From Giesbergeria sp. (lineage in GTDB: Bacteria > Pseudomonadota > Gammaproteobacteria > Burkholderiales > Burkholderiaceae_C), in contig JAPKHH010000004.1 of assembly GCA_026647025.1 (NCBI GenBank), positions 12,743 to 76,742 on the forward strand: a DNA stretch of 64,000 nt, read 5' to 3'. The position numbers and the translations under genes are program-made. The notes under the pieces were generated by a model. That model was not told where the DNA came from. It saw only the letters and a program-made list of their open reading frames with translations, and ran no database searches. Positions 1-64,000 of this stretch are shown here, piece by piece; positions within the stretch are counted from its first letter, which is position 1; every line of letters begins with the position of its first letter.

Positions 1-885
1 GGTGCCGGGAAAGCCCGCCACGCCGCCGGTGTTCTTCACATGCAACTGCAGCGCAACGGCATCCATGCCGCCTTCACAGACGATGGTGCCGGTGTGGTCC
101 TGCACCGCGACCAGGCGGGCGCCCACGTCGCAAAACAGCTTGGCCGCTGTGCCGCCCACATTGCCGAAACCCTGCACCGCAATGCGCGCGCCTTCGATCT
201 TCAGGCCCGTGTGGTGCGCCGCTTCCAGGCCCACAGTGAACACACCCCGGCCCGTGGCTTCGCGCCGGCCGAGCGAACCGCCCAGGTCCACCGGCTTGCC
301 GGTGACCACGCCCGTGGCAGTCTCGCCGGTGTTCATGGCGTAGGTGTCCATCATCCAGGCCATGATTTGCTCGTTGGTGTTGACGTCGGGCGCGGGGATG
401 TCCTTGGTCGGGCCGATGATGAGGCCGATCTCGCTGGTATAGCGCCGTGTCACGCGCTCGAGTTCGCTGCGCGAGAGCGTTTTGGGGTCCACGCGGATGC
501 CCCCCTTGGCGCCGCCGTAGGGCACGTTGACGGCGGCCGTCTTGACCGACATCCAGGCCGACAGCGCCATCACTTCGGACAGCGTCACATCCTGGTGAAA
601 GCGCACACCGCCCTTGCCCGGTCCGCGCGAAAGGTTGTGCTGCACCCGGTAGCCTTCAAAGTGGGCGATGGTGCCGTTGTCCAGTTCAATGGGCACGTCC
701 ACAATCAGAATGCGTTTGGGGCGCTTGAGCGTTTCGACCCAATGCGAGAGATGCCCCAGGTAGGGTGTGACGCGGTCCACCTGCTTGAGGTAGTTGCCCC
801 AGGGGCCGAGGTGGTCGGCCTGCAGATACGAGGGCAGGGCGTGCGTGGAAACGGGGGTGCCGGGCGTTCCGGTGGGATGCTGCAT
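1..885 (-). CDS. gdhA: Glu/Leu/Phe/Val dehydrogenase (glutamate dehydrogenase), 5' part; runs off the left edge
   Basis: Own translation from the ATG at 885: ...[20 protein letters not shown]...[13 protein letters not shown]...DIPAPDVNT...[22 protein letters not shown]. Not in the ORF track because it has no stop in the window. Confidence 0.93.
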
Positions 886-1041
886 GGCGAAAGTTCCTTG
901 TGGGAGATCGAATCAAGCCGCGAAGCATAGAACTGCGGCTGCAGGCTGTCCAAGGCCGGAGTGTTACGAAACTATGCGGCGCACGCATAACGGCTCCAAA
1001 TCCACACCGCTCCATGCACACGCCCGGTGGCGATGCCTGCG

Positions 1042-1926
1042 TTATTCGACTGTGAAATGGGCCAGTTCCGGGTCCCCGGTCGGGTAGCGCAGATCCAGGT
1101 TCTGCAGCACCTCGCGCAGCAGGGTGGCGATCATCAGGTTGCGGTGCGTCTTGGAGTTGGCCGGAACAATGGTCCACGGTGCCCAGGGCGTGTGCGTGGC
1201 GCCCAGCAGCGTGTCGTAGGCCTGGCGGTAGTCGCTCCACTGCTTGCGCACCGCAATGTCGCCCATGCTGAACTTCCAGTGCTTGGCCGGGTCGTCCAGG
1301 CGTTCCTGCAGGCGCTCGCGCTGCTCGTCCAGGCCAATGTGCAACAGAAACTTGAGCACGATGGTGCCGGTCTCGCTCAGCATGCGCTCGAAGTCGTTGA
1401 TATGGGCCAGGCGCTGCTGGTGCTGCGCGGGCGTGATCCAGCCGTTGACCACGGGCACCAGCACATCCTCGTAGTGGCTGCGGTTGAACACGGTGATGTC
1501 GCCCGCCTGGGGCACCTGTTGGTGGATGCGCCAGAGGTAGTCGTGGTCGCGTTCGGTTTCGGTGGGCGCCTTCCAGCCCACGGCGTGCACGCCTAAAGCG
1601 CTCATCCGGCCAAACACGCCGCGGATGGTGCCGTCCTTGCCCGACGTGTCGGTGCCCTGCAGCACCACCAGCAGCTTGTAGCGGCGGTCGGCGTAGAAGA
1701 GGTTCTGCAGCGCGTCGAGTTCCACGGCCAGCGCTTCGACCGCGTCCTTGTCGTCGGACTTGTCGCCGATGGAAAAGGGCTTGTCGCCGGGGTCGAGGTC
1801 CTCGAGGGTAAAGGGCTTGCCCTTGCCGGACTGCCCCGGCGCGCGTACAGGCCCGGGTTGCCAGCCCGCCCAGCGCTGTGCAAGCGCCTTGTCGCGGGCC
1901 ACGAAAGGGGGTGCGGTGTCTGGCAT
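1042..1926 (-). CDS. ppk2: Polyphosphate kinase 2 family protein (polyP:nucleotide phosphotransferase)
   Basis: LVVLQGTDTSGKDGTI (Walker A), FNRSHYEDVLV, WKFSMGD. Start placed at MPDTAPP. Confidence 0.9.
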   Translation of the reverse strand: MPDTAPPFVARDKALAQRWAGWQPGPVRAPGQSGKGKPFTLEDLDPGDKPFSIGDKSDDKDAVEALAVELDALQNLFYADRRYKLLVVLQGTDTSGKDGTIRGVFGRMSALGVHAVGWKAPTETERDHDYLWRIHQQVPQAGDITVFNRSHYEDVLVPVVNGWITPAQHQQRLAHINDFERMLSETGTIVLKFLLHIGLDEQRERLQERLDDPAKHWKFSMGDIAVRKQWSDYRQAYDTLLGATHTPWAPWTIVPANSKTHRNLMIATLLREVLQNLDLRYPTGDPELAHFTVE

Positions 1927-2109
1927 GAAAGGCTCCTGGTGTGTGGAAAACAGGGTCCGGCCCGGCGGGTCCCGGCGTCTGGCCCGTAGCATGCCGGAAA
2001 GCGCCTGTGCCTGCCACCGTGCGCACGCCTGCGGGCGTGACTGCCAGGCGCGCCTGCCGCCTGGTGTGGTGTTGCTACCGGTGTGAAGTCGCTGTCGCCA
2101 CTATTTTTT

Positions 2110-2163
2110 GCTATTGAAAATATAGCTGTCAGCGCTTGATGGATAAGCGTCAGAGGCCAATTT
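2110..2163 (+). repeat. Dispersed bipartite palindromic repeat, copy 1
   Basis: GCTAT-N7-ATAGC, then GCGCTTGATGGATAAGCG hairpin, then GAGGCCAATTT. Confidence 0.85.
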
Positions 2164-2200
2164 CACTCGCCAATTCAAATAGTCCCGGTGCCTGCGGATG

Positions 2201-3133
2201 TCAGGGCGCGTGCGTTGCGCTCTCGCGCATCAGCGCCACAAAGCGTGCGGCGCCCAGGCCCAGCGGCCGCTCCTTGGACCACACCACGTCCACCCAGAGC
2301 GCGGTGCCGTTGCTCAGGTTGTCGAACGGCATCTCCACCAGGCGTCCGGCCTCGATGCGCGGCTCCACCAGGGCGCGCGGCTGCCAGCCCCAGCCCAGCC
2401 CGGCCTCGATCAGGCCCAGGGCGGCCAGGTGGTTGTCGGTGCGCCAGTGGTGGCGGGCAAACACAAAGCGCGGATCGGTCTGCGCCAGGTCGCGGCTGGC
2501 CACCACGATCTGGCGCGTGGTGGTCAGGTGTTCCTCGCGCAGCAGGGCGCAGGCGGGGGGCTCGCCCCGGGCCGAGGCGGTTGCGCGTGCTTCGAGCAGC
2601 ACTGGGTGATCGGGGGCCATGACAGCCACCAGCGTCTCGGTGCCGACTTCCTGGAAACCCTCGCGCCCGTCGATGCTGGGCCGCTCGAACACCAGCGCCA
2701 GTTGCGCGCGGCCCGAGTGCAGCAGTGCCAGCGCATCACCCTGCGGGGCGGTCAACACCTCCACCTGCAGCAGCGGGTATTCCTGGGCCAGCGTGGCCAG
2801 CGGCCCCGTCCAGCGGGCGGCCAGCAGTTCGGGGGCAATGGCCAGCGTGAGGCGCTCTTCCAGCCCCTGGGTGAGTGCCAGGGCCTGCGCATTGAGCTGC
2901 TGCAACTGGCCCGCCAGCAGGCGGGCCTGGGGTTCGAGGGCGCGCGCCGCTGCGGTGGGGCGGGGTTCGCGGCCGCTGCGGTCAAACAGTGCCATGTCCA
3001 GTTCGGCTTCCAGATGGCCCATGGCCATGCTCACGGCCGAGGGCACCCGGCCCAGTGCCCGCGCTGCGGCAGAGAAGGAGCCTTGGTCGAGCACGGCCAG
3101 AAAGAGCTGCACGCTGTCGGAGGAGAAGGCCAT
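2201..3133 (-). CDS. LysR-type transcriptional regulator, divergent from the PACE transporter (AceR-like arrangement)
   Basis: N-terminal HTH SFSAAARALGRVPSAVSMAMGHLE, followed by a LysR substrate-binding domain. Confidence 0.92.
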   Translation of the reverse strand: MAFSSDSVQLFLAVLDQGSFSAAARALGRVPSAVSMAMGHLEAELDMALFDRSGREPRPTAAARALEPQARLLAGQLQQLNAQALALTQGLEERLTLAIAPELLAARWTGPLATLAQEYPLLQVEVLTAPQGDALALLHSGRAQLALVFERPSIDGREGFQEVGTETLVAVMAPDHPVLLEARATASARGEPPACALLREEHLTTTRQIVVASRDLAQTDPRFVFARHHWRTDNHLAALGLIEAGLGWGWQPRALVEPRIEAGRLVEMPFDNLSNGTALWVDVVWSKERPLGLGAARFVALMRESATHAP

Positions 3134-3195
3134 CTATCAATAAATCTGAAATAAGCTGACTTTAATTATCAACCAGGAGCCGCTAAATTGGCGCC

Positions 3196-3660
3196 ATGGA
3201 AGCCCCGCCCCTCATCCCCGGCCTGCACGGCGTGCGCCGCCGCGTCGTCTACGTCAGCATTTACGAATTGATTGCGATTGCCGTTGCCACCCTCGGGCTG
3301 GCACAGTTCTCCAGCCACGGTGTGGCGCATGCCGGGGTGATGGCCGTGGTGTCGTCGGGCATCGCCGTGGCCTGGAATTTCATTTTCAACACCTTTTTCG
3401 AGCGCTGGGAGGCCCGCCAGGTCGTGCGCGGGCGCAGCCTGCGCCGCCGTGTGGCCCATGCGGTGGGGTTTGAGGGCGGGCTGGTGTTCACGCTGGTGCC
3501 GCTGTTTGCCTGGTGGTTCGAGATCACCCTGTGGCAGGCGCTGGTGATGGACCTGGGGCTGGTGGTGTTTTTCCTGTGCTACACCTTTGTCTTCAACTGG
3601 GGTTTCGACCGGGTTTTTGGCCTGCCCGCTTCGGCTTGTGCGGCCGAGCCCGCAGCCTGA
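3196..3660 (+). CDS. PACE-family (AceI-like) efflux transporter
   Basis: Two repeated halves: RRVVYVSIYE...WNFIFN and RRVAHAVGFEGG...FNWGFD; 4 TM. Confidence 0.88.
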   Translation: MEAPPLIPGLHGVRRRVVYVSIYELIAIAVATLGLAQFSSHGVAHAGVMAVVSSGIAVAWNFIFNTFFERWEARQVVRGRSLRRRVAHAVGFEGGLVFTLVPLFAWWFEITLWQALVMDLGLVVFFLCYTFVFNWGFDRVFGLPASACAAEPAA

Positions 3661-3691
3661 GTGCGGGGATCGCCAATCCCGGTAAAATCGG

Positions 3692-3766
3692 CGCCTCCCA
3701 AGGAGCGTTGCAGCGGCCCACGCCGCCAGGCTTGGGCCCTAGACCACCCGCAACGACGCTCACCTG
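3692..3766 (+). ncRNA. SAH riboswitch upstream of metH
   Basis: CCAAG-GAGCGTTGC-AGCGGC...GCCGCCAGG-CTTGG...CAACGACGCTCA matches the SAH riboswitch core (P1 CCAAG/CTTGG, GAGCGYUGC, CCAGGCU, AACGRCGCUCA). It lies directly 5' of metH. Confidence 0.88.
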
Positions 3767-3796
3767 CTTGCGGGTTTGTTTGCACAGGTGAGGCGC

Positions 3797-6532
3797 ATGT
3801 CTGAAATCTCTCTTCCCCCCATGAGGCTGTCGGGCCTGGAGCCCGTCACCATCGGCAACGATGCGTTGTTCGTCAACGTCGGCGAGCGCACCAACGTCAC
3901 CGGCTCCAAGGCGTTTGCGCGCCTCATCCTGAACGGCCAGTTCGAGCAAGCCCTGGCCGTGGCGCGCCAGCAGGTGGAAAACGGCGCCCAGGTCATTGAC
4001 ATCAACATGGACGAGGCCATGCTCGACAGCAAGGCGGCCATGGTGCGTTTCCTGAACCTGATTGCCTCGGAGCCGGACATCGCGCGTCTGCCCATCATGG
4101 TGGACAGTTCCAAATGGGACGTCATCGAGGCCGGGCTGCGCTGCATCCAGGGCAAGCCCATCGTCAATTCGATTTCGATGAAAGAGGGTGTGCAAGCCTT
4201 CAAGCAACAGGCCAAACTGGTGCGCCGCTATGGCGCCGCCGCTGTGGTGATGGCCTTTGACGAGCAAGGCCAGGCCGACACCTACGAACGCAAGATCCAG
4301 ATTTGCGAACGCGCCTACCGCATCCTGGTCGACGAAGTGGGTTTCCCGCCCGAAGACATCATCTTTGACCCCAACATCTTTGCTGTGGCCACGGGCATCG
4401 AGGAGCACGCCAACTACGCGGTCGAGTTCATCGAGGCAACGCGCTGGATCAAGCAGAACCTGCCGGGCGCCAAGGTGTCGGGCGGCGTCTCCAACGTCTC
4501 CTTCAGCTTCCGTGGCAATGACCCGGTGCGCGAGGCCATCCACACGGTTTTCCTGTACCACGCCATCCAAGCCGGCATGGACATGGGCATCGTCAACGCC
4601 GGCATGGTGGGCGTGTACGACGACCTGGAGCCCGCGCTGCGCGAACGTGTGGAGGATGTCATCCTCAACCGCCGCCCCGACGCGGCCGAGCGCTTGCTCG
4701 AAGTGGCCGAGACTGCAAAAAGCGGTGCCAGGGACGAGAGCAAGAAACTCGAATGGCGCGGCACGCCCGAGGCCCCCAAGTCCGTGGGCGAGCGCCTGTC
4801 GCACGCGCTGGTGCATGGCATCACCGACTTCATTACCCAGGACACCGAGGAGGCCTACCGGGAGATTCTGGCCCGGGGCGGGCGCCCGCTGCACGTCATC
4901 GAAGGTCCGCTGATGGACGGCATGGGCATCGTCGGCGATCTGTTTGGCGCCGGCAAGATGTTCCTGCCCCAGGTGGTGAAGTCTGCGCGCGTGATGAAGC
5001 TGGCCGTGGCGCACCTGATCCCCTATATCGAGGAGGAAAAGCGCCAGGACGAGCTGGCCGGGCGCGACGTCGCTACCCGCGGAAAGATCGTCATTGCCAC
5101 CGTCAAGGGCGATGTGCACGACATTGGCAAGAACATCGTCACCGTGGTCCTGCAGTGCAATAACTTCGAGGTCATCAACATGGGGGTGATGGTGCCCTGC
5201 CACGAGATCCTGGCGCGCGCCAAGGCCGAAGGGGCGGACATCGTGGGCCTCTCGGGCCTGATCACGCCCAGCCTGGAGGAGATGCAGTACGTGGCGGCCG
5301 AGATGCACAAGGACGACCACTTCCGCATCAAGAAAATCCCGCTCTTGATCGGCGGCGCCACCTGCAGCCGCGTGCACACCGCCGTGAAGATTGCGCCGCA
5401 CTATGACGGCCCGGTGGTCTACGTGCCCGATGCGTCGCGCAGCGTGGGTGTGGCGCAAAGCCTGCTGGGCGAGGGCGCCGAGGCCTTCCTGGCGGAGGTC
5501 AGTGCCGACTACGACAAGGTGCGTACGCAGCACGCCAACAAAAAGCAGACGCCGATGTGGACGCTGGCGCAGGCGCGTGCCAACCGCACCGCCATCGATT
5601 GGATGGCCTTTCAGCCCACGCCACCGCGCGCGCTGGGCCGCCGCGTTTTCAGGAATTTTGATCTGAACGAGCTGGTGCCCTTCATGGATTGGGGTCCGTT
5701 TTTCCAGACCTGGGATCTGGCAGGCAGCTACCCCGCCATCCTGCAGGACGAGGTTGTGGGGGCCGAGGCAACGCGCGTGTTCGCCGACGGCCAGGCCATG
5801 CTGAAGAAAATCATCGAAGGCCGCTGGCTGCAGGCCAGTGGCGTGATGGCGCTGTACCCCGCCAACAGCGTGGGCGACGATATCGAGTTCTACACCGACG
5901 AGAGCCGCAGCGAAGTGCTCACCACCTGGTACGGCCTGCGCCAGCAGACCGAAAAGCATGCGGTCGATGGCGTCATGCGTCCCAGCCGCTGCCTGGCCGA
6001 TTTCGTCGCCCCCAAGGACAGCGGCATCGCCGACTACGCCGGTCTGTTTGCGGTGACGGCGGGTCTGGGTGTCGAGAAGAAGGAAAAAGCCTTTCTGGAA
6101 GACCTGGACGACTATTCCGCCATCCTGTTCAAAAGCCTGGCCGACCGCCTGGCCGAGGCCTTTGCCGAGTGCCTGCACCAGCGGGTGCGTACCGACCTCT
6201 GGGGTTACGCGAAGGACGAAGCCTTGTCCAATGAGGCGCTGATCGCCGAAAAGTACCAGGGCATCCGTCCCGCGCCTGGCTACCCGGCCTGCCCGGACCA
6301 CAGCGCCAAGCGCGAGCTGTTCCGTGTGCTGCAGTGTGGGGAGATCGGCATGGAACTGACCGACAGTCTGGCCATGGCACCGGCCGCCAGTGTCAGCGGG
6401 TTCTACCTGGGCCACCCGGACAGTACCTATTTCAGCGTCGGCAGGATCGGGGAAGACCAGCTCAAGGACATGGCGCAGCGCCGCGGCATGGACGAGGCCG
6501 CATTGCGCCGCCTGCTGGCCCCCTGCCTGTAG
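3797..6532 (+). CDS. metH: Cobalamin-dependent methionine synthase, pterin/cap/B12/activation part (no Hcy-binding domain)
   Basis: [23 protein letters not shown] (B12 His), [22 protein letters not shown]. Start placed at MSEISL behind the SD-like AGGTGAGG. Confidence 0.95.
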
Positions 6533-6643
6533 GCAGATCAAACCCTTGCGGGATGGCGTTGCACATCGTCCCGGAGGATGGTGGTTTGGTATTGACGGGG
6601 TGCGCCGCGGGCGCCAGACTGGCGCGTCCTTTCGGATGCCCGC

Positions 6644-8719
6644 ATGACAGACACCTCTGACCAACCCCTTGACGCGCAGCAGCTCTTGCAGCTGCTGTGC
6701 ACCGCGGCGTCGCTGCCGGAGGAGGACTTGCACGCCGGGGTCGTGCGCGCACTGGGCACCCTGCACGGTGTGCTGGAGGCCCGTTTCACGGCGGGCTTGC
6801 CCGGGGGTGAAGACATGCAGGATGCGCGGTGGCTGTGCCTGCCGCTCGGGTCCGGAAGCGCAGATGGCGCCCTGTGCCTGCGCGCCCAGAGTGCGGCGCT
6901 GTGGGAAACCCATGGCACGGCGTTGCGGCACTTCGCCACGGCGCTGGCGCACTTGCTGGACGCGCGCCGCCTGCGCACATGTGCCCAGCAGGCGCAGGCC
7001 CAGGCGCAAGCCCTGCAGCGCAGCGAGAAACGGTTTCGCGACCTGTTCGACAACTCGCCCGATCCCTGCTGGCTGATCGAGAACGGCGTCTTCATCGACT
7101 GCAACCGTGCGGCGATCCATATGCTGGGCTACACGCGGCGTGAAGACATCCTGCAGCATCCTTCGCGGCTCTCTCCCGAGAAGCAGCCCGACGGCAGGCT
7201 GTCCTTTGAGAAGGCCGAAGAGCTGATGCAACGCGCCCTGCAGGAGGGCATGGTGCGTTTCGAGTGGGAGCATTGCCGGGCCGATGGAACCTTTCTCTCC
7301 GTCGAGGTCACGCTCGCGCGGCTGGAATTGCAGGGCCATGCCGTGCTGTACTGTGTGTGGCGCGATGTCACCGACCGCAAGCGAGCGCAGGAAGAGGCCT
7401 ACCATCTGGCATTCTTTGATCCGTTGACGGGCCTGCCCAACCGCCGTCTGCTGCTCGACCGTCTGCAGCAGGGCATGGCCGCCAGCTCGCGCAGCGGCAA
7501 GCACCGGGCTGTGCTGTACCTCGACCTGGACCATTTCAAGAACCTTAACGACACGCGCGGCCACGCGATGGGTGACCGCCTGCTGGTCGAAGTGGCGGCC
7601 CGGTTGCGTGCCTGCGTGCGCGAGGGTGACACCGTGGCACGCCAGGGCGGTGACGAGTTCGTGCTGCTCATCCAGCAGCTGGGCGAGGACCTGGAGACTG
7701 CGGTATCCCAGGCGGGGGGCGTGGCAGAAAAAATCGTTACCCGCCTGTCCGAGCCCTGCAACCTGGGGGGCGCGGTCTATCAGGGCACGACCAGTGTGGG
7801 CATCGCCCTGTTTGTCGGCCAGGCGGTTCCGGCCGACGAATTGCTGCAGCGTGCCGACCAGGCCATGTACCAGGCCAAGGCTGCGGGGCGCAACGCCGTG
7901 CGGTTTTTCGAGCCCGCCCTCCAGGAACGGATCAATGCCCGCGCCGCGATGGAGAGCGAGCTGCGCCGCGCCGTGGAGCGCAATGAACTGGTGCTGCACT
8001 ACCAGCCGCAGGTGGACCCCCTGGGCCGCTGTACCGGCGTGGAAGCCCTGGTGCGCTGGAACAGCCCCCTGCGGGGCCTGGTGTCTCCCCTTGATTTCAT
8101 CGGGCTGGCCGAGGAAACCGGGCTGATTCTGCCCATCGGGCACTGGGTATTGGCCGAGGCCTGCCGCACGTTGAAAGCCTGGCGGTTCGACCCGCTGACC
8201 GCCCATCTGGGCATCGCCGTGAACGTAAGCGCACGCCAGTTGCGCGAGGGTGATTTTGTCCAGCAGGTTCGGGCCTTGCTGTACGGCCATGGCATCCGGC
8301 CGGGGCAGCTCAAGCTGGAGATCACGGAAAGCATGCTGGTGGACGATATCGAACAGACCATCGCCACCATGCGTGCGCTCAAGGACCTGGGGGTCCGCTT
8401 TGCGCTTGATGATTTCGGCACGGGCTATTCGTCCCTGTACTACGTCAAGCGCCTGCCGCTCGACCAGATCAAGATCGACCAGTCCTTTGTGCGCGACATT
8501 CTGGTGGACCCGAACGACGCGGCGATCTGCCGCGCCGTGGTGGCCCTGGGCCACAGCCTGGGCCTGGTCACCATGGCCGAAGGGGTGGAAACGCCCGCGC
8601 AATGGGCCTTTCTGGCCAATGAGCGTTGTGACGGGGCGCAGGGCTATCTCTATGCACGACCCATGCCCGTTGCCGAACTGCTGGTGTGGCTGCGCCAGCG
8701 CAGTGCGGTGGTTTCCTAG
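6644..8719 (+). CDS. PAS-GGDEF-EAL diguanylate cyclase/phosphodiesterase
   Basis: PAS (FRDLFDNSPD...FEWEHCRADG), REGD-x5-GGDEF (I-site present), EAL, LDDFGTGYSSL. Confidence 0.93.
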   Translation: MTDTSDQPLDAQQLLQLLCTAASLPEEDLHAGVVRALGTLHGVLEARFTAGLPGGEDMQDARWLCLPLGSGSADGALCLRAQSAALWETHGTALRHFATALAHLLDARRLRTCAQQAQAQAQALQRSEKRFRDLFDNSPDPCWLIENGVFIDCNRAAIHMLGYTRREDILQHPSRLSPEKQPDGRLSFEKAEELMQRALQEGMVRFEWEHCRADGTFLSVEVTLARLELQGHAVLYCVWRDVTDRKRAQEEAYHLAFFDPLTGLPNRRLLLDRLQQGMAASSRSGKHRAVLYLDLDHFKNLNDTRGHAMGDRLLVEVAARLRACVREGDTVARQGGDEFVLLIQQLGEDLETAVSQAGGVAEKIVTRLSEPCNLGGAVYQGTTSVGIALFVGQAVPADELLQRADQAMYQAKAAGRNAVRFFEPALQERINARAAMESELRRAVERNELVLHYQPQVDPLGRCTGVEALVRWNSPLRGLVSPLDFIGLAEETGLILPIGHWVLAEACRTLKAWRFDPLTAHLGIAVNVSARQLREGDFVQQVRALLYGHGIRPGQLKLEITESMLVDDIEQTIATMRALKDLGVRFALDDFGTGYSSLYYVKRLPLDQIKIDQSFVRDILVDPNDAAICRAVVALGHSLGLVTMAEGVETPAQWAFLANERCDGAQGYLYARPMPVAELLVWLRQRSAVVS

Positions 8720-9273
8720 GAATCCGCGGGCGGGTGTGCGCCGTTGCCCCGGGCGCTGGCGGCCATTTCCAGCTGCATCATCACCATGTTGACCAGGGTG
8801 CTGACCGTGGGCCGCCCGGTCTCGATCACATAGTGCGCGGTTTCGCGGTACAGGCCATCGCGCTGGGCGTAGAGTTCGCGCAGCCGCTCCAGCGGGTTGC
8901 CCACCTGCAGCAGCGGGCGCGTGCGGTCGTGCCGGACGCGGCGGTAAATGTCCTCGGGCGAGGCGCGCAGGTACAGCACGCTGCCAAAGTGGCGCAGTGC
9001 CTGCCGGTTCTCGCTGCGCAGCACGGCCCCCCCGCCTGTGGACAGCACCATGCCGCCGGGCTGTGCGGCGACCTGGGCCAGTACCTGGGCTTCCTGATCG
9101 CGAAAGCGCTCTTCGCCCTCGGTTTCGAAATACTGGCGGATGGAGGTTCCCAGCGTCTGTTCAATGCGGTGGTCGAGGTCCACAAAAGGCAATCCAAGCC
9201 GGTGGGCCAGTTGTCGGCCCACGGTGGTTTTTCCCGAGCCGGGCATGCCGACCAGTGCACAGCGAATCTGCAT
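8716..9273 (-). CDS. aroK: Shikimate kinase
   Basis: GMPGSGKTTVG, FVDLDHRIE, STGGGAVL, TRPLL. Confidence 0.9.
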   Translation of the reverse strand: MQIRCALVGMPGSGKTTVGRQLAHRLGLPFVDLDHRIEQTLGTSIRQYFETEGEERFRDQEAQVLAQVAAQPGGMVLSTGGGAVLRSENRQALRHFGSVLYLRASPEDIYRRVRHDRTRPLLQVGNPLERLRELYAQRDGLYRETAHYVIETGRPTVSTLVNMVMMQLEMAASARGNGAHPPADS

Positions 9274-9400
9274 AGGTTTGGATACGGTAGTGAGACATTG
9301 CGTGCCCGGAGCGGCCCGCTGGAGCCCGAGTTTACGGGGCCGTGCGGTCGCTTCCCCGAAAGGGGTGTGCGGCGCCCGCCGTGCCGTCTTCATGCGCGGG

Positions 9401-10222
9401 TCAGGCGCGGCCCTGCGCCTGTGCCAGCAACAAGGCCACCAGTGTTTCGGCTGCAGTGAGCACGATCTCGCTCAGGGCGGCCACCCGGTCGGCCTCTTTG
9501 CGCATCTGCGCGGGGTTCTGGCTTGCGAACAGAACTTGCTCGTAGGGCGCCCATACGCGCCGCACTTCTGCCGCCTGGGTCTTGACCGGTTCCGAGACAA
9601 AGGGCGAGTTTTCGATCGCGGGCAGTACGGCAGTGAAGTGGGCCCGGCTGAGGTGCAGCTCCATGTGGGCGGGAGCATCGTAGAGCCCCCAGGTGCGGTA
9701 GAAGTAGAACTTGGCCATGCGCTGCGTCAGCATGCGTTGGCGTCCGGCGATACCGATCAGATGGTCGAGTGGCGCACCGACCACGTTTTCGTAGGCCACC
9801 GTGTTGCGGTGCGCCGCCTGCTGCAGGGCCTCGTTGGCGTCGTAAAGCAGGTTGGCCGCTTGCCGGCCGGGGGGCTCGGCCAGCTGTGTCCGGAAGTGGG
9901 CCCACTGGGTTGCAAGGGGGGCCATGGCATTGCGCACCGCAGGGGTGGGCTGGAATCCACGCAGGGTGCCCAGGTGCGACTCGAATTGTTCGATCGATGC
10001 CTGCCACAGGCGGGTGGCCTGTTCAGGGGCAATGGATTGGCCAACCTGCAGATAGGTCTTGACGATGCGCTGGGACAGCATGCGCAACCGGCCCGCCAGG
10101 TCCACGGCCGAGGCCGTGTCCAGCCGGGGAGCCGTGGGGGCCGACTGCGCAAGAAGCGATGCGGGCCACGCAGCAACGCCGGACCCTCCCAGAAGCCACA
10201 CGCAGAATTGGAATCGGTCCAC
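9401..10222 (-). CDS. Exported protein with two PilJ/NarX-like sensor repeats and no output domain
   Basis: N-terminal signal-like segment. Repeats AVDLAGRLRMLSQRIVK and IGIAGRQRMLTQRMAK resemble the NarX P-box. Confidence 0.75.
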   Translation of the reverse strand: MDRFQFCVWLLGGSGVAAWPASLLAQSAPTAPRLDTASAVDLAGRLRMLSQRIVKTYLQVGQSIAPEQATRLWQASIEQFESHLGTLRGFQPTPAVRNAMAPLATQWAHFRTQLAEPPGRQAANLLYDANEALQQAAHRNTVAYENVVGAPLDHLIGIAGRQRMLTQRMAKFYFYRTWGLYDAPAHMELHLSRAHFTAVLPAIENSPFVSEPVKTQAAEVRRVWAPYEQVLFASQNPAQMRKEADRVAALSEIVLTAAETLVALLLAQAQGRA

Positions 10223-10360
10223 GAATGACCTCCTGCAAAGTCACGAAAAAAGGGGGCTGTGCATGCGCCCTTTGATCCCGCCGTGGGCGGATGGACCGGC
10301 CTGTGCCCGTTCCGGATCAAAGTCCGGAATGAGTATAGGGGTTTGCCTGCGCGCTGCGGT

Positions 10361-11134
10361 CTACTTTTCGACGAAGGCCCGCTCGATGACGAAATCACCT
10401 GGCTTGGTGGTGTTGCCTTCCTCGAAGTCGCGCTTTTCCAGCAGCGTCTTGAGCGAGGCGAGCATCTCGGGGCTGCCGCAGAGCATCACGCGGTCGGTCA
10501 GCGGGTCCAGCGGGGGCACGCCCAGGTCGGTGAACAGCTTGCCGCTCTCGATCAGGTCGTTGATGCGGCCCTGGTTCTTGAAGGGTTCGCGCGTCACCGT
10601 GGGGTAGTACTTGAGCTGCTGGCTCACCATCTCGCCCAGGATCTCGTGGGCGGGCAGTTCCTGGGTCAGGTAGTCGTGGTAGGCCAGCTCGTTCACCTGC
10701 CGCACACCGTGCACCAGGACCACTTCCTCGAACTTCTCGTAGGTCTCGGGGTCGCGGATCACGCTCAGGAACGGTGCCAGCCCCGTGCCTGTGGACAGCA
10801 GGTACAGGCGCTTGGCCGGCAGCAGGTAGTCGATCAGCAGGGTGCCCGTGGGCTTCTTGCCGACGATGATGGTGTCGCCCACCTGGATGTGCTGCAGGCG
10901 CGAGGTCAGCGGGCCGTCGGGCACCTTGATGCTCAGGAACTCCAGGTGTTCCTCGTAGTTGGCACTGACGATGCTGTAAGCGCGCAGCAGGGGTTTGTCG
11001 TTCACCTTCAGGCCGATCATGGTGAAGTGCCCGTTGGAGAACCGCAAGGCCGGGTCGCGGGTGGTGGTGAAGCTGAAAAGGCGGTCGGTCCAATGGTGAA
11101 CCGACAGCACGCGTTCTTCAAGAAAAGCGCTCAT
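10361..11134 (-). CDS. fpr: Ferredoxin/flavodoxin-NADP+ reductase
   Basis: RAYSIVS, STGTGLAPF, MLCGSPEML, FVIERAFVEK. Confidence 0.95.
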   Translation of the reverse strand: MSAFLEERVLSVHHWTDRLFSFTTTRDPALRFSNGHFTMIGLKVNDKPLLRAYSIVSANYEEHLEFLSIKVPDGPLTSRLQHIQVGDTIIVGKKPTGTLLIDYLLPAKRLYLLSTGTGLAPFLSVIRDPETYEKFEEVVLVHGVRQVNELAYHDYLTQELPAHEILGEMVSQQLKYYPTVTREPFKNQGRINDLIESGKLFTDLGVPPLDPLTDRVMLCGSPEMLASLKTLLEKRDFEEGNTTKPGDFVIERAFVEK

Positions 11135-11312
11135 GGTGTATTGGCAGGGATGTTGGAAACAGGTGCGCGCAGCGCGTCGCGGCGGAATGGAACCAGAGGC
11201 GACGCGCGATGCGGGTATTCCCCGTATTGTCCCGCAAAGCGCCGCACCGGTTCTGGCGGGGATCAAACCGGGGTGATTTCTGTGCTTGTGTGCGTGCCCC
11301 AGGACCGTGGAA

Positions 11313-12446
11313 TCAACGGTACTGCGCCAGATAGCGCCGCTCGAACCCGCGCTTGGCCCAGTGCATCAGGCGCAGGGGCGGCAGCAGCAGATTGCGCCGC
11401 TCGGTGCGCCAGACCAGGGTGCCGGTGCCCAGCGCGTCGATGATGCAGGCCAGCTCGACCTTGAAACCCGTGGTTTGCGGCCGTCCGGCCAGGCCGTCGA
11501 TCAGGTTCTGTGCAGCGGCGGCAGCCTGCAGGTCGGCCATGTGGGCTTGCTTGGGCATCCAGTCGGGGCCAGGAAAGCTGCCCGAGTCACCGACCACATA
11601 GACACGCTCCAGGCCGGGTACCCGGCACTGGGCGTCGGCCTGCAGCAGGCCGCCGGGCGAGCGCGGCAGGGTGGTTTGGTCGAACCAGGCGTTGCCGGTC
11701 ATGCCGGGCATGAACAGGATCAGGTCGGCGGCAAATTCACCGCCTTCGGTCACCACCTTGTCGGCCTCGAAGCGCAGCATCTTGTGGCCCAGGTGCGTGG
11801 TGATGTTGCGGCGTTCCATCTCGGCCAGCAGGTGGGCCACGGCCTTGGCGCCCAGGCGGGCGCCGGGTTCCTTGGAAGGGTTGAAGAACACCAGCTCGAA
11901 CTTGTCGCGCCGTCCCTCGCGGCGCAGCTGCGCGTCGATGCCGAACAGAAACTCGAACATCGGCCCGCCGCGCACCGCTGTCGGTTCGTTGGGGTTGCCG
12001 GCAAAGCCTACGGCAATGGTGCCGCCTTGCAGGGCCCGCAGCCGGTCGCGGATCTGCTCGGCTGCCGCAATGCCTTCGCAGGGCGTGATGGCGTGCCCGA
12101 TGCCGGGCAGTTTCTTGATGAAGCGCCCGCCGGTGGCGATCACCAGCGCGTCGTTGGCCACTTCGCCCGCCGTGGTCTGCACGCTGCGGGCGTCGGGCGT
12201 GAGGCCGGTGACCTCGGCGGCCAGGTGCTGCACGTCCATCCGTGCAAAGAATGGCGCCAGCGGCATGATGAGCTGCTCGCGCGTGCGCAGGCCGCTGGGA
12301 ATCCAGATGATGCCGGGCAGGTAGTGCAGTTCGCTGCGCGGGGAGATAAGGGTGATGGCGTCTTTGCAGCCGCGTGCGCGCAGTTCGCGCACGGCCGATA
12401 GCGCGCCAAAGCCGCTGCCCAGGATGGTGATGTGCTGGCCCGCCAT
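11313..12446 (-). CDS. sqrF: Sulfide:quinone oxidoreductase, type VI (SqrF)-like
   Basis: GSGFGA FAD motif; Cys123 (ITPCEG), Cys274, Cys334 (ELACIID); AVRGGPMFE lacks the second catalytic Cys of other SQR types. Confidence 0.75.
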   Translation of the reverse strand: MAGQHITILGSGFGALSAVRELRARGCKDAITLISPRSELHYLPGIIWIPSGLRTREQLIMPLAPFFARMDVQHLAAEVTGLTPDARSVQTTAGEVANDALVIATGGRFIKKLPGIGHAITPCEGIAAAEQIRDRLRALQGGTIAVGFAGNPNEPTAVRGGPMFEFLFGIDAQLRREGRRDKFELVFFNPSKEPGARLGAKAVAHLLAEMERRNITTHLGHKMLRFEADKVVTEGGEFAADLILFMPGMTGNAWFDQTTLPRSPGGLLQADAQCRVPGLERVYVVGDSGSFPGPDWMPKQAHMADLQAAAAAQNLIDGLAGRPQTTGFKVELACIIDALGTGTLVWRTERRNLLLPPLRLMHWAKRGFERRYLAQYR

Positions 12447-12447
12447 G

Positions 12448-12861
12448 TCAGTGGCCCTGGCCGCCCAGGGCCGTCACGACCCGCAGCAGGGCGGTGCGTG
12501 CGCCTTCCAGCGCCTCGCGCACGGCGGGGTTCTGGCTGGCGCTGGCTGCCAGGATCACGCGCGGGTCCTGCAGCAGCACGCGCGTCTGGCCGGGGGTGGC
12601 CTCGTGCGCGCTGGCGCCGCAGGGCAGCAGTGCGGCGATGTCGGGCTCTGCCGTGACCAGCGCGTGCGCCACCTTGGGCGAGCACACGCCGAGCAGGCGC
12701 TGGGGTGCGCTGTCGATGCCCAGCTTGGCTTTCAGTGTGGCCTGCATGTCCACCTCGCTGACGATGCCCATCTGCTCGGCGGCCAGGGCTGCCCGCAGGG
12801 TGTCGATGGCGGCGGACAGGGGCTGCGCAAGGGTGATGGCAAAGGCATAGGAGGGGGACAT
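12448..12861 (-). CDS. DUF302 domain protein
   Basis: GIVSEVDMQATLKAKLG...LGVCSPKVA...LLPCG pattern. Confidence 0.82.
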   Translation of the reverse strand: MSPSYAFAITLAQPLSAAIDTLRAALAAEQMGIVSEVDMQATLKAKLGIDSAPQRLLGVCSPKVAHALVTAEPDIAALLPCGASAHEATPGQTRVLLQDPRVILAASASQNPAVREALEGARTALLRVVTALGGQGH

Positions 12862-12886
12862 GGCCGGTCTTTCCGAAATATGAATA

Positions 12887-12940
12887 AAAACTGCCTCTGG
12901 CACTTGATGGTCAAGCGCCATTAGCTATCAACTAAATAGC
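12887..12940 (-). repeat. Dispersed bipartite palindromic repeat, copy 2
   Basis: Minus strand: GCTAT-N7-ATAGC, GCGCTTGACCATCAAGTG, GAGGCAGTTTT. Confidence 0.85.
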
Positions 12941-12947
12941 AAACTGG

Positions 12948-15658
<2,711 letters not shown>

Positions 15659-15736
15659 GGTGTTATCTCCCACGGGTCAGCAGGGATTGCAGCCAGCGCA
15701 CAAAATTTGCGCCGTGCCGCGCCCAGCAAGGACACG

Positions 15737-16099
15737 TCATGCCGTGGCCTTTACGGCCAGGGTGCTGAATTCTTCAAAGGCGGCCGATGCCTTGGCGGCG
15801 TACATCAGCGACGGCCCGCCCCCCATGTAGACCGCCATGCCCAGCGTTTCTGCGACTTCTTCGCGGGTGGCGCCGAACTTGACGAGCGCCTGGGCGTGGT
15901 AGCCCACGCAGGGGTCGCAGCGCGCGCCCACCGAGAGGGCGAGGGCAATCAGTTCCTTGGTTTTCTTGTCGAGCACGCCGTCCTTGCCGGCCGCCTGGGC
16001 CATGGCGGAGAAGCCGCGCAGGGTGTCGGGGATGTCCGCACGCAGCTGTGCGAGCTGGGCCGAGGTTTCTTGCGTCAGGGTGAGGTAGCTGGTGGTCAT
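15737..16099 (-). CDS. Carboxymuconolactone decarboxylase/AhpD-family protein with CxxC
   Basis: LDKKTKELIALALSVGARCDPCVGYH...MGGGPSLMYA. Confidence 0.88.
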   Translation of the reverse strand: MTTSYLTLTQETSAQLAQLRADIPDTLRGFSAMAQAAGKDGVLDKKTKELIALALSVGARCDPCVGYHAQALVKFGATREEVAETLGMAVYMGGGPSLMYAAKASAAFEEFSTLAVKATA

Positions 16100-16111
16100 G
16101 GTTTTCTAAGT

Positions 16112-16166
16112 AAAAATGGCTTCCAGCGCTTATGGAGCAAGCGCTGATAGCTATGAAGTTGATAGT
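16112..16166 (-). repeat. Dispersed bipartite palindromic repeat, copy 3 (overlaps the RND stop codon)
   Basis: Minus strand: ACTAT-N7-ATAGC, GCGCTTGCTCCATAAGCGC, GAAGCCATTTTT. Confidence 0.85.
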
Positions 16167-19100
16167 TCTTCATCCCGTGTCAGTGCGCCCAGGCGCTTGC
16201 GGTAGGCCGCGTAGTACAGGGTGGGGATGACCACCAGCGTGAGCACGGTGGAGACGGCGATGCCAAAGATCAGCGAGATCGCCAGCCCGTTGAAGATCGG
16301 GTCGTCCAGGATGAAGAAGGCGCCCAGCATGGCGGCCAGCCCGGTCAGCACGATGGGCTGCGCGCGCGTGATGGCCGAGTTGACGATGGCCTGCTTGAAA
16401 TCCATGCCGCTGCGCACCTGCAGGTTGATGAAGTCCACCAGCAGGATGGAGTTGCGCACGATGATGCCGGCCAGCGCAATCATGCCGATCATGCTGGTGG
16501 CGGTGTACTGCGCGCCCAGCAGCGCGTGGCCGGGCATCACGCCGATGATGGTCAGCGGAATCGGCGCCATGATGATGAGCGGCGTGAGGTAGCTGCCAAA
16601 CTGCGCCACCACCAGCAGGTAGATCAGGACCAGGCCCACGGCATAGGCGGCGCCCATGTCGCGGAAGGTCTCGTAGGTGATCTGCCACTCGCCGTCCCAC
16701 TTGAGGGCGTAGCCGCGCCAGGCGTCCTGCGGCTGGTGGATGAAGTATTCGTCCAGCGTGCCGCCGTCCGGCATGGGTAACTGGGCGATGTCGCCGCGCA
16801 TGGCAAACATGCCGTAGAGCGGGCTGTCGATCTTGCCTGCCATGTCGGCGACCACGTAGTTCACGGGCAGCAGGTCCTTGTGGTACACGGGCTGCTCGCG
16901 CAGCGTGTCGCTCACGGTGACCAGTTCACGGATAGGCACCAGCGCCCCCGAGGCCGAGCGCACCGTGAGCTGCAGCAGCGCGGCCAGGTTGCCCTGCTGC
17001 TCCGGCGGCAGCTGCAGCATGGCGGCGGCGGGGTATTTGCTTTGGTCGTGCACATAGGCCGTGGCTTCGCCGGCCAGCCCGGCGCGCAACGTGGTCACGA
17101 TGGCCTGCTGCGGCACGCCCAGCATGGCGGCCTTGCGCCGGTCGACCAGCAGCACGGTGCGCGGGGCGTCGGCAATGCTGCTGTCGTCCACATCCACCAG
17201 GCCTGCGGCCTTGTCGAACACGCCGCGCACCGCCTTGGCCACCTGGCGGCGGCCTTCGGCCTCAGGTCCATAGATTTCGGCCACGATGGGCGAGAGCACG
17301 GGCGGGCCGGGCGGCACTTCCACCACCTTCACGTTGCCGCCAAAGCGTTTGGCAATTTCCTGCAGCGGCGCTCGCACGCGCGTGGCAATGGCGTGGCTCT
17401 GGTCGGCTCGTGCGTGCTTGTCCACCAGGTTGACCTGGATGTCGCCCACCTCGCCCCCGGCGCGCAGGTAGTACTGGCGCACCAGGCCGTTGAAGTTGAT
17501 GGGTGCAGCCGTACCCGCGTAGGCTTGGTAGTCGGTCACTTCGGGCACCGTCACCAAATAGGCGCCCAGCTCGTGCATCAGCGCTGCAGTGCGCTCCACG
17601 GGCGTGCCCGCGGGCATGTCCACCACCACCTGGAATTCGGACTTGTTGTCAAAGGGCAGCATCTTGAGCAGCACCAGCCCGGTGGCTGGCAGTGCCACAG
17701 AGAGGGCGATCAGCAGCGCCACGCCCAGGCCCAGCAGGCCCCGGTTGCGTCCGCCGCGCTTTTCATCGAGCAGGGGCGTGAAGATGCGCGTGAACAGCGG
17801 CGTGATGCGCCGCGCCATGCCCGAGGGTTGGGCGTGGCCTTCTTCGGTGCCGCCGTGGTGCGCCTTCATCCACAGGCGCGCCAGCCAGGGCGTCACGACA
17901 AAGGCAATCGCCAGCGACAGCAGCATGCCCATGCTGGCGTTGATCGGGATGGGGCTCATGTACGGGCCCATCAGCCCCGAGACAAAGGCCATGGGCAGCA
18001 GTGCGGCGATCACGGTGAGGGTGGCGAGGATGGTGGGGCCACCCACCTCATCGACTGCGCCGGGAATGAGTTGCGCCAGCGTCTTGTCGGGCTCTAGCTT
18101 CTGGTGGCGGTGGATGTTCTCGACCACCACGATGGCGTCATCCACCAGGATGCCGATGGAGAAGATGAGTGCAAACAGCGACACCCGGTTGAGCGTGAAG
18201 CCCCAGGCCCAGGACGCAAACAGCGTGGCGGTGAGGGTGAGTACCACGGCCGTGCCGACGATGGCCGCCTCGCGCCGCCCCAGTGCGATGAACACCAGCG
18301 CCACGACCGAAGCGGTGGCGAACAGCAGCTTCTGGATCAGTTTTTGCGCCTTGTCGTTGGCTGTTGCGCCGTAGTTGCGCGTTTCGGCCACCTGCACTGC
18401 CGCGGGAATCACGGTGTTCTTCAGGGTCTCGACCCGTGCCATGACTGCGTTGGCGACGTCGATGGCGTTTTCGCCCGGCTTCTTGGTGATGGCGATGGTG
18501 ACGGCCGGGTACTCTGCCGCCTTTTCGCCCGCCGTGCCATGCCACACATAGCGGCTGGCGGGCGGCGCACCATCGCGCACCTGGGCGACTTCGCGCAGGA
18601 ACACCGGTTTGCCACTGCGTACGCCCACCACCAGATCGGCCACATCCTGGGCGCCCTGCAGGAAGGGGCCGGACTCGATGGCCACGGAGCGGTTGCCACC
18701 CAGCAGCTCGCCCACGGGCAGGCCCAGGTTGGCCGATTGCAGCGCCATGCGCAGGTCGGCCACGGTGACGCCCATGCCCGCCATGCGGGCAGGGTCCAGT
18801 TCCACCATCACGGCGCGGCCGGGGCCGCCGATGGTGGTGACTTCGCGCGTGCCGGGCACGCGCTTCAGATCGGCTTCCACGCTGTGCGCCACGCGCTCGA
18901 GGTCAAAAGCGCCGGTGTCCGGCTGGTCGCTGAACAGGGTGAGCGAGACGATGGGCACATCGTCAATACCCTTGGGCTTGATGATCGGGTCCAGCACGCC
19001 CAGGCCCTGGGGCAGCCAGTCGGCGTTGGAGTTGACCGTGTCGTACAGGCGTACCAGCGCCTCGGTGCGCGGCACGCCCACCTTGAACTGCACCGTGAGA

Positions 19101-19402
19101 ATGGCCACGCCAGGGCGCGAGAGCGACATCACATGCTCGGCGCCGGTGATCTGCGAGAGCACCTGCTCGGCCGGAATGGTCACCATCTGTTCCACGTCGC
19201 GCACGCTGGCGCCGGGGAATGGAATCAGCACGTTGGCCATGGTGACGTTGATCTGCGGCTCTTCCTCGCGCGGCGTCACCAGCACGGCAAACGCGCCGAG
19301 CAAAAAGGCCACCAGCGCCAGCAGCGGGGTGATCTGTGCCCCCTGGAAAAACGCCGCAATGCGCCCCGAAATGCCCATGCCCTTGTGTTTCTGTTCTTGC
19401 AT
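16151..19402 (-). CDS. RND efflux permease (AcrB/CusA superfamily)
   Basis: PREEEPQI, GILVDDAIVVVENI, GIIVRNSILLVDF, TRAQPIVLT; ~1080 aa. Confidence 0.93.
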   Translation of the reverse strand: MQEQKHKGMGISGRIAAFFQGAQITPLLALVAFLLGAFAVLVTPREEEPQINVTMANVLIPFPGASVRDVEQMVTIPAEQVLSQITGAEHVMSLSRPGVAILTVQFKVGVPRTEALVRLYDTVNSNADWLPQGLGVLDPIIKPKGIDDVPIVSLTLFSDQPDTGAFDLERVAHSVEADLKRVPGTREVTTIGGPGRAVMVELDPARMAGMGVTVADLRMALQSANLGLPVGELLGGNRSVAIESGPFLQGAQDVADLVVGVRSGKPVFLREVAQVRDGAPPASRYVWHGTAGEKAAEYPAVTIAITKKPGENAIDVANAVMARVETLKNTVIPAAVQVAETRNYGATANDKAQKLIQKLLFATASVVALVFIALGRREAAIVGTAVVLTLTATLFASWAWGFTLNRVSLFALIFSIGILVDDAIVVVENIHRHQKLEPDKTLAQLIPGAVDEVGGPTILATLTVIAALLPMAFVSGLMGPYMSPIPINASMGMLLSLAIAFVVTPWLARLWMKAHHGGTEEGHAQPSGMARRITPLFTRIFTPLLDEKRGGRNRGLLGLGVALLIALSVALPATGLVLLKMLPFDNKSEFQVVVDMPAGTPVERTAALMHELGAYLVTVPEVTDYQAYAGTAAPINFNGLVRQYYLRAGGEVGDIQVNLVDKHARADQSHAIATRVRAPLQEIAKRFGGNVKVVEVPPGPPVLSPIVAEIYGPEAEGRRQVAKAVRGVFDKAAGLVDVDDSSIADAPRTVLLVDRRKAAMLGVPQQAIVTTLRAGLAGEATAYVHDQSKYPAAAMLQLPPEQQGNLAALLQLTVRSASGALVPIRELVTVSDTLREQPVYHKDLLPVNYVVADMAGKIDSPLYGMFAMRGDIAQLPMPDGGTLDEYFIHQPQDAWRGYALKWDGEWQITYETFRDMGAAYAVGLVLIYLLVVAQFGSYLTPLIIMAPIPLTIIGVMPGHALLGAQYTATSMIGMIALAGIIVRNSILLVDFINLQVRSGMDFKQAIVNSAITRAQPIVLTGLAAMLGAFFILDDPIFNGLAISLIFGIAVSTVLTLVVIPTLYYAAYRKRLGALTRDEELSTS

Positions 19403-19412
19403 GGCGGGCCTT

Positions 19413-20450
19413 TCAGCGTGCGCGGGTGGCAGACAGCGGATCGAGCACCACGGCATCTCCGGGGGCTACGCCACTGAGCACCTCGACGCGATCACCTTCC
19501 ACCCGGCCCAGGCGGACCTGGCGCAGCAGCGGCTTGCCGCTCCCGTCCTGCACATACAGACCGGTCATTTCGGCACGGCGCACGATGGCGGAAACCGGCA
19601 CCGTCACCCGCTGGCCCTGGTCCGCAGCCCCTGCGGTCGGCAGCCACAGGCGGGCAAACATGCCGGGCACCACTCCCTGCACGCTGGCGGGCAGCTCGGC
19701 GCGTACCTGCACGGTGTGTGTCGCGGCGTCGACGGTGGGCAGCACCTGCACGCGCGCGGCCTGCGGCCATTGCTGCGCGGCGGGCAGGCCGGGCAACTCC
19801 ACGCGCACGGCATCCGCCTGCACGCGTGGCGCCAGCGACTGCGGCACGGCGGCCGTTACGCGCAGGCTGCCGGGGTCGTAGAGCGAGAGCAAGGTGCGGC
19901 CCGGCATGGCCATGTCGCCCAGTTGTACCGGTACCTCGGCCACGATGCCGGCATAGGGTGCACGCACGATGTTGAGCGCGGCCCCGGTGCGGGCTGCACC
20001 GGCCTGCGCTGCCTGGGCCGCGACCTGGGCGCGGGCCGCCTTGAAGTGGGATTCGGCCTGGTCCAGTGCGGCCTGGCTGATGTATTTCTTCTGGAAAAGC
20101 TGCTTCTGGCGCTCGAATTCGCGCGTGGCCGCGTCCAGCGCGGCGCGGGCGGCCAGTACCTGGGCGTCGCTGGCGGCGGCGCTCTGGTCGGCGGCGCGGG
20201 CATCAATGCGCAACAGCAGTTGCCCGGCCTTGACATGGTCTCCCGCCTTCACGTTCAGCTCGACCACGGCGCCGGGCGTCTGGGCGGCCACCACGGTCTG
20301 GCGCACGGCCTCGACCACACCGTCAAAGCCGGTGCGGCCCTGCAGGGCCGCCGCCTGTGCGGGAGCGGTTTGCAGATCCGCCGCCTGGGCTGTGCCGGTC
20401 AAGGCCAGCGCGACCGCCAGTGCTTTCATGAAGGGGTGAATTTTCAGCAT
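19413..20450 (-). CDS. RND periplasmic adaptor (membrane fusion protein)
   Basis: Signal peptide, lipoyl/barrel-sandwich VKAGDHVKAGQLL, coiled coil, VRAPYAG. Confidence 0.9.
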   Translation of the reverse strand: MLKIHPFMKALAVALALTGTAQAADLQTAPAQAAALQGRTGFDGVVEAVRQTVVAAQTPGAVVELNVKAGDHVKAGQLLLRIDARAADQSAAASDAQVLAARAALDAATREFERQKQLFQKKYISQAALDQAESHFKAARAQVAAQAAQAGAARTGAALNIVRAPYAGIVAEVPVQLGDMAMPGRTLLSLYDPGSLRVTAAVPQSLAPRVQADAVRVELPGLPAAQQWPQAARVQVLPTVDAATHTVQVRAELPASVQGVVPGMFARLWLPTAGAADQGQRVTVPVSAIVRRAEMTGLYVQDGSGKPLLRQVRLGRVEGDRVEVLSGVAPGDAVVLDPLSATRAR

Positions 20451-20535
20451 GGTTTTTTCTTTCGCGCTCCCTGCATTGCAAGGCAGGGGCTGGTCAATCA
20501 GAAGGTGTTGGGCTATTATTTGCGCAAACAACTAA

Positions 20536-20555
20536 ATAGTCAATAAGTTGATTAT
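20536..20555. promoter_or_regulatory. Candidate ArsR operator (imperfect inverted repeat)
   Basis: ATAGTCAA-TAAG-TTGATTAT (7/8 arm symmetry) in the AT-rich gap between the divergent ArsR and MFP genes. Confidence 0.45.
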
Positions 20556-20573
20556 TGCCTTGGCACCCTTACG

Positions 20574-20951
20574 ATGAAGCCCATTCCAGCACCCGTCCAC
20601 TGCGATCGCCTGGACCAGTTGCCTGATGCTGCGCTGGGCCAGGTGGCTGCGTACTTTCGCGCGCTGGGCGAGCCCATGCGCCTGCAATTGCTGCAGTGGC
20701 TGGGCGAGGGCGAGCACACGGTCGGGGAACTGGCGGCGTTGTGTGGCTGCAGCATGGCCAACGTCTCGCGCCACCTCGCGTTGCTCACGCGCCATGGCCT
20801 GCTGCAGCGGGAGATGCGTGGTCACAACGTCTGGTACCGTCGCGCCGATGCCTCGGTGGATGTGCTGTGCGACGGTGTCTGTGGCCACATCAGCCGCCAT
20901 TTCGAGCGGTTGAGCACCGAGCGCAGCTTTCCCCCAGCGGACGTTACATAG
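20574..20951 (+). CDS. ArsR/SmtB-family transcriptional regulator, Cys-rich
   Basis: FRALGEPMRLQLL, TVGELA...SMANVSRHLALL, VWYR; Cys10, 57, 59, 99, 103. Confidence 0.9.
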   Translation: MKPIPAPVHCDRLDQLPDAALGQVAAYFRALGEPMRLQLLQWLGEGEHTVGELAALCGCSMANVSRHLALLTRHGLLQREMRGHNVWYRRADASVDVLCDGVCGHISRHFERLSTERSFPPADVT

Positions 20952-22413
20952 CGCTGCGCCAGCCCGCGCCCACGGCCTGAAACAAGGCCGCGCTGTCGGC
21001 CAGTCGCTGCGCCTGTGCCGCCACCAGGCTGCTGCGCAGTTGCAGGGCCTGCTGCTGGACGACCAGCCATTGCAGATCACTGGCGGCGCCGAGCTTGAGC
21101 TGTTGCTGCGTGGACTGCAGGCCGGCCTGTGCGGCGGTGTCGGCCCGCTCCAGCGTGGCGAGCACCTGCGCATCGGCCTCGATGGCGCGCAGGGCATCGG
21201 CCACGCTGCGCAGGGCGTCGAGCACCACCATCTGGTATTGCGCGGCAGCGGCGTCCAGCGCGGCCAGTGCGGCGCGTTGCTGCGCGGGCAAGGCCGGGTC
21301 GAACAAGGGCTGGGTGAGCTGGGCAATCAGGCCCCACACGGCTGAGCCGCCACCAAACAGGGCACCCGTGGTCAGCGCCTGGCTGCCCAGATTCGCGCTG
21401 AGCCGGATTTGCGGGTACATGCGCGCCACGGCCACGCCATGCTCGGCGCTGGCCACGCGCACCAGCGCTTCGGCGGCCTGGATGTCGGGGCGTTGGCGCA
21501 CCAGTTCAGAGGGCAGCACCTGCGGCAGCTCGGCGGGCAGTGTGAAATCTTCCAGGCTGAACGCGGGCAGCGGCTCGGCGCCCGGTGCGCGCCCGGCCAA
21601 CACGGCCAGCAAGTGCGCGCTTTGCTGCGCCTGCTTGCGCAGCAGCAGCGCGGAGGCGCGGGTCTGCTCCAGCGCCGCCTGCAGGGCCTGCACATCGGCC
21701 GGCATGGCCTGGCCCAGGCGCAGGCGTTCCTGGGCGATGTCGGTTTGCGCCGCCTGGTTGCGGGCGATCGCCTCCAGGGCTTCGGCCTGGCCCGCAATGC
21801 GGGCCTGGGTGATGGCCGTGCTGGCGATGCGTGCGGCCAGGTCGAGGCGGGCCCCGGCGAGCTGGTAGCGGCGGTAGTCGGTGCGTGCCGCCAGGGCCTG
21901 CAGCGCCCGGCGGTTGCCGCCCGACACGTCGAGCTGGTACTGCACGCTGACGCTGGCGCTGTGCAGGCTGAAGGTGCGCCCGTCGCCGGGCAAGCCCTGT
22001 GCGCTGGGCGAGCTGTGCTGGCGCGCGCTGCCCACGCCCAGGTCGGCGCGCGGCCATTGGGTGGCGCGCTCCTGCGCCCCCTGCAGTTCCTCAGCCTGGC
22101 GCAGTTGTGCCTGCGCGGCCGCCAGCGTCGGGCTGGCCTGCAGGGCTTGGTCGATCAGCGCGTCCAGGCTGGGGGAACCGAGCTGCTGCCACCAGGGCGC
22201 TTCGAGGTCGATGTCGGCGCGCCACGCCTGCGCCGCGCCAAAGGCGCTGCTGCTGCCCGGTGCGGTGTTTGCCGGTCGTGGCAGGGCGTTGTCCGCCAGC
22301 GGCGCAGGGGCTTGGTAATCCGGGCCCGCCGCGCAGCCAGCGAGCAGGGCGGTGAGCACCAGGGGCAAGGCGGCGCGCCCGCTGGGCAGCGCGTGGAACA
22401 AAACATTTTTCAT
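20944..22413 (-). CDS. NodT/OprM-family outer membrane factor lipoprotein
   Basis: Lipobox LLAGC, WWQQLGSPSLDALI, LVRQRPDIQAAE. Confidence 0.9.
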   Translation of the reverse strand: MKNVLFHALPSGRAALPLVLTALLAGCAAGPDYQAPAPLADNALPRPANTAPGSSSAFGAAQAWRADIDLEAPWWQQLGSPSLDALIDQALQASPTLAAAQAQLRQAEELQGAQERATQWPRADLGVGSARQHSSPSAQGLPGDGRTFSLHSASVSVQYQLDVSGGNRRALQALAARTDYRRYQLAGARLDLAARIASTAITQARIAGQAEALEAIARNQAAQTDIAQERLRLGQAMPADVQALQAALEQTRASALLLRKQAQQSAHLLAVLAGRAPGAEPLPAFSLEDFTLPAELPQVLPSELVRQRPDIQAAEALVRVASAEHGVAVARMYPQIRLSANLGSQALTTGALFGGGSAVWGLIAQLTQPLFDPALPAQQRAALAALDAAAAQYQMVVLDALRSVADALRAIEADAQVLATLERADTAAQAGLQSTQQQLKLGAASDLQWLVVQQQALQLRSSLVAAQAQRLADSAALFQAVGAGWRSAM

Positions 22414-22832
22414 GGCGTGGTTTCCTGTCGGGCTGCGCGGCCGGGCCGCAGACGCAAGGCCAGGGTGCCAATGCCCAACCACACCACAGTGCGTAATGCC
22501 ATGGCGCCGACGGTGCGCGCCTCAAAGGCGCCGCCCGTCAGCACATGGAGGCCGAAGGCCGCAAACACGAGTGCCGTGGCCAGGCCGATGCCGAGCGCCA
22601 GCCAGGCCGCCCAGCCCAGGCGCCGCCACAGCGCCACGCCCGCCGCCACGTAGGCAAAACCGGCGAGAAAGTTGAACCAGAGCACCCATGGCACATAGGC
22701 TCCGGCCGCGCTGCGTGCGGCGTCGTTGCCGAACAGCACCGTGCCGCCCTCCTTCAGGGTGAGCAGGCCAAAGAGCACAGCGAACACGCTGGCGCCGCGC
22801 AGCCAGCGATTGCGTTGCAGCAAGGGATTCAT
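22410..22832 (-). CDS. Small 4-TM membrane protein of unknown function in the exporter operon
   Basis: Four hydrophobic segments; 4-bp overlaps with both neighbours. Confidence 0.75.
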   Translation of the reverse strand: MNPLLQRNRWLRGASVFAVLFGLLTLKEGGTVLFGNDAARSAAGAYVPWVLWFNFLAGFAYVAAGVALWRRLGWAAWLALGIGLATALVFAAFGLHVLTGGAFEARTVGAMALRTVVWLGIGTLALRLRPGRAARQETTP

Positions 22833-23569
22833 GGAGTGGCTTCCTCTGGAATCTGTGGCGCCCAGGGCGTCTGCCCTTCACCCACTTCTTCGTGCGTGAT
22901 GCCGTCGCGGATGTGGTAAATCCGTTTGAAGGTGGGAATGATCTTTTCGTCGTGCGTGACCACGATCACGGCGGTTTCAAAGCGCTGCGCCATGTCGTTC
23001 AGGATGCGGATCACGGCCAGCGCGCGTTCGCTGTCGAGCGGCGCCGTGGGTTCGTCGGCCAGCACCACCGGCGGGCGGTTCACCAGCCCGCGCGCAATCG
23101 CCACGCGCTGCTGCTCGCCGCCCGAGAGAGCCGAGGGCATGGCGCGGGCGCGGTGGCCCACGTCCAGCGCTTCCAGCAAATCGCGCGCCCGCTTGCGCGC
23201 CTCAGCGTTCGGCACCCCGGCCAGCATGGGCAGCAGGGCGACGTTGTCGGTCACGTCCAGAAAAGGAATCAGGTAAGGCGCCTGGAACACGAAACCAATG
23301 CGGTCGCGCCGCAGCGCGCGCAGGTCGCGAATTTTCCAGCCGTTGTCGTAGATGACCTCGTCGCCCAGCGTCATGCGCCCGGCGCTGGGTTCGATCACGG
23401 CGCCCAGGCATTTGAGCAGCGTGCTCTTGCCAGAGCCGGACGGCCCGATCAGCCCCACCACCTCACCCGGCGCCACCACCATGTTGACGTCCTTGAGCGC
23501 GTCCACGGCGGTGTCGCCCTGTCCGTAGCGCTTGCGCACGCCTTCGATGCGTATTCCGTTGCCTGCCAT
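22829..23569 (-). CDS. ABC transporter ATP-binding protein (LolD/MacB/DevA-like)
   Basis: GPSGSGKST, LSGGEQQRV, LADEPT, VTHD. Confidence 0.95.
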   Translation of the reverse strand: MAGNGIRIEGVRKRYGQGDTAVDALKDVNMVVAPGEVVGLIGPSGSGKSTLLKCLGAVIEPSAGRMTLGDEVIYDNGWKIRDLRALRRDRIGFVFQAPYLIPFLDVTDNVALLPMLAGVPNAEARKRARDLLEALDVGHRARAMPSALSGGEQQRVAIARGLVNRPPVVLADEPTAPLDSERALAVIRILNDMAQRFETAVIVVTHDEKIIPTFKRIYHIRDGITHEEVGEGQTPWAPQIPEEATP

Positions 23570-23570
23570 G

Positions 23571-24809
23571 TCAGCCTCCCACCGCTTCGGCGGGATCGAC
23601 GCGCAACGCGGCGCGAATCGCGACGCCGCTGGCCAGCACGCAGATGGCCAGGATGGCGGCCAGGCCCATCGCCGTATCTTGCGGCACCAGCAGCACGTAT
23701 TTGGGGAAGGCCGGCGCCATCAGCGTGGCCGAGATCTTGCCCACCACGAAGCCAATGACTCCCAGGCCCAGCGCCTGCTGCACGATCATGCCTGCGATGG
23801 TGCGGTTCTTGGTGCCGATGAGCTTGAGCACCGCGATCTCGCGGATCTTGCCCAGCGTCAGCGTGTAGATGATGAAGGCCACGATGGCCGCGCTGACCAG
23901 CGCCAGAATGGCCAGGAACATGCCGATCTGCCGGGCCGATGTGGCGATGAGCTTGCCGATCAGAATGCCCTCCATCTGCGCGCGCGTAGTGGCCGTGAGA
24001 CGCTGCCAGCGCTGGATCGACGCGGCCACTTCCTCGGCGTCGTGTCCTGGCCGAACGCGCACCAGCACGGCGTTGACCGAAGGGTTGCTGCTTTGCGAAG
24101 CAACCACGGCGTCCAGCAGGCCGGGCACGCCAGGGCGGTTGAAAGCGGGGTTGGCGGCGGTGCGGCGGCGGCTTTGCCAGAGCGCATCGTTGTCGCGCAG
24201 AAACTGTGCTGCCTGGGCATCCTTGAGCGGGATGAACACCATGGGGTCACCGCCCGAGGACACCATGCGCCGCGTGAGCCCGACCACGGTGTACACATTG
24301 CGCCGGATCTGGATGCGCTCGCCCAGCGCCAGGCCGCTGGCGATGTCGGCCACCGCCTCGTAGTGGCTGCGCGTGAGCTGCCGCCCGGCCACCAGATAGG
24401 GCGGCCAGCCGGGCGTGCCGCTGCCGCCGGGCGCGATGCCGACCACCATGGCGCGCACGTCGCTGGCGGCACGGGCCGTGCCTGCCGCGCCAGCATTGCC
24501 TGCCAGGCGCTGCACCTGCATCGTCAGGTAGGTGACGTTGGCAGCGTCCTGCACGCCGGGCAGCGCCCGCAGGCTGCGCCAGGTGCTGTCGTTCAGGCTC
24601 GATGGCTCGGCGTACGGGCCCAGCGTGCCCTGCTGCACCACCCAGATGTCGGCGCCGCTGTTGTCCAGCAGGGCGCGCCCGTCGTCCACCATGCCGCGGT
24701 ACACGCCTGCCATGGTGAGCGTGACGCCGATCAGCAGCCCCAGGCCAATGCCCGTGAAGACAAACTTGCCCCAGGCATGGAGGATGTCGCGGCCCGCCAG
24801 GCTGATCAC
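23571..24809 (-). CDS. ABC transporter permease (FtsX/MacB, DevC/HrtB-like)
   Basis: GTG start overlapping the upstream TGA (MISLAGRDILH...); KIREIAVLKLIGT; 1+3 TM layout. Confidence 0.88.
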   Translation of the reverse strand: MISLAGRDILHAWGKFVFTGIGLGLLIGVTLTMAGVYRGMVDDGRALLDNSGADIWVVQQGTLGPYAEPSSLNDSTWRSLRALPGVQDAANVTYLTMQVQRLAGNAGAAGTARAASDVRAMVVGIAPGGSGTPGWPPYLVAGRQLTRSHYEAVADIASGLALGERIQIRRNVYTVVGLTRRMVSSGGDPMVFIPLKDAQAAQFLRDNDALWQSRRRTAANPAFNRPGVPGLLDAVVASQSSNPSVNAVLVRVRPGHDAEEVAASIQRWQRLTATTRAQMEGILIGKLIATSARQIGMFLAILALVSAAIVAFIIYTLTLGKIREIAVLKLIGTKNRTIAGMIVQQALGLGVIGFVVGKISATLMAPAFPKYVLLVPQDTAMGLAAILAICVLASGVAIRAALRVDPAEAVGG

Positions 24810-25957
24810 GGCGCCCCCTTGACGATGCGGTCCACCACATGGGTGTTGCTGCGTGCGGTCAGTTCCTTCTCGCTGTAGACAACGATGCGCGCGCCTTCTG
24901 CAAGGCCGCTGTGCACCTGCACCTGGCCGTCCAGGTCGGCCCGACCCAGTACCAGGGGGGCAAAGCGCAGGCCGTCGGCGCCCAACTCCCACACGCCCAT
25001 CTTTCCGTCCACGCGCCGCAGGGCGGCATTGGGGATGGTGGGTGCAGCGGCGAGTTCGGGCAGGTGAATGGTGACTTCCGCCAGGGTGCCCAGCGGCGGC
25101 AAGGGTGTGGGCAGGGAGGCCAGCACCACCTTCGCCAGGGTTTCTTCGGTCACGGCATCGGCCAGGGGTTCGACACGCAGCACGCGCGCGGCCAGTGGCG
25201 CTCCAACGTCCGAGCGCAGCAGCACCTGCGCGGACAAACCGGCGGCGAGGCCGGCCGCACTGGTCTGGTCAAAGCGCACATTGACCCACAGGCTGTTCGG
25301 GTCCACCAGGTCCACTACCGCCTGTCCGGGCACCACGGTGCTGCCGGGCTCGGCCAGGCGCGCTGTCACCAGCGCGTCGGCCGGGGCGCGCAGGCGCAGC
25401 TGGCCGCGCTGCGTGCGCAGGGCTTCCTGCTCCGCGCGCAGGCGTGCCACTTCGGCCTGGCTGCCCGCCAGAGCAGCGTTGGCGCTGGCCAAGTCCTGCT
25501 GGCGCGCGGTGGCAATTTCTTCGCTGGTGGCACGCACGGCCAGCAACTCGGCGTAGCGCGTAGCCTGGGTCTGTGCCTGCTGCTGGCGGGCCTGTGCGTC
25601 CTTCAGGGCGGCCTGGGCCCGCTGTACGGCGGCAGCCTGGGCGCGCAGGCGCTCGTCAAAGTCCACGGCATCCATTTCGCCCAGCACCTGCCCGGCCGTG
25701 ACGCGGTCGCCTACTTGGACCGACAGGCGCAGCACGCGGCCCGCCACCGTGGGGCCAACGTGGTAGGTGGTGCGCGCCTCCACCGTGCCGATACCGAACA
25801 GGGCGGGGGTGATGGAGCGCTGCTCGGCCGTGGCCACGGTGACGGCCACCGGAGCGAGCGGCCCGGAGCGCAGCACCACATAGACGAACAAGGCCAGCAG
25901 GGGCAGCACGACGGCCAGCAGGGCCAGGGTACGGCGTTGCAGGGGAAGACGGCTCAT
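24806..25957 (-). CDS. Periplasmic adaptor (HlyD/MFP) of the ABC exporter
   Basis: N-terminal TM, VGPTVAGRV...VQVGDRVTAGQVLG, coiled coil. Confidence 0.9.
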   Translation of the reverse strand: MSRLPLQRRTLALLAVVLPLLALFVYVVLRSGPLAPVAVTVATAEQRSITPALFGIGTVEARTTYHVGPTVAGRVLRLSVQVGDRVTAGQVLGEMDAVDFDERLRAQAAAVQRAQAALKDAQARQQQAQTQATRYAELLAVRATSEEIATARQQDLASANAALAGSQAEVARLRAEQEALRTQRGQLRLRAPADALVTARLAEPGSTVVPGQAVVDLVDPNSLWVNVRFDQTSAAGLAAGLSAQVLLRSDVGAPLAARVLRVEPLADAVTEETLAKVVLASLPTPLPPLGTLAEVTIHLPELAAAPTIPNAALRRVDGKMGVWELGADGLRFAPLVLGRADLDGQVQVHSGLAEGARIVVYSEKELTARSNTHVVDRIVKGAP

Positions 25958-26577
25958 GGTGTGCTCCGGATACCGCGCTGATAGATGGCAAACACCCGCG
26001 GCGCATCGCGGCGGATGCGCTCCACGTCGCCCGACAGCATGGACTGCATGACCAGGCCCTGGATGGTGCCGATGAACAGCGTGGCGGCGGCCTCGGTGTC
26101 CAGCGTGGGATCGATTTCGCCCTCGGCCTTGCCCTGTGCGAACAATTGCTGCAGACGCTCGCCGTAGCGCCCCAGCAGCGTGCGCACCATGCGCCGTGGC
26201 AGGCTGTCGCCGGTGCGCTGGAGTTCGCCAAACATCATGCGCGGCACGCCGGGGTGCTCGGCGATGAACCCGGTGTGTGCCAGGAACATGGCTTCAAGCG
26301 CGGCCAGGGGCGTGGCAGCATCCTGCGCTGCACGCTCCACCCGGGCCAGCAACTGCTCGGCCACCCATTCCATCACGGCCTGCAGGATGGCGTCCTTCGT
26401 GGGGAAGTGCCGGAACAGTGCGCCTTGTGTCAGATGCATGTGGCTGGCGATGGCGCTGGTGGTGATGTCGCTGGGGTTCTGCGTGGCGGCCAGTTGCACC
26501 ACCGCCTCCACGGTGGCGGCGCGGCGCTCGTCGGCTGGCAGAGGCTTGGCACGGGTGGTCACGAGGACAGTCTCCAT
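25954..26577 (-). CDS. TetR/AcrR-family regulator
   Basis: ITTSAIASHMHLTQGALFRHFPTKDAIL. Confidence 0.93.
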   Translation of the reverse strand: METVLVTTRAKPLPADERRAATVEAVVQLAATQNPSDITTSAIASHMHLTQGALFRHFPTKDAILQAVMEWVAEQLLARVERAAQDAATPLAALEAMFLAHTGFIAEHPGVPRMMFGELQRTGDSLPRRMVRTLLGRYGERLQQLFAQGKAEGEIDPTLDTEAAATLFIGTIQGLVMQSMLSGDVERIRRDAPRVFAIYQRGIRSTP

Positions 26578-26602
26578 AAGTGAGTAATCAATTACTATCT
26601 TA
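26577..26602. promoter_or_regulatory. Candidate TetR operator
   Basis: TAAGTGAGTAAT-CA-ATTACTATCTTA; arms 10/12 complementary; abuts the tetR start codon. Confidence 0.6.
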
Positions 26603-26755
26603 TGGGGTGAGCGATTTTTGTGCAAGACATGCGGCAAGTCCCCGTGCGGACCAGGGGCGTGTGCGTGGGGTCATGACGACGACGGCAGGCGTTGCCGTGC
26701 GCAGAGACGGCCTTCAGCGCACAGGGCGCCTCGGCAGTGCACGAAATATATGGGA

Positions 26756-26808
26756 AAAATGCCTCGAACGCCCGTCCATCAAGCGCTTGCAGCTATCATA
26801 AAAATAGC
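26756..26808 (-). repeat. Dispersed bipartite palindromic repeat, copy 4
   Basis: Minus strand: GCTAT-N7-ATAGC, GCGCTTGATGGACGGGCG, GAGGCATTTT. Confidence 0.85.
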
Positions 26809-26810
26809 AT

Positions 26811-28106
26811 TCAGCGAATGCGCGGCGTGGCCTGCATCTGCTCAGGGGTGGTGAACCATGCAGCGCTGGTCCCCATCCGGCCCCGCGCCTGGGCGATCTC
26901 ATGGCGGGCCACGCTGCGCAAATGCACCTCGTCCGGTCCGTCCATCAGATGCAGTGCCCGTCCCCAGCTCCAGAACTGGGCCAAAGGGGTGTCCGGCGAG
27001 AGGCCCATGGCACCAAACACCTGCATGGCACGGTCGACCACGCGGCTTTGCAGGCGGGCTGCCACGACCTTGATGGCCGCCACCTGGGCGCGTGTGGTGG
27101 CGATATCGACAGCCTCCCCCTGGTCAAGCAGCCAGGCCGTGTGCAATACCAGCAGGCGTGCCTGGTCGATCTCGATACGGGACTCGGCCAGCCAGTCCTG
27201 CACGTTGGAGAACTCCGATTCGTAGCGCCCGAACATCTGGCGCTCCAGCGTGCGCTCGGCCGCCAGCTGCAAGGCCAGCTCGCACTGCCCAATGGTGCGC
27301 ATGCAGTGGTGCACGCGGCCGGGTCCGAGCCGGGCTTGCGCCATCGCAAACCCCGCACCCCATGCGCCCAGCAACGATGTCTGCGGCACGCGCACGTTCT
27401 GCAGCAGGATCTCGCAATGGCCTTCGGGCGCATGGTGGTGCAGCACCGGAATGTTGCGCAGCACCTGCACGCCGGGTGTGTCCAGCGGCACCAGCACCAT
27501 GCTGTGGCGCCGGTGGGCATCGTCGGCACTGCCGTCCTCCGCCGCGGCATTGCGGCACATCACGATCAACAGCCTGCAGTGGGGGTGCGCCGCCCCCGTG
27601 ATGAACCATTTGCGGCCACTCACCACCAAGGCGTCACCCTCGCGGCGCACGGTGGTCTGCAGGTTGGTGGGGTCGGAGGACGCGACGTCGGGCTCGCTCA
27701 TTGCAAACGCCGAACGGATCTCTCCGTGAAGCAGGGGCTGCAGCCATTGGGCCCGCTGCGCATCGTTGGCAAAGCGGTGGAGCAATTCCATGTTGCCGGT
27801 GTCGGGTGCGCTGCAGTTGAACACTTCCGATGCCCACGGCAGGCGGCCCATGCTTTGCGCCAGTGGTGCGTAATCCAGGTTGGACAAGCAGGTGCCGGGT
27901 TCGTCAGGCTGCAGACCCGGCAGGAAGAGATTCCACAGCCCTTCCTCGCGGGCCAGGACTTTCAGGTCGTCGAGAAAAGGGGGAGGGAAAACGCCGTCCT
28001 GCACGGCGCGGTGCCAGGCGGCGTTGTGGGGCAGGAGGTAGCGCAGCATGAAGGCGTCCAGGCGCAGCTGAAGGTCCCGCGCGCGCGGGGAGAGAGCGAA
28101 GTCCAT
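26811..28106 (-). CDS. Acyl-CoA dehydrogenase family protein (ACAD10/11-like)
   Basis: SAPDTGNMELL, SAFAMSEPDVASSD, GRKWFITGA, LGPGRVHHCMR, LMDGPDEVH. Confidence 0.9.
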   Translation of the reverse strand: MDFALSPRARDLQLRLDAFMLRYLLPHNAAWHRAVQDGVFPPPFLDDLKVLAREEGLWNLFLPGLQPDEPGTCLSNLDYAPLAQSMGRLPWASEVFNCSAPDTGNMELLHRFANDAQRAQWLQPLLHGEIRSAFAMSEPDVASSDPTNLQTTVRREGDALVVSGRKWFITGAAHPHCRLLIVMCRNAAAEDGSADDAHRRHSMVLVPLDTPGVQVLRNIPVLHHHAPEGHCEILLQNVRVPQTSLLGAWGAGFAMAQARLGPGRVHHCMRTIGQCELALQLAAERTLERQMFGRYESEFSNVQDWLAESRIEIDQARLLVLHTAWLLDQGEAVDIATTRAQVAAIKVVAARLQSRVVDRAMQVFGAMGLSPDTPLAQFWSWGRALHLMDGPDEVHLRSVARHEIAQARGRMGTSAAWFTTPEQMQATPRIR

Positions 28107-28136
28107 GCAGCATTGTGGGCGGCCATGCCGCCGCCG

Positions 28137-29147
28137 TCACAACGCAGGCGACAGCCGGGGGGAACGCACCAGAACGGGAATACCCAGCAGCACCGCCAGC
28201 AGCAGCGCCGCTGCCATGTTGTGGGCGAGAGCCGCCGCCAGTGGCAGGCCCAGCGTGACCAGTGCCACCCCCAGCCCGATCTGCGCTGCCAGCAAAGCCA
28301 AAAGCAAGAGTGCGGCAACGCGCAGCCCACCGCGCCAGGCGAAAGCGGCCAGCGGCAGCAGGACGGCCACCACCACCAGTCCGCCGACGCGGTGCAGTAC
28401 ATGCACCCACGCGCCGGCCGGGTGGTTCGGCAGCGCGGCGTTGGTCTGAGGCTCCGCCCAGGGATTGAAGGCGTCCCAGGAGCCAGCGCTCAGGTCGCAG
28501 CCCGTCAGTCCGGTGCAGCTCAGGCCGGCCTGTCCCGCGCTGACCAGCCCACCCAGCGCCACCTGCGCCAGCAAGAGCGCGGCGCCCAGCCAGGCCCAGC
28601 GGGCCAGGCGCGGTGGTGGACCACCGGGGATGGAATCCAGGCGGCCGGTCAGCGCCATCCGCACGCTCACCGCGAACATGACAAAGCCCCCCAGCAGGTT
28701 GCCCAGGGTGACGGCGGGAATGCGGGCATGGGCCGTCCAGCGCCCGAGCACCGCCAGAAAAAGCGCCAGCCCGAGCAAGCCCAGGGCCAGCCGCCCCTGG
28801 GGCCACAACACCGGCCGGGACGCCACCGCCGCCATCACCATGACCAGCACCAGCAAAAGCGCCGACGAGGCGATCACCCGGTGCGCCAGCCGCGCACCGG
28901 CGGTAGCGGCATCGGCTTGCAGGGGCGGCTCGCCCTGCTGTTGAGCGCGCCACTGCTGCCCGTAGCACTGGGGCCAGGGCTCGCAGCCCAGGCCTGCCTT
29001 GGACAGGCGGATATAGGCGCTCAGGCTGGTGATGGCCAGCACCAGCACGGCGCAGATCCAGGCCATGCGCCGCAGCAAAAGCACCCGCCGCTGGACCGGG
29101 TCCGCCGGAGAGGAAAGAAGAGAGGGAGGCATGGCAGGGAGGTTCAT
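28137..29147 (-). CDS. ctaA: Divergent heme A synthase (COX15/CtaA family)
   Basis: GLGCEPWPQC, AHR, GLSCTGLTGC, VLHR, AHN; ~8 TM; divergent from the oxidase operon. Confidence 0.78.
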   Translation of the reverse strand: MNLPAMPPSLLSSPADPVQRRVLLLRRMAWICAVLVLAITSLSAYIRLSKAGLGCEPWPQCYGQQWRAQQQGEPPLQADAATAGARLAHRVIASSALLLVLVMVMAAVASRPVLWPQGRLALGLLGLALFLAVLGRWTAHARIPAVTLGNLLGGFVMFAVSVRMALTGRLDSIPGGPPPRLARWAWLGAALLLAQVALGGLVSAGQAGLSCTGLTGCDLSAGSWDAFNPWAEPQTNAALPNHPAGAWVHVLHRVGGLVVVAVLLPLAAFAWRGGLRVAALLLLALLAAQIGLGVALVTLGLPLAAALAHNMAAALLLAVLLGIPVLVRSPRLSPAL

Positions 29148-29299
29148 GGCGGCGCGAAAAAAGAGCGAAGAAATGCGGCGGCAGCGGAACGCGGCACGGG
29201 CGCGCGAAGGGAATTTTCCCCATCACCCCCCAAATCCTGGAGAAAGTGTCTCTTTCTCCGGAAACTAGGCGTTTACCCTGATTTCAGGGTCCTTAACTG

Positions 29300-29313
29300 T
29301 TGATCGAAATCAT
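29300..29313. promoter_or_regulatory. FNR/DNR/NnrR-type binding site
   Basis: TTGAT-CGAA-ATCAT, 9/10 match to TTGAT-N4-ATCAA, 68 bp (centre) upstream of the ATG at 29375. Confidence 0.65.
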
Positions 29314-29374
29314 GTTTAACTCTCAGTAGTCGATCAAAAATGTCAGGTACTGTCCGCTTTACCAAGGAGAAGAC

Positions 29375-29530
29375 ATGAGCCAGCACGACGACGAGAACGA
29401 AAAAGTTCCGCTTATGCAGCAGTTATTGGACAACCCGTTCCTCCTGCTGTTTTTGGGGGTGATGATTCCCATGATCGTATATTCGCTCTGGGGCGTTATC
29501 GACATTCTGACCATTCCGGTGGCGAAATAA
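29375..29530 (+). CDS. 51-aa single-TM protein, probable small subunit of the heme-copper enzyme
   Basis: SD AAGGAG; MSQHDDENEKVPLMQQLLDNPFLLLFLGVMIPMIVYSLWGVIDILTIPVAK; below the ORF-track cutoff. Confidence 0.8.
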   Translation: MSQHDDENEKVPLMQQLLDNPFLLLFLGVMIPMIVYSLWGVIDILTIPVAK

Positions 29531-29542
29531 GGGGTAACGCAC

Positions 29543-30082
29543 ATGAGCGCCATTCTTCCCCCCTCAGAGCGGTTGTGGTGGAAACACCCGCTGGACCGTC
29601 TCGAAGCCGTCTGGATTGTCATCGCCTTCATCTGGTGCATGGTCATGTTCTTCATGATGGTTTTCTGGCATGTCTACGGCAAGCAGAACCTTGCGACCGA
29701 GACCTACAAGACCACACCCGACAAGTTCACCGCCGCCACCCAGGCCATGGTGGACAAGTACACCGTCCGCACGGAAACCGACCAGAACATTCCGGTGGTG
29801 CGTCCGCCCGAGGGCAGCGACATCTACCTGATTGGCCGCCTGTGGAACTGGTGGCCGATTCTGGAACTGGAAAAAAACAAATCCTACAAGTTGCACCTGA
29901 CCTCGATGGACTACAACCACGGTTTCTCGCTTCAGCCCACCAACATCAACATCCAGGTGGTGCCAGGATATGAGCACGTGATCAAGGTCACGCCCAACGA
30001 GTCCGGCACTTTTTCCATCATCTGCAACGAATTTTGCGGAATCAACCACCACACCATGGTGGGCCGCATGTACGTGAAGTAG
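29543..30082 (+). CDS. Heme-copper oxidase subunit II (B-family type, one TM, CuA)
   Basis: DYNHGF and CNEFCGINHHTM CuA ligands; WNWWP. Confidence 0.92.
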   Translation: MSAILPPSERLWWKHPLDRLEAVWIVIAFIWCMVMFFMMVFWHVYGKQNLATETYKTTPDKFTAATQAMVDKYTVRTETDQNIPVVRPPEGSDIYLIGRLWNWWPILELEKNKSYKLHLTSMDYNHGFSLQPTNINIQVVPGYEHVIKVTPNESGTFSIICNEFCGINHHTMVGRMYVK

Positions 30083-30095
30083 CAGGAGCACCGAC

Positions 30096-31793
30096 ATGAC
30101 TGCAACCACTTACCGTACCTGCCCGCGCTCGGGCCTGCAATTCGAATCCCAGGCGGAAAAGCTGATGATCGCCAATGCCGTCGCCGCCGTCGTGGCGCTG
30201 CTGGTCGGCGGTCTCCTGGCCATTGGTGTCGTGCTGACCCGCTGGCCCGCCGTGCACTGGCTGGCGGCCGACACTTTCTACATGGTGCTCACGGCACACG
30301 GCATCGACATGCTGATCTTCTGGATCATCTTCTTCGAAGTCGCAGTGCTGTATTTCGCCTCGTCGACACTCTTGCGGTGCCGCATTGCCACACCCAAGAT
30401 CGCCTGGGCGGCCTTCGCACTGATGCTGATCGGCGCGGTGATGAACAACCTGACGGTGTTCCAGGGCGGCTCCAGCGTCATGATGACCTCGTACGTGCCC
30501 ATGATGGCGTCGTCGTGGTTCTACCTGGGCCTCATCCTGTTCGCCGTCGGCGCCCTGATTGCGTGTTTTGTGTTTTTCGGCACGCTGGTGGTCGCCAAGC
30601 GCGAAAAAACCTACGAAGGCTCGGTGCCCCTGGTGACGTTTGGCGCCATCACGGCCGCCATCATCGCGGTGTTCACCATTGCCTCCGGCGCGATCATCCT
30701 GATCCCCACCTACATGATGGCCATTGGCCTCATCAGTGAAGTCGATCCGTTGATCTACCGCACCATCTGGTGGGCTTTCGGGCACTCGTCGCAGCAAATC
30801 AACGTGGCAGCGCACATCTCGATCTGGTATGCCGTGGCGGCCATCGCCTTCGGTGCCAAGCCCATGTCCGAGCGCGTCAGCCGTGGCGCCTTCCTGCTGT
30901 ACATCCTGTTCCTGCAGCTTGCCAGTGCCCACCACCTGTTGGCCGACCCCGGCATCAGCACCGAGTGGAAAGTGGTGAACACCAGCTACTTCATGTACTT
31001 CGCCGTGCTGGCTTCGATGATCCATGCGCTGTCCATTCCGGGCGCCATGGAGGTGGCCCAGCGTGCCAAGGGCTACAACAAGGGCCTGTTTGAATGGCTG
31101 CGCAAGGCGCCCTGGGGCAACCCTGCTTTTTCGGGCGTGTTCATCTCGCTCGTGGGCTTCGGCTTCCTCGGTGGCATCTCCGGCGTGATGATGGGTACCG
31201 AACAGCTCAACCTGCTGATCCACAACACCATCTACGTGCCGGGCCACTTCCACGCCACCGTGGTGATTGGTACCACGCTGACCTTCATGGCCCTGACGTA
31301 CTTCCTGATTCCTGTGCTGTTCCGGCGCGAGATGATCTCGCCCGGTCTGGCCAAGATCCAGCCGTACCTCTTCGGCTTCTCGATGTACTTCTTCTGCCTG
31401 GTGATGATGGGCGCCGGTACGCTGGGCGTTTCCCGTCGGCACTGGGACATGGCCTTCAGTGGCGCGGCCCTGGCCTATGAATGGCCCGGCGCGGCGTATC
31501 TGATGATGGGTCTGGTCGGTATCGGGGGGATTGCCGCCATCGTGGGTGGCGGCATCTACATCTACGTCACGGTGGGCTCCATCTTGTGGGGCAAGAAGCT
31601 CGATACCGGCGTCGTGAGCCCCAAGTTCACCCCGGTGGGACGGGCTGCACCCACAGCCGCCGCACAGACCTATGGCTCTGCAGGGTTCGTGGCTCCTGGC
31701 ACCTTCGTGCTGGCCATGTTCTTCCTGGTGTCCTTCGTGCTGTACTACTTCATCAACTGGAAGTACCTGGGCCAGCTCTGGGGCCTGAGCTAA
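30096..31793 (+). CDS. Heme-copper superfamily subunit I with Tyr->Gln; probable eNOR-type nitric oxide reductase
   Basis: TAHG (helix II), GHSSQQIN (helix VI, H+4 = Q rather than Y), SAHHLL (helix VII), GHFHAT (helix X). Confidence 0.78.
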   Translation: MTATTYRTCPRSGLQFESQAEKLMIANAVAAVVALLVGGLLAIGVVLTRWPAVHWLAADTFYMVLTAHGIDMLIFWIIFFEVAVLYFASSTLLRCRIATPKIAWAAFALMLIGAVMNNLTVFQGGSSVMMTSYVPMMASSWFYLGLILFAVGALIACFVFFGTLVVAKREKTYEGSVPLVTFGAITAAIIAVFTIASGAIILIPTYMMAIGLISEVDPLIYRTIWWAFGHSSQQINVAAHISIWYAVAAIAFGAKPMSERVSRGAFLLYILFLQLASAHHLLADPGISTEWKVVNTSYFMYFAVLASMIHALSIPGAMEVAQRAKGYNKGLFEWLRKAPWGNPAFSGVFISLVGFGFLGGISGVMMGTEQLNLLIHNTIYVPGHFHATVVIGTTLTFMALTYFLIPVLFRREMISPGLAKIQPYLFGFSMYFFCLVMMGAGTLGVSRRHWDMAFSGAALAYEWPGAAYLMMGLVGIGGIAAIVGGGIYIYVTVGSILWGKKLDTGVVSPKFTPVGRAAPTAAAQTYGSAGFVAPGTFVLAMFFLVSFVLYYFINWKYLGQLWGLS

Positions 31794-31808
31794 GCAGGAC
31801 ACGGCGCC

Positions 31809-32708
31809 ATGCACACCACCACGATCCATCCCGCCGGGCGCAGTGCGGCACAGTGGACGCGCGACGTCATCTCGCTGTTCAAGCTGCGCATCGGTGTGCT
31901 GATCATGATTACGGCGCTCGTGGGCATGGCGGTCTCGCCAGGCCCGGCGCCCAGTCTGGTGCAGGTGCTCGTGCTTGCGCTGTCGGTGCTGATCGCGTCC
32001 GCCAGCGCAGGTGCGTTCAACCAGTATGTCGAGCACGAGAGCGATCGCCTGATGGCACGCACGCGCAAGCGGGCCTTTGCCACCGGGGCGCTGCCCCACC
32101 ATCCCGCCTGGCTGGCCCTGATGGCCGTGCTGCTGGCGGGGGCGGTGGCATCGGCCTGGCTGGTGCTCAACGCAGCGGCTGCGCTGTATGTGTTTCTGGG
32201 CGCCTTTTTCTACGGAGTGGTCTACACCCTGTGGCTCAAGCGGCGCACGGCGCTCAACATCGTGATCGGGGGGTTGGCAGGCAGCTTTGCCGTGCTGGCC
32301 GGGGCTGCCGCCATTGACCCGACTCTGGGCCCACTGCCCGTGCTGCTGGCCTTGGTGTTGTTCCTGTGGACGCCACCGCATTTCTGGAGCCTGGCAATCG
32401 CCAACAAGGCCGACTATGCGCAGGCGGGCGTGCCCATGCTGCCGGTCGTCGTGGGCACCGAGCGCGCTGCGCACATCGTTCTGGGCAGCACGGTGGCATT
32501 GTTCGTGGCTTCGCTGCTGCCGCTGGGATTTGGCGCCGGCCCGGTGTACGCCGTGGGCGCCCTGGTGGGGGGGCTGCACTTTGTGCACAAGTCGTGGCTT
32601 CTGGTAGCCCAGCCCAGCCGCGCCACCGCCATGGGTTCGTTCTTCGCTTCGCTGATCCAGCTCAGTTTGTTGCTGGTGGCGGCGTGCATCGACGCTTTCA
32701 TGCGCTAG
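31809..32708 (+). CDS. ctaB: Protoheme IX farnesyltransferase (heme O synthase)
   Basis: LFKLRI, FNQYVEHESDRLMARTRKR, YTLWLKRRT, FLWTPPHFWSL. Confidence 0.93.
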   Translation: MHTTTIHPAGRSAAQWTRDVISLFKLRIGVLIMITALVGMAVSPGPAPSLVQVLVLALSVLIASASAGAFNQYVEHESDRLMARTRKRAFATGALPHHPAWLALMAVLLAGAVASAWLVLNAAAALYVFLGAFFYGVVYTLWLKRRTALNIVIGGLAGSFAVLAGAAAIDPTLGPLPVLLALVLFLWTPPHFWSLAIANKADYAQAGVPMLPVVVGTERAAHIVLGSTVALFVASLLPLGFGAGPVYAVGALVGGLHFVHKSWLLVAQPSRATAMGSFFASLIQLSLLLVAACIDAFMR

Positions 32709-32728
32709 GGCCGGGAAGCCGGATTTTT

Positions 32729-33586
32729 ATGCACGCCACAGAACGTATTTCAGCACTGTCTGGGGCCGTGCTGTGTCTGTTCCTTGTTCTGTTGGCGCCA
32801 GCTGTCGTGCAGGCCTCGTCCCACGGGTCTGATCTGGGGTTGGACCGGGAGCAGGCACTGCGCACCAGCCAAGCTGCGTTGGGCCGCAAGATCGCTGACC
32901 ATACCCTGCTGGACCGTGAAGGTCGACCGGTCCGGCTTTCTTCCTACCGGGGCAAACCGCTGCTGGTCAGTTTCATCTACACCGGGTGCTTCCAGGTGTG
33001 CCCGACCACCACGCGGTCGTTGCAGGAAACGGTCGAGGGCTTGCAAAAGACCTTTGGCACCAACCAGTTCAACGTGGTGAGCATCGGTTTCAACCAGCCC
33101 GATGATTCGCCCCAGGCGCTCAAGGCGTTTGCCGCCCAATACCGCATCCATCAGCCCAGCTGGGAATTCTTGAGCCCCTCCATGGCTACCGTGGGGCCGC
33201 TGGCCCGTGATTTTGGGTTTGTCTACGAAGCCACTCCGGCGGGCTTCGACCATGTGCTGCAGGTGTCGCTGGTCGATGCGCAGGGGCGCATCGTGCGGCA
33301 GGTCTACGGGGAGAGCATTCGACCGGGCGATATCGGCGAACCCCTGAAACTGCTGCTCAACGGCACGCCGGTTGAGCCTTCCCTGGCGTTGGAAAGTCTG
33401 ATGGACCGTGTGCGCATCCTGTGCACGGTGTACGACCCCAAGACGGGCCAGTACCGGGTGGACTACACCCTGCCTATCCAGATTGCTGGGGGCATCACCT
33501 TTCTGATCGCCATGCTGGTGTTCTTTCTCAACGAGTGGCGCTCTGTACGGCGCAGTGCCCGCAACAAGGAGGCGCGCCGCGCCTGA
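32729..33586 (+). CDS. SCO-family copper chaperone with C-terminal TM extension
   Basis: FIYTGCFQVCP (CxxxC), FDH; signal peptide; C-terminal TM. Confidence 0.88.
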   Translation: MHATERISALSGAVLCLFLVLLAPAVVQASSHGSDLGLDREQALRTSQAALGRKIADHTLLDREGRPVRLSSYRGKPLLVSFIYTGCFQVCPTTTRSLQETVEGLQKTFGTNQFNVVSIGFNQPDDSPQALKAFAAQYRIHQPSWEFLSPSMATVGPLARDFGFVYEATPAGFDHVLQVSLVDAQGRIVRQVYGESIRPGDIGEPLKLLLNGTPVEPSLALESLMDRVRILCTVYDPKTGQYRVDYTLPIQIAGGITFLIAMLVFFLNEWRSVRRSARNKEARRA

Positions 33587-33601
33587 CGCCCGCCCGTTTT
33601 C

Positions 33602-35188
33602 ATGCCCTTGCCTGGTTCAGCCTTTGTTTCCAAAGGATCTCCTGTTTCGCTGACGCTTCCGCCGGTTCCCCGCAGTGCGGCCCTCTACCGGGCCGTGGAA
33701 CATTCCTTTGACGTACCGTTCGGGGCGGCGCTGAACCCGCTCAAACATCTGGGGGCCCTCGGTTTCCTGTTTTTCTGGCTGCTGGTCGTCACGGGGGTGG
33801 TGCTCTACATCGTGCTCGACACCTCGGTCGGGGGCGCGTACCAATCCATCAACGATCTGGCCCAGGTGCCCTGGATGCTGGGCGTCATGCTGCGCGGCGT
33901 GCACCGCTACGCCGCCGATGGCTTTGTGATCGTCATGTTCGCCCATCTCCTGCGGGAATGGATGCTGGGCCGGTTCAAGGGTTTTCGCCGTGTTCCCTGG
34001 CTGACAGGTGTGCCCCTGGTTGCCCTGGCCTTTGTCAGTGCGATTGGAGGCTTCTGGCTCAACTGGGACCGCCTGGGCCAGTTTTCGGCTGTGTCCACGG
34101 CCGAGTGGCTCGATACCTTGCCGTTCCTGGCGTCGCCCCTGGCGCGCAATTTTCTGGGCGGCGTCAGTCTGAATGCGCGGCTGTTCACCCTGTTCGTTTT
34201 CGTGCATCTGGGTGTGCCGCTGCTGATGGTGTTTGCCCTGTGGTTTCATATCCAGCGCATCAGCCTCGCACGGGTTTTTCCGCCGCGTGCCTTGGCCTGG
34301 GGCACGCTGGCCATGCTGCTGTTGCTTTCACTGGTCCTTCCGGTGCGCAGCCAGGGGCCGGCCGACCTGATGTCGGTGCCCGTTTCCTTGTCACTGGACT
34401 GGTTCTTGTTGTTCATCCACCCCTTGATCGACGCTACTTCGGCGCAAGCGGTGTGGGCGCTCGTGGCCATGGTTTTCGCCGGATTGATACTGTTGCCGTT
34501 CACCCCCGTGCGCGCCGAACCCGTGGCCGTGGTGAACCCCGACCATTGCAGCGGCTGCAGCCGCTGTTTTGCCGACTGTCCCTATTCCGCCATTACGATG
34601 GTGCCCCACCCCAACGGGCGGCGGGGCATGCAACTGGCCGAAGTGCGTGCCGACCTGTGCGCCAGCTGTGGCATCTGTGTCGGCTCCTGCCCGTCTTCCA
34701 CGCCGTTTCGCAGTACCGAGGTACTGCACACCGGCATCGACATGCCGCAGTGGCCCATCGACGACTTGCGCGCCCGTTTGTTGCAGGGCCTGGCTGCCAT
34801 GCCGGGGCCGCGCAGGCTGGTGGTTTTTGGCTGCGATCAGGGCCAGCGCAGCCGCATGGGCGCGCCGGATGTCCTGCATCTGGGCATGGTGTGTGCAGGC
34901 ATGCTGCCGCCTTCCTTTGTCGAGTACGCATTGCGCGGAGGTGCCGACGGCGTGCTCATCAACGGCTGCCGCGAGGGGGGCTGTGAATTCCGCCTGGGCC
35001 AACGCTGGACACAGCAGCGCCTGAACGGTGAGCGCGAGCCGCATCTGCGCACCTCCGTGCCGGCCGAACGCTGGCGTGTCGTCTGGACCGACCCGGGCGA
35101 TGAAAGCCAGCTGGTATCCGCCCTTGAAGACATGCGCACGCATTGCGCACCCGGCGCACCTCACCCATTTTTGGAGAACACCCCATGA
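33602..35188 (+). CDS. Cytochrome b / 2x[4Fe-4S] ferredoxin / MvhD-FlpD-like [2Fe-2S] fusion protein
   Basis: GVHRYAADGFVIVMFAH and FVHLG...WFH (four heme b His); LDWF; CSGCSRCFADCP; CASCGICVGSCP; FGC...CAGM...GCREGGCEF. Start codon uncertain. Confidence 0.85.
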   Translation: MPLPGSAFVSKGSPVSLTLPPVPRSAALYRAVEHSFDVPFGAALNPLKHLGALGFLFFWLLVVTGVVLYIVLDTSVGGAYQSINDLAQVPWMLGVMLRGVHRYAADGFVIVMFAHLLREWMLGRFKGFRRVPWLTGVPLVALAFVSAIGGFWLNWDRLGQFSAVSTAEWLDTLPFLASPLARNFLGGVSLNARLFTLFVFVHLGVPLLMVFALWFHIQRISLARVFPPRALAWGTLAMLLLLSLVLPVRSQGPADLMSVPVSLSLDWFLLFIHPLIDATSAQAVWALVAMVFAGLILLPFTPVRAEPVAVVNPDHCSGCSRCFADCPYSAITMVPHPNGRRGMQLAEVRADLCASCGICVGSCPSSTPFRSTEVLHTGIDMPQWPIDDLRARLLQGLAAMPGPRRLVVFGCDQGQRSRMGAPDVLHLGMVCAGMLPPSFVEYALRGGADGVLINGCREGGCEFRLGQRWTQQRLNGEREPHLRTSVPAERWRVVWTDPGDESQLVSALEDMRTHCAPGAPHPFLENTP

Positions 35189-35688
35189 ACCGAGCCCTCA
35201 ACTGGACAGGGCAAGCCCTGCTCTATGGCAGTTTTGCCCTGGTAGTCGGCGTCTTCTCGCGCTGGCCCAGCTACCATCCTCTGGCGCCGAACGAGGCGCA
35301 GATCAAGGTCAGCTTCATTCACCATGGTGCGCGGATTGCCGAATGCCGCCCCTACACGGCCGAGGAACTGTCCAAACTGGCGCCGAACATGCGCGCGCCC
35401 ATGAAATGCGAACGAGAGCGCTCGCCGGTGCGCATCGAGGTCGAGGTCGATGGCGTGTCCGTCTATGCCCACACGGCCACGCCCTCGGGCTTCTCGCGCG
35501 ACGGTGCCTCCACGGTGTACCAGCGACTCAATGTTCCCTCGGGTGAACATCGCATCACTGTGCGCATGAAAGACAACATGAAGTCGCCCGACTTCCCGTA
35601 TGTGCACGACTCCACCGTCACACTGCAACCCGCGCAGGTCATGGTGATCGACTTCAACCCGGACAAAGGGGAGATCGTTCTGCTATGA
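35185..35688 (+). CDS. Hypothetical membrane-anchored protein with a probable periplasmic beta domain and a Cys pair
   Basis: ATGA-coupled to both neighbours; one N-terminal TM; ECRPY...MKCERERSP. Confidence 0.78.
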   Translation: MNRALNWTGQALLYGSFALVVGVFSRWPSYHPLAPNEAQIKVSFIHHGARIAECRPYTAEELSKLAPNMRAPMKCERERSPVRIEVEVDGVSVYAHTATPSGFSRDGASTVYQRLNVPSGEHRITVRMKDNMKSPDFPYVHDSTVTLQPAQVMVIDFNPDKGEIVLL

Positions 35689-37136
35689 GTGCACTGCCCT
35701 CTCACATGCTTGGCGTGCATGCCGCCGCAGGCCGCCCGTTGCCCGCAGCGATGCCGGGGCTGGACTATGAGCTCACGGTGCCGCAGGACGCCCGGCAGGC
35801 CCTGGCGCGTGGATGGCTCTGGCTGGGTCTTTTGGCGCTGGTGGGTTCGGGACTGTTTTCCATCCTGCTGGTGCTCTCGCGCACGCCGTACGTCAACCAG
35901 TGGTTGCCTGCGGCCAATTTTTTCCAGGTCTCGCTGGTGCTGCATGTCGATTTGTCGGTGCTGGTGTGGTTCGTGGCCCAAGGGGGCATGCTCTGGAGCA
36001 TTCACGGCACCCGGCGCGGCACGCACTGGGGCTGGCTGGCGCTGGCGGTGGCCGCAGTCGGCACATTGGCCATGGCCTTGGCGCCGTTTCTGAACCGGGG
36101 CGATCCCGTCATGGCCAACTACATCCCGGTGCTGGATTCGCCGCTGTTTCTGGGCGGCCTGGTCGTGTTCGGCGCGGGCACGGCTCTGCTGGTACTGCGC
36201 AGCCTGCTGGTCGCGCCCCGGCTGGGACTGGAGTACGACGGCCGCGGTGCGCTGGATTTTGGTCTGAGCAGCGCAGCCATTGCCACGGCCGTCGGTCTGC
36301 TGGCCTTTGCATGGTCCTATGCCGTGCTGCCGACCGCGCTGCATGGCAAGGCCTACTACGAAATCCTGTTCTGGGGCGGTGGCCACGCCTTGCAGTTCAC
36401 CTGGACCTTGCTCATGCTGGTGGGCTGGCTCTGGCTGGCCAGCGCCTGTGGTGCGCGCGTGCCCCTGAGCCCGCGCGTGGTGGTGCTCATGTTCGCGCTG
36501 GCCCTGGTGGGCGTCTTCATCACGCCCTATGCCTACCTGGCGCATGACATCACCTCGGTGGAGCACCGCAATCTGCTGACCTGGGCCATGCGGGCCGGTG
36601 GTGGACCGGCCATCGTGCCGGTGGGCCTGGCCGTGGTCTATGCCATCGCCACCACGCGGCTGGACAGCGACACCCTGCGCCCGCTGCGTGCCGCGCTGCT
36701 GGCATCGGTGCTGTTGTTTGCCGCTGGCGGGGTGATCGGCATCTTTATCCAGGGGAGCAATGTGCGCATTCCCGCGCACTACCATGGCTGCATTGTCGGG
36801 GTCACGCTGGCGCTCATGGGCGTGGTCTACAAGACCTTGCCGGCGCTGGGCTACCGTGCGCCCCAGGGGCGCCTGGCCACCTACCAGCCCTGGCTGTACG
36901 GTGCGGGTCAACTCATGCACATCATCGGGCTGGTCTGGTCGGGTGGCTACGGTGTGCAGCGCAAGGTGGCCGGTGCCGAGCAGGTGCTGCGCAGCACGGC
37001 CGAGGTGGCCGGCATGGGCCTGATGGGCCTGGGCGGGCTGATCGCCATCATCGGCGGACTGCTGTTCGTGGTGGTGGTGGTCCAGGCCATGCGACATACG
37101 CCCGCTGCGGCGGGCTCCAACGGGACGACACGATGA
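35685..37136 (+). CDS. Heme-copper subunit I paralogue lacking the helix VII His-His (CuB/FeB) pair
   Basis: LHVD (helix II), FWGGGHALQF (helix VI), PAHYHG (helix X); ~12 TM; no HH dipeptide in the protein. Confidence 0.75.
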   Translation: MSALPSHMLGVHAAAGRPLPAAMPGLDYELTVPQDARQALARGWLWLGLLALVGSGLFSILLVLSRTPYVNQWLPAANFFQVSLVLHVDLSVLVWFVAQGGMLWSIHGTRRGTHWGWLALAVAAVGTLAMALAPFLNRGDPVMANYIPVLDSPLFLGGLVVFGAGTALLVLRSLLVAPRLGLEYDGRGALDFGLSSAAIATAVGLLAFAWSYAVLPTALHGKAYYEILFWGGGHALQFTWTLLMLVGWLWLASACGARVPLSPRVVVLMFALALVGVFITPYAYLAHDITSVEHRNLLTWAMRAGGGPAIVPVGLAVVYAIATTRLDSDTLRPLRAALLASVLLFAAGGVIGIFIQGSNVRIPAHYHGCIVGVTLALMGVVYKTLPALGYRAPQGRLATYQPWLYGAGQLMHIIGLVWSGGYGVQRKVAGAEQVLRSTAEVAGMGLMGLGGLIAIIGGLLFVVVVVQAMRHTPAAAGSNGTTR

Positions 37137-39052
37137 TCAAACGATTCCAGGCCCTGCTGCAGTGGGTTTTCTTGCGTGTCGAGGGCTTGTTCAATGCGGC
37201 CTTTGGCGACCGCATCAATCCTTTCTACCACCTGGGGGCCATCACCTTCTTCCTGTTCTGGGTGGTTGGCGCCAGTGGCCTGTACCTGTACATCTTTTTC
37301 GAAACCGGTCTGTCTGTTGCGTATTCCTCGGTGGTGGCACTGACCGAAAACCAGTGGTTCGCTGGCGGCATCATGCGCAGCGTGCACCGCTACGCGTCCG
37401 ACGCCATGGTGCTGACCATGGTGCTGCACATGCTGCGCTACTTTGCCTTCAATCTGTACCACGGCTTTCGCTGGTTCTCATGGATCACCGGGGTGATGCT
37501 GATCTGGATGGTGTATGCCACAGGGATCAACGGCTACATGCTGCCCTGGGACCAACTGGCGCAGTTCGTCACCGTGACCAGTTTCGAGTGGCTTGACTGG
37601 CTGCCCAGTTTTGGCGGCACCTTGATGCGCAACTTCATCTACTCCTCGGCCGTGGGCGATCGCTTCTTCACCCTGCTGTCGTTCATGCACCTGGGCCTGC
37701 CCCTGGTGGTGCTGATGGTGATGTGGATCCACGTGCAGCGCGTTCCCAAGGCACGCACCACGCCGCCGCGTCCCATCGTCATCGGCCTGCTGCTGACCAT
37801 GCTGGTGCTGTCACTGGTCCTGCCGGTGCACAGCCAGGGGGGTATTAGCAACCTGGCACAGGCCGTGACGAATGTCGAACTCGACTGGTTCTACCTGGCC
37901 ATCTTCCCACTGCTGACCGAATGGCCGCTGGGCCGGGTCTGGGCGCTGGTGGTGGGCGGCTCGCTGGTGCTGGCGCTGCTGCCCTGGTGGCCCCCGCGCT
38001 TTCGCCGGGGAGCACACACCAGCCACCAGGTGGTGGTGCGCGGCGTGGATGGCGCGAGCGCGGAATTCAGCGTGCGCGAGGACGAAACCATTCTGGATGC
38101 CGGTCTGCGCGAAGGCCTGGCCTTGCCGTATGAATGCCGCAATGGGGGGTGCGGCCTGTGTCTGTGCAGCGTGGAGCACGGCAACATCGACCACCGGCCC
38201 TACCAGCGCAGTGCGTTGCCCGATGCGCAGAAGGCCCAGGGCAAGGCGCTGATGTGCTGCGCTGTGCCGCGTGGCGACGTCGTGATCGACGTGGAGGGTT
38301 TTACCGGTGCCGCCGCCCAGGCCGCCGAGGTGCACACTGCCACCGTGGCGCAACTGGAACGCCTGGCTGACGATGTCATGCGTGTGCTGCTGCAACTGCC
38401 CGAGGGCAAGACGCTGGACTTTGCTGCAGGCCAGTACATCGACATCCTGCTGGACGACGGCCAGCGCCGTGCGTTCTCGTTTGCCAACCGGCCCCATGCC
38501 AGCAGCCAGATCGAGCTGCACATTCGCCTCGTGCCCGGCGGGCGCTTTACGACCCATGTGTTCGAGGCGATGCGGGTGGGCGACGTCCTGCGTTTCGAAG
38601 GCCCGCGCGGCAGCTTCACGCTGCGCGAAAGCACGCACCCCATTTTGTTCGTGGCCGGTGCCACCGGTTTTGCACCGATCAAGAGCATTGTGGAAGATGC
38701 CTTCGAGCGGGGCGTGCAGCGCCCCATGCGCCTGTACTGGGGTGTGCGCCAGCGCAAGGACCTGTACCTGCTGGCGCTGTGCGAGCAATGGGCGCGGGAC
38801 CACACCAACTTCACCGTGGTGCCGGTCGTGTCAGAGCCCGCCGAGGGCGACGGCTGGACGGGCCGCACGGGACTGGTGCACGAGGCCATGCTGGCCGACT
38901 TTCCTGATCTCAGCGGCAACGAGGTTTACCTGTGCGGCTCTGTGAAGATGGTGGAAACTGCCGTCCCGGCCTTCATTGCCCAGGGCCTGGGTGAGGATGC
39001 CTGCTTCTCGGACGCATTCCTGATGGCAGCGCCAGCACAGACACAACAGTAG
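37133..39052 (+). CDS. Cytochrome b / [2Fe-2S] ferredoxin / FAD-NAD(P) reductase fusion protein
   Basis: SVHRYASDAMVLTMVLH; FMHLG...WIH; ELDWFY; CRNGGCGLC...C; RAFSFAN; GGRFT; AGATGFAP; YLCGS. Confidence 0.88.
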   Translation: MIKRFQALLQWVFLRVEGLFNAAFGDRINPFYHLGAITFFLFWVVGASGLYLYIFFETGLSVAYSSVVALTENQWFAGGIMRSVHRYASDAMVLTMVLHMLRYFAFNLYHGFRWFSWITGVMLIWMVYATGINGYMLPWDQLAQFVTVTSFEWLDWLPSFGGTLMRNFIYSSAVGDRFFTLLSFMHLGLPLVVLMVMWIHVQRVPKARTTPPRPIVIGLLLTMLVLSLVLPVHSQGGISNLAQAVTNVELDWFYLAIFPLLTEWPLGRVWALVVGGSLVLALLPWWPPRFRRGAHTSHQVVVRGVDGASAEFSVREDETILDAGLREGLALPYECRNGGCGLCLCSVEHGNIDHRPYQRSALPDAQKAQGKALMCCAVPRGDVVIDVEGFTGAAAQAAEVHTATVAQLERLADDVMRVLLQLPEGKTLDFAAGQYIDILLDDGQRRAFSFANRPHASSQIELHIRLVPGGRFTTHVFEAMRVGDVLRFEGPRGSFTLRESTHPILFVAGATGFAPIKSIVEDAFERGVQRPMRLYWGVRQRKDLYLLALCEQWARDHTNFTVVPVVSEPAEGDGWTGRTGLVHEAMLADFPDLSGNEVYLCGSVKMVETAVPAFIAQGLGEDACFSDAFLMAAPAQTQQ

Positions 39053-39130
39053 AACCCTGGCTCTTGGACGAAAACGGCCATGCATCAATTGCAGCGGCCG
39101 CTTCGCATCTTTCATCTGAACTCTTCGATG

Positions 39131-40138
39131 TCACATGTCTGGATGGGTTTCCGTGCTCTGAATGCGCCTACCTCGCGGTGACTCGCCCGCGAAACGCCGA
39201 AACACGCGCCGAAACGCTGCTGGATCGGCATAGCCAACACGAGCCGCAATTTCGTCGACTGAGACATTGCTGGTTTCCAGCATATGCGTCGCATGCGAGA
39301 CGCGCAACCGTTGGACAAGTTCGTTGGGTGTCATGCCAAGGCCGGCATGCACACGCCGAGCCAGGGTTCTGGATGAAATAGCGGCAGCGTTGGCCAGTTC
39401 CGCCAGCGTAATCTGCCGGTCCAGGTTGTTGATGATGAAACGCTCAACCTTTTGAAGGGCCGGATCGGACACGCGCAGATGCTCCATCACCATGTAACGT
39501 GACTGTGAGGGTCGGTTGTCAAGTACGAGGTAGCGTGCCACCCACTGCGCTAGCGACGGACCAGCGATGCGGGCGATGACCGCCAGCATCAGATCCGCAT
39601 GGGCAAAGGCAGAACCTGCTGTGAGCGCGCCAGGCGCTTCGACCACCATTCGGTCCGCTGCAAGTGAGACGGCAGGAAAGCGTCTCGCGAATGCAGCGGC
39701 AAGCCACCAAGTCGTGGTCGCCTGCTGACCATCCAACGCACCCGTTGAAGCCAACAAAAATGTCGCCGAGCAGGACGCAGCGAGCATGGTTCCTTTGGTT
39801 GCCGCAGATCGCAAAGCCACAGCTCCACGTTGGGTCTCGTCACGGGACAGCAGCTGCTCGATCGAGACTTCGGTGGCGGAGAACCAGCCGGGCACAACAA
39901 GGACATCCGACGCCCCCATGCCACGCAAGCCGAACGCACCATCGACAGCAATGGTGCGGCCAGCCCCGGATCGCACTGGCTGGCCATCAACTGAAACTAC
40001 ACGCTGACGCAGCAGCTTGGCAGCATGCGGCACATCAACCACTCCATTGGCAGCCAAACGCGTTGCCGCACCTACGATGTCGATCCCGACGCCCAGGGAG
40101 CTTTCCGCAACACCGTCGAATATCAGATGCGTAATCAT
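39131..40138 (-). CDS. GlxA-type AraC regulator (DJ-1/PfpI domain + HTH)
   Basis: ASCSATFLLA, ATTTWW, TAGSAFA; C-terminal IAARVGYADPAAFRRVFRR. Confidence 0.9.
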   Translation of the reverse strand: MITHLIFDGVAESSLGVGIDIVGAATRLAANGVVDVPHAAKLLRQRVVSVDGQPVRSGAGRTIAVDGAFGLRGMGASDVLVVPGWFSATEVSIEQLLSRDETQRGAVALRSAATKGTMLAASCSATFLLASTGALDGQQATTTWWLAAAFARRFPAVSLAADRMVVEAPGALTAGSAFAHADLMLAVIARIAGPSLAQWVARYLVLDNRPSQSRYMVMEHLRVSDPALQKVERFIINNLDRQITLAELANAAAISSRTLARRVHAGLGMTPNELVQRLRVSHATHMLETSNVSVDEIAARVGYADPAAFRRVFRRFAGESPRGRRIQSTETHPDM

Positions 40139-40212
40139 TTTGGCAATTATGGACCGTAAATGGTCATTTGTGCCACTGCCAAGAATGTGGCCTACAGCCT
40201 AAGCTTGGGGCC

Positions 40213-41016
40213 ATGACGACCTTTGATGCAAATGTGCGCCTTGCGAGAATCCATGAGGCTTCCACCCCCGGAGCGCTGATGGACCTGGACTCATCGTGGT
40301 GGGGGTTTGGTGGGCTCCATGGCGGATTGGCATTGAGCTTGTTGACAGCCGCCATGCGCAACAGATCACCGGGACGCGTCTTGCGGCAAGTCACTGGTCG
40401 ATTCCAACGCGCCCTGCGGGAGCCGTTCACATTGGACGTATCGGACCCTTCGGCGGGAAGGAATGTGTCCTGGCTGGACGCCTGCGCAGCCGAAGGAAAT
40501 CGCGTGGCCATATCGGCCAACGCGCTGTTCACTATGCCAAGCCAAGGGAGCGGGACGGGCTTCGCACCACAGATGCCGGTTGTGCCGCCGCCATCGCAGT
40601 GCCCGGTTTTCAGCATACCCGCCGCATTCGTGCCGTTCGCCCGGCATACCGAGATTCGGCCCGTAGGCAAAGTCCGACCGTTCAGCAACGCTGTCGAACC
40701 GGAACTCATCGCCTGGGTGCGCCTGGTCGATGACGACCTCCCGCCCGACGATGCCCGGCTGGTCCTGCTGATGGACGCACTCGCGCCGTCCTATTCGGCG
40801 GTCCTGGGCGCACCGGTTCCTATGCCCACCGTCACGTACACGGTGACGCCGGGCAGCGGCCTGGCCCAGGCGTCGTCGCCCTGGGTGCTGCTGTACGCAC
40901 GCACCGATGCCTGCCGAAGTGACGGTTGGATACGGGAACGCCTGGAAGCATGGGCGCCCGATGGCACGCATCTCGGCTCGGCCGAGCAATTGCGCGTCGT
41001 TATGGACAGGACATGA
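40213..41016 (+). CDS. Thioesterase family (double hotdog) protein
   Basis: WWGFGGLHGGL, LLMDALAP, MPTVTYTV, GTHLGSAEQ. Confidence 0.8.
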   Translation: MTTFDANVRLARIHEASTPGALMDLDSSWWGFGGLHGGLALSLLTAAMRNRSPGRVLRQVTGRFQRALREPFTLDVSDPSAGRNVSWLDACAAEGNRVAISANALFTMPSQGSGTGFAPQMPVVPPPSQCPVFSIPAAFVPFARHTEIRPVGKVRPFSNAVEPELIAWVRLVDDDLPPDDARLVLLMDALAPSYSAVLGAPVPMPTVTYTVTPGSGLAQASSPWVLLYARTDACRSDGWIRERLEAWAPDGTHLGSAEQLRVVMDRT

Positions 41017-41045
41017 ATCTTTTGAGCCACTGAAGGAGGCAACCT

Positions 41046-42278
41046 ATGGACAGCTACATCATCGGCGCGGCACGCACGCCGCGCGGCAAGGGAAAGATCG
41101 GCAAGGGCGCACTGACGAGCGTTCACCCGCAAGAACTGCTGGCGACAGTCCTTAGGGCGCTCCCCGGCAGGGCCGGCTTCGACGTACGAGACGTAGACGA
41201 CGCAGTGGTTGGCACCGTTTCACAAATCGGCGCGCAGGGCGCAAACATTGCGCGCAACACGGTCCTGGCTGCCGGGTGGCCCCAGGATATCGGCGGCGTC
41301 TCGCTGAACCGATTCTGCGGTTCGGGCCTGCAAGCCATCCACTTCGCGGCCATGGGCGTCGCCTCTGGTGCGCAACGACTGGTGGTGGCGGGCGGCGTCG
41401 AGAGCATGTCGCAGTTTGGTCTGGGTGCCGACGGCGGTGGCCAGGACGGGGGCAACCCCAAGCTTCGAGAGCGTGTATTCCAGGTGCCGCAGGGCATCAG
41501 CGCCGACTTGATCGCGACCCTTGAGGGCTTCGGTCGGGAGGAGCTCGACGCTTGGGCGTTGCGCTCGCAGCGCCGCGCGGCACTCGCCATCGAGGAAGCC
41601 CGCTTCACGTCCTCACTCGTTCCTGTACATGACCCGCTGACCGGGGACCTGCTACTTGCCAGCGATGAGTTTCCGCGCCCGGACAGCACGGCGCAGGGGT
41701 TGGCGGCGCTGCCGGCTTCCTTTGTGGCACTGGGCGGTGCGACCGCAGGCGCGAATGGTGAAACCTTCGACCAGATTGCCCTGGCCGCCTACCCGCAGGC
41801 GGGAGTGATCCGGCACATCCACACGGCGGGCAATTCCAGCGGTATCGTCGATGGGGCGGCCGCCGTCGCCGTGGCATCGGGTGACTACGTAAAGGCCCAC
41901 GGCCTGCGACCGCGTGCCCGCATCCGCGCCATCGCATCGATCGGCAGCGAGCCGCTGATCATGCTGACCGCTCCTGCGGCGGCGAGCGAGAAGGCCCTGA
42001 AGGCGGCCGGTCTCGCGGCTGGCGACATCGACCTGTGGGAGATCAACGAAGCCTTCGCTGCCGTCGTGTTGCAGACGGTACGCCGACTGGGTATCGACCC
42101 GGAACGCGTGAACGTCAATGGCGGCAGCATCGCCCTGGGGCACCCGCTGGGAGCCACAGGCGCCATCCTGCTCGGCACGGTGCTCGATGAATTGGAGCGC
42201 CGTGATGCATCAACCGCCGTCATCACCATGTGCATCGGCGGCGGTCAGGGGGTCGCCACGGTCATCGAGCGCGTGTAG
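41046..42278 (+). CDS. Acetyl-CoA C-acyltransferase (thiolase)
   Basis: [27 protein letters not shown]. Confidence 0.93.
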
Positions 42279-42294
42279 TTCAAGCAGGCACGCC

Positions 42295-43494
42295 ATGACA
42301 CCGCAAGCCCATCCATCGAAGAACACCGCCCTCGGAGTTCTGGCCTGCCTTGCTGCACTGACCACGCTGGCGACCAACATCATCCTGCCCGCCTTTCCGG
42401 ACATCGGACGCACACTGGCCGTATCCCCCCAGAGCCTGGCCGTCACGCTCAGCGCATTTTTCATCCCCTTCGCGCTGGGGCAGCTGGTGATTGGTCCGGT
42501 TTCTGATCGCCGGGGCCGCAAGGGCCTGATGTTAAGCGGCCTGGCGGTGCTCGCGATCGGAAGCATGGTCTGCGCGCTGGCCACACAGCTGGAGTGGCTG
42601 ATCGTGGGCCGTGCCATCCAGGGGCTGGGGGCCTGCGCACCTTCGGTGCTGGCGCGTTCGATCATCCGCGACCTTTTCGAGGGTGTGACACTATCACGTG
42701 CCCTATCGTTCGTCATGGTCGCGATGGCTGCAGCACCCGGGTTTTCGCCCTTGGTGGGCGGTCTGTTGAGCCACATGGCCGGCTGGCGCAGCACATTCTG
42801 GCTGGTCGCGGCACTGACCCTTCTGCTCGGACTTCTCTACTCCACGCGCATCGGCGAGACACACCTTCCCACCGCACGGAGGGACGCTTTCATCGCGGCG
42901 ACCTTCACCAGCTACGTCCAGCTGCTCGGTGACCGCCGCTTCATGGCACCCGCGATGGGAGTCGGCTTGGCAGTCGGCGGCCTCCTGGCATTCTTCGCGG
43001 CCACCCCTGCCATTCTGATGGGCGGTTTGGGCCTGACCTCGATCGAACTGGGCTACTTCTTCGCGGTTACAGTGTTGGTCGTGTTCGGCGCTGGAATCAT
43101 GGCGCCGAGGCTGGCGACCCGCTGGAGTGCACCGGTCGTCGCGATGGTCGGCTGCACCATCGCGCTGGCCGGAAGCATCGCGTTGCTCGCTGGTTCGGCG
43201 GGGCTACTGCATTTCAGCGTTTCCATGAGCATTTTCCTATTCGGCATCGGATTGCTCAATCCACTGGGAACGGCAATGGCGCTGCAGCCATTCGGCGCTC
43301 GCGCCGGTGCCGCATCCGCCCTGCTGGGCTTCCTCCAGATGGGCGCCGCTTCCCTCGCCATCACCGCAATGGCTGCTGCCGAAGGCCCAGCCAACCGCTT
43401 GCTGGGGGCGGTGCTCGTTGCGTGCATGGGGGTTTCGCTGATCTTCCTGCTGTTGCCCCAAAACAAGGTGCAGGCGCCCGCCACTCCCGTATGA
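42295..43494 (+). CDS. MFS efflux transporter, Bcr/CflA (DHA1) family
   Basis: GPVSDRRGRK, GRAIQGLG, IIRDLF; 12 TM. Confidence 0.9.
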   Translation: MTPQAHPSKNTALGVLACLAALTTLATNIILPAFPDIGRTLAVSPQSLAVTLSAFFIPFALGQLVIGPVSDRRGRKGLMLSGLAVLAIGSMVCALATQLEWLIVGRAIQGLGACAPSVLARSIIRDLFEGVTLSRALSFVMVAMAAAPGFSPLVGGLLSHMAGWRSTFWLVAALTLLLGLLYSTRIGETHLPTARRDAFIAATFTSYVQLLGDRRFMAPAMGVGLAVGGLLAFFAATPAILMGGLGLTSIELGYFFAVTVLVVFGAGIMAPRLATRWSAPVVAMVGCTIALAGSIALLAGSAGLLHFSVSMSIFLFGIGLLNPLGTAMALQPFGARAGAASALLGFLQMGAASLAITAMAAAEGPANRLLGAVLVACMGVSLIFLLLPQNKVQAPATPV

Positions 43495-43655
43495 GTGCTC
43501 TGGCGCGTGGCCGCGCGGACATTCGCCAACATGTGCTGGAGGCTTCGTTGATGACCGAAACATCTTCAGCCATCACGCCCACCGCTTGATACGCCCAAAT
43601 TTCCGGACGGGATGGCGCACCGCCGCATCAATGATTGTTATTGGATGGATGTTTT

Positions 43656-44921
43656 ATGAAGCGAATTGTTGTGACGGGCATGGGTGTTGTTTCGCCGTTG
43701 GGATGCAATGTGGAGCATGTTTGGTCGAGACTTCTCTCCGGCCAGAGCGGAATCATTGAACTCCCACAGGCCATCGTTGATGGCATCGCCGCCAAGGTGG
43801 CGGGTGTAGTACCCGACTATTCCCCACAGAATCCGGAAGGCTTCGACCCCAATAGAGCAACGGAGCCGAAAGAACAGCGAAAGATGGATCGCTTCATTCT
43901 GTTTGCTCTGGAAGCGGCGCAGCAGGCGCTGGAACAAGCGAACTGGAGACCAAGGAGTGATGATGAGCGGTTTCGAACGGCCACAGTGATTGCTTCCGGT
44001 GTTGGCGGATTCGGTGCGATCGCCGATGCAGTCCGCACCACGGAAACTCGCGGGCCTCGCCGCCTGTCCCCATTCACGATTCCGAGTTTTCTTGCCAACA
44101 TGGCGGCGGGTGCCGTTTCAATCCAGCATGGGTTCGGAGGGGCGCTTGGAGCGCCTGTGACGGCTTGTGCTGCTGGCGTGCAGGCTATCGGTGATGCCGC
44201 AAGACTGATTCGAAGTGGCGAAGCAGATATTGCGTTGTGTGGCGGTGTCGAAGCCTGTATCGATCGCGTCAGCATCGGGGCGTTTGCAGCGGCGCGGGCT
44301 CTCTCAACGGACTTCGCTGAGATGCCACACCAAGCATCACGCCCCTTTGATCAGGCACGTGACGGATTCGTCATGGCCGAAGGAGCAGGCTTGCTGGTGA
44401 TCGAGAGCCTCGAACATGCTCTGCGGCGTGGAGCCACACCGATCGTCGAACTGGTCGGCTATGGCACCAGCGCTGATGCCCACCACATGACTTCCACGCC
44501 TGATGACGGTTCCGGCGCTCGCCGCGCAATGGAACTCGCACTCAATCAAGCTGGAATCTCAGCGGGCGAGGTGCAGCACTTGAATGCGCATGCAACATCC
44601 ACCCCAATGGGTGACCGCAGCGAGCTTCGTGCGATCAAGTCCGTCTTTGGCGGCGTTCAAGGACCGGCAGTTTCGGCAACAAAATCGTCCACCGGCCATC
44701 TGCTTGGTGCAGCGGGCGGTATCGAAGCGATCTTCACTGCTTTGGCCGTTCGCGACCAAATTGCTCCCGCAACGTTGAATCTTGAGAACCCGGATACGGA
44801 GTCAGTAGGCGTGAACATCGTTTCTGTCAAGCCACTCTCTTTGGAGATTGACTATGCAATGTCGAATGGCTTTGGTTTCGGCGGAGTAAATGCCAGCCTC
44901 CTGTTCAGAAAATTTCAGTAG
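43656..44921 (+). CDS. fabF: Beta-ketoacyl-ACP synthase II paralogue
   Basis: TACAAG (Cys), HMT, NAHATST, KSSTGHLLGAAGG, SNGFGFGG. Confidence 0.92.
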   Translation: MKRIVVTGMGVVSPLGCNVEHVWSRLLSGQSGIIELPQAIVDGIAAKVAGVVPDYSPQNPEGFDPNRATEPKEQRKMDRFILFALEAAQQALEQANWRPRSDDERFRTATVIASGVGGFGAIADAVRTTETRGPRRLSPFTIPSFLANMAAGAVSIQHGFGGALGAPVTACAAGVQAIGDAARLIRSGEADIALCGGVEACIDRVSIGAFAAARALSTDFAEMPHQASRPFDQARDGFVMAEGAGLLVIESLEHALRRGATPIVELVGYGTSADAHHMTSTPDDGSGARRAMELALNQAGISAGEVQHLNAHATSTPMGDRSELRAIKSVFGGVQGPAVSATKSSTGHLLGAAGGIEAIFTALAVRDQIAPATLNLENPDTESVGVNIVSVKPLSLEIDYAMSNGFGFGGVNASLLFRKFQ

Positions 44922-44924
44922 CGC

Positions 44925-45085
44925 TCGGGTGCTTCTGGATGGCAGCATCCGCGAAACCCGGCTGGCAGTCGCGTATGCCGCTGGCAGATGCCGTACCACG
45001 GCATTTCCTCGTCAAGCCAGATCGTCAGCGACCTTCGTGTCTTGAGTGCGCTGTTCTACGCAGCACAGTGGTGGTCTTGCCGCAG
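44925..45085 (-). pseudogene. IS5-family (IS903 group) transposase N-terminal relic
   Basis: Own translation: AA*NSALKTRRSLTIWLDEEMPWY, then after a frameshift FADAAIQ; resembles the IS903-type N-terminus (YNAALKARGSLTIW...FSDAAIQ). Confidence 0.7.
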
Positions 45086-45107
45086 GACGGGCGCTTCCAT
45101 CTCAGTG

Positions 45108-46592
45108 TCAGAGGTCGAGCGATGTGTACAGTGCGTCCATGCGCGCCGTCACCTCGGCATCCATGGCCATGGTGCGGCCCCATTCGCGCTGGGTCTCGCC
45201 GGGCCATTTGTTTGTGGCGTCCATGCCCATCTTGCTGCCCAGGCCGCTGACCGGGGAGGCGAAGTCGAGGTAGTCGATGGGGGTGTGCTCGATGAGCATC
45301 GTGTCGCGTGCCGGATCCATGCGCGTGGTCATGGCCCAGACGACTTCCTTCCAATCGCGCACGTCCACATCGTCGTCCACCACCACGATGAACTTGGTGT
45401 ACATGAACTGGCGCAGATGGCTCCACACACCCATCATCACGCGCCGCGCGTGGCCGGGGTAGGCTTTCTTGATGCGCACCAGCGCCATGCGATAGCTGCA
45501 GCCCTCGGGCGGCAGATAGAAGTCGATGATCTCCGGGAACTGGCGTTGCAGGAGCGGAATGAACAACTCGTTGAGCGCCACGCCCAGCACAGCCGGTTCA
45601 TCGGGCGGTTTGCCGGTGTAGGTGGAGTGGTAGATCGCATCCTTGCGCAGCGTGATGCGGTCCACCGTGAACACCGGGAACTCGGCGCATTCGTTGTAGT
45701 AGCCGGTGTGGTCGCCGTACGGCCCTTCGAGCGCGTGCTGCCAGCCGCTGGGGTGTGCGGCATCGGCGTAGATATGGCCTTCGAGCACGATTTCGGCGTG
45801 TGCCGGGACGGAGAGCGGCACGCCCAGCGCGGGTGCCACCTCGGTGCGCGCACCGCGCAGCAGGCCGGCAAACTGGTATTCGGAGAGGCTGTCGGGCACG
45901 GGTGTGACGGCGCCCAGGATGGTCGCCGGGTCGGCGCCAATGGCGACGGCCACCGGGTAAGGCTCGCCGGGGTGCAGGCGGCAGTGCTCGGCAAAATCGA
46001 GCGCCCCGCCGCGGTGTGCCAGCCAGCGCATGATGAGCTGGTTGCGGCCCAGCACTTGCTGGCGGTAGATGCCCAGGTTCTGCCGCGCCTTGTGCGGCCC
46101 GCGCGTGATGACCAGCCCCCAGGTGACGAGCGGCGCCACATCGCCCGGCCAGCAGTGCTGGATGGGCAGGCGCGCCAGGTCCACGTCCTGGCCTTCCCAC
46201 ACCAGTTCCTGGCAGGGTGGGCTGCTGCGCTCCTTGGGCGCCATGTTCCACAGGGTCTTGAGCAGGCTGCTCATGCCCACCATTTCCTTGAAGCCCTTGG
46301 GTGCCTCGGGCTCCTTGAGCGAGGCCAGCAGTTCGCCAAAGGGGCGCAGCCCGGCAATGCTGTCCACCCCCATGGCGCGGGCCACGCGCTCGGGCGTGCC
46401 GAACAGGTTGGCCAGTACGGGCATGGTGTGGCCTGTGGGGTTGTCAAACAGCAGCGCCGGGCCACCGGCGCGCAGCACGCGGTCTGCCAGCGCGGTCATC
46501 TCCAGGTGGGGCGAGACGGGCTCGGCAATGCGGCGCAGGTCGCCGGTGTGTTCAAGCTGGGCAAGAAAGCTGCGGAGGTCGTGCGTAGGCAT
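45108..46592 (-). CDS. ubiD: 4-hydroxy-3-polyprenylbenzoate decarboxylase
   Basis: [46 protein letters not shown]. Confidence 0.95.
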
Positions 46593-46609
46593 GGGGGGAT
46601 TTTCAGGCG

Positions 46610-46664
46610 AAATAAGGCTTTTGCGCTGGTGTGGATTGCGGCGCCAGCTACTCTTTTTGATTCA
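46610..46664 (-). repeat. Degenerate copy 5 of the dispersed repeat
   Basis: Minus strand: ...GTAGCTGGCGCCGCAATCCACACCAGCGCAAAAGCCTTATTT; same layout with many substitutions. Confidence 0.5.
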
Positions 46665-46787
46665 TCGCAGAGTAACCCGATGAAGGGGCCGTCCGACCAC
46701 GGTTGTCATAATCAACGGCTTTTGCCCGGCGCGGTTGGGCAGGCCGTGGGACAGACAAACCCCTGTGGCCATTGTTGAAGGAGCATA

Positions 46788-48095
46788 GTGACCGAACGTT
46801 TGAGAGCCGACACGGCGGTGGGTCCCCTGTTGTGGCGATTGTCCACGCTGCTGCTGGGCGCAGGGATGCTGGTGCTGGGTTTGGGCCTGCTGTTTTCCGT
46901 GCTGGGCCTGCGCGCAGGGATGGAGCAATTCTCCAGCATCACTCTGGGGCTGGTGACCTCGGCCTATTTTGTGGGCTTTGTGGTGGGCACGTTTGCCTGC
47001 CCGGTGGTCATCCGCAAGGTGGGGCATATCCGGGCGTTTGCCGCCATGGCTTCGCTGGCTTCCACGATGCCGATCCTGCACGCCTTCTGGATCGACCCCT
47101 GGTTCTGGGGTTTGCTGCGCCTGGTCACCGGGATGTGCATGGTCGGCCTGTTCATCGCGATCGAGAGCTGGCTCAACACCCTCGCGCCCAACGCGCTGCG
47201 CGGGCGGCTGTTTGCCGTGTACATGGCCATCAACTTTGTGGCCATGGCGCTGGGCCAGTGGCTGGTGCTGGTCGGTGGGGGCCTGGGGTTCGTGCCGTTT
47301 GCCCTGGTGTCGGTGATGTTTTCGTTTGCATTGCTGCCCATCACCATGACCGAGGTGGATGAGCCGGAGCCTGTGGAGGCGCCCCGCTTCAGCCTGCGCA
47401 GCCTGTACGAAGCCTCGCCCATGGGCATGGCGGCCGCGCTGGCCTCGGGGCTGCTGACGGGTGCGTTCTACGGCATGAGCGCGGTGTTCGGAAAATCCGT
47501 GGGTTTCTCCGATGCCGGGGTGGCCAGCTTCATGGCCACCGCCATTCTGGGCGGCGCGGCACTGCAGTGGCCCGTGGGCCACTTCTCGGACAGCCACGAC
47601 CGGCGCGTGGTGCTGCTCTGGGTGTGCGTTCTGGGTGCGCTCGTGAGCGCCGTGGGGTACCTTCTGGCCGAAAACGCGGTGGACGCGTTGCTGCCGCTGG
47701 CACTGCTGTTTGGCGGGTTGATCTTCTCCATCTACGGCCTGTGCGTGGCGCACGTGAACGATGTGATCGATTCGTCGCGGCTGGTCGAATTTACCGGTGG
47801 TCTGCTGCTGATCCACGGCGTGGGGGCGGCCGTCGGGCCGATTCTGGCAGGCGCGGTGATGGATGTGGCCGGGCCGTCGAGTCTGATGCTGTTCTATGCC
47901 GCCGTGCTGGCCGCGCTGGCGCTCTATTCGTTCCAGCGCCTCAAGGCTGCGCCGCCGGTGCCGACCGCGCAGAAGGCGGACTTTGTGGCCATGGGCGCTG
48001 GCTCGCAGGCCGTGCTGCAGATGGATCCCCGGGGCCCGGCTGAAGACGGTGGTGCAGGCCCGGAGTCCGAAGCACGGCCCCCGAGCGGCCCCTGA
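46788..48095 (+). CDS. MFS transporter (YcaD-like)
   Basis: IRKVGHIRAFA, IESWLN, QWPVGHFSDSHDRR; 12 TM; GTG start. Confidence 0.88.
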   Translation: MTERLRADTAVGPLLWRLSTLLLGAGMLVLGLGLLFSVLGLRAGMEQFSSITLGLVTSAYFVGFVVGTFACPVVIRKVGHIRAFAAMASLASTMPILHAFWIDPWFWGLLRLVTGMCMVGLFIAIESWLNTLAPNALRGRLFAVYMAINFVAMALGQWLVLVGGGLGFVPFALVSVMFSFALLPITMTEVDEPEPVEAPRFSLRSLYEASPMGMAAALASGLLTGAFYGMSAVFGKSVGFSDAGVASFMATAILGGAALQWPVGHFSDSHDRRVVLLWVCVLGALVSAVGYLLAENAVDALLPLALLFGGLIFSIYGLCVAHVNDVIDSSRLVEFTGGLLLIHGVGAAVGPILAGAVMDVAGPSSLMLFYAAVLAALALYSFQRLKAAPPVPTAQKADFVAMGAGSQAVLQMDPRGPAEDGGAGPESEARPPSGP

Positions 48096-48108
48096 TCCAG
48101 GCCCCTGG

Positions 48109-48717
48109 TCAGGCGGCAGGAGTGGACAGGCCTTCCCAGCGTTTGCTCAAAGGGTGGTCTACGCCCAGCAAATCCAGCACACGCGCCACGCTGGCATCCA
48201 CGATGTCGGCCACGGTTTGCGGGTGCATATAGAACGCGGGTACGGGTGGGCAGACGATGGCGCCCATCTCGGTCACGCTGACCATGTTGCGCAGGTGGCC
48301 CAGGTGCAGCGGCGTCTCGCGCGCCATCAGCACCAGGCGGCGGCGCTCCTTGAGCACCACGTCGGCGGCGCGGGTGAGCAGGTTGTCCGACAGACTGTGC
48401 GCCACCGAGGCCAGTGTGCGCATGGAGCACGGCGCCACCACCATGCCCGCGCACTGGAACGAGCCGCTGGCAATGCTGGCCCCCACGTTGCGGGCGTCGT
48501 GCGCCTGGTGCGCCAGCGCCTCGACGGCGGGGCGCTCCAGGCCCAGCTCATGGCGCAGGGTGCGCCAGCCGGCGTCGGACACCACCAGGTGGGATTCGGT
48601 GCCCGGGCATTCGCGCAGCACCTGCAGCAGGCGCACCCCATAGATGGCGCCGCTGGCGCCCGAGATGCCGACGATGATGCGCTGGGGCACCACGGCGGGG
48701 GCGGCGGTCGTGCTCAT
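48109..48717 (-). CDS. ubiX: Flavin prenyltransferase
   Basis: GISGASGAIYG, IASGS, APCSMRTL, RAADVVLKERR, ARETPL, PPVPAFY. Confidence 0.95.
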   Translation of the reverse strand: MSTTAAPAVVPQRIIVGISGASGAIYGVRLLQVLRECPGTESHLVVSDAGWRTLRHELGLERPAVEALAHQAHDARNVGASIASGSFQCAGMVVAPCSMRTLASVAHSLSDNLLTRAADVVLKERRRLVLMARETPLHLGHLRNMVSVTEMGAIVCPPVPAFYMHPQTVADIVDASVARVLDLLGVDHPLSKRWEGLSTPAA

Positions 48718-49139
48718 GCAACGCGCAAGGCAGAAGCGTCGGTAGCAGGGAGGCCTGCCGGGCCGCCGAGCGGATGCGCCAGCAGATCGGCCTTCACCTG
48801 CTCCAGCACGGTGCTGGCCTGTGCGGGGTCAAAGTCTTCATGGCGGCGTTTTTTGACGCCGTATTGCTGCAATTGGTAGTGCCGGTCGGCCGTGATGCCA
48901 TGGCGCGAGAGGCAGCCCTGCACGCAGTTGAGCGGGCAGCCGTCCAGCGCGATGATGGGGCGGCCCGAGCGTGCGGTGCGCACCAGGCTGGGCACGTCCC
49001 CGCCGACACCGGCAATGCACGACATCTCGGCCACACCCGCGCGGTCCAGGCGCAGGGCGACGTGGTTGGCCAGCTGCGCGGCGCTCGAACACCCGGAGCA
49101 GGAATACACCAGGGGACGGGGGTCGGTGGCGCTGCTCAT
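48714..49139 (-). CDS. DGC-domain putative metal-binding protein
   Basis: VYSCSGCSSAAQLAN, MSCIAGVGG, IALDGCPLNCV; ATGA-coupled to ubiT and ubiX. Confidence 0.82.
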   Translation of the reverse strand: MSSATDPRPLVYSCSGCSSAAQLANHVALRLDRAGVAEMSCIAGVGGDVPSLVRTARSGRPIIALDGCPLNCVQGCLSRHGITADRHYQLQQYGVKKRRHEDFDPAQASTVLEQVKADLLAHPLGGPAGLPATDASALRVA

Positions 49140-49648
49140 GGCCGGGCACCGGGATAGAGTGGGTCGGCAGCGCGCGCGCCGGGGCGCAGCTTTGCCAGGC
49201 GCGCGAGCACCTGGCGCGGTGCCCACTGCTGCAGGTCGAGCACCGGCAGTTCCAGCGCGTCGAGCGTGTTCTTCACCACCAGGCCGAGTTCGGTGTCGCC
49301 TTCCATGACCAGGCGGCGGTTGAAGAACAGCGTGTCCGGGTCTTGCTGGCGCTGGGCCAGCAGCAGAAAGTCGTGCGCTGAGGCCGCAATGCACAGGTCG
49401 GTTTCCACATGGCGCGCGCGGGGCGCAAAGGCGGCGCCGGTCCAGGTGAAGTCGAACGTCACGCGGGCGTCCCGCACCTCGATGCGCAGGCGCTTGCCGC
49501 GCAGCAGGTCGCCCACATCGCGTGGCAGCTGGCGCGCCACACCCACGTTGAGTGCGGTGACCAGCAAGAGCGAGCCCGGGTACGCCGGCAGCCGCCCGGT
49601 AAGCGCCGCCAGCGGTGCGGGCAGGGTGAAGGGGGTGGGGGCGTTCAT
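49136..49648 (-). CDS. ubiT: SCP2-domain ubiquinone accessory protein for the O2-independent pathway
   Basis: QDPDTLFFNRRLVMEGDTELGLVVKNTLD; adjacent to ubiUV. Confidence 0.88.
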   Translation of the reverse strand: MNAPTPFTLPAPLAALTGRLPAYPGSLLLVTALNVGVARQLPRDVGDLLRGKRLRIEVRDARVTFDFTWTGAAFAPRARHVETDLCIAASAHDFLLLAQRQQDPDTLFFNRRLVMEGDTELGLVVKNTLDALELPVLDLQQWAPRQVLARLAKLRPGARAADPLYPGARP

Positions 49649-49673
49649 GGTGTTCCTTTGCTGGGGATGTGTT

Positions 49674-49728
49674 TCATCACATTTGATAGCTGCTTGCGCT
49701 TGATCAGTAAGCGTTAGAGGCTGTTTTT
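49674..49728 (+). repeat. Dispersed bipartite palindromic repeat, copy 6 (left arm decayed)
   Basis: ...TTTGATAGCTGCTTGCGCTTGATCAGTAAGCGTTAGAGGCTGTTTTT. Confidence 0.8.
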
Positions 49729-49757
49729 GCTTGTATTTTCAACGGATTCAAAAAACT

Positions 49758-50666
49758 TCAGTTTGCAACCAGTGCCTCGGCGTCGACCAGGTCCAGGCCC
49801 GGCTGGCCGTGCCAGTAGCCGTTGCAGCTCTGGTCGGGCACCAGGGGCTGGAGTTGCGCGCGGGCATCGTGCGGCGCCAGGGTGCCCCGGCGCACGGCGT
49901 CGAACAGGGCAAGGATTTCGTGCGTGTGCTGCGCCTGTGGGCTGATGCGCGCCACGGCCACGCCCATGCTCTGCATGCGCGGCAGTTCGTCGATCAGGTT
50001 GTGCACACGCGCCGATTGCGTCTGGATGCCGTTGAGCACCAGAAAATCTTCGCTCTCGCGCGTCTTGAGCATCAGGCCGTCGGGGTGGTCCATGCAGCTG
50101 AACTGGCAGTCGTCCTTGGGGAGGTTGCGCTGGCGCGCAGTAAAGCACCGCGCCGAGAAGGCCAGCGGCATGCGGCCATAGGCAAACACTTCGGTCTGCA
50201 GGTTCTGCGGGCCGTCCTGGATGAGGGCGGAAAGGTCCTGGTGCTTCATCTCCAGCGGTGCCACCCAGCGCGTGGCGCCGAGGGACGCCAGCCAGGTGAG
50301 CGAGGGCTGGTTGTAGATGTTCAGGTGCAGGCCGCCCACGAAGGGGCGCTGGCCCGCCAGGCGCTGCACCGCGCCCATGTCGTTGGCCTCAATGAGGTAG
50401 TCGGGGTTGGCGGTGACCTTGTGCATGGCACTCACCTCGACGCCCGATTCGAGCAGCACCTGCGTGGACAGCACGGCCTCCTTGCCCGCGTCGCGCATCA
50501 GGTCGGCAATGTCGATCCAGTCGGAAAAGCGCAGTTCGTGGCGCCGCGAGCACACGGTTTCGCCCAGGTAGACGATGTCCACCGGCGAGGCGGCGATGGC
50601 CTCGTAAAAGTCAAAAATGGTCTGGCGCGGCCAGTAGTACTGCAGCGCACCGAGGGAGAGCTTCAT
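49758..50666 (-). CDS. ubiV: U32-family O2-independent ubiquinone hydroxylase subunit
   Basis: MKLSLGALQYYW, GETVCSRR, SARCFTAR, DDCQFSC (four Fe-S Cys). Confidence 0.93.
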   Translation of the reverse strand: MKLSLGALQYYWPRQTIFDFYEAIAASPVDIVYLGETVCSRRHELRFSDWIDIADLMRDAGKEAVLSTQVLLESGVEVSAMHKVTANPDYLIEANDMGAVQRLAGQRPFVGGLHLNIYNQPSLTWLASLGATRWVAPLEMKHQDLSALIQDGPQNLQTEVFAYGRMPLAFSARCFTARQRNLPKDDCQFSCMDHPDGLMLKTRESEDFLVLNGIQTQSARVHNLIDELPRMQSMGVAVARISPQAQHTHEILALFDAVRRGTLAPHDARAQLQPLVPDQSCNGYWHGQPGLDLVDAEALVAN

Positions 50667-50782
50667 TGTCGGTTCATCCATGGCTTGATTCGTCGTTCGC
50701 GGCTGTCTTGCGCAAAGCCGAGCATGTGCGCCGCTCGTGGGCGTCGAGACGGGCGCGACCCCACCAGGGCAGCCGCGCAAGG

Positions 50783-50872
50783 GCCGCCCCGCCGCGCTGG
50801 CTGCGTCCCCCTGCCCGCAGGCTGCAGGCCTGCGAGAGCGGGGGGAAGCGCCGCAGGCGCTCAGGGGGGTGT
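50783..50872. repeat. GC-rich nested-hairpin (REP/MITE-like) element between ubiU and ubiV
   Basis: CCCCCTG [CGCAGGC/GCCTGCG stem] GGGGGA [AGCGCC-GCA-GGCGCT] CAGGGGG. Confidence 0.55.
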
Positions 50873-50876
50873 TCCC

Positions 50877-51932
50877 TCATTTCCAGGGGCGGTGGTAGGC
50901 GCCCAGGGTGTGCTGCTGGCCCTCGGCGACCTGGTCCAGGCTGGCCATCCAGGTGGTCTTGGGGGCATAGCGCAGCGGGTCGGCCAGGCAGTTGTCGATG
51001 GCTTCGCGCCAGACTTTGGTGACCTGGGCGGCGTAGGCGGGGCTGCGCTGGCGGCCTTCGATCTTGACGGCGCGCACACCGATCTTCATCAGTTCTGGCA
51101 GCAGTTCCAGCGTGTTCAGGCTGGTCGGCTCTTCGATGGCGTAGTAGTTGGTGTCTTCAGCCACGTCGAAGCGCCCCTTGCACAACGTGGGGTAACCGGC
51201 GTTCTCGCCGGGCGCGTAGCGGTCGATCAGCACGCCGTTCAGGCGCGACTCAAGCCCCTTGGGCGTTTCCTGCCAGCGCACGGCCTTGGGCGGCGAGCAC
51301 ACGCCGTGCGTGTTGGGCGACTCGCCTGTCACATACGACGACAGCGCGCAGCGCCCTTCGACCATGACGCACAGGCTGCCAAAACCGAAGACTTCGATCT
51401 CGACCGGCGTGCGGTCGATCACGCGCCGAACCTGCTCCATCGACAGCACGCGCGGCAGCACGGCGCGCACGACGCCGAACTGCTCGCGGTAGAAGTTGAT
51501 CGCATCTGCGCTGGTGGCCGAGCCCTGCACCGACAGGTGCAGGCGCAGTTGGGGGTGGTGCTGCGCGGCGTACTGCATCAGGCCCGGGTCGGCCAGGATG
51601 ACCGCGTCCACACCCAGGTCCACCGCCTTGTCCACGGCCGCACGCCAGGGCGCGGGGTTGGCCGCCTGCGGGTAGGTGTTGAGCGCCATGAACACCTTGC
51701 AGCCCCGGCTGTGGGCGTAGGCAATGCCGCTGGCGATGGCGGCCTCGTCAAAGTTCAGTCCGGCGAAGTTGCGCGCATTGGTGGCGTCGCGCAGGCCCAG
51801 GTAGACGCAGCTGGCACCGTTGTCGACGGCGGCCTTGAGCGCGGGCAGGCTGCCTGCGGGGCAGACCAGTTCAAAGGGTGCCGCTGCAGGATCACTGCCG
51901 GTGGCGAGGGGGGAGGGGGTCAGGGTTTGCAT
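50877..51932 (-). CDS. ubiU: U32-family O2-independent ubiquinone hydroxylase subunit
   Basis: ELVCPAGS, SLCVMVEGRCALSSY, GVCSP, PTLCKGRF, KIEGRQRSP. Confidence 0.93.
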   Translation of the reverse strand: MQTLTPSPLATGSDPAAAPFELVCPAGSLPALKAAVDNGASCVYLGLRDATNARNFAGLNFDEAAIASGIAYAHSRGCKVFMALNTYPQAANPAPWRAAVDKAVDLGVDAVILADPGLMQYAAQHHPQLRLHLSVQGSATSADAINFYREQFGVVRAVLPRVLSMEQVRRVIDRTPVEIEVFGFGSLCVMVEGRCALSSYVTGESPNTHGVCSPPKAVRWQETPKGLESRLNGVLIDRYAPGENAGYPTLCKGRFDVAEDTNYYAIEEPTSLNTLELLPELMKIGVRAVKIEGRQRSPAYAAQVTKVWREAIDNCLADPLRYAPKTTWMASLDQVAEGQQHTLGAYHRPWK

Positions 51933-52014
51933 GCGGTCGGGGGTTCGGACGCGGGCGCACGGACAGGCGCCATCGCACAGCGCGCAACGATACGCCGCGA
52001 CAAATACCCATGTC

Positions 52015-52028
52015 CTGACATTTGTCAA
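52015..52028 (-). promoter_or_regulatory. FNR-family site with class II promoter geometry for ubiU
   Basis: Minus strand TTGAC-AAAT-GTCAG; a -10-like TATCGT at 51992-51987 sits where a -41.5 site predicts. Confidence 0.65.
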
Positions 52029-52125
52029 GGTCACCGGCAATGCCGGGCGGCGCTGTCGGGCATGCTGGCCTGCACGGCGGTGCTGGTGGTTCGTGGTGAA
52101 GTGGCGGACAATATGTGCACACACC

Positions 52126-53307
52126 ATGAACAAGAATCTGTGGCTGCTTGCCCTGTGCCAGGGGCTTTTCCTGACCAACAACGTGGTCTTCATCGCCATC
52201 AATGGCCTGGTGGGGCTGCAGCTGGCGCCTTTTGGCTGGATGGCCACGCTGCCCGTCATGGGCTATGTCGTGGGCGGTGCGCTCTCCACCCCTCTGGTGG
52301 CGCGCAGCCAGGCCTTGTGGGGGCGGCGCGTGTCGTTCCAGCTCGGGCTGGTGGTGGCGTTCCTGTCGGCCGCGCTGTGCGCCTGGGCGGCATTCAGTGC
52401 CAATTTCTGGCTGCTGTGTGCGGCCACGGTGGTGGCAGGGTACTACAGCGCCAACGGCCAGCTCTATCGCTTTGCAGCCGCCGAGCTGGCGGCACCGACG
52501 TTCCGTGAGAAGGCGGTGTCGCTGGTCCTTGCGGGCGGGCTGCTGGGTGCGGTGGCGGGCCCCAACCTGGCCAGCGGCACGCGCACGCTGTTTGCCGTGC
52601 CGTTTGCCGGTGCCTACATCGCGCTGATGCTGGTGGCCTTGTTGTCCATGGCCTGCATGGCGGCCGTGCGTTTTGAATCCAAGGCGCCCCCTGCGCCGGG
52701 TAGCGCGGCGCCGCCTGCGGGACGCTCCCTGGGGGAACTGCTGCGCCAGCCCGCTTTTGCCGTGGCGGTGCTCGGTGCGGCCCTCGGCTATGGGGTGATG
52801 AACCTGCTGATGGCTGCCACGCCGCTGGCCATGCAGGTGTGCGGATTCAGTTTCGACTCGGCCGCGCTGGTGCTCGAATGGCATGTGATCGGCATGTTCG
52901 CCCCCGGCTTCTTCACCGGCCACCTGATCAAGCGCCTGGGCACCTTGCCGGTGATGCTGGTCGGGGTGGTGCTCAACCTGGTGTGCGTGGGCATTGCGCT
53001 GTCGGGCCAGGAGATCATGCATTTCACCGCTGCCCTGTTCCTGCTGGGTGTGGGTTGGAACTTTCTGTTCACGGGCAGCACCACGCTGGCCATCACCGCC
53101 TACCGGCCCGAGGAAAAAGACCGTGCGCAGGGCGCCATCAACTTCTTCGTGTTCGCCACCATGGCGGTCACCTCGCTGGCCTCGGGCGCGCTGGTCACCA
53201 CCAGCGGCTGGTCGTGGCTGAACCTGGCTTCGCTGCCGCCGCTGCTGCTTACCGGGGCTGCCCTGCTGTGGCTCATGGCTCGCCAGCGCCGCGCGGTGGC
53301 GGCCTGA
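52126..53307 (+). CDS. MFS transporter
   Basis: 12 TM; LYRFAAAE, HVIGMFAPG, GVGWNFLF. Confidence 0.9.
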   Translation: MNKNLWLLALCQGLFLTNNVVFIAINGLVGLQLAPFGWMATLPVMGYVVGGALSTPLVARSQALWGRRVSFQLGLVVAFLSAALCAWAAFSANFWLLCAATVVAGYYSANGQLYRFAAAELAAPTFREKAVSLVLAGGLLGAVAGPNLASGTRTLFAVPFAGAYIALMLVALLSMACMAAVRFESKAPPAPGSAAPPAGRSLGELLRQPAFAVAVLGAALGYGVMNLLMAATPLAMQVCGFSFDSAALVLEWHVIGMFAPGFFTGHLIKRLGTLPVMLVGVVLNLVCVGIALSGQEIMHFTAALFLLGVGWNFLFTGSTTLAITAYRPEEKDRAQGAINFFVFATMAVTSLASGALVTTSGWSWLNLASLPPLLLTGAALLWLMARQRRAVAA

Positions 53308-53363
53308 GCGCTGCCCGCCACCGGTTTGAGTCGCGGCGATGGGCCGATGGATGTTTTGCCGGA

Positions 53364-53418
53364 TCTATCTAAAATGATAGCTATCAGCGCTTGTCCATCA
53401 AGCGATTGAAGCCTATTT
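53364..53418 (+). repeat. Dispersed bipartite palindromic repeat, copy 7 (overlaps the hydrolase stop codon)
   Basis: TCTAT-N8-ATAGC, GCGCTTGTCCATCAAGCG, GAAGCCTATTT. Confidence 0.85.
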
Positions 53419-54282
53419 GTTCACTATTTTTGGCGGGAAATGCCCAGCCAGCCACTGGTGCAGCGCAGCGAACACCGGCGCGGCGTCCCGCTCGTTGAAC
53501 AACTCGTGCCAGAGCGCCTCGAAGCACTGCGACTGCACTACGCCGGGTGGCGCTGCGGCAGCGAAGGCGGCGCTGCCTGCGGGCTGCACCAGGCGGTCGT
53601 CACCCGCCCACATGAGCAGCGTGGGCACGCTCCAGTGCGCCGCGCGCGCCACGGTGGCCGGGCCACCGTCGGCGATGAAGCGGGCCAGGCGCGCACTGAT
53701 GCGGTCGTGGCACAGCGGGTCGGCCTGGTAGGCTGCGACCACGGCCGGATCGTGCGAGAGGTACTGGGCGTCGAGCCCGTTGTGGATGCGCAGGTTGGGT
53801 GCGATGCCCGGCAGCGTGGCCAGCAGGGCTTTTTGCACAGCGTTGAGCCCTGGGTCGAGTGCGGGCGAGGACAGCACCAGGGCATCGACCGGCCGCAGGT
53901 GCATGGCCACAAAACGCGCCGCCACCAGCCCGCCCATGCTGTGGCCCAGCAGCACCAGCGGCAGGCCTTCGGGGGTGCGCGCGCGGGTGGCGTCCACCAT
54001 GTCGGCCAGGTCGTCGAGCAGGCGCATGTCGTGGTTCAGTCCGCCACGCGGCCCGCCCGACTGGCCGTGGCCATACTGGTCGTAGGCGCGTACCGCAAAG
54101 CCCCAGGCATTGAGGTGCTGCGCCACGGCGTGGTAGCGCCCTGCATGTTCGCCCAGGCCATGCACCAGGAGCACGGTGCCGCGCTGGGCGCTGCCCTCGG
54201 CCAGGGGCCAGTCGTATACGGCCAGGTTTTCGCCGTCGTTGGCGGTGTAGGCGGTCAGGGTGAAGTCGGCGGTGTCGAACAT
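53413..54282 (-). CDS. Alpha/beta hydrolase (lysophospholipase/monoacylglycerol lipase family)
   Basis: LLVHGLGEHAGRY, GHGQSGG, GHSMGG nucleophile elbow, WHELFNE. Confidence 0.9.
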   Translation of the reverse strand: MFDTADFTLTAYTANDGENLAVYDWPLAEGSAQRGTVLLVHGLGEHAGRYHAVAQHLNAWGFAVRAYDQYGHGQSGGPRGGLNHDMRLLDDLADMVDATRARTPEGLPLVLLGHSMGGLVAARFVAMHLRPVDALVLSSPALDPGLNAVQKALLATLPGIAPNLRIHNGLDAQYLSHDPAVVAAYQADPLCHDRISARLARFIADGGPATVARAAHWSVPTLLMWAGDDRLVQPAGSAAFAAAAPPGVVQSQCFEALWHELFNERDAAPVFAALHQWLAGHFPPKIVNK

Positions 54283-54378
54283 GGCATGCGCGGCAGGGTT
54301 GTGGACAGAGGGAGGCAGGCAGCGGACATGATAGGCGGTTGCGGCCCGGTGTGTCGTCCGCGCCGCCTGCAGCGCGGG

Positions 54379-55434
54379 TCAGGGCCCCGGGCCGCCCGGG
54401 TCCGGCGCGGGCGGCCCTTGCCGGGCCAGCCAGCGCGTGAGGGGCGGGCCGGTGACCAGCACCATCAGAAAGCGTGCCAGCTGCATGGCCATCACAAAGC
54501 TGGTTTCCACCGCGCTGGTGGCAGCAATGACGGCCATGGAATCGGCGCCGCCAGGAGAAGTGGCCAGGTAGGCGCTCAGCGGGTCCAGCCCGGCGGCCCC
54601 GACCAGCACCGCCCCCAGGGCCATGCCCGCGCCCATCAGCAGGCCAATGGCTGCCAGCACCTGGGGCAGGGCACGCCAGGCGTGCAGCAGAACCGCCCGC
54701 GTGAACCGCAGTCCCACGCTCCAGCCAATGGCAGCATAGGCCAGCGCCATCAGGGCGGGCGGCAGGCCCGGCGTCAGGCCCCAGCCCACCTGCACCGCCA
54801 CGGCCGCCACCAGGGGCAGCACCATGGCACCTCCGGGAAGGGTCCAGCGCCGCGCCAGCCAGGCACCGCCCAGCACCAGGGCCGCAGTGACCAGCAGGTC
54901 CGCCGGTGCGCCCATTGCCAGCCATTGCACCGCAGCCGGCTCCATGGGCTGGTGGCCGCCTGCAGCGCGCGCCACCAGGGCCGCGACCAGGGTCACCACC
55001 ACGACGCGGGTGTACTGCATGAAGGCCACCAGGCGCACATCGGCACCACACTGATCGGCCATCACCACCATGGCCGACGCCGCGCCCGGTGCCATGCCCC
55101 AGAGGGCGGTGGTGTCGGGCATGACCTGGCGGCGCATCAGCCACCAGCCCAGGGCGCTGCTGGCTGCGATCAGCAGCACGGTGCCAGCCAGAAAGAGGGG
55201 CCACTGCCGCAGCACCGGGCCCAGCTGTGCGGGGTGCAGGCTCTGCGCCATCAGGCAGCCCAGCAAGCCCTGCCCCCAGCCAAACGCGATGTGGGGAACC
55301 GCCAGTTGCACGCCCCGGGTCGAAAACACCAGGGCGCCCAGCATGCAGCCCAGCAAGACGGCGGCCGGAACATGCAGCGCCAGCAGCGCGGCCGACAGCG
55401 CGGCGCTGACCAGGCCCAGTGCCAGCCAGCGCAT
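54379..55434 (-). CDS. AbrB-duplication membrane protein (AbrB/AidB-regulator-like)
   Basis: Duplicated PGAASAM / PGGADSM motifs; lies downstream of tctA. Confidence 0.8.
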   Translation of the reverse strand: MRWLALGLVSAALSAALLALHVPAAVLLGCMLGALVFSTRGVQLAVPHIAFGWGQGLLGCLMAQSLHPAQLGPVLRQWPLFLAGTVLLIAASSALGWWLMRRQVMPDTTALWGMAPGAASAMVVMADQCGADVRLVAFMQYTRVVVVTLVAALVARAAGGHQPMEPAAVQWLAMGAPADLLVTAALVLGGAWLARRWTLPGGAMVLPLVAAVAVQVGWGLTPGLPPALMALAYAAIGWSVGLRFTRAVLLHAWRALPQVLAAIGLLMGAGMALGAVLVGAAGLDPLSAYLATSPGGADSMAVIAATSAVETSFVMAMQLARFLMVLVTGPPLTRWLARQGPPAPDPGGPGP

Positions 55435-55450
55435 GGCCGAACCCGGCCTC

Positions 55451-56953
55451 TCAGGCGGCTGCCGCACCGCCGCGCGACCAGCGCCGGTACAGCGGGGGCA
55501 GCAGCAGCATGGCGGCCACACCGACCCACAGTCCCACGGTGATGGGACTGCCCCACAGGATGGACAGGTCCCCGTTGGTGATGGACAGTGCACGGCGCAG
55601 GTTTTGCTCCATCAGGTCGCCCAGCACAAAACCCAGGATCAACGGGGCCATCGGCACCCCGGCCTTGCGCAACAGGTAGCCTGCAATGCCAAAGCCCCCC
55701 ATGAGCAGCAGGTCGAACGTGGTGGCATGGATGGAATACACGCCCACGGCGCTGATGGCCAGAATGCCCGGCACCAGCAGCCAGTTGGGCACCAGCAGCA
55801 GCCGCGTGAACACCCCCACCAGCGGAATATTGATGAGCAGCAGCAACGCATTGGCAACGAACATGGAGGCGATCAGCCCCCACACCAGGGCGGGTTGCTG
55901 CGTGAACAGGGCAGGGCCTGGCGTGATGTTGTAGAGCGACAGCGCCCCGACCATGACGGCCGTGGTGCCCGAGCCCGGCACACCCAGTGTGAGCATCGGA
56001 ATGAACGAGCCGTTGGCCGAGGCGTTGTTGGCCGCCTCGGGTGCACTCACGCCGCGGATATCGCCCTGGCCAAAACTGCCGTCCTTGTCGTTCAGGCGCT
56101 TCTCCACCGAGTAGGCCATGGCGCTGGCGATGGTGGCGCCGGCGCCGGGCAGCACGCCAACCACAAATCCCAGCAGCGACGACCGCACGATGGTCCAGCC
56201 GGTCAGCGCCAGCTCCCGGGCATTGAAGATCGTCCGCCCCACCGTGCGAATCAGGCCGCTGGTACTGGCCTGGTGCTCCAGCATGAGCAGGATCTCGCTG
56301 ACCGAGAACAGACCGATCACCACCACGATGAACTGGATGCCGTCGGACAGGTGTACGTTGTCACCCGTGAAGCGGTACACGCCCGAATTGCTGTCCAGCC
56401 CCACCGTGGACAGCGACAGGCCCAGCGCCGCGCCCAGCACTGCCTTGATGGGCTGGTTGCCCATCAGCCCGGTGATGCAGGCAAAGGCAAAGCACATCAG
56501 CGCAAAGTATTCGGCCGGACCAAAGGCCAGCGCCCAGCGCGCCAGCAGCGGCGCAAACAGCACGATGCCGGCGGTGGCAATGGTCGAGCCCACGAACGAG
56601 GCCCAGGCCGAGATCGACAGCGCCACGCCCCCCTGGCCCTTGCGTGCCATGGGATGGCCGTCGATGGCGGTCATGATGGCGCCCGCATCCCCCGGCACGT
56701 TCAGCAGGATGGAAGAAATGCGGCCGCCAAACTCGCAGCCGATGTAGACGGCAGTGAGCAGGATCAGCGCCGTCTCGGGCGGCAGCTTGAGCGCAAAGGC
56801 CAGCGGCATCAGCAAAGCCACGCCGTTGATCGGCCCCAGGCCCGGGAGCATGCCCACGATGGTGCCGATCAGTGCGCCCAGGGCGGCCACCATCAGGTTG
56901 ACGGGCAGCAGGGCGACGCCAAAACCCTGGGCCAGGTGTTGCAGGGTATCCAT
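55451..56953 (-). CDS. tctA: Tripartite tricarboxylate transporter, large membrane subunit
   Basis: GMLPGLGP, LLNVPGD, PEAANNA, LGVPGSGTTAV. Confidence 0.95.
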   Translation of the reverse strand: MDTLQHLAQGFGVALLPVNLMVAALGALIGTIVGMLPGLGPINGVALLMPLAFALKLPPETALILLTAVYIGCEFGGRISSILLNVPGDAGAIMTAIDGHPMARKGQGGVALSISAWASFVGSTIATAGIVLFAPLLARWALAFGPAEYFALMCFAFACITGLMGNQPIKAVLGAALGLSLSTVGLDSNSGVYRFTGDNVHLSDGIQFIVVVIGLFSVSEILLMLEHQASTSGLIRTVGRTIFNARELALTGWTIVRSSLLGFVVGVLPGAGATIASAMAYSVEKRLNDKDGSFGQGDIRGVSAPEAANNASANGSFIPMLTLGVPGSGTTAVMVGALSLYNITPGPALFTQQPALVWGLIASMFVANALLLLINIPLVGVFTRLLLVPNWLLVPGILAISAVGVYSIHATTFDLLLMGGFGIAGYLLRKAGVPMAPLILGFVLGDLMEQNLRRALSITNGDLSILWGSPITVGLWVGVAAMLLLPPLYRRWSRGGAAAA

Positions 56954-56954
56954 C

Positions 56955-57425
56955 TCAGCGCCCTCCCAGCACAAAGGCCAGCACGCCCGTGGGCAGGATC
57001 ACGTCCAGCAGCTTGTCAAACAAAAAGAACAGGCCCAGGCCCAGGCCCAGGCCACCGACCAGACTGGCCCGCAGCGTGCCGCCAAAGGCCCTGCCCACCG
57101 GCAGGGCCATCAGCGTGGTGGCCAGCACAAAGCCGAGCCACTGGAACACCGCGCCATACACCAGCACACTGCCCGCGCACAACAGCACGGCGACCCCGTC
57201 GAGCCGCGAGGTGGGGGCCAGCACGGGCGTGCCACCGGCGGGCGCTGCGCGGCCGGGCGCGACCACCAGCCAGGTGCCCACCAGCGCCAGTACGGCCGCC
57301 AGCAGCAGGGGAAAGGCGCGGGGCCCTACCGGTTCGTAGGAAATTTCAGCGGCGTAGCCGCGTGCGGCCCAGGCCATTGCTGCGCCCAGGGCGAGGCACA
57401 GCGCCCCAAGAATGCGATCAACCAT
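56955..57425 (-). CDS. tctB: Tripartite tricarboxylate transporter, small membrane subunit
   Basis: EPVGPRAFP, LGFVLAT, LDVILPTG; 4 TM. Confidence 0.9.
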   Translation of the reverse strand: MVDRILGALCLALGAAMAWAARGYAAEISYEPVGPRAFPLLLAAVLALVGTWLVVAPGRAAPAGGTPVLAPTSRLDGVAVLLCAGSVLVYGAVFQWLGFVLATTLMALPVGRAFGGTLRASLVGGLGLGLGLFFLFDKLLDVILPTGVLAFVLGGR

Positions 57426-57512
57426 GGTGTGCTCTCAAAAAAAGGCAGGCAGGGACAAAGAGAAACTGCAGGCGCAGCAGGCGCAGCACGCGCAGCGCTG
57501 CACCCGTGCGGC

Positions 57513-58499
57513 CTACTGGGCGACCTTCAGGTGAAAGTCGGCGGCCAGCTGGCGGTACGCCGCCATGCGCTCCTTGATGAACACGTCGAGCTCCTTGCCC
57601 GTCAGCGCAAACTTGAACAGGCCGCGCTCGGCCCGCAGCTTGTCGTACTGGGGGGTGGCCATCATCTTGGCAAAAGTGTCGCTCCACACCTTGAAATCGG
57701 CGTCGCTCACCTTGGGCCCCATGTAGAAGCCGCGGATGATGGGCCACTGCACATCGAAGCCCAGCTCCTTCATGGTGGGCACGCTGCCCATCGAACCTTC
57801 GAGGCGCTTGTCGGCCAGCACGGCCAGCACGCGGATCTTGGCGCCGGCCTTGATCTGCTCCTCGGCCTCGGAGGCGTCGCCCGAGTACACCTGCACATGG
57901 CCGCCCTGCAGCGCCGTAATGGCTTCGCCGCCGCCTTCAAACGCCACAAAGCGCATGCTCTTGGGGTCGAGGCCTGCGGCACGGGCTGTGAGTGCGGCCT
58001 TCATCCAGTCCTGGCTGCCGACGCTGCCACCGGCGCCAAACACCACCTTGCCGGGGTCGGCCTTGATGGCGGCGATCAGATCCTTGATGGATTTGAGGGG
58101 GGAGCTCTCGGCCACGATCACGGCACCGTAATCTGCGCCGATGGCAGCCAGCCAGCGCACATCGTTCTCGTTGTAGCGGCCGAATTTGCCCTGGGCCAGG
58201 TTCAGCAGGGAACCGCCGGAATAGGCCACGATGGTGTTGGCTTCGGCAGGGCGCTGGGCCACCACGGCGTTGTAGGCCACCGCACCAATGCCGCCGGGCA
58301 TGTAGCTGATGCGCATGGGGTCGCTGAGGAATTTGCCCTCCTGCAGCGCGCCCTGCGCCAGCTTGCAGGTCAGGTCAAAGCCGCCGCCGGGCTTGGCCGG
58401 GGCAATGCACTCGGTCTTGTCCAGCGGCCCGGCCTGGGCCATGGAAGCGAGCAAGGCTGCAGCAGCGCCGAGCGCAGCAAAGGAAGTACGCAGTGTCAT
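57513..58499 (-). CDS. tctC: Tripartite tricarboxylate transporter, periplasmic binding protein (Bug)
   Basis: CIAPAKPGGGFD, YMPGGIG, GSVGSQDW, FEGGGEA. Confidence 0.95.
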   Translation of the reverse strand: MTLRTSFAALGAAAALLASMAQAGPLDKTECIAPAKPGGGFDLTCKLAQGALQEGKFLSDPMRISYMPGGIGAVAYNAVVAQRPAEANTIVAYSGGSLLNLAQGKFGRYNENDVRWLAAIGADYGAVIVAESSPLKSIKDLIAAIKADPGKVVFGAGGSVGSQDWMKAALTARAAGLDPKSMRFVAFEGGGEAITALQGGHVQVYSGDASEAEEQIKAGAKIRVLAVLADKRLEGSMGSVPTMKELGFDVQWPIIRGFYMGPKVSDADFKVWSDTFAKMMATPQYDKLRAERGLFKFALTGKELDVFIKERMAAYRQLAADFHLKVAQ

Positions 58500-58761
58500 G
58501 GAGGTCTCCTGTCATTGAATGGGACGCCCCCACTGCGGCGGCAGCGCGCACTGGGGAGTGAGCGCACTGTAGAAAAAAGCGGCTTTCGGGCGGCTTTCAG
58601 AAATGGCAGGGAAATTTGGGGGTTTACCCTGGGTTTGAAGGGTGCCACAGGGCACGGTGGCACAGCTTGCGGGGGCGGAGGGCGAGTGGCCTTGGCGCGC
58701 GAATGGAGGGGCCAGTGGCAGGTGCCGACCCTGGCGTGGCGCAGGGGTTGCGCTAGCCCAT

Positions 58762-58785
58762 GGCGGGTGGGCAGCGGAAGCGGTC
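58762..58785 (+). repeat. Left imperfect inverted repeat bounding the IS91-relic/cassette insert
   Basis: GGCGGGTGGG...GAAGCGGTC mirrors the reverse complement of 60030-60056 (GGCCGGTGGG...GAAGCGGTC). Confidence 0.55.
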
Positions 58786-58842
58786 ATTCATTGCACCAAT
58801 CTACGGAGTGCATCCAACGGGCTGGTGCGAACGACAACGCCA

Positions 58843-59002
58843 GTCGGCCCAGGCGTTCATGGCGCGCGTGGCCAAGATGGATGTGGATGTGTGTCCGTGC
58901 TGTAAGGTGGGGCATTTGCCGGTGATGGCTGTGCTGCTGGGGCGGGTGCGTTTGCTATCCCCGGCGCACCCCAGCGCACCGCTCAATCGGGGGCCGCCAT
59001 GA
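58843..59002 (+). pseudogene. C-terminal relic of an IS91-family transposase
   Basis: SAQAFMARVAKMDVDVCPCCKVGHL...RGPP* resembles the C-terminal Zn-ribbon tail of IS91-like transposases; catalytic part absent. Confidence 0.65.
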
Positions 59003-59250
59003 AGGTGTGCGGATCTTGTCCGTACCGGTTTGCATTGCACAAGCAGCTTGTGGGGGTGTGGCTGTGCCACTTGCCCGCCAAGGAATGCACGGTGTGCAAG
59101 GCGTCACGCGGCAGCAACAGATTTGCGCCCCATTTACGAATCGGCGGCATTGATGCACGCCTGGCGCGGCGGTTCAGCCGTTCATAATTGCATTACACGG
59201 GGGTGCGAAGCTTTCAATCCCCTATTGCCACCGGCAGCGTCGGCGGTTCA

Positions 59251-59333
59251 GTCCAACAAGGTTTATCTGCCGCGGGAGGCGCCATGGATCGTTTCAGCAT
59301 CGCAGCGCGGCAGATAAACGCTATTCGTTAGTT
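59251..59333 (+). mobile_element. attC-like recombination site (atypical), left of the cassette
   Basis: R'' GTCCAAC; perfect 14-bp stem GTTTATCTGCCGCG/CGCGGCAGATAAAC; R' GTTAGTT. Confidence 0.6.
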
Positions 59334-59339
59334 GCACGC

Positions 59340-59945
59340 ATGTCGGCCGCACCGCACTTCTTGTCCGTCCTTGGGCCGATCATTGCCGCTTGCATCGCGG
59401 CAGTGGTTTCGTTTCTTGCCCTCGTCATCTCGAAAGAGAACAAGACGTCTGAATTCCGACAGGCATGGATTGACGGTCTCCGGCAAGACCTTTCGCAGTT
59501 TGCGGCGAACCTTCGGAGGCTAGAGGCACAGCCCACCTATGTGGATTGGAAGGCGCTGACCAGCAGCACTATGAAGGAGACTCTCGACGCTGCGAATGAG
59601 CGCGCGCTCAGGCCTGACTTCTTTGCCGAGAACCGCCTCAGGCTACTTCAGTCACGGTATGCGATCCGCCTTCGCCTGAACCCAGGTGAGGCCAACGGAA
59701 TGGCGCTGTTGGCCCAGGTTGATAAAGCCCTGGAGGCCTACTACTCTTCTGCGGATGTCGAAGCAGAGCTCGAAAGCCTCATGAACTTGGCGCAACCCTT
59801 CTTGAAGCAAGAGTGGGTACGAGTGAAAAAGGGAGAGCCAGTTTTTCGTGCGTCCGTCGTCGTAGCAAAGTGGCTGGCCGCAGTCCTTGCCGCGCTGGTG
59901 CTCGTTGGTGCCTATTTGGTATGGAAGGCCGCGAGCGCAACTTAA
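59340..59945 (+). CDS. Integron-type cassette ORF: 2-TM hypothetical protein
   Basis: Starts 12 bp after the GTT core and stops inside the next RYYYAAC; more A/T-rich than the flanks; N- and C-terminal TM segments. Confidence 0.8.
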   Translation: MSAAPHFLSVLGPIIAACIAAVVSFLALVISKENKTSEFRQAWIDGLRQDLSQFAANLRRLEAQPTYVDWKALTSSTMKETLDAANERALRPDFFAENRLRLLQSRYAIRLRLNPGEANGMALLAQVDKALEAYYSSADVEAELESLMNLAQPFLKQEWVRVKKGEPVFRASVVVAKWLAAVLAALVLVGAYLVWKAASAT

Positions 59946-60029
59946 CATGTCCGTCAACCCGGACGCCTTGCGGCGTCCCGGCGCTGCGCGCCTTCCTGCC
60001 GCAAGTCGCCGGTTACGTCTAAGTTAATC
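59940..60029 (+). mobile_element. attC site
   Basis: R'' ACTTAAC, 5 nt, L'' CGTCAACC (one extrahelical base versus L' GGTTACG), central stem CTTGCGGC/GCCGCAAG, R' GTTAATC. Confidence 0.78.
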
Positions 60030-60056
60030 GACCGCTTCTCCTCGCACCCACCGGCC
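60030..60056 (-). repeat. Right imperfect inverted repeat bounding the insert
   Basis: GACCGCTTC...CCCACCGGCC begins immediately after the attC R' box. Confidence 0.55.
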
Positions 60057-60179
60057 GCTCCCGGCCGAGTCCCGCCCCTAGCTTGCACCCGTGAACACCC
60101 CCCGTGCAGCCCAGGAACACGGACGTTCATGAGTGCCGCACAGCTTCCTGCACGAGCCCTCCCGCCCAGCCGCGCCTGA

Positions 60180-61598
60180 CTACACCGGCCACTGCACCCC
60201 CACCCGCAGGCCCGGCGCGGCCTGCCCCGGGCGGGCTTCTTCCAGCCGCAGGCGCCCGCCGTGGCGCTGGGCGATGGCGTGGGCAATGGCCAGGCCCAGG
60301 CCCAGGCCGCTGCCGCGCGCTTCCTGCGGCGCCGCCGGGTCCGCCACGCGCAGGAAGCGCTCGCCCACGCGGGCGCGGTCGGCGGCGGGCATGCCAGGGC
60401 CGTTATCGGCCACGCACAGCAGGGCCTGGCCGTCCTGCACGCCGGCCTGCACCGTCACCTGACCGCCGGGGGGCGTGTGGACGAGCGCGTTGTGCAGCAG
60501 GTTGGCCAGGGCTTCTTCGAGCAGTGCCCCATGGCCCCGGGCCTGCGTGGGCTCGGCGCCCAGTGGTTCCAGCCCCAGGTCGACGCCTTGCTGGCGCGCC
60601 AGCGGCCACAGGCGGCGGGTGACGCGCTCGGCCAGGGCGTGCAGGTCCAGGGGTTCGACCTGCATTTCCAGCGCATCGGCGCGGGCCAGGGCGAGCATCT
60701 GGTTGGTCTGGCGGATGGCGTCGTCCACCTGGGTCTTGATGGCCTGCAGGGCCAGTTCGCGGTGCGCCGGGTCGGTTTCGCGCAGCGCAAAGCTGATCTG
60801 CGTGGCCAGCGTGGTCAGCGGGGTGCGCAGCTGGTGCGAGGCGTCGTCGATGAACTGGCGCCGGTCGTGCAAGGCCTGCTGGTAGCGCTGGGTGTGCTGG
60901 TTGATGGCGTCCACCAGCGGCTGCACTTCCTGCGGCACCTGGTCCGCGCGGATGGGGGTGAGGTCGTCGCTGCGGCGCTGGGCCACGTCGGTGCGCAGGC
61001 GCTGCAAGGGGCGCAGGCCGGCATGCACGGCCAGCACCACCAGCGCCAGCGCGGCCGCCAGCAAGAGAAGATCACGGGCCACCGCTTCGAGTACCAGGCG
61101 GCGGGTGAAATCCTGGCGGCTTTCCAGCGTTTCGGCCACCTGGATGATGACGCGGCTGGAGTGCGATCCTTGCGACAGCGGGCGGTCCAGCTGGCGCGCG
61201 TAGGTGCCCACGCGCACGGGGATGCCGAAGTAGTCGGCGTCGTGGAACTGGGGCGCGGCGTCTTCCAGGGGCCGGGGGGGCGCGGGCAGCAGGGCGTCGC
61301 CGATTTCCACCAGGCCGTCGCCGCTGGCCACGCGGTAGAACACCTGGCCGCTGGCGGTGAGTTCAAAGAACTCCAGCATGCGGTAGGGCAGCTCTACCGA
61401 CAGGCCGCCGCTGGCGGTGGAAATGTTGGCGTCCATGGCCTTGATGGCGCCCAGCAGCGAGCGATCGAACGCCGCGTTGGCGGCGGCCAGCGCATTGCGC
61501 CAGCTCACCACGATCTCCAGCCCCATGACCGCCAGCAGGCCCGGCAGCAGCACCACCAGCAGGGTGCGGCGCAGGCTCCAGTGGGCCCAGCGCGTCAT
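60180..61598 (-). CDS. tctE: Sensor histidine kinase (TctE/QseC family)
   Basis: FIDDASHQLRTPL, NLLHNAL, ADNGPG, GLGLAI; 2CSK_N-like periplasmic domain; near tctCBA. Confidence 0.85.
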   Translation of the reverse strand: MTRWAHWSLRRTLLVVLLPGLLAVMGLEIVVSWRNALAAANAAFDRSLLGAIKAMDANISTASGGLSVELPYRMLEFFELTASGQVFYRVASGDGLVEIGDALLPAPPRPLEDAAPQFHDADYFGIPVRVGTYARQLDRPLSQGSHSSRVIIQVAETLESRQDFTRRLVLEAVARDLLLLAAALALVVLAVHAGLRPLQRLRTDVAQRRSDDLTPIRADQVPQEVQPLVDAINQHTQRYQQALHDRRQFIDDASHQLRTPLTTLATQISFALRETDPAHRELALQAIKTQVDDAIRQTNQMLALARADALEMQVEPLDLHALAERVTRRLWPLARQQGVDLGLEPLGAEPTQARGHGALLEEALANLLHNALVHTPPGGQVTVQAGVQDGQALLCVADNGPGMPAADRARVGERFLRVADPAAPQEARGSGLGLGLAIAHAIAQRHGGRLRLEEARPGQAAPGLRVGVQWPV

Positions 61599-62284
61599 GG
61601 CGCGGGCGGCGGTGTGGCGCTGTCGGGCTCCAGCACATAGCCCAGGCCGCGCAGGGTGCTGATGCGCACGCCGCTGCCTTCCAGGCGTTTGCGCAGCCGG
61701 TGCACCAGCACTTCCATGGCTTCGGGTTGCACGTCGATCTCGTCGGCAAACACGCGCTCGAGCAGGTCGCGCTTGGACAGGGGCTCACCGCTGTGCTGCA
61801 CCAGGGTGCGCAGCAGCGCATGTTCGCGCGGGGTGAGCTTGAGCGGCTGGTGGCGCAGCAGCAGTTGCTGGCCCACGGGGTCGTACACCAGGGTGCCGCA
61901 GGCAAAGCGCGGGTGCTCGCCGCCGCGCGCACGGCGCACCAGGGCCAGCAGGCGGGCTTCGAGTTCGGCCAGCTCGAAGGGCTTGGCCAGAAAGTCGTCG
62001 GCCCCGGCCTTGAGGGTGTGCACGCGCTCCATGAGCGAGTCGCGCGCGGTGAGGATCAGCACCGGCAGGCCGTGCCCGGCATCGCGCAGGCCGTCGAGCA
62101 CGTCGTGGCCGTCGCGCCCGGGCAGCCCCAGGTCGAGGATCAGCGCGTCGTAGCGCGAGGCCTTGAGGCTGGAGGCCACCAGCCGCCCGTCGTTGACCCA
62201 GTCCACCTGAAAATCCGACTGGCGCAGCGCCTGCACCAGCCAGTTGGCCAGGGCGGGTTCGTCTTCGGCGAGCAGAATGCGCAT
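61595..62284 (-). CDS. tctD: OmpR-family response regulator (TctD-like)
   Basis: MRILLAEDE, LDLGLPG, GADDFLAKPF, TLRGLGY. Confidence 0.88.
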   Translation of the reverse strand: MRILLAEDEPALANWLVQALRQSDFQVDWVNDGRLVASSLKASRYDALILDLGLPGRDGHDVLDGLRDAGHGLPVLILTARDSLMERVHTLKAGADDFLAKPFELAELEARLLALVRRARGGEHPRFACGTLVYDPVGQQLLLRHQPLKLTPREHALLRTLVQHSGEPLSKRDLLERVFADEIDVQPEAMEVLVHRLRKRLEGSGVRISTLRGLGYVLEPDSATPPPAP

Positions 62285-62290
62285 GATGTT

Positions 62291-62344
62291 GCTATTTGTT
62301 TAATAGCTGCTAACGCCCGATGTATAAGCGCTGGAGGCCAAAAA
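62291..62344 (+). repeat. Dispersed bipartite palindromic repeat, copy 8
   Basis: GCTAT-N7-ATAGC, ACGCCCGATGTATAAGCGC, GAGGCCAAAAA. Confidence 0.82.
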
Positions 62345-62357
62345 GGCTTGAAATTGA

Positions 62358-63818
62358 TCAGGGGAAGCTTGCGATCACCTGCGCCACCGCTGCGGTGAGT
62401 TTCTTGGCGTAGGGCACATGCAGAAACTCGTTGGGGCCGTGCGCGTTGCTCTTGGGGCCGAGGACGCCGCACACCATCATCTGCGCCTGCGGAAAGCCCT
62501 GGCTGAGCATGCCCATGAGCGGGATGGTGCCGCCCTGGCCGATGAAGCCGCAGGGCGCGCCGAAATGCGCCTGGCTGGCGGCGTGCAGCGCGCTTTCAAA
62601 CCACGGCGCCGTCGCGGGGGCGTTCCAGCCATTGGCGCCGCTGGCGCTTTCCCAGGTCACCTTGGCCTGGTAGGGGGCGTTGTCTTCGAGCAGGGTTTTC
62701 ATCTCCTGCACGCACTGCGCGGCGTCCACCAGCGGCGGCAGGCGCAGGGACAGCTTGAACGCGGTGTAGGGGCGCAGCACGTTGCCGGCGTCCTGCAGGG
62801 CCGGAAAACCGTCGGCCCCGGTCACGCTGAGCGTGGGCTCCCAGGTGCGCTTGAGCAGTGCCTGCACGGGGTCTTGCGTGGTGGGCAGCGCAAACGCCGT
62901 GGAGCCGCCGCAGTCGTAATGCGCCCAGGGAAAGCGCCGGTACACCTCTTCGCCCAGGATGGCTGCGGTGGCGCGGGCCTGTGCCAGGCGCTCGGCCGGT
63001 ACCTCGCAGTGAAAGCGGGCGGGCAGCAGGCGGCCCGTGGCGCTGTCTTCGAGCCGGTCGAGCACCTGGCGCATGATGCGAAACGACGAGGGCACCAGGC
63101 CCGAGGCGTCGCCCGAGTGGATGCCCTCGGTCAGGATCTCCACCTTGAGCGTGCCGCTGGCCATGCCGCGCAGGCTGGTGGTGAGCCAGAGCTGGTCGTA
63201 GTTGCCCGCGCCCGAATCGAGGCACACCACCAGCGCCACGTCGCCCAGTCGGGTTTTCAAGGCATCGATGTAGGGCAGCAGGTCGCGCGAGCCGCTTTCC
63301 TCGCTGGTTTCGATCAAACCGACGATGCGCGGGTGCGGCACGCCCTGGCGCTTGAGTTCCTGCACGGCGGCAATGCTGGCGTATACCGCGTAGCCGTCGT
63401 CGGCGCCCCCGCGTCCGTAGAGCTTGCCGTCCTCGTACTGGGGCGTCCAGGGACCGAGGTCGCTGCGCCAGCCGGAGAATTCGGGCTGCTTGTCCAGGTG
63501 GCCATACATCAGCACGGTCTGCGGGCTGGCGGCGCGCGTGGCTGCGATCTCGAAGAACAGCACCGGCGTGCGCCCCGGCAGGCGCACCACTTCCAGCGTG
63601 AGGCCGGCCACCTTCTGGTCTTCGATCCAGGCGGCGGCATTGCGCACCACGGTGTCGAGCAAGCCCTGCTGCTCCCAGTCGGGGGCAAACAGGGGCGATT
63701 TGGCGGGGATGCGGATGTAGTCGGTGAGCTGCGGCAGGATGCTCTCGTCCCACACGTGGCCAATGCGTTCCAGCGCGGGGGCCGGTTGCAGGGTGTGGGC
63801 AGGGATTCGGGCGTTCAT
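62358..63818 (-). CDS. M20-family metallopeptidase/dipeptidase
   Basis: YGHLDKQP, YGRGGADDG, SEESGS, CLDSG, AHGPNE. Confidence 0.92.
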   Translation of the reverse strand: MNARIPAHTLQPAPALERIGHVWDESILPQLTDYIRIPAKSPLFAPDWEQQGLLDTVVRNAAAWIEDQKVAGLTLEVVRLPGRTPVLFFEIAATRAASPQTVLMYGHLDKQPEFSGWRSDLGPWTPQYEDGKLYGRGGADDGYAVYASIAAVQELKRQGVPHPRIVGLIETSEESGSRDLLPYIDALKTRLGDVALVVCLDSGAGNYDQLWLTTSLRGMASGTLKVEILTEGIHSGDASGLVPSSFRIMRQVLDRLEDSATGRLLPARFHCEVPAERLAQARATAAILGEEVYRRFPWAHYDCGGSTAFALPTTQDPVQALLKRTWEPTLSVTGADGFPALQDAGNVLRPYTAFKLSLRLPPLVDAAQCVQEMKTLLEDNAPYQAKVTWESASGANGWNAPATAPWFESALHAASQAHFGAPCGFIGQGGTIPLMGMLSQGFPQAQMMVCGVLGPKSNAHGPNEFLHVPYAKKLTAAVAQVIASFP

Positions 63819-63876
63819 TGCAAGGCTCCTCGGAGTTCACAGAACCCTGATTCCAACACAAGCGCCAGCGGCTGTC

Positions 63877-64000
63877 TTAAACCAGCGAGGATGGGCAGGT
63901 CTCTGGCGTGCTGTCGGCCACGCCCTGGCGGGTCACGCGACCCAGGGCTTCCACCGTCTCCACCCGGTTGCGGCCTTCCTGCTTGGCGCGGTAGAGCGCC
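63877..64000 (-). CDS. C-terminal end of a GGDEF diguanylate cyclase; runs off the right edge
   Basis: Own translation ALYRAKQEGRNRV...*. Confidence 0.75.
   Translation of the reverse strand, partial: ALYRAKQEGRNRVETVEALGRVTRQGVADSTPETCPSSLV

Follow-up and report, generated by a model that had tools for sequence, protein, structure and literature searches.

Organisation of the locus

The window, a 64,000-nucleotide stretch of DNA from Giesbergeria sp., carries on its minus strand, from 20452 to 11313, the gene order MFP-RND-CMD-TolC-sqr1-DUF302-sqr2 in one operon, with an ArsR gene divergent from it. Genes were identified by ORF calling, a GC3 gene filter, and Pfam and NCBIfam profiles, and all eight genes (8/8) named in an earlier, sequence-only reading of this DNA were recovered with the coordinates, order and orientation it had given. 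The features of the locus are as follows.

20574..20951, plus strand: ArsR/SmtB-family repressor (HTH_20/HTH_5, NF033788; 125 aa, 5 Cys)
20517..20538, unstranded: predicted operator, 22-bp inverted repeat TATTTGCGCAAACAACTAAATA (consensus of 24 class-A loci)
20515..20543, minus strand: predicted sigma-70-type promoter of the pump-sqr operon (promoter scan)
19413..20452, minus strand: MFP periplasmic adaptor with signal peptide (TIGR01730, 192 bits; HlyD_D23)
16151..19402, minus strand: RND permease (ACR_tran, E 1e-142)
15737..16099, minus strand: CMD/AhpD-like thiol oxidoreductase (PF02627, E 5e-23; TIGR00778)
14285..15673 (probable start 15658), minus strand: TolC-type outer-membrane factor (two OEP repeats; TIGR01844, 214 bits)
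12948..14219, minus strand: sqr1, predicted type I SQR (SqrA; E 3.6e-188 to A. ferrooxidans SQR)
12448..12921, minus strand: DUF302 protein (PF03625, E 2e-17)
11313..12446, minus strand: sqr2, predicted type VI SQR (SqrF; homologue identity and Cys set)
10361..11266, minus strand: FNR-like FAD/NAD(P)-binding oxidoreductase (FAD_binding_6 and NAD_binding_1)

The MFP ORF extends over 19413-20531, with the real ATG at 20452 and the N-terminus MLKIHPFMKALAVALALTGTAQA, and the RND ORF over 16151-19456, with a likely start at 19402. The operon has one strong promoter and no intergenic terminator, its gene junctions are short or overlapping, and RNA contigs bridge four of them, all of which argues for a single transcription unit. 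Expression in situ is documented along the full length of the operon by metatranscriptome contigs from four runs, which bridge the RND-MFP, TolC-sqr1, DUF302-sqr2 and sqr2-fnr junctions; one contig stops at 20493 and continues into adapter sequence. The DUF302 stop lies one base from the sqr2 start, which suggests translational coupling of the two genes. Between sqr2 and the FNR-like gene there is a 46-nt gap without a terminator, and RNA contigs bridge 11266-11313 in three runs. The FNR-like oxidoreductase is probably the last gene of the transcript, placing the probable 3′ limit of the operon at 10361; this gene is lineage-specific, and was otherwise seen only in the closest relative (L001).

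A divergent ArsR repressor and its predicted operator

The predicted pump-sqr promoter consists of TTGACT (20543-20538), a 17-nt spacer and AATAAT (20520-20515), and scored 10/12 in the promoter scan; the frame TTGACT...AAATAATA is kept across related loci. Between the -35 and -10 hexamers sits the predicted operator, of the pattern TATTTR-N10-YAAATA, whose outer TATTT/AAATA arms show 80-99% column identity across the 24 class-A loci. The operator is the sole match to its pattern in the whole 3.7-Mb genome. Its conservation in 24 loci, its overlap with the promoter and its uniqueness in the genome point to repressor control of the operon.

The repressor matches NF033788 at 73 bits, above the cut-off of 55, and has the winged-helix fold of the ArsR/SmtB family together with the divergent, putatively autoregulated arrangement and palindromic operator of BigR/SqrR-type repressors. 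In standing divergent from sulfide-oxidation genes it resembles SqrR of Rhodobacter capsulatus and BigR of Xylella and Agrobacterium. BigR/SqrR-type persulfide sensors combine an α2 cysteine (BigR C42, SqrR C41) with a near-C-terminal one (C108, C107), and regulators with this pair accompany the window's pump family in other lineages. In the window ArsR, however, the position of BigR C42 is Gln (LQLLQWLGEGE; alignment to BigR 3pqj), and a CxxxC pair in helix α5 (C99, C103) is conserved instead: the motif LCDLVCG is kept in 22 of the 24 pump-adjacent orthologues. An N-terminal cysteine (C10) is often present. Such a set of cysteines might just as well bind a thiophilic metal or As(III), a point against the operon model proposed below. 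RND pumps have been listed among the genes beside SqrR/BigR-type regulators (Li et al. 2025, PMC12423496), so that the RND neighbourhood of persulfide-sensing ArsR regulators is already known; new here are the ArsR subclass with a conserved α5 CxxxC and its genome-unique 22-bp operator inside the pump promoter.

SQRs of type I and type VI

Zero-valent sulfur, as polysulfide or S8, is the established product of type I and type VI SQR. The periplasmic orientation of type I SQR is based on work in a few species, which counts against the model proposed below, and type VI SQR is, in the published view, active at high sulfide concentrations. The product of sqr1 is predicted to be a type I SQR (SqrA). 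It aligns with A. ferrooxidans SQR (3sz0) over residues 2-422 of 423 (E 3.6e-188, 629 bits), C-terminal membrane-binding helices included, and matches Aquifex SQR at E 3e-114; both are crystallised type I enzymes. Residues C127 (SICT), C159 and C353 (AICLAD) align with A. ferrooxidans C128, C160 and C356, and all three cysteines are thus present.

The product of sqr2 is predicted to be a type VI SQR. Orthology to SqrF was judged via homologues from Thiohalocapsa, Thiothrix and Thiohalophilus together with published positions of TrSqrF from Thiocapsa roseopersicina, in which C121 is FAD-linked, C332 lies between hydrophobic residues and one C-terminal helix carries F366 and W369 (Duzs et al., PMC9666304). 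Full-length identity is 66% to Thiohalocapsa (Chromatiaceae; a single close homologue), 68% to Thiothrix and 67% to Thiohalophilus. Residues C121, C272, C332, I333, F366 and W369 of the 375-aa Thiohalocapsa and Thiothrix proteins follow the published TrSqrF numbering (PMC9666304), and in the 377-aa Thiohalophilus protein the same residues are shifted by two, as they are in the window (C123, C274, C334). These three cysteines are invariant in 95 homologues, and Gly occupies the position of type I C160. With TrSqrF the window protein shares the FAD-linking cysteine (C121 versus C123), C332/C334 followed by Ile and the lack of type I C160; a short C-terminal domain with one helix carrying F366/F368 may be a further common feature. 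The window protein ends 43 residues past C334, and F368 is invariant, whereas the equivalent of W369 is Arg. Given this identity and the TrSqrF-type cysteine set, the label sqrF of the sequence-only reading is upheld. The setting also differs from that of TrSqrF: the host is a heterotrophic wastewater betaproteobacterium, not a phototroph, and its sqrF has DUF302 and an efflux pump as partners.

A distinct RND pump family

The pump has the three-part architecture, twelve-helix RND, two large periplasmic loops and paired TM4 Asp residues of AcrAB-TolC and other HAE-1 pumps. It differs from them in scoring 432 bits against the multidrug subfamily model, about a third of the cut-off of 1250, in being equally distant from all solved RND structures, with a best PDB match of 216 bits, and in forming a clade of its own, which a long branch sets apart from the other RND genes of the genome. 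Across 78 homologues, 343 columns are at least 97% conserved; none of these is Cys, and the mature protein has no cysteine. TM4 reads LVDDAIVVVEN, with the paired Asp of hydrophobe/amphiphile pumps. The TM4 motif of HME pumps is DFGxxxDGAxxxVEN, and the window RND departs from the HME type (CzcA/CusA) in its TM4 (GILVDDAIVVVEN), its lack of cysteine and its TIGR00914 score of 234 bits against a cut-off of 701. The paired Asp and the absence of cysteine point to a non-covalently bound, probably hydrophobic cargo, rather than to a thiol relay. A TolC gene within the operon is confined to a 31-member clade that includes the window.

Linkage of the pump to sqr across bacteria

Among the closest sqr1 loci with enough flank (n = 51), this RND subfamily is present in 46, the same ArsR class in 44 and TolC in 43. 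Conversely, sqr1 or sqrF occurs at 31 of 88 loci anchored on the RND gene, with at least four gene orders dispersed over the RND tree. In a set of 151 Comamonadaceae genera, presence of type I sqr goes with presence of the pump (odds ratio 11.4, p = 2e-7), and the pump adjoins sqr1 in 18 of the 30 sqr1-positive genera. Ten genomes have sqrF; nine of these have the pump, adjacent in six. Chance does not explain the association of pump and SQR, and the arrangement occurs far more often than chance would give; the co-occurrence analysis proposed in the sequence-only reading came out in its favour, the linkage being strong and recurrent.

In other lineages the same pump stands beside BigR/SqrR-like or CstR-like regulators, as judged by cysteine patterns, and its neighbours further include rhodanese, Trx2, OsmC and DUF2892, which places the family in a reactive-sulfur setting. 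The sqr gene lies between the MFP and RND genes in loci L123 and L129 and in Rhodocyclaceae loci L259, L264, L269, L276 and L279. Several observations speak against the model proposed below, among them two on distribution. The pump family is common, being present in 62 of the 151 Comamonadaceae genera and 58 of the 81 Rhodocyclaceae genomes sampled, but half of those Comamonadaceae genera (31/62) lack both type I and type VI sqr. In addition, a 12-member gammaproteobacterial pump clade shows no sqr linkage, and its members include Thiohalocapsa and Parabeggiatoa, genera that store sulfur inside the cell.

A related operon was described in Azospira suillum PS, where Dsui_3440-3443 (unknown protein, RND, SQR, MFP) are highly expressed under H2S (Mehta-Kolte et al. 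2017, mBio, PMC5358917). MFP-SQR-RND-unknown was the one operon singled out by Bar-seq fitness data; its deletion, however, left the rate of perchlorate-dependent sulfide oxidation unchanged, which counts against the model proposed below (PMC5358917). Homology to the window operon is likely, judging by gene order and family-level sampling: of 30 Rhodocyclaceae loci with an RND of this subfamily, five have the order MFP-sqr-RND-DUF2892, at 64-67% identity to the window RND. Both operons unite a type I SQR with MFP and RND. In the window, however, sqr1 follows TolC, the operon includes a TolC gene, a type VI SQR besides the type I enzyme, CMD and DUF302, no small DUF2892-type gene follows RND, and the divergent ArsR is of a different class.

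Probable cytoplasmic partners and sulfane-sulfur enzymes

The CMD/AhpD-like protein carries C61-D-P-C64-V-G-Y-H68 and thus combines the CMD fold (PF02627, E 5e-23; TIGR00778, 54.7 bits against a cut-off of 27.8) with a CxxC-His motif. In related operons its slot is filled by DUF2892 and/or Trx2. The usual partner after the RND gene is a small Cys-bearing membrane protein, DUF2892 (57 of 88 RND-anchored loci); no DUF2892 match was found in the window or the rest of the genome, and the RND-CMD gap is only 51 nt. The loss of this usual partner is also new here. DUF302 is rare, occurring in 4 of 51 sqr1-anchored loci, and immediately precedes sqrF in 10 of 92 loci.

CMD and DUF302 had been suggested as carriers for the pump. 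Neither sequence has a signal peptide, so that both are probably cytoplasmic. RND pumps normally load in the periplasm or at the outer leaflet, which makes a direct hand-over from these proteins unlikely, and the suggestion is not borne out. More broadly, CMD, Trx2, rhodanese, OsmC and DUF302 look cytoplasmic, and cytoplasmic sulfur handling fits them better than periplasmic export.

The absence of a sulfane-sulfur-oxidising enzyme, a central point of the sequence-only reading, is correct for the window and wrong for the genome. No PDO, rhodanese or TauE gene lies in the window, every whole-genome match to PF00753, PF00581 and PF01925 being on another contig. The genome-wide search for pdo that had been recommended recovered a PDO-rhodanese fusion (C212:8337-9584), and the genome, which is 99.96% complete, also has six other rhodanese-domain matches and four TauE genes. 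The cst operon of Staphylococcus aureus (CstR; cstA, cstB, sqr, tauE) and the FisR-controlled pdo-sqr operons of Cupriavidus similarly join SQR to a persulfide-responsive regulator for sulfide detoxification. In those systems, sulfane sulfur passes to PDO and rhodanese of the same operon and sulfite or thiosulfate is exported via TauE, whereas a tripartite pump takes their place in the window operon, and the gene for the PDO-rhodanese fusion lies by itself on another contig.

A model for the operon and its alternatives

It is proposed, with a probability of roughly 0.45, that the locus is a single ArsR-repressed operon for sulfide handling, in which the SQRs oxidise sulfide and the pump exports a product. 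The repressor would bind its 22-bp palindromic operator within the promoter, flanked by the -35 and -10 hexamers, and would probably be released when reactive sulfur species modify the α5 CxxxC cysteines. The type I and type VI SQRs would then oxidise H2S at the membrane and pass electrons to quinone, and MFP-RND-TolC would most likely move the oxidation product from the periplasm or outer leaflet to the cell exterior. For CMD, with its CxxC, and DUF302, repair or reduction of persulfidated thiols in the cell appears more likely than feeding the pump. For sulfane sulfur that reaches the cytoplasm, oxidation could be carried out by the PDO-rhodanese fusion on the other contig. As cargo, hydrophobic zero-valent sulfur or polysulfane is the leading guess, held at slightly under even odds.

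Export of a soluble or organic reactive sulfur compound rather than elemental sulfur is an unlikely alternative; candidates would be glutathione or cysteine persulfides and polysulfides, thiosulfate, sulfite, or some toxic organosulfur product that arises in the presence of sulfide. The comparative linkage of pump and sqr would be the same for such a cargo, the cytoplasmic CMD, Trx2 and rhodanese suggest that low-molecular-weight thiol persulfides are in play, and the pump also occurs in genomes that lack type I and type VI sqr. However, small anions cross the outer membrane via porins and the inner membrane normally via TauE-type carriers, four of which the genome encodes on other contigs; a TolC duct would better suit a compound unable to pass the outer membrane, and glutathione-related genes are absent from the operon.

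A pump without any sulfur cargo is improbable. A stress or multidrug pump might be co-regulated with sqr if sulfidic habitats bring membrane-active toxicants or envelope stress, as would accord with the HAE-like TM4, the many pump loci without sqr nearby and the up-regulation by H2S of other RND pumps in Azospira (PMC5358917). A specific task is nevertheless indicated by the lineages in which sqr is inserted between MFP and RND, the extreme conservation of the RND family and its dedicated persulfide-type regulators.

Export of metal sulfides or thiophilic metal ions (Cd, Pb, Zn, Cu) troublesome under sulfide, with ArsR as a metal sensor, was suggested by the authors of the Azospira study (PMC5358917) and appears slightly more improbable still. 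ArsR proteins are mostly metal sensors, and Cys57, Cys59 and the C-terminal Cys of the window protein resemble CmtR positions, though the CmtR model scores 36 bits against a cut-off of 150; the MFP also has a sub-threshold CzcB-family match (139 bits, cut-off 319). C57 and C59 are, however, not conserved among ArsR orthologues, TM4 (VDDAIVVVEN) is not of the CzcA type (DFG..DGA..VEN), the RND lacks cysteine, other lineages have BigR/SqrR-like and CstR-like regulators, and metal-resistance genes do not recur in the pump neighbourhoods examined. Least probable is an arsenic or antimony reading, in which ArsR senses As(III), SQR-derived sulfane sulfur forms thioarsenates and the pump expels them: ArsR, SQR and DUF302 do occur together in the arsenite-induced Synechocystis sqr operon suoRSCT (ArsR-SQR-...-DUF302), as cited in PMC5061849, and the C-terminal Cys pair could form a three-Cys As(III) site with the N-terminal Cys, but that cysteine is missing from about a third of ArsR orthologues, DUF302 is rare in these operons, and arsB/acr3, arsC and arsM do not recur beside the pump in the neighbourhoods examined.

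Significance of a sulfur-export candidate

SQR is the commonest bacterial sulfide oxidase, and many SQR-containing bacteria deposit sulfur outside the cell. To our knowledge, there is no accepted answer to how elemental sulfur or polysulfide passes the outer membrane. The tight tie of the pump family to sqr and to persulfide-type regulators makes it a concrete, testable candidate for sulfur export. The fuller proposal is more doubtful than the operon model: that this RND subfamily, with its adaptor and TolC, is the long-sought exit for SQR-made zero-valent sulfur from Gram-negative cells, switched on in Burkholderiales by a new persulfide-sensor ArsR in which an α5 CxxxC pair at the dimer interface replaces the BigR/SqrR pair. 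Persulfide sensing by such a pair is a separate question raised by the ArsR subclass and its operator. An export route would bear on how sulfide is controlled and sulfur recovered in wastewater treatment, the habitat of the host organism. Knock-outs are feasible, since near-identical operons occur in the cultured relatives Simplicispira psychrophila DSM 11588, S. hankyongi, Comamonas granuli, Alicycliphilus denitrificans and Variovorax beijingensis.

Operon structure and transcription

The genes for two SQRs and for a complete pump spanning the envelope form one transcription unit, driven by a promoter that is predicted to be under repressor control. ORF listing, GC3 filtering, and Pfam and NCBIfam searches identified seven genes on the minus strand, from 20531 to 11313, in agreement with the gene list, order and coordinates of the sequence-only reading.

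Genes of the operon in order of transcription, and the divergent regulator gene
MFP, minus strand, true start ATG at 20452: RND adaptor
RND, minus strand, second operon gene: RND permease
CMD, minus strand: CMD/AhpD-like protein, 120 aa, C61-x-x-C64
TolC, minus strand: TolC-type outer-membrane factor
sqr1, minus strand: 423-aa flavoprotein
DUF302, minus strand: DUF302 protein, stop codon one base from the sqrF start
sqr2 (sqrF), minus strand: 377-aa flavoprotein
arsR, 20574-20951, plus strand, divergent from the operon: ArsR-family gene, 125 aa, five cysteines

Signal peptides are present on MFP and TolC and absent from CMD, DUF302 and both SQRs. The literature found assigns no function to DUF302, which lies immediately 5′ of sqrF in only 10 of 92 sqrF loci. 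The probable last gene of the transcript encodes an FNR-like reductase that is otherwise found only in the nearest relative.

As MFP starts at 20452, the divergent region measures 121 bp. It contains one strong minus-strand promoter (TTGACT, 17 nt, AATAAT; 10/12 in the promoter scan), and between the genes down to 10361 the scan revealed no convincing terminator. Contigs assembled from soil and wastewater metatranscriptome runs span the entire operon, bridging the RND-MFP, TolC-sqr1, DUF302-sqrF and sqrF-fnr junctions. One of these contigs stops at 20493, near the predicted transcription start, and then runs into adapter sequence. Because the contigs are assembled and possibly include DNA, they show expression in situ but not induction.

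In two soil metatranscriptomes, the contig at 13136-14588, which takes in sqr1 and the final 300 nt of tolC, is approximately five times as deep as the contig at 14559-15604, which covers the remainder of tolC. This difference could reflect an internal sqr1 promoter, or the recruitment of reads from other organisms, sqr1 being highly conserved. Separately, the predicted 5′ untranslated region of MFP contains a 10+10 nt perfect-loop hairpin at 20469-20488 (CCCTGCATTG/CAAGGCAGGG), and a GC-rich inverted repeat occupies the same place in L038, a homologous locus in a relative.

Operator and regulator

An inverted repeat, TATTTGCGCAAACAACTAAATA, lies at 20517-20538 between the promoter hexamers and is a putative ArsR operator. 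The consensus TTGAC-TATTTR-N10-YAAATA-ATA recurs upstream of MFP in the 24 loci that share this ArsR class; at its inner positions it differs between these loci, yet remains palindromic within individual loci. This predicted placement of the operator within the promoter is the classic layout in which an ArsR/SmtB repressor blocks its target promoter. A genome-wide scan for the motif recovered its own site only, and no second site that would point to a wider ArsR regulon.

The ArsR itself is assigned, from its cysteine pattern, to a new subclass. Gln in place of the α2 cysteine means that it does not belong to the BigR/SqrR-type sensors. The 24 pump-adjacent orthologues share a conserved CxxxC pair, C99/C103 (‘LCDLVCG’), which maps to helix α5 in an alignment with SmtB. 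An N-terminal cysteine is present in about two thirds of them; C57 and C59 are not conserved as a pair. Regulators of three further kinds accompany the pump family in other lineages: ArsR proteins that have the cysteine pair of BigR/SqrR; another ArsR group, in which an α2 cysteine is combined with a C-terminal one; and CsoR-family proteins that, like CstR, contain two cysteines and lack His at the copper-ligand position. By analogy with these, the CxxxC ArsR probably senses reactive sulfur as well. Its cysteines may alternatively form a site for a thiophilic metal or As(III).

Two types of SQR

sqr1 is unambiguously predicted to encode a type I SQR, with a full-length match to the A. ferrooxidans enzyme (E 3.6e-188) and all three catalytic cysteines. 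sqr2 has Gly at the position of the second redox cysteine of type I enzymes (type I C160). The possibility that it is a damaged SQR minus a catalytic cysteine was rejected, given its own invariant cysteine trio (C123, C274 and C334, among 95 homologues) and its orthology to type VI SqrF. In the genomes of Thiohalocapsa, Thiothrix and Thiohalophilus it has a single homologue each, at 66-68% identity.

In the type VI enzyme from Thiocapsa, TrSqrF, FAD is bound via Cys121, Cys332 is followed by Ile333, and a single short C-terminal helix bears Phe366 and Trp369 (PMC9666304). The Thiohalocapsa and Thiothrix homologues (375 aa) contain C121, C272, C332, I333, F366 and W369, and differ from TrSqrF in having Leu or Ile in place of Val331. 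The occurrence of C121, C332, I333, F366 and W369 at the published positions, together with the homology of sqr2 to these proteins, shows that the sqrF label, and with it the claim of two different SQRs in one operon, was right. Evidence that type VI SQRs act at high sulfide concentrations is summarised in PMC9666304, and the pairing of type I and type VI enzymes suggests coverage of a wide sulfide range.

Outside pump operons, sqrF (L009-L080, loci in relatives anchored on this gene) usually occurs with a sigma-54 activator and cydAB. Directly upstream of the gene there is usually also a short PDO-like MBL protein of 211 aa, directly downstream a truncated haemoglobin, and sometimes a type II SQR is present. 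The arrangement resembles another sulfide module of FisR-like kind, centred on the type VI SQR.

A distinct RND subfamily

Profile scores and phylogeny place the RND permease in a distinct subfamily. With the NCBIfam multidrug subfamily model it reaches 432 bits (cut-off 1250) and with the CzcA/CusA model 234 bits (cut-off 701), and all solved RND structures are about equally distant from it. In the tree, it sits on a long branch apart from the other RND genes of the same genome. Across 78 sequences of the subfamily, 343 columns are at least 97% identical. TM4 reads LVDDAIVVVEN, a motif with paired Asp as in hydrophobe/amphiphile pumps and unlike that of CzcA-type pumps. A search for a cysteine or thiol relay found no cysteine in the mature protein, which excludes a covalent thiol relay through the pump.

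DUF2892, the usual small membrane-protein partner of the pump, has no match in the window or in the rest of the genome. Judging from gene content, the Giesbergeria/Simplicispira pump clade has lost DUF2892, and CMD occupies its slot. Sister operons contain DUF2892 with either Trx2 or CMD, so that a cytoplasmic CxxC oxidoreductase is a recurring, swappable part.

A candidate second RND-rhodanese-TolC cluster on another contig of the genome, C152, actually comprises RND, isoaspartate methyltransferase and TolC genes and is unrelated. Among sampled Rhodocyclaceae, the RND genes of genomes G010, G013, G027, G044, G049 and G054 have one or two in-frame stops and could be pseudogenes or assembly errors.

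Linkage of pump and sqr across genomes

The pairing of pump and SQR is conserved. The co-occurrence analysis that the sequence-only reading had proposed ties the RND subfamily to sqr from both directions. Searches with the RND protein returned 80 loci at 58-86% identity across Beta- and Gammaproteobacteria; with further pump-bearing loci, the pump-anchored set numbered 88, and sqr1 or sqrF lay within 8 kb of the pump in 31 of these. The sqr-linked loci are scattered over the RND tree and show at least four gene orders, with sqr after TolC, directly after RND, between MFP and RND, or upstream of MFP. Conversely, among the 51 closest sqr1-anchored loci for which 6 kb or more of upstream sequence is available, 46 carry this RND subfamily, 44 the same ArsR class, 43 TolC, 36 DUF2892, 20 CMD and 11 sqrF; PDO is present in only two.

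In a sample of 151 Comamonadaceae genomes (150 genera), the pump is found in 62 and type I sqr in 30. The pump occurs in 25 of these 30 (odds ratio 11.4, Fisher p = 2e-7, kinship ignored) and is adjacent to type I sqr in 18. Ten genomes of this sample contain sqrF, nine of them with the pump and six with the two adjacent. The pump occurs in 58 of the 81 Rhodocyclaceae genomes sampled. A DUF2892 membrane protein of about 70 aa, bearing Cys, lies directly 3′ of RND in 57 of the 88 pump loci, and Trx2, rhodanese and OsmC are further recurrent neighbours.

One gammaproteobacterial pump clade, represented by Chromatiales, Thiohalophilus, Competibacter and Parabeggiatoa, has neither sqr nor DUF2892 adjoining (loci L141, L143, L146, L148, L150, L152, L155, L156, L161, L164, L169 and L170). 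At L141, L143, L148, L150, L153 and L169 a LysR gene is found instead, in some cases also with a Bcp peroxiredoxin and an AI-2E-like permease.

The finding is real, and the operon is a variant of a type already noted twice in the literature. In Azospira suillum, Dsui_3440-3443 (unknown protein, RND, SQR, MFP) was the sole operon indicated by Bar-seq fitness data and was strongly expressed under H2S, and its deletion left perchlorate-dependent sulfide oxidation unchanged; Mehta-Kolte et al. guessed that the pump exports metal sulfide (PMC5358917). The Azospira gene order, MFP-sqr-RND-DUF2892, recurs in 5 of 30 Rhodocyclaceae loci of the RND subfamily studied here. Li et al. (2025, PMC12423496) listed RND pumps among genes adjoining sHdrR/SqrR-type regulators. 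The literature search found no study of the pump's cargo, and where RND and SQR come up in papers on Thiohalobacter, Nitrotoga, A. caldus SscR and P. putida selenite, the context is unrelated. New here are the class of ArsR with CxxxC, together with its operator, the pairing of type I and type VI SQRs in an operon, CMD in place of DUF2892, the quantitative co-occurrence of pump and sqr, and a genome-level accounting of sulfur genes.

Sulfur oxidation elsewhere in the genome and proposed mechanism

The genome (3.7 Mb, GC 64.6%, completeness 99.96%) has Giesbergeria and Simplicispira (Comamonadaceae) as its closest named relatives, and DNA of the window was also detected in activated sludge, bioreactor and wastewater metagenomes. 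The statement that PDO, rhodanese and TauE are missing holds for the window. As a claim that the organism has no sulfane-sulfur-oxidising enzyme it fails, because a search of the rest of the genome located a 370-aa PDO-rhodanese fusion, its only PDO, on contig C212 (8337-9584, minus strand). The fusion matches Myxococcus PDO (1e-72), BpPRF (2e-57) and ETHE1 (7e-57). Its neighbours are housekeeping genes (coaX-like, M48-like, gmhB-like and glyS), no regulator or operator was found near it, and the single occurrence of the ArsR operator places it outside that operator's control. Six more rhodanese-domain matches and four TauE genes are present; the genome lacks SoxB, cydAB (cytochrome bd) and type II SQR. 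The organism is therefore predicted to be able to oxidise sulfane sulfur, and export instead of oxidation does not describe the whole cell. CMD and DUF302 had also been cast as carriers to the pump; without signal peptides they are probably cytoplasmic, and would thus be poor periplasmic carriers for an RND pump.

SQRs produce zero-valent sulfur, the type I SQR of Rhodobacter faces the periplasm, and RND pumps capture cargo from the periplasm or outer leaflet. It is proposed that reactive sulfur species would release ArsR from its operator and that both SQRs would oxidise sulfide at the membrane, while the pump would expel hydrophobic S0 or polysulfane otherwise trapped by the outer membrane. 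CMD and DUF302 would handle persulfidated thiols in the cytoplasm, and PDO-rhodanese would deal with sulfur leaking into that compartment. That the pump is functionally part of sulfide and reactive-sulfur handling is given a probability of roughly 0.85. The whole proposal, including hydrophobic S0 or polysulfane as cargo, is more tentative, at slightly below even odds. Against the proposal stand the probably cytoplasmic location of the accessory proteins, the many pump-bearing genomes without type I or type VI sqr, the gammaproteobacterial pump clade without sqr linkage and the lack of a phenotype in the published Azospira rate assay (PMC5358917).

Neighbouring genes

On the minus strand at 9401-10222, 138 nt downstream of the FNR-like gene, lies a gene whose 273-aa product has two N-terminal sensor repeats of the PilJ/NarX type; the gene is syntenic in L001, the closest homologous locus. 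On the other side, a separate efflux operon (20944-26637, minus strand; TetR, MFP, MacB-type permease, ABC ATPase and OEP) adjoins arsR, with the end of its OEP gene overlapping the arsR 3′ end by 8 nt. Synteny of the OEP gene extends to the nearest relatives (L003, L173-L175 and L179) and no further, so this operon is probably unrelated to the sulfide operon. Further away, a SAH riboswitch at 3694-3768 on the plus strand (RF01057, 52.6 bits) directly precedes a B12-dependent metH gene at 3776-6532, an ordinary betaproteobacterial arrangement.

Follow-up and report, generated by a model that had tools for sequence, protein, structure and literature searches.

The 64,000-nucleotide stretch of Giesbergeria sp. 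DNA analysed here (the window) encodes a putative eNOR, a nitric-oxide reductase of a type recognised only recently, and companions that may show how this N2O-producing enzyme connects to cellular electron supply. Across the sampled Pseudomonadota, eNOR has two universal partners, which make up the core of the set: a Rieske-less cytochrome b of the CybFeS type, with six helices and two haems, and a membrane-anchored periplasmic protein (Anch). The initial annotation had proposed a four-gene module instead; that larger unit, which adds a second cytochrome b fusion (CybFNR) and a subunit-I paralogue (SUIpar), turned out to be a betaproteobacterial elaboration.

Ten genes are encoded at positions 28137–39052, and all their coordinates were borne out. 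Nine are co-oriented, not the eight first counted, although the gene contents were as described. The last four are joined by three ATGA overlaps (at 35185, 35685 and 37133), as reported, and the remaining intergenic gaps in the operon are 12–20 nt. The divergent CtaA gene and the FNR-type box placed upstream are both present. The former encodes a CtaA-type haem A synthase homologue (28137..29147, − strand; Pfam COX15-CtaA, 120.6 bits, cut-off 29.9); the latter is an FNR/Dnr-type box, TTGATCGAAATCAT (29300–29313), which lies in the divergent promoter region 62 nt 5′ of the first plus-strand gene and has one mismatch to the consensus TTGAT-N4-ATCAA. Of 57 related loci, 41 have a box that lies equally far 5′ of subunit II. 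Genes for Crp/FNR-family regulators are found repeatedly in the neighbourhood (28 loci), and CtaA or Cox15 genes recur beside eNOR clusters. The operon begins with a 51-aa membrane protein with one hydrophobic helix (29375..29530, +), which is conserved in this place, 5′ of subunit II, at 27 related loci and whose position we take to match that of subunit IIa of ba3 oxidases. Downstream of the reductase genes are CtaB haem O synthase (31809..32708, +; UbiA family in Pfam; TIGR01473, 260.6 bits, cut-off 210.3) and a Sco1/SenC copper chaperone with N- and C-terminal transmembrane (TM) helices (32729..33586, +; Pfam SCO1-SenC, 55 bits), the start of which we corrected to the ATG at 32729. Consistent with the reported absence of cytochrome c, Rieske and c1 genes, a CxxCH or Rieske motif was found in none of the operon products scanned.

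Judged by its sequence, the reductase would be of the eNOR type, on the grounds of a diagnostic Gln, six His, a CuA subunit II and its relation to the B family. Subunit II (29543..30082, +; Pfam COX2) combines one TM helix with a CuA cupredoxin domain, and its ligands (H126, C161, C165, H169 and M172) show conservation across 59 sequences. For subunit I, the catalytic haem-copper-superfamily subunit (30096..31793, +; Pfam COX1, 211 bits), the nearest solved structures are B-family oxidases, namely 7deg (E 1e-48) followed by Thermus thermophilus ba3 (~1e-43). All six canonical His are present, of which two serve the low-spin haem, one the high-spin haem and three metal B; LTAHG, GHSS, SAHH and GHFH align with the ba3 ligands, and the six His are invariant among nine diverse eNORs. 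Four residues after the helix VI His, the cross-link Tyr is replaced by Gln (GHSSQQ, against GHPIVY in ba3 and GHPVVY in 7deg), which is the diagnostic eNOR substitution (PMC8756737). The Gln replacement, the six His, the CuA partner and the ba3-like structure bear out the initial description of an eNOR-like reductase with a Tyr-less subunit I. Shared with the characterised eNORs of Rhodothermus marinus and Magnetospirillum magnetotacticum ('cytochrome a1-like') are the B-family-derived subunit I, the Gln and the six His, as well as the CuA subunit II and CtaA and CtaB genes in or beside the operon. Those enzymes were purified as subunits I and II only, for which artificial donors suffice (Murali et al. 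2024, PMC11214002); the cytochrome b fusions, Anch and SUIpar were not studied with these two-subunit preparations.

The genes downstream of Sco are, as had been suggested, a dedicated companion set of eNOR, co-inherited with it across the sampled loci and genomes, and the link is very strong. Among 46 CybFNR-seeded loci with at least 9 kb on both sides, eNOR lies within 10 kb in 42, the order and strand of the genes varying from lineage to lineage, and in the remaining four it is elsewhere in the same genome; occurrence mostly without eNOR, the counter-evidence named in the initial annotation, is clearly not what is seen. An even sample of the same order (401 genomes, 50 with eNOR) contained SUIpar in 50/50 eNOR genomes and full-length CybFNR in 49/50, and in a phylum-level sample SUIpar was present in 49/49 eNOR genomes and a cytochrome b of the CybFeS/CybFNR type in 48/49. 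The two samples combined thus place SUIpar in 99 of 99 sampled eNOR genomes across Pseudomonadota. When loci were seeded with eNOR (n = 61), cytochrome b, Anch and Sco were each found in 60, in the fixed order Sco–cytochrome b–Anch; for the one locus that lacks the module, both cytochrome b fusions turned up on a different contig. By contrast, FNR-tailed cytochrome b is restricted to Betaproteobacteria (5 of the 61 eNOR-seeded loci), and SUIpar is frequently unlinked from the eNOR operon, a haemerythrin gene taking its place next to Anch in 40/61 non-betaproteobacterial loci. In their rate of divergence, the companions roughly equal Sco and CtaB and exceed subunits I and II.

Both cytochrome b fusions combine a six-helix di-haem cytochrome b with a soluble redox tail, which the six TM helices place in the cytoplasm. 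In CybFeS (33602..35188, +; Pfam Cytochrome_B, Fer4_7 and FlpD, all above cut-offs), the tail consists of 2×[4Fe-4S] and an MvhD/FlpD-like [2Fe-2S] domain (FlpD, 49.3 bits, cut-off 22.3). Its H101, H115, H202, H216 and D266-W267 are 98–100% conserved, as are the two CxxCxxCxxxC motifs and the four Cys of the MvhD part (C411, C431, C456 and C461). No Mvh hydrogenase or HdrA-type flavoprotein genes were found in the operon or in 160 related loci. CybFNR (37133..39052, +; Pfam Cytochrome_B, Fer2, FAD_binding_6 and NAD_binding_1, all above cut-offs) carries a [2Fe-2S]-FAD-NAD(P)H reductase tail instead, with 98–100% conserved haem ligands (H85, H99, H186 and H200), an invariant D251-W252 and invariant cluster cysteines (C335, C340, C343 and C375). 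This tail is BenC/MmoC/Fre-like in NCBIfam (Fre model, E 6e-55); a role as reductase of an oxygenase system was rejected, with BenC (215 bits, cut-off 430) and MmoC (212, cut-off 500) below equivalog level and no oxygenase gene adjoining CybFNR. The 82 FNR-tailed copies form a single clade, with a node support of only 0.6, and across organisms the cytoplasmic tail is of the FeS/MvhD type, of the FNR type or absent. The four haem-ligand His show bc1 spacing, and alignment of CybFeS to the bc1 cytochrome b of the host matches helices A–F, after which the soluble tail follows. In this alignment there is no long de loop and no Qi His, which would stand five residues beyond the bH ligand; LDWF, with its invariant D and W, aligns with the PVWY of the host at the position of the Qo motif (PEWY, in the ef loop of bc1 cytochromes b). 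An ordinary bc1/b6f cytochrome b was rejected: the haem His of helices B and D are kept, but there is no Rieske or c1 partner, no Qi site and only six helices.

Anch (35185..35688, +; 167 aa) is predicted to comprise an N-terminal TM helix and a periplasmic eight-strand beta-sandwich (AF2, pLDDT 93.7). It has no family match in Pfam or NCBIfam, and Foldseek returned generic Ig/CBM-like matches only, none below E 1e-3; no cofactor site was seen in the AF2 model or by Foldseek, which also gave no Cox11, PCuAC or Surf1 match. Its invariant residues are C54, C75, R70, R77, R79, D106, D130 and D156. The two Cys noted initially are present, but they lie 21 residues apart on either side of a conserved loop, which suggests a structural disulfide more than a redox-active CxxC pair. 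In other organisms, Anch is fused to the C-terminus of cytochrome b in single chains inside eNOR clusters, either as cytochrome b–FeS–MvhD–Anch or as a tail-less cytochrome b–Anch. By Rosetta-stone reasoning, these fusions show Anch to be a probable physical partner of cytochrome b.

SUIpar (35685..37136, +) matches Pfam COX1 weakly (49.7 bits, cut-off 34.8) and aligns with eNOR subunit I with an hhalign probability of 99.5% at 26% identity; the top Foldseek match of its AF2 model (pLDDT 85.8) is ba3 subunit I (TM ~0.70). It keeps the His of helices II, VI and X (H87, H234, H365 and H367, at least 98% conserved); with its haem ligands retained, it is a putative two-haem paralogue. The His-His of helix VII, already recognized as missing, is A283/Y284 in 62 sequences, which leaves H234 as the only metal-B His. 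Conserved distal residues are H234, Q237, Y284 and M302. Its assignment as a full haem-copper subunit I was rejected: the twelve-helix fold and haem His are present, but the CuB/FeB His-His-His or gNOR His-His-Asp is absent.

Given the co-inheritance with eNOR, the bc1-spaced His, xDWF at the PEWY position, the loss of Qi and the Anch fusions, we tentatively propose, at somewhat below even confidence, that the cytochrome b/Anch unit serves eNOR as a dedicated transmembrane electron wire. The fused cytoplasmic tail would replace the Qi side, and electrons from a cytoplasmic reductant would pass through bH and bL to the Qo-like site or a partner at the periplasmic face, where eNOR would take them. 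The reductant would be NAD(P)H by way of the FNR tail, or another partner by way of the FeS/MvhD tail. FNR/BenC/Fre-type modules, with which the NCBIfam matches are in line, are NAD(P)H-oxidising reductases, and for this reason flow from the cytoplasm through the b haems to eNOR is the favoured direction. The analysis establishes the gene content, the conserved ligands, the topology, a strict co-inheritance and the cytochrome b–Anch fusions; contact with eNOR, the direction of flow and the roles of quinone and of the paralogue we infer. The path first suggested, NAD(P)H to FAD, [2Fe-2S], bH and bL, is allowed by the topology (six TM helices and four His), whereas its continuation from bL to CuA is unsupported. 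The working principle has precedents in NarI/NarH-type loops, QmoC and MsrQ–Fre, in which di-haem b carriers connect a quinone site or periplasmic partner with cytoplasmic FeS or flavin centres; in MsrQ–Fre, membrane haems b pass electrons from an NAD(P)H:flavin reductase on to a periplasmic enzyme. This is a likeness in how such systems work and not family membership, as NarI, HdrE and FRD-type membrane folds differ from bc1-type cytochrome b. In support of the wire, the Ferrigenium proteome holds all four proteins under denitrifying conditions (bioRxiv 10.64898/2026.01.22.701106).

Several observations count against such a wire. The host also encodes a bc1 cytochrome b, aa3, cbb3 and a norCBQ cNOR, so the module fills no gap in the electron-transport chain, and the two-subunit eNOR preparations indicate that the companions are not tightly bound subunits (PMC11214002). 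Anch has no cofactor site, tail-less cytochrome b variants exist, bL has no supported route to CuA, and the haems in subunit-I folds are buried. Exporting electrons from NAD(P)H would also look wasteful, as it would undo the charge separation by eNOR, and SUIpar is unlinked in many genomes, with haemerythrin after Anch instead. Moreover, divergence at the rate of Sco and CtaB is a pattern that suits helper proteins.

The main rival, cofactor maturation, in which the companions would build eNOR and not feed its turnover, is unlikely in our view; the fixed order Sco–cytochrome b–Anch beside haem O/A synthase genes fits it too. The companions invariably come directly after Sco, adjacent to CtaB and CtaA/Cox15 genes, and in one metagenome contig Sco overlaps the start of the cytochrome b–Anch gene. 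They could deliver electrons to haem A synthase, as ferredoxin and ferredoxin reductase do for eukaryotic Cox15; the [2Fe-2S], FAD and NAD(P)H chemistry of CybFNR is that which Yah1/Arh1 supply to Cox15. Alternatively, a subunit-I-like protein that retains haem ligands but not the catalytic metal site might be a scaffold or carrier for haem As, comparable to NifEN in nitrogenase, or the companions might aid Sco-dependent CuA loading or FeB loading. The unusual haem As of eNOR, and the open puzzle of haem A synthesis near anoxia (PMC11214002; bioRxiv 10.64898/2026.01.22.701106), lend this reading further appeal, as do the purification of eNOR with two subunits only and the evolutionary rates of the companions. 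However, the FNR tail occurs in Betaproteobacteria only, whereas cytochrome b and Anch are universal partners, so a ferredoxin-reductase role cannot be general. A conserved Qo-like motif and a complete two-haem transmembrane path exceed the usual needs of an assembly factor, Anch is unlike any known copper or haem chaperone fold, and all four proteins are detectable in the Ferrigenium proteome (bioRxiv 10.64898/2026.01.22.701106).

The retention of Qo-side features, with the Qi side swapped for FeS/flavin chains in a cluster with no Rieske gene (see also PMC4122944), could instead reflect reverse or bifurcating flow, a reading that we regard as improbable. Quinol would be oxidised at the Qo-like site, one electron entering the high-potential branch of eNOR, in which the CuA head might substitute for Rieske, and the other passing through bL and bH to the tail, where NAD(P)+ or a low-potential FeS acceptor would be reduced, such that NO reduction would drive the production of reductant. 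Bifurcation has been put forward for Ferrigenium (bioRxiv 10.64898/2026.01.22.701106), and the same logic was proposed for the Rieske/cytochrome b complexes of anammox bacteria, which include NAD(P) oxidoreductase subunits (PMC12954380). Many of the hosts depend on reverse electron flow, being autotrophs that oxidise Fe(II) or sulfur (Zetaproteobacteria, Gallionellaceae and Sulfuricaulis), although many others are plain heterotrophs (Comamonadaceae, Accumulibacter, Woeseiaceae and Xanthobacteraceae). MvhD-type domains are part of low-potential Hdr-type chemistry; to our knowledge, however, BenC/Fre-type modules act solely as NAD(P)H oxidisers. By our own estimate, with ubiquinone at +90 mV and a CuA-like acceptor at ~+250 mV, the second electron falls short of −320 mV, and the step from bL to bH opposes the membrane potential. 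Moreover, CuA has a fixed place on subunit I and does not form a mobile head.

Finally, a separate enzyme merely co-regulated with eNOR, in which the cytochromes b would feed a catalytic or sensing centre in SUIpar that might scavenge O2, bind NO or handle peroxide in microoxic denitrification and exchange no electrons with eNOR, has in its favour the five-coordinate haem site with its conserved distal residues, the frequent encoding of SUIpar apart from eNOR and its replacement beside Anch by haemerythrin, which binds O2 or NO, yet it is very improbable, because co-occurrence in every sampled eNOR genome is hard to obtain from co-regulation alone, we know of no haem-copper-superfamily enzyme that works without a metal-B site, and the cytochrome b/Anch unit remains in the eNOR operon even without SUIpar.

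The system had been presented as a candidate for an undescribed one. Although no characterised complex has this composition, the fusions (PMC4122944) and the operon (bioRxiv 10.64898/2026.01.22.701106) are already in print. The 'PDWF-FeS' cytochrome b clade, named in 2014 (Kao & Hunte, PMC4122944), includes cytochrome b with 4Fe-4S and MvhD in M. magneticum and Turneriella parva, and cytochrome b with ferredoxin and flavin oxidoreductase in Alicycliphilus denitrificans; these share with the window, where the motif reads LDWF, an xDWF motif at the Qo position and the absence of a nearby Rieske gene. That work is a phylogenetic note that does not connect the clade with eNOR, Anch or the subunit-I paralogue, nor does it suggest a function (PMC4122944). 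The anammox complexes likewise lead on the negative side to FeS and then FAD and NAD(P), and have a genetic tie to N-oxide chemistry, but they contain Rieske, subunit IV and multihaem cytochromes c, none of which is in the operon here, and carry their reductase as a separate subunit of a different kind (PMC12954380). The operon of Ferrigenium straubiae has the same set of eNOR II, eNOR I, haem o synthase, Sco, a 'scaffold' protein and both fusions, there named cyt b-FeS-FAD-NAD and cyt b-FeS; the 2026 preprint detected the proteins in the proteome and proposed a supercomplex (bioRxiv 10.64898/2026.01.22.701106). It regarded the fusions as unusual and suggested them as Ferrigenium markers (bioRxiv 10.64898/2026.01.22.701106), whereas we find that they, or the FeS-tailed form, accompany eNOR throughout the sampled Pseudomonadota, and the pairing of cytochrome b with Anch is demonstrated here through their fusions. 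The F. straubiae gene order itself recurs in a gallionellaceae-like locus (L090) of our set.

Nine genes on the forward strand (29375-39052) are spaced 12-20 nt apart or joined by ATGA overlaps, and a tenth, encoding a CtaA-type haem A synthase (Pfam, 120.6 bits), lies divergently at 28137-29147. The nine encode, in order, a 51-aa single-helix protein with no family match in Pfam or NCBIfam; subunit II (COX2), in which the CuA ligands H126, C161, C165, H169 and M172 are conserved; subunit I (COX1, 211 bits); CtaB (TIGR01473, 260 bits, above the cut-off); Sco; CybFeS, a cytochrome b carrying two 4Fe-4S motifs and a FlpD/MvhD part (33602-35188); Anch, a 167-aa membrane-anchored periplasmic protein that is likewise unmatched in Pfam and NCBIfam (35185-35688); SUIpar, a subunit-I paralogue with a weak COX1 match (49.7 bits; 35685-37136); and CybFNR, in which Cytochrome_B is joined to Fer2, FAD_binding_6 and NAD_binding_1 (37133-39052). 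The initial annotation had described these genes correctly in general, except that the co-oriented genes number nine rather than eight and the true start of Sco is the ATG at 32729. Every operon product lacks a CxxCH or Rieske motif. The flanking genes (an acyl-CoA dehydrogenase and an AraC/DJ-1 regulator on the other strand) have no relation to the operon, and we therefore take 28137-39052 as the unit. An FNR/Dnr-type box, TTGATCGAAATCAT, is located at 29300-29313 and differs from the consensus at one position. Taken alone the box is weak: the window contains 2 matches where 0.45 would be expected. However, 41 of 57 related loci have a box at an equal distance 5′ of subunit II, and Crp/FNR-family regulator genes are recurring neighbours of such loci.

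The solved structures closest to subunit I are B-family oxidases, namely 7deg (E 1e-48) followed by Thermus thermophilus ba3 (about 1e-43). All six metal and haem His are retained in the alignment, and Gln occupies the cross-link Tyr site, which lies four residues past the helix VI His (GHSSQQ versus GHPIVY in ba3). Published work uses this substitution to recognise eNOR (PMC8756737), and the reductase of the window is, as judged from its sequence, an eNOR. The R. marinus eNOR is a demonstrated NO reductase containing haem As, and CtaA is found in many eNOR operons (PMC11214002).

We examined the tie between the module and eNOR by three independent samplings, all within Pseudomonadota. CybFNR seeded the first, which comprised 80 loci from Comamonadaceae, Rhodocyclaceae/Accumulibacter, Casimicrobiaceae and others. 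Among the 46 loci with at least 9 kb on each side, 42 had eNOR subunit I no more than 10 kb away and the remaining four had eNOR elsewhere in the same genome, with gene order and strand reshuffled from lineage to lineage. The second, an even genome sample, revealed eNOR in 50 of 401 genomes of the window's order and in none of 12 other genomes of its own family, so the distribution is patchy. Those 50 eNOR genomes encoded SUIpar in every case and full-length CybFNR in 49; 49 further phylum-level eNOR genomes all had a SUIpar homologue, and 48 had such a cytochrome b. The third sampling, seeded with eNOR subunit I, gave 80 loci from Alpha-, Beta-, Gamma- and Zetaproteobacteria, Paramagnetospirillum included. 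In the 61 loci with at least 5.5 kb 3′ of the seed, Sco, cytochrome b and Anch were each found in 60 and the FeS/MvhD tail in 59, and the order was invariably II-I-(CtaB)-Sco-cytochrome b-Anch; in the lone exception, both cytochrome b fusions are on another contig. All three samplings agree, strongly supporting the proposal that eNOR has a dedicated companion set. The specific four-gene pathway described initially proved to be a lineage-specific form, and the FNR tail is confined to Betaproteobacteria (5 of the 61 eNOR-seeded loci).

The G+C content is 0.62-0.65 over positions 28000-46000 of the window (the operon and roughly 7 kb 3′ of it) and 0.66-0.71 across much of the remainder. The low G+C of the operon, together with the absence of eNOR from the 12 same-family genomes, is consistent with horizontal acquisition. 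The sole locus labelled 'Bacteroidota', from a MAG (L112, JBLMXN010000132.1), carries a full proteobacterial-type eNOR cluster and groups with the sample of the window's phylum; its label or binning is probably wrong.

Both CybFeS and CybFNR have four invariant His at bc1 spacing, an xDWF motif with an invariant D-W and six hydrophobic helices, which places the tails in the cytoplasm. Alignments to the bc1 cytochrome b of the host span helices A-F (probability 97.7% and 98.5%) and match the xDWF of both fusions with PVWY. Both fusions lack the Qi His and the long de loop in these alignments, and thus the fused tail, not a quinone site, fills the negative side. The CybFeS tail contains two CxxCxxCxxxC motifs and an MvhD-like part with four conserved Cys. 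The CybFNR tail, with four [2Fe-2S] Cys and intact FAD and NAD modules, resembles BenC/MmoC/Fre and scores under the equivalog cut-offs (NCBIfam). All 82 FNR-tailed copies fall within one clade of 83 (FastTree) at a node with support of just 0.6, which suggests a single origin of this tail; deep nodes of the cytochrome b paralogue tree (FastTree) are poorly supported. Zetaproteobacteria have two FeS-tailed copies, and some Betaproteobacteria have the FNR-tailed copy alone. Both fusion architectures belong to the 'PDWF-FeS' clade, which was described without a Rieske partner and without an assigned function (Kao & Hunte 2014, PMC4122944).

Anch is modelled as a transmembrane helix followed by an eight-strand beta-sandwich (pLDDT 93.7), with a conserved 20-residue loop flanked by both invariant Cys. 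Its Foldseek matches are generic Ig/CBM-like folds only; a degenerate subunit II (cupredoxin) and Cox11/CtaG or PCuAC homologues, all absent from these matches, were rejected as identities. A profile search returned 1490 clusters, among them single-chain fusions to cytochrome b, either with the 2x[4Fe-4S]-FlpD tail (cytochrome b-2x[4Fe-4S]-FlpD-Anch; P0188, P0216 and P0219, 687-692 aa) or tail-less (P0147 and P0160, 453-465 aa). The fusion loci (among L198-L205) are eNOR clusters: one cytochrome b-Anch fusion lies directly 3′ of Sco, another belongs to a locus ordered II-I-CtaB-Sco-CybFNR-Anch-[cytochrome b-Anch]-SUIpar, and a third adjoins nirS together with genes for a NirT-like cytochrome and a cupredoxin. 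These single chains speak for binding of Anch to cytochrome b, and they fix a predicted topology with a cytoplasmic N-terminus and a periplasmic sandwich. Since a tail-less form exists, at least one copy can do without its cytoplasmic redox domain. Given these fusions with varying tails, we take the core to be cytochrome b plus Anch, with an exchangeable cytoplasmic tail. Pairing of one Anch with each cytochrome b was rejected, as 66 of 67 two-cytochrome-b loci (beta set) have a single Anch; two Anch genes occur in two loci with two cytochromes b.

In an hhalign comparison, SUIpar and eNOR subunit I match across 426 columns (probability 99.5%, 26% identity), and the best fold match of the SUIpar model (pLDDT 85.8) is ba3 subunit I. 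Profile and fold comparison were needed to see this, phmmer against PDB sequences having returned nothing at E <= 1. Across 62 sequences, conservation of H87, H234, H365 and H367 reaches at least 98%, and A283/Y284 take the place of the helix VII His-His. With the haem His kept and the His-His lost, SUIpar is therefore predicted to be a two-haem protein without a CuB/FeB site. It is adjacent in 16 of the 61 eNOR-seeded loci and is elsewhere in the genome in the remainder. Apparent fusions of SUIpar, Sco and CybFNR genes (open frames of 1194-1223 aa) join genes in different frames and were dismissed as high-GC artefacts. In two metagenome contigs a 62-aa ORF follows SUIpar (L200:12744-12932 and L201:6159-6347), at the position of CybFNR in the window. 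A bacteriohaemerythrin gene (~130 aa; Pfam Hemerythrin, E 2e-10) is the immediate 3′ neighbour of Anch on the same strand in 40 of the 61 eNOR-seeded loci (L106-L185; for example, L150:14547-14942 and L205:4529-4933) and in none of the 80 betaproteobacterial CybFNR-seeded loci, where the position is mostly held by SUIpar. In eNOR clusters its product may act as a partner that handles O2, NO or iron.

These comparisons show a predicted two-haem path through cytochrome b that spans the membrane, with an inner end abutting putative FeS or flavin cofactors and an outer end bearing a Qo-like motif and a presumably bound periplasmic domain (Anch). The genes for this path are strictly co-inherited with those of a CuA enzyme fed electrons from the outer side. 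We infer that the path serves eNOR, and we favour electron flow from inside to outside because BenC/Fre/NqrF-type modules oxidise NAD(P)H. MsrQ-Fre, in which NAD(P)H feeds a periplasmic enzyme via membrane haems b, is a precedent for this direction. The 'PDWF-FeS' cytochromes b, Anch, SUIpar and eNOR might further form a supercomplex of an undescribed kind that carries electrons through the membrane and so connects cytoplasmic NAD(P)H/FeS carriers with NO reduction, a reading that we consider less likely than not. In one version it would be an NADPH-oxidase-like NAD(P)H:NO oxidoreductase by-passing quinone, bc1 and cytochrome c; in another it would bifurcate quinol, the CuA domain would take the role of the Rieske protein, and NO reduction would power the reduction of NAD(P)+ or ferredoxin. 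Against an electron wire to eNOR are the lack of a cofactor site in Anch, a bL-to-CuA route that is not demonstrated and the eNOR charge separation that would be wasted.

Purified eNORs contain two subunits (PMC11214002), which also weighs against a wire and favours its main rival, namely that the companions serve maturation by supplying electrons for haem A synthase, a subunit-I-like scaffold for haem As, or CuA/FeB loading. The fixed place of the companions after Sco and their faster divergence fit such a role, but it leaves unexplained both the conserved transmembrane two-haem path and the limitation of the FNR tail to one class. Alternatively, the electrons of the wire could run in the opposite direction, quinol bifurcation allowing NO reduction to drive NAD(P)+ reduction, as put forward in a preprint on Ferrigenium (bioRxiv 10.64898/2026.01.22.701106) and paralleled by the anammox Rieske/cytochrome b-NAD(P) complexes (PMC12954380); by our own estimate, the energetics with ubiquinone look tight. 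Substitution of the module for an absent bc1 or NOR was rejected, as the host assembly (3.7 Mb) also encodes a canonical bc1 cytochrome b, aa3 CtaD, cbb3 CcoN and a norCBQ cluster. The last (G000:C201, L100:300-3375) begins with an ORF bearing a CIGCH haem c motif, followed by a 476-aa NorB-like COX1 protein and a NorQ-like AAA+ gene, the NorB and NorQ calls resting on Pfam COX1 plus recognised motifs rather than a curated model; this host thus has eNOR as its second NO reductase. Besides its normal cbb3 CcoN, the genome encodes a 551-aa CcoN-like protein (G000:C203, L099:1369-3024, reverse strand) that scores 261 bits against a CcoN cut-off of 583 and could represent a further divergent haem-copper paralogue.

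The observation itself is real, and parts of the system had been noted earlier. The 2026 preprint found the same operon in Ferrigenium, with its proteins in the proteome, and called the fusions unusual and genus markers (bioRxiv 10.64898/2026.01.22.701106); the companions go unmentioned in papers on the eNOR of Zetaproteobacteria and Gallionellaceae. eNOR is widespread in the environment, from wastewater Accumulibacter to Fe(II)-oxidising Gallionellaceae and Zetaproteobacteria and sediment Woeseiaceae, and it produces the greenhouse gas N2O directly. Every sampled proteobacterial eNOR genome has a Rieske-less cytochrome b with a cytoplasmic tail, a fusion-prone partner and a metal-less subunit copy, and this companion set makes the question of the electron donor and energy yield of eNOR experimentally approachable in cultivable strains. 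Should the set prove to be an electron wire, the energy balance of denitrification would have to be recalculated; should it drive NAD(P)+ reduction, it would provide the second case, after the anammox complexes, of reductant-making quinol bifurcation; and should it serve maturation, it would inform how cells build haem A-type cofactors with oxygen nearly absent.

In one metagenome contig (L202:12452-21906), eNOR belongs to a denitrification island that also includes nirS (cytochrome cd1), a small cupredoxin and a fusion of a NapC/NirT-family multihaem protein with an EB_dh domain. This cupredoxin could plausibly serve CuA as a conventional periplasmic donor, and the cytochrome b-Anch fusion of this contig is accompanied by its own Crp/FNR regulator.

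Follow-up and report, generated by a model that had tools for sequence, protein, structure and literature searches.

Does the gene pair examined here, which databases annotate as an oxidase, encode a reductase of oxygen or of nitric oxide? The pair comprises a heme-copper subunit I and a CuA-bearing subunit II and lies in a 64,000-nt stretch of DNA that was analysed as a whole (the window), which lies on contig C156 of a 3.7-Mb genome. No NCBIfam equivalog scored above its cut-off for the pair. An initial annotation of the locus had proposed a nitric oxide reductase (NOR) that automated annotation would call an oxidase, and the database labels agree with the latter expectation. Four families of NORs derived from B-family oxygen reductases have been described, which have CuA-type subunits and lack the tyrosine of the oxidase active site (Murali et al. 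2024, PMC11214002). At the position of this tyrosine, Gln is diagnostic of eNOR and Asn of sNOR and bNOR/CuANOR (Schwartz et al. 2022, PMC8756737 Table A4, after Hemp & Gennis 2008), and the two sources confirm the background given in the initial annotation, namely that B-family-derived NORs replace the tyrosine and that eNOR has Gln instead. We conclude that the gene pair probably encodes an eNOR-family NOR descended from B-type (ba3-like) oxygen reductases, because it has Gln at the Tyr237 site, falls into a clade with the eNOR of Rhodothermus marinus at 100/100 support, and matches in operon structure. Both the eNOR family and its misannotation are already published; with this assignment, the protein is a well-conserved further member. 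The features of the locus are listed in Table 1.

Table 1. Positions of the putative eNOR genes and associated features in the window.
Feature	Position	Strand	Evidence and remarks
ctaA-like heme A synthase, divergent	28137..29147	-	PF02628, E 1e-34; in 34/80 related loci
FNR/Dnr/NnrR-type box TTGATCGAAATCAT, predicted	29300..29313	+	Centred 68 nt 5' of the 51-aa ORF, which opens the operon
51-aa one-helix protein, candidate small (ba3 IIa-like) subunit	29375..29530	+	AAGGAG ribosome-binding site, ATG start
Putative eNOR subunit II, 179 aa, one membrane helix and CuA cupredoxin domain	29543..30082	+	PF00116
Putative eNOR subunit I (catalytic, heme-copper type), 565 aa	30096..31793	+	PF00115 (COX1 family), E 3e-62
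Helix VI active-site codons H230-S-S-Q233-Q234	30783..30797	+	Gln234 in place of the cross-linked Tyr
ctaB heme O synthase	31809..32708	+	TIGR01473, 260.6 bits, above cut-off; in 71/80 loci
SCO1/SenC copper chaperone	32729..33586	+	PF02630, E 2e-14; in 74/80 loci
Cytochrome b-2x[4Fe-4S]-FlpD fusion	33602-35188	+	Pfam domains
167-aa membrane-anchored protein	35185-35688	+	Downstream accessory gene
Subunit-I paralogue without helix VII His pair	35685-37136	+	Pfam domains
Cytochrome b-[2Fe-2S]-FAD-NAD(P) reductase fusion	37133-39052	+	Pfam domains

The helix VI motif of subunit I is WWAFGHSSQQINV; the helix reads WWAFGH230-S-S-Q233-Q234-INV, in which the codons of H230 and Q234 start at positions 30783 and 30795, respectively. 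In a pairwise HMMER alignment with Thermus ba3 oxidase (1EHK/4GP8), GHSSQQ lies ungapped opposite GHPIVY, with the ba3 stretch WWFGH233-P-I-V-Y237-FW facing helix VI of the window protein. When 50 heme-copper sequences were aligned with MAFFT, subunit I had H72, H233, Q236, Q237, H282, H283, H384, and H386 (ba3 numbering), and both independent alignments set Gln234 opposite ba3 Tyr237. The six His ligands are all there (H68, H230, H279, H280, H384, and H386 in the numbering of the protein itself). Subunit II aligns with the CuA domain of Thermus ba3 (E 5e-15) and has a complete CuA site of H126, C161, C165, H169, and M172. The initial annotation had read helix VI as GHSSQQIN with Gln at the fourth residue after the His, and had listed six His ligands and a CuA subunit II; all of these readings hold.

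Both helix VI positions are occupied by Gln (GHxxQQ) in 224 of 224 homologous ORFs (196 unique), which derive from the loci analysed, span at least ten phyla, and are approximately 42–100% identical to the window protein. Judged by this invariance, the QQ motif is under selection and no chance variant. QQ-bearing ORFs were found in Burkholderiales, Lysobacterales, Myxococcota, Planctomycetota, Verrucomicrobiota, Spirochaetota, Rhodothermota, Balneolota, Calditrichota, Acidobacteriota, and others. A pseudogene reading was rejected because the ORFs are all intact and highly conserved. The window protein has GHSSQQ where B-family oxygen reductases have the His-Tyr cross-link motif GHPxVY, and none of the 224 sequences has a Tyr at the helix VI cross-link position. 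The alternative Tyr position of the C-family, six residues before the His pair of helix VII, is Leu273 in the window protein. The helix VI Glu motif HLWVEG of cNOR and qNOR is absent from the window protein, which pairs with a CuA subunit, and the Asn diagnostic of sNOR/bNOR is likewise absent, the residue being Gln.

These two NOR types deserve comparison. The sNOR/bNOR (qCuANOR) enzymes are likewise related to the B-family, contain CuA, and lack the Tyr, but their active-site residue is Asn rather than Gln, and this identity was ruled out on that residue. The equivalent of ba3 S309 is kept in eNOR, not in sNOR (PMC11214002), and is present in the window protein as S307. The cNOR NorB encoded in the same genome belongs to the same superfamily and has the same proposed reaction, but differs by the HLWVEG Glu in helix VI, by a cytochrome c subunit as partner instead of CuA, and by its C-family kinship.

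An exhaustive search among 50%-identity representatives identified GHxxQQ proteins with 52% and 40% identity as the nearest full-length relatives, the latter from the haloarchaeon Natrarchaeobius. They were followed by a Tyr-retaining GH-x-x-Q-Y group (including Hodarchaeales and Thermoproteota), an FH-x-x-H-Y group, and then ordinary GHPxVY B-family oxidases. Maximum-likelihood analysis (IQ-TREE, LG+C20+F+G4) of 53 sequences, among them Gln-bearing proteins, B-family oxidases, and other heme-copper subunits of the same genome, recovered all 28 Gln-bearing sequences as a single clade (support 100/100) containing the window protein, R. marinus eNOR, and the haloarchaeal member. The twelve Tyr-bearing B-family oxidases, with Thermus ba3 and Aquifex 7DEG among them, formed a group apart from the Gln clade, and the aa3, cbb3, and cNOR subunits of the genome itself were distant outgroups. 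Support for how the three eNOR subclades branch was low (48/17). Named Accumulibacter and Ferrigenium eNORs were not among the best 80 matches of a scan seeded with a Rhodocyclaceae sequence, and the window cluster is therefore tied to these published eNORs by its operon structure and by the literature. The initial annotation had suggested checking the phylogeny for clustering with O2-reducing B-family enzymes; no such clustering was seen, and the Gln diagnostic together with the clade shared with R. marinus eNOR supports its main proposal of a NOR rather than an oxidase.

An oxygen reductase, in the form of a B-family variant that does without the His-Tyr cofactor or uses another tyrosine, is very improbable. 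The family does have oxygen-reductase ancestry, its nearest outgroup (GH-x-x-Q-Y) keeps the Tyr, and the CuA, SCO1, and heme A genes are oxidase-like. Against this stand the Tyr missing from helix VI in every homologue and the Leu at the C-family site, and the genome already encodes aa3 and cbb3 oxidases. Moreover, the purified eNOR of R. marinus DSM 4252 reduces NO but not O2, which was assayed with several donors (PMC11214002).

This R. marinus enzyme is the closest functional reference for an eNOR assignment. We recovered its gene by searching 201 Rhodothermales genomes; the position of the gene at 174–176 kb fits locus tag Rmar_0161, and the encoded subunit I of 570 aa has the motif region YWIIGHGSQQINL. 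The window subunit I is 42% identical to it over the full length (419 bits, E 3e-145), whereas ba3 reaches only ~150 bits. The subunits II are 37% identical, and a 179-aa CuA subunit II is common to both enzymes, as are GH-x-S-Q-Q-IN, six His, a helix II Glu, and a subunit I of ~570 aa. Within their common clade, the two proteins belong to different subclades. An identity of 42% to the only characterised member was counted against the eNOR call. Activity has been measured for the R. marinus enzyme only, and the window protein is known from its sequence. R. marinus eNOR contains a modified heme A and is slow, with 0.68 NO per second at 25 °C (PMC11214002). Given this slow turnover, the window enzyme may be an eNOR with a preferred substrate other than NO.

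The structural reference for the proposed descent is Thermus thermophilus ba3 (PDB 1EHK), with which subunit I is collinear over residues 29–492 (E 1e-42); matches to ba3 at E 1e-43 settle its fold. The His ligands, a CuA subunit II, and the arrangement with a one-helix small subunit are common to both enzymes, but ba3 lies outside the strongly supported clade of the window protein. The ba3 K-channel-analogue residues Y248, S261, and S309 are also found in the window protein; changes from ba3 to the window protein are Tyr237 to Gln, Val236 to Gln, Tyr244 to Ile, and Thr312 to His. The K-channel-like residues S307, Y245, and H310 are each at least 97% conserved among the 196 unique sequences, and S258 lies opposite ba3 S261 in Burkholderiales-type sequences only (MAFFT). 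In subunit II, E21 faces the Glu15 motif of ba3 subunit II (YEKGW / YEKLW / LEAVW; judged by eye).

The 51-aa ORF lies outside positions 29543–31793, to which the initial annotation referred. By tblastn, it is located immediately 5' of subunit II in 79 of 80 Burkholderiales-type loci and is also present in 141 loci of the other (Myxococcota/Rhodothermales) subclade; it was not found at the R. marinus locus in a tblastn search. The encoded protein is probably a third eNOR subunit, because it is kept across both subclades.

From its sequence, we infer the activity, metal, heme type, proton uptake, and regulation of the window enzyme as follows. CuA of subunit II would receive electrons from a donor in the periplasm, probably a c-type cytochrome, and hand them on via the low-spin heme (H68, H386) to a binuclear site, in which the high-spin heme (H384) is paired with a non-heme metal bound to H230, H279, and H280. 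The predicted reaction at this site is 2 NO + 2 e- + 2 H+ -> N2O + H2O. With Gln234 in place of the redox-active His-Tyr cofactor, a fourth electron for O2 reduction would not be available. Protons would probably be taken up from the cytoplasm via a K-channel analogue of E21 (subunit II), S258, Y245, S307, and H310, and such uptake would make NO reduction electrogenic. The ctaA, ctaB, and SCO1 of the cluster are predicted to supply A-type heme and copper.

The operon begins with the genes of the small subunit, subunit II, and subunit I, continues with ctaB and sco1, and also includes a pair of cytochrome b fusions and a subunit-I paralogue. The downstream genes from ctaB through the last cytochrome b fusion are each present in 60–74 of 80 related loci. 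A second ctaA is located with the aa3 operon (contig C145), the window ctaA thus being an extra copy, and another ctaB accompanies the same aa3 operon. Because the aa3 operon has its own ctaA and ctaB, the copies in the window are dedicated to this cluster. They are indirect evidence for A-type (As) heme at the two heme sites, as expected of an eNOR. SCO1/SenC probably serves CuA assembly. The gene ctaA is frequent in eNOR operons (PMC11214002). Of the ctaA, ctaB, SCO1, cytochrome b fusion, and subunit-I paralogue genes that accompany the catalytic pair in the window, none lies next to the R. marinus pair.

A closer match to the operon is provided by Ferrigenium straubiae KS, which was compared by its published description and has the same gene order and the same set of genes, comprising eNOR II, eNOR I, heme o synthase, sco1, an 'eNOR scaffold protein', and the cytochrome b-FeS-FAD-NADH and cytochrome b-FeS fusions. 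The catalytic genes of F. straubiae were long misannotated as coxA/coxB (bioRxiv 10.64898/2026.01.22.701106), a history that they share with the oxidase-labelled pair in the window. During denitrifying Fe(II) oxidation, no other heme-copper enzyme of F. straubiae is transcribed as strongly as the one from its eNOR operon, and the organism is reported to have no other NOR (bioRxiv 10.64898/2026.01.22.701106). Unlike the F. straubiae operon as described, the window cluster has its own ctaA, and the window genome additionally encodes a cNOR.

The accessory genes raise the question whether the catalytic pair acts alone. A larger membrane complex could exist in Burkholderiales and related orders, with the pair as its terminal module and the cytochrome b fusions, the subunit-I paralogue without metal sites, and the 51-aa subunit as its other parts; NO reduction would then be coupled to quinol or NAD(P)H/NAD(P)+ rather than being that of a simple cytochrome c:NO oxidoreductase. 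We consider such a complex unlikely. The four accessory genes (33602..39052, + strand) are co-conserved with eNOR in 60–68 of 80 related loci, and a quinol:NAD+ oxidoreductase supercomplex has been proposed for F. straubiae, in whose proteome the proteins were detected (bioRxiv 10.64898/2026.01.22.701106); yet the isolated R. marinus eNOR is active and its locus lacks the accessory genes, and CuA implies a periplasmic donor.

Upstream of the operon, a TTGA-N6-TCAA box (at most one mismatch, at most 200 nt upstream) was detected in 58 of 79 Burkholderiales-type loci (73%) versus 6.9% of control windows, an approximately tenfold enrichment of the FNR-type box. Control of this type is just as typical of high-affinity oxidases, and would thus fit the improbable oxygen reductase as well. 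Heme A synthesis requires O2. This requirement and the FNR/Dnr-type box suggest that the putative eNOR is active under microoxic denitrifying conditions, beside the cNOR of the genome.

The genome encodes a canonical cNOR NorB (HLWVEG motif, contig C201), nirS plus nirF/N-like genes, and clade I nosZ; nirK was not found in this genome, and nirS is not near the eNOR cluster. The closest named proteins, with 99% identity, are from unclassified Simplicispira (Comamonadaceae). By these genes, the source is a Simplicispira-like complete denitrifier and the eNOR its second NO reductase, not a missing one. The initial annotation had further claimed that a denitrification step would be missed. This does not apply to the present genome, where the step from NO to N2O is not lost to annotation because a cNOR is encoded as well, alongside nirS and nosZ, and what was overlooked is a second NOR. 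The claim does apply to five related genomes, in which eNOR is the sole heme-copper NOR beside nirS.

In the same taxonomic family, the gene is present in 24 of 197 high-quality genomes (19 of 166 genera) with 72–93% identity. Known qNORs (e.g., that of S. lacusdiani) escaped a search with the NorB protein at E 1e-25, and absence calls were instead based on a COX1 (PF00115) inventory of 23 eNOR-bearing genomes of the family. At least 13 of these encode a cNOR or qNOR; another candidate is lacking in five, and a further five gave an ambiguous picture. A nirS gene is present in each of the eight relatives examined for it, including the five with eNOR as their only heme-copper NOR, and nirS is often situated on the same contig within a few kb of eNOR in these eight. 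Across the larger sets of loci, nirS occurs within the 10-kb flanks of eNOR in 10 of 80 Burkholderiales-type loci and 12 of 145 loci of the other subclade, a proximity estimated at more than one order of magnitude over the expectation for a single-copy gene. The context in relatives points to denitrification.

A true eNOR could nevertheless serve NO detoxification or be kept on standby for the oxic-anoxic boundary, with cNOR carrying the main flux. We regard this as possible, if somewhat doubtful. It would agree with the cNOR, nirS, and nosZ elsewhere in the genome, with the co-occurrence of cNOR or qNOR in at least 13 of the 23 eNOR-bearing relatives, and with the need for O2 in heme A synthesis. 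Carriers of eNOR are described as aerobic denitrifiers (PMC11214002), and detoxification was also raised by the authors of the F. straubiae study (bioRxiv 10.64898/2026.01.22.701106). Counted against the main reading were that cNOR makes the enzyme dispensable for the pathway and that nirS is distant from the cluster here. A non-respiratory role is, however, at odds with the five nirS-bearing relatives in which eNOR is the only heme-copper NOR and with the frequent linkage of nirS and eNOR. The conserved channel residues likewise suggest energy conservation and not mere detoxification. We favour a respiratory eNOR, which would be the second NO reductase of this genome and probably O2-tolerant or microoxic and energy-conserving, the last property being suggested by the conserved K-channel-like residues, as proposed for the eNOR family.

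For this genome, the gain from the reassignment is the smaller one, as the organism is a complete denitrifier that already has a cNOR. For the family, oxidase labels on eNOR mean that genome inventories of N2O-producing capacity undercount NO reductases; at least five of the 24 carriers in the taxonomic family have nirS and neither cNOR nor qNOR and would be scored as missing NO reduction. Where it is a second NOR, the enzyme could alter how much NO and N2O is released where oxic and anoxic zones meet, for instance during the treatment of wastewater.

The open reading frame immediately preceding eNOR subunit II encodes a single-helix protein that is conserved in 79 of the 80 close, Burkholderiales-type loci and in a further 141 loci of a distant eNOR subclade (Myxococcota/Rhodothermales-type). 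This conservation makes the protein a probable small subunit of eNOR that annotation has missed, comparable to subunit IIa of the Thermus thermophilus ba3 oxidase.

Downstream, the subunit-I paralogue accompanies eNOR in 60 of the 80 loci, and its counterpart in Ferrigenium straubiae has been named 'eNOR scaffold protein' (bioRxiv 10.64898/2026.01.22.701106). The heme ligands retained by the paralogue are the helix II His and those of the GGGH and HYH motifs; the site of the helix VII His pair reads YLAHD, and YLITD in the relative P0248. Between two locus types, the cytochrome b fusions change their placement relative to the paralogue.

Heme-copper and associated genes of the Giesbergeria sp. 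genome (positions in the window unless a contig is given)
Feature	Position	Strand	Remarks
51-aa one-helix ORF	29375-29530	+	good ribosome-binding site; immediately 5' of subunit II
Cytochrome b fusion with 2x[4Fe-4S] and FlpD/MvhD-like domain	33602-35188	+	co-conserved with eNOR
Second COX1-family protein (subunit-I paralogue)	35685-37136	+	heme His ligands kept, helix VII His pair absent
Cytochrome b fusion with [2Fe-2S]-FAD-NAD(P)	37133-39052	+	co-conserved with eNOR
Third C-family-like subunit I	contig C203:8206-9909	-	motif WWYGHNVLG

The C-family-like subunit I on contig C203 carries a CcoS/FixS-like extension at its N terminus, and an ordinary cbb3 CcoN is encoded separately on contig C57. 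Among the heme-copper relatives, the nearest outgroup of eNOR (P0130, P0134, P0136, and P0151), with members in Hodarchaeales (Asgard) and Thermoproteota, keeps the cross-link Tyr in a GH-x-x-Q-Y motif and has in common with eNOR the Gln preceding the Tyr position and the helix II Glu. This outgroup could be the oxygen-reducing form ancestral to eNOR. Another related group with an FH-x-x-H-Y motif (P0173, P0184, P0213, and P0257) has Tyr in place of two ba3 ligands, H282 of CuB and H384 on the proximal side of the high-spin heme. In a limited literature comparison, this odd ligand set had no counterpart among described families.

The eNOR operon is patchily distributed, being present in 12% of the genomes of the window organism's family, and is 82-94% identical between Comamonadaceae, Alcaligenaceae, Rhodocyclaceae, and Lysobacterales (80 loci and family genomes). 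Together with the G+C content of the window region (0.62-0.64), which is slightly below that of its flanks, these features point to horizontal spread of the operon.

Follow-up and report, generated by a model that had tools for sequence, protein, structure and literature searches.

A Rieske-less cytochrome b with ferredoxin-like and MvhD-type domains is genomically coupled to the nitric-oxide reductase eNOR

In NarI/FdnI/HdrE/QmoC-type anchors, in MsrQ-Fre and in NADPH-oxidase-type systems, two stacked haems join a cytoplasmic redox module to a site at the outer side of the membrane. The membrane fold of these proteins is unrelated to the bc-type cytochrome b with a Qo pocket that is the subject of this work, and to our knowledge none of them has been linked to a haem-copper NO reductase. 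Fusions of the present type were described by Kao & Hunte in 2014 (Genome Biol Evol, PMC4122944), who placed them, together with an FNR-fused paralogue, in the "PDWF-FeS" cytochrome b clade. Members of this clade combine an xDWF cytochrome b with 4Fe-4S and MvhD ("methyl-viologen-reducing hydrogenase delta") domains and have no clustered Rieske protein. The same paper lists a ferredoxin/flavin-reductase fusion of Alicycliphilus denitrificans BC, a close relative of the organism studied here. The large cytochrome b proteins of "subfamily H" (Dibrova et al., PMC5600118) probably represent the same clade, as we infer; in both papers, the clade is named only.

An orthologous cytochrome b pair has recently been reported in the eNOR operon of Ferrigenium straubiae as "Cytbc1CCC-like protein 2" (IMG 2878407323) and "protein 1" (2878407319), both of which were detected in the proteome (bioRxiv 10.64898/2026.01.22.701106). 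eNOR is a widespread and recently validated nitric-oxide reductase, and hence a source of N2O. The enzyme itself carries a CuA entry site and, given artificial donors, works with just its two subunits (PMC11214002).

The window, by which we mean the whole analysed stretch of 64,000 nucleotides from Giesbergeria sp., contains a gene of this type at positions 33602..35188 of the plus strand. Its open reading frame and domain matches define a protein of 528 amino acids, here called CybMvhD, which consists of a cytochrome b, two [4Fe-4S] motifs and an MvhD/FlpD domain. The ATG start lies 15 nt past the stop codon of the preceding SCO gene, and the stop codon overlaps the start of the following gene, p181, in an ATGA. 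Full-length orthologues share 51-91% identity, and Alicycliphilus denitrificans is found among the relatives. CybMvhD belongs to the PDWF-FeS clade as defined, since it pairs an xDWF motif with a non-Rieske Fe-S module and has no Rieske protein in its cluster; it carries LDWF, while the clade is named for PDWF. The initial annotation had regarded the fusion as unexpected. We reject the idea of a rare or unexpected fusion, as this type occurs in at least 553 species genomes, has thousands of homologues and was described in 2014 (PMC4122944). The fusion type is therefore not new, and the main result here is its genomic context with eNOR.

The membrane part of CybMvhD comprises six helices, A-F (33680..34516, plus strand), as seen from a Pfam Cytochrome_B match, a match to cytochrome b6 and the helices of the AF2 model. 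Cytochrome_B covers residues 43-218 (6.3e-18; 65.7 bits against a cut-off of 27.2), and the cytochrome b6 chain 6rqf_I is matched at 1.8e-16. With a pLDDT of 66.6, the AF2 model is moderately reliable; in Foldseek it matches bc1 cytochrome b over 285-350 columns. The haem ligands are H101 and H115 on helix B and H202 and H216 on helix D, with a spacing of 13 residues within each pair, and all four are invariant in 31 close (61-91% identity) and 35 distant relatives. The Qo-site motif of the ef loop, at the PEWY/PDWF position, is LDWF (34394..34405, plus strand). It aligns to PVWY of the petB from the same genome, together with the preceding P-AD...P segment. D266 retains a conservation of 90% or more in relatives as distant as 25% identity, and W267 is invariant among close relatives. 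The motifs quoted in the initial annotation can all be read in the sequences: VHRYAADG in CybMvhD, VHRYASDA in its paralogue, and HLG and LDWF in both.

By its Pfam match, haem histidines and Qo motif, CybMvhD is a member of the bc1/b6f cytochrome b superfamily. It shares with bc1/b6f the four-helix two-haem core, the same histidine spacing, cd and ef loops with a Qo-type motif, and helices E and F. Unlike bc1/b6f, it lacks a Rieske protein and a cytochrome c1 or f, and helices G and H are missing, so that only A-F precede the Fe-S domain. The family has His or Gln at the position of the b6 haem ci cysteine. CybMvhD is thus not a Rieske/cytochrome b complex in the strict sense: its operon holds no Rieske or c-type partner and its C-terminal domain is incomplete. 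A search of the ORF list and Pfam matches of the operon revealed no Rieske or cytochrome c gene; a Rieske gene of this genome is found in the canonical petABC locus on another contig.

A further difference from bc1/b6f is the cytoplasmic Fe-S arm that CybMvhD bears past helix F. The cytoplasmic position follows from homology-based topology: six helices place both termini on one side of the membrane, the arrangement known from bc1 cytochrome b. The arm begins with a ferredoxin-like domain (34523..34699, plus strand), which is likewise cytoplasmic by topology. It is matched by Fer4 dicluster families over residues 308-366 (best 1.3e-8) and contains the two CxxCxxCxxxCP motifs that had been noted from the sequence, CSGCSRCFADCP and CASCGICVGSCP. 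Their cysteines (C316/319/322/326 and C353/356/359/363) are invariant in the 31 relatives of 61-91% identity, and the haem histidines and cluster cysteines are kept or nearly kept as far as 25% identity. The ferredoxin and MvhD parts together match the C-terminus of HdrA2 (NF040770, 1.6e-21).

The arm ends in an MvhD/FlpD-like domain with a presumed [2Fe-2S] cluster (34814..35137, plus strand; C411, C431, C456 and C461; PF02662), in which the previously noted motif FGC...VCAGM...GCREGGCEF is indeed present. The assignment to MvhD/FlpD, first made by eye, is borne out by HMM, fold and four conserved cysteines. FlpD (PF02662) matches residues 411-512 (5.9e-13; 49.3 bits against a cut-off of 22.3), and a scan of the genome (52.9 bits) shows it to be the only FlpD domain encoded there. 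MvhD chains are matched in sequence (9sw2_D, 6.3e-9; 5odc_D, 3.8e-8), and 5odc_D also matches the moderate-confidence model in fold, with a target-normalised TM-score of 0.69 and an rmsd of 3.4 A over 124 columns (E = 1.8e-4). Among the 31 relatives of 61-91% identity, none of the four cysteines varies; family-wide, this still holds for C411 and C431, and the conservation of C456 and C461 is 90% or more.

The likeness to MvhD of the Mvh-Hdr complex (5ODC chain D) lies in the FlpD fold, in three aligned cysteines (C431, C456 and C461) and in C411, which sits in the first strand where MvhD carries a Cys-rich motif. In contrast to Mvh-Hdr, no Hdr context is seen for CybMvhD in the scan of the genome for FlpD domains. 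Cys16, His68 and Asp71 of MvhD have been implicated in the transfer to HdrA (PMC13580544). These Hdr-coupling residues are absent from CybMvhD, which has a single cysteine in the first motif and neither the His nor the Asp. For the latter two, MvhD GCHxGDC compares with GCREGGC in CybMvhD. The archaeal first-strand motif of MvhD, which we take to be FCCNWC, has FGC-DQG as its counterpart in CybMvhD, which would thus lack the extra Cys16; the alignments begin at MvhD residue 20. As the HdrA-coupling residues are missing, the domain does not point to an Hdr-type bifurcating complex, to which the initial annotation had tied MvhD/FlpD. An Hdr-type bifurcating context is rejected on these grounds and because the genome encodes no second FlpD domain.

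Analysis of the surrounding genes places CybMvhD in an eNOR operon. Upstream on the plus strand lie the eNOR CuA subunit II (29543-30082; Pfam COX2) and eNOR subunit I, NorI (30096-31793; Pfam COX1). NorI has Gln for the cross-linked Tyr, in GHSSQQ, and this replacement is diagnostic of eNOR (PMC8756737). These are followed by the haem O synthase CtaB (31809-32708, plus strand; Pfam UbiA) and a SCO1/SenC copper chaperone (about 32729-33586, plus strand; Pfam SCO1-SenC), both of which are conserved upstream of CybMvhD. A divergent haem A synthase, CtaA, is encoded on the minus strand (28137..29147; Pfam COX15-CtaA, 9.7e-35).

Directly downstream of CybMvhD, its ATG overlapping the CybMvhD stop, p181 (35185..35688, plus strand) encodes a protein of 167 amino acids that combines a single TM helix with a beta-sandwich in the periplasm. 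It follows CybMvhD in 77/77 loci with enough flank, and in other phyla it is fused to the CybMvhD C-terminus in forms of about 700 amino acids (37% identity, 2e-35). The AF2 model of p181 is confident (pLDDT 92.4). At E <= 0.001 it has no PDB match; the matches are to plain beta-sandwiches, with no Rieske or cupredoxin fold among them, and the Cys pair of p181 is missing in Methylomirabilota and Spirochaetota. We therefore reject p181 as a substitute for a Rieske protein or cupredoxin, the confident model having no redox fold and the Cys pair not being universal.

The next gene, HCOx (35685..37136, plus strand), encodes a divergent paralogue of haem-copper-oxidase subunit I (Pfam COX1, 3.4e-13) and is present in 56/59 loci. 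It is followed by CybFNR (37133..39052, plus strand; 58/59 loci), in which Pfam and NCBIfam matches define a cytochrome b, a [2Fe-2S] ferredoxin and an FAD/NAD(P) reductase. The proposed paralogy of this 639-aa protein, which carries a [2Fe-2S]-FAD-NAD(P) reductase, is genuine: the cytochrome b parts of CybMvhD and CybFNR are 42% identical over 274 residues (3e-63).

The genomic coupling of CybMvhD to eNOR is near-exclusive. In our sample of genomes from the order of this organism, the cytochrome b family and eNOR subunit I are found in the identical 40/301 genomes and in 0/261 of the others (Fisher p = 9e-51). A phylum sample of 401 genomes contains 49 with both the cytochrome b family and eNOR and 5 with only one of them; four of these five are fragmentary or incomplete assemblies, and the fifth (G386) is 97% complete in 360 contigs. 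Overall, a Rieske-less bc-type cytochrome b with a cytoplasmic Fe-S arm accompanies eNOR in 89/90 of the positive genomes sampled, in about 85 of them in the MvhD form, and NorI lies upstream in 57/58 loci. The same arrangement recurs in Methylomirabilota, Spirochaetota and another Gammaproteobacterium. In Ferrigenium straubiae, by comparison, the order differs, with the FNR fusion after Sco1 and the MvhD fusion further downstream. The authors of that study call such genes "rather unusual" for eNOR operons, whereas the MvhD fusion is near-universal in the present samples.

With its own CuA site and its activity as a two-subunit enzyme, eNOR does not obviously need the CybMvhD module. In Ferrigenium, transcripts and the proteome score of the CybMvhD orthologue are far under those of eNOR and near those of the assembly factor Sco1 (bioRxiv 10.64898/2026.01.22.701106), so an accessory or maturation role fits better than that of a stoichiometric subunit.

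On balance, we predict, at about even confidence, that CybMvhD is a Rieske-less transmembrane electron wire which, together with p181, acts as a dedicated accessory of eNOR. In this model, the six-helix two-haem cytochrome b would be joined, on the cytoplasmic side, to a relay made up of two [4Fe-4S] clusters and an MvhD-type [2Fe-2S] cluster, and the wire would span from the cytoplasmic Fe-S arm to the LDWF pocket on the P-side. Natural fusions connect the parts of such a module (CybMvhD::p181 and, in the wider family, cytochrome b::HCOx). The transfer of electrons from quinol to NAD(P)+ across the membrane is uphill both in potential and in the field, which favours the outward direction. Electron flow would thus most probably be directed outward. 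The cytoplasmic reductant may be ferredoxin, or NAD(P)H via a flavoprotein docked to the MvhD domain. Here, this flavoprotein could be the FNR module of the neighbouring CybFNR, and in another lineage it could be a NuoF-like protein, whose gene lies between two CybMvhD genes in locus L089. From the arm, the route may lead over haem bH and then haem bL, ending either at quinone in the LDWF pocket or at the eNOR assembly. In this way, NO would be reduced with electrons that bypass bc1 and cytochrome c. A point against the wire is that no conserved gene for a cytoplasmic donor is found beside single-copy CybMvhD; L095 and L096 carry unrelated genes and NirS there.

If electrons moved outward into a quinone site on the P-side, membrane potential would be dissipated, a cost that also speaks against the wire.

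The presence of two cytochrome b paralogues in one operon poses the question whether they form a dimer. The initial annotation suggested a heterodimer like that of bc1 cytochrome b, and an obligate heterodimer of CybMvhD and CybFNR, with ferredoxin-type and NAD(P)H inputs respectively, is a prediction that we regard as possible, if rather doubtful. Both paralogues occur in about 36/40 positive genomes of the order, their genes are adjacent and ATGA-coupled, and the two clades have parallel tree topologies, indicating that they co-diverge. Pairing has also arisen independently elsewhere, as two CybMvhD genes around the NuoF-like gene of L089 and as tandem CybMvhD genes in a small-genome family. 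However, CybFNR is found without CybMvhD in three genomes (G048, G118 and G230), and CybMvhD without CybFNR in G014, in Methylomirabilota, in another Gammaproteobacterium and in many other families of Pseudomonadota. Since each paralogue also stands alone beside eNOR, obligate pairing across the family is rejected. In locus L093, moreover, each cytochrome b has a p181 copy of its own, and in Ferrigenium the paralogue genes are separated and their transcript levels clearly unequal (about 5-130 vs 40-1060 TPM; bioRxiv 10.64898/2026.01.22.701106).

The heterodimer is a claim about quaternary structure, and it is compatible alike with a wire, with a role in maturation and with bifurcation.

Alternatively, CybMvhD and CybFNR may, with p181 and HCOx, donate or withdraw electrons for the building of eNOR cofactors and not for catalysis, a scenario we consider unlikely. 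Candidate targets are the haem A synthase CtaA and a haem held on HCOx. In line with this, the cytochrome b fusion genes follow CtaB and SCO, lie near CtaA and are set apart from the structural genes, and the expression in Ferrigenium resembles that of Sco1 and not that of eNOR. Both sites of eNOR are occupied by a modified haem A, and CtaA is encoded in many eNOR operons (PMC11214002). CybFNR itself unites a ferredoxin with a ferredoxin reductase. Cox15, the eukaryotic counterpart of CtaA, depends on just such a pair, the ferredoxin Yah1 and the ferredoxin reductase Arh1, and the active site of CtaA is located close to the membrane's outer face. On the other hand, A-type oxidases need haem A too, yet show no link to the cytochrome b family in the order sample, where the family is restricted to eNOR-positive genomes. 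CtaA adjoins the module in only 29/51 loci, and HCOx is absent from some loci that retain CybMvhD-p181. The conserved Qo-type quinone pocket would also be awkward for a pure maturation factor.

The last scenario, a Rieske-less Qo-type bifurcation, reverses the flow. Here, quinol would be oxidised at the LDWF pocket, one electron passing to the strongly oxidising eNOR branch and the other inward via bL and bH to the Fe-S/MvhD arm, or to the FNR arm of CybFNR, to yield reduced ferredoxin or NAD(P)H. We judge this improbable, and expect equally little that CybMvhD, with or without CybFNR, forms the heart of a machine in which NO reduction drives the bifurcation of quinol electrons. A Qo-type motif is retained without a Rieske protein, MvhD-type modules mostly serve the routing of low-potential electrons, and the hosts of the operon include autotrophic Fe(II) oxidisers, organisms that depend on reverse electron flow. 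The Ferrigenium preprint proposes NO reduction coupled to NAD+ reduction (bioRxiv 10.64898/2026.01.22.701106), and a precedent has been proposed in those anammox Rieske/cytochrome b complexes that include NAD(P) oxidoreductase subunits. Against this, the LDWF pocket shows no evident high-potential acceptor for one electron, p181 being confidently modelled as a plain beta-sandwich; the inward electron would have to climb both potential and membrane field; most hosts of the CybMvhD fusion are heterotrophic denitrifiers, which do not obviously require an inward path; and expression of the Ferrigenium orthologue is low relative to eNOR.

Whichever role applies, the CybMvhD-type cytochrome b is the obvious candidate for the missing link of eNOR to metabolism. 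It may provide a private route from NAD(P)H or ferredoxin to NO, a maturation device or, as the least likely and most interesting role, quinol bifurcation. If the latter were true, it would constitute a new kind of quinone-based electron bifurcation, outside of Rieske/cytochrome b complexes. CybMvhD would also show that a whole cytochrome b bearing a Qo site can be reused outside bc complexes.

The wider cytochrome b family includes further fusions: in P0184/P0278, HCOx is fused to a cytochrome b of the CybMvhD/CybFNR family (61% identity), and a cytochrome b::diflavin reductase fusion also exists. The genome of CybMvhD encodes NirS, and in three loci (L085, L089 and L096) NirS or NirK directly adjoins the module.

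CybMvhD, encoded at 33602-35188 on the forward strand, is a protein of 528 residues that joins a cytochrome b to two [4Fe-4S] motifs and a MvhD/FlpD domain. Its ATG lies 15 nt past the stop codon of SCO1, a copper chaperone gene, and its TGA shares an ATGA with the ATG of the gene for p181, a 167-aa partner (35185-35688). The same overlap recurs at 35685, where HCOx begins, a divergent haem-copper-oxidase (HCO) subunit I paralogue (35685-37136), and at 37133, the start of CybFNR. This 639-aa paralogue (37133-39052) carries a cytochrome b with Fer2, FAD_binding_6 and NAD_binding_1 domains (Pfam), and its cytochrome b part is 42% identical to that of CybMvhD over 274 residues. In CybMvhD, Pfam places Cytochrome_B at residues 43-218 (6.3e-18), several 4Fe-4S dicluster families at 308-366 and FlpD/MvhD (PF02662) at 411-512 (5.9e-13; 49.3 bits, cut-off 22.3). 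Residues 303-513 match the HdrA2 C-terminus, ferredoxin domain plus MvhD, as a single block (NCBIfam, 1.6e-21). Cytochrome b6 is the nearest solved structure to the membrane part (1.8e-16), and MvhD chains are nearest to the C-terminal part (9sw2_D 6.3e-9; 5odc_D 3.8e-8).

Among 31 full-length close relatives (61-91% identity), the haem histidines H101/H115 and H202/H216, with 13 residues between the members of each pair, the eight ferredoxin cysteines and C411, C431, C456 and C461 of the MvhD-like domain are invariant. When the set extends to 25% identity, invariance still holds for the histidines, all eight ferredoxin cysteines and C411 and C431; C456, C461 and D266 are conserved at 90% or more. 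The Alphafold 2 model, of moderate quality (pLDDT 66.6, pTM 0.64), consists of six transmembrane helices followed by a ferredoxin-like and an alpha/beta domain. Foldseek matched it to bc1 cytochrome b across 285-350 columns and to MvhD (5odc_D) at a target-normalised TM-score of 0.69 and an rmsd of 3.4 Å. Six helices and the bc1 topology place the Fe-S domains on the cytoplasmic side. The LDWF motif aligns on PVWY (the PEWY position) of petB from the same genome, and the conserved part of the ef loop just before it aligns as well, so that by alignment a Qo-type pocket seems to be kept. CybMvhD thus comprises a two-haem transmembrane core, a Qo-type pocket motif and a predicted cytoplasmic chain of three Fe-S sites. 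The genome's canonical Rieske, cytochrome b and cytochrome c1 genes are located outside the operon. Residue 49, at the position of the haem ci-binding Cys35 of cytochrome b6, is His or Gln across the family, inside a conserved NPLKHLGA motif, so no covalently bound haem ci is to be expected.

All motifs quoted in the initial annotation are found in the sequence, and the C-terminal domain is indeed a member of the FlpD family, as both its PF02662 match and its fold indicate. Its family-wide cysteine pattern comprises one Cys in the first strand, one in C-G/A-G/A and a C-x4-C pair, and three of these align with cysteines of MvhD. However, CybMvhD has GCREGGC where MvhD has GCHxGDC, and FGC-DQG where MvhD carries a Cys-rich stretch, FCCNWC in archaea (the alignments begin at MvhD residue 20). 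Hdr-coupling features are thus absent, and this is the sole FlpD domain of the whole genome. The domain is therefore not a sign of a Hdr-type bifurcating complex. The initial observation stands, and its interpretation is supported in part.

The architecture is already known. Kao & Hunte 2014 (PMC4122944) described three relevant proteins, one of which, from Alicycliphilus denitrificans, is a ferredoxin and flavin oxidoreductase fusion; the authors introduced the name PDWF-FeS clade for this group and pointed out that the Rieske protein is absent from the cluster. A 2026 preprint on Ferrigenium straubiae (bioRxiv 10.64898/2026.01.22.701106) places the CybMvhD and CybFNR genes within the eNOR operon, terms them rather unusual and proposes a quinol:NAD+ oxidoreductase or a supercomplex. 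CybMvhD, which PGAP names 'hydrogenase iron-sulfur subunit', belongs to this described, uncharacterised clade and is not a new kind of protein. Its value is that it marks the question of what a near-universal companion of eNOR does.

Homologues number more than 3,800 in a word-based search, with 462 cluster representatives at 1e-30 or better in an exhaustive search and at least 553 species genomes in a genome scan. The 80 best loci (Burkholderiales, Rhodocyclales, Lysobacterales, Steroidobacter) share the near-constant order NorII-NorI-CtaB-SCO-CybMvhD-p181-(HCOx)-CybFNR, where NorI and NorII are the subunits of the eNOR-type NO reductase and CtaB is haem O synthase. Among loci with enough flank, p181 is the 3' neighbour in 77 of 77 and NorI lies 5' in 57 of 58; CybFNR is near in 58 of 59 (17 kb off in the single exception), HCOx in 56 of 59 and the haem A synthase CtaA in 29 of 51. 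In 301 genomes drawn evenly from the order, eNOR-type subunit I (E <= 1e-80) and the CybMvhD/CybFNR cytochrome b family (E <= 1e-20) are confined to the identical 40 genomes (Fisher p = 9e-51). In a phylum-wide sample of 401 genomes both occur in 49 and one alone in five. Four of these five assemblies are fragmentary or incomplete, and the remaining one, G386, reaches 97% completeness in 360 contigs. The neighbourhood is repeated in Methylomirabilota, Spirochaetota and another Gammaproteobacterium. The genomic coupling of CybMvhD to eNOR is thus a dedicated one. The Giesbergeria genome, that of a denitrifier, encodes NirS and six HCO-family genes. The other genera sampled from its family have neither eNOR nor the cytochrome b fusions, making the distribution patchy, and the whole operon was probably acquired as a unit.

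Forms of ~700 aa (Gammaproteobacteria, Spirochaetota and others; P0272, P0236, P0154) continue from CybMvhD through an extra transmembrane helix into a p181-homologous domain (37% identity, 2e-35), which indicates that p181 is a subunit with a periplasmic domain. Its Alphafold 2 model, a transmembrane helix and a beta-sandwich (pLDDT 92.4), gave no significant match to Rieske, cupredoxin or other redox folds in a structure search. A Cys pair is 99% conserved in the mainly proteobacterial copies and absent in Methylomirabilota and Spirochaetota; M69 and R70 are invariant. Other fusions vary the remaining modules. A 761-aa protein (P0184, L085:2-2287; also P0278), identical on two metagenomic contigs, joins a family cytochrome b without Fe-S arm to a CuB-less HCO paralogue 61% identical to HCOx; on L085, the sole contig read, NirS follows and, as the ORF starts right at the edge of the contig, part of the N-terminus may be missing. 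In P0185 (827 aa) a flavodoxin-FAD-NAD diflavin reductase replaces the Fe-S arm, which adds a third kind of cytoplasmic input module. At L089:5617-11121 a gene for a NuoF-like NADH-dehydrogenase flavoprotein (Complex1_51K, NADH_4Fe-4S) lies between two CybMvhD::p181 paralogues of 704 and 706 aa, in a cluster that also holds NirK-like, eNOR, HCOx, CtaB and SCO genes and a separate Rieske/cytochrome b set. A tandem CybMvhD gene pair occurs in a family of 2-Mb genomes. Stop-to-stop frames of ~1,200 aa containing a CybFNR-type cytochrome b (G048, G166, G230, G289) suggest in-frame fusion of CybFNR to a neighbour, HCOx or p181, in some genomes.

CybMvhD would carry electrons across the membrane between its Fe-S arm and the outer pocket. 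We favour outward flow, because inward transfer from quinol to NAD(P)+ would have to work against the redox potential as well as the membrane field, and because the BenC/Fre-like module of CybFNR is of a type that commonly serves as an NAD(P)H-oxidising input. In addition, MvhD domains connect one protein to another, and could here dock on the CybFNR flavoprotein or, in L089, on the NuoF-like protein. Either quinone at the LDWF pocket or the eNOR assembly itself could take up the electrons.

That the two cytochrome b paralogues form a heterodimer, as initially suggested, is less likely than not in this organism, and it is not a general property of the family. About 36 of the order's 40 positive genomes carry both paralogues, the two genes are adjacent and translationally coupled, and the MvhD-type and FNR-type clades co-diverge with parallel branching in the cytochrome b domain tree. 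Paired paralogues also have independent, repeated origins, since the two CybMvhD copies of L089 are sisters in this tree. However, CybFNR occurs without CybMvhD in G048, G118 and G230, and CybMvhD without CybFNR in G014, Methylomirabilota, another Gammaproteobacterium and many other families. In L093 (G013:C4:126000-138000; CybFNR-p181-Cyb-p181-HCOx) each cytochrome b is followed by its own p181; the second one, without Fe-S arm, is a CybMvhD orthologue that has lost the Fe-S/MvhD part. Expression of the two proteins in Ferrigenium is also unequal.

A maturation role, in which CybMvhD passes electrons to haem A synthesis or the HCO paralogue, is unlikely but worth retaining, because two lines weigh against CybMvhD as a simple eNOR subunit. 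The CuA motif of the window's eNOR is intact, and purified Rhodothermus marinus eNOR is active with artificial donors (PMC11214002). In Ferrigenium, transcripts of the CybMvhD orthologue range from 5-130 TPM across conditions versus 74-15,000 for eNOR II, and its proteome score is 23.9 versus 31.6 for eNOR and 24.7 for Sco1 (bioRxiv 10.64898/2026.01.22.701106), levels like those of an assembly factor. NO-driven Qo-type bifurcation by CybMvhD we consider less likely still.

Stand-alone Fer2-FNR proteins ~50% identical to the CybFNR reductase module occur at G014:C33:14435-15409 and G682:C3:100166-101101, in one case in a genome with CybMvhD and without CybFNR; they could be soluble partners or unrelated oxygenase reductases. 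At L095 (2905-5448 and 8771-11597) a CybMvhD-p181 pair lies far from the eNOR of that genome; a methyltransferase and a B12-binding radical SAM gene follow it, and an Rrf2-family regulator and an IscS-like gene lie upstream on the opposite strand.
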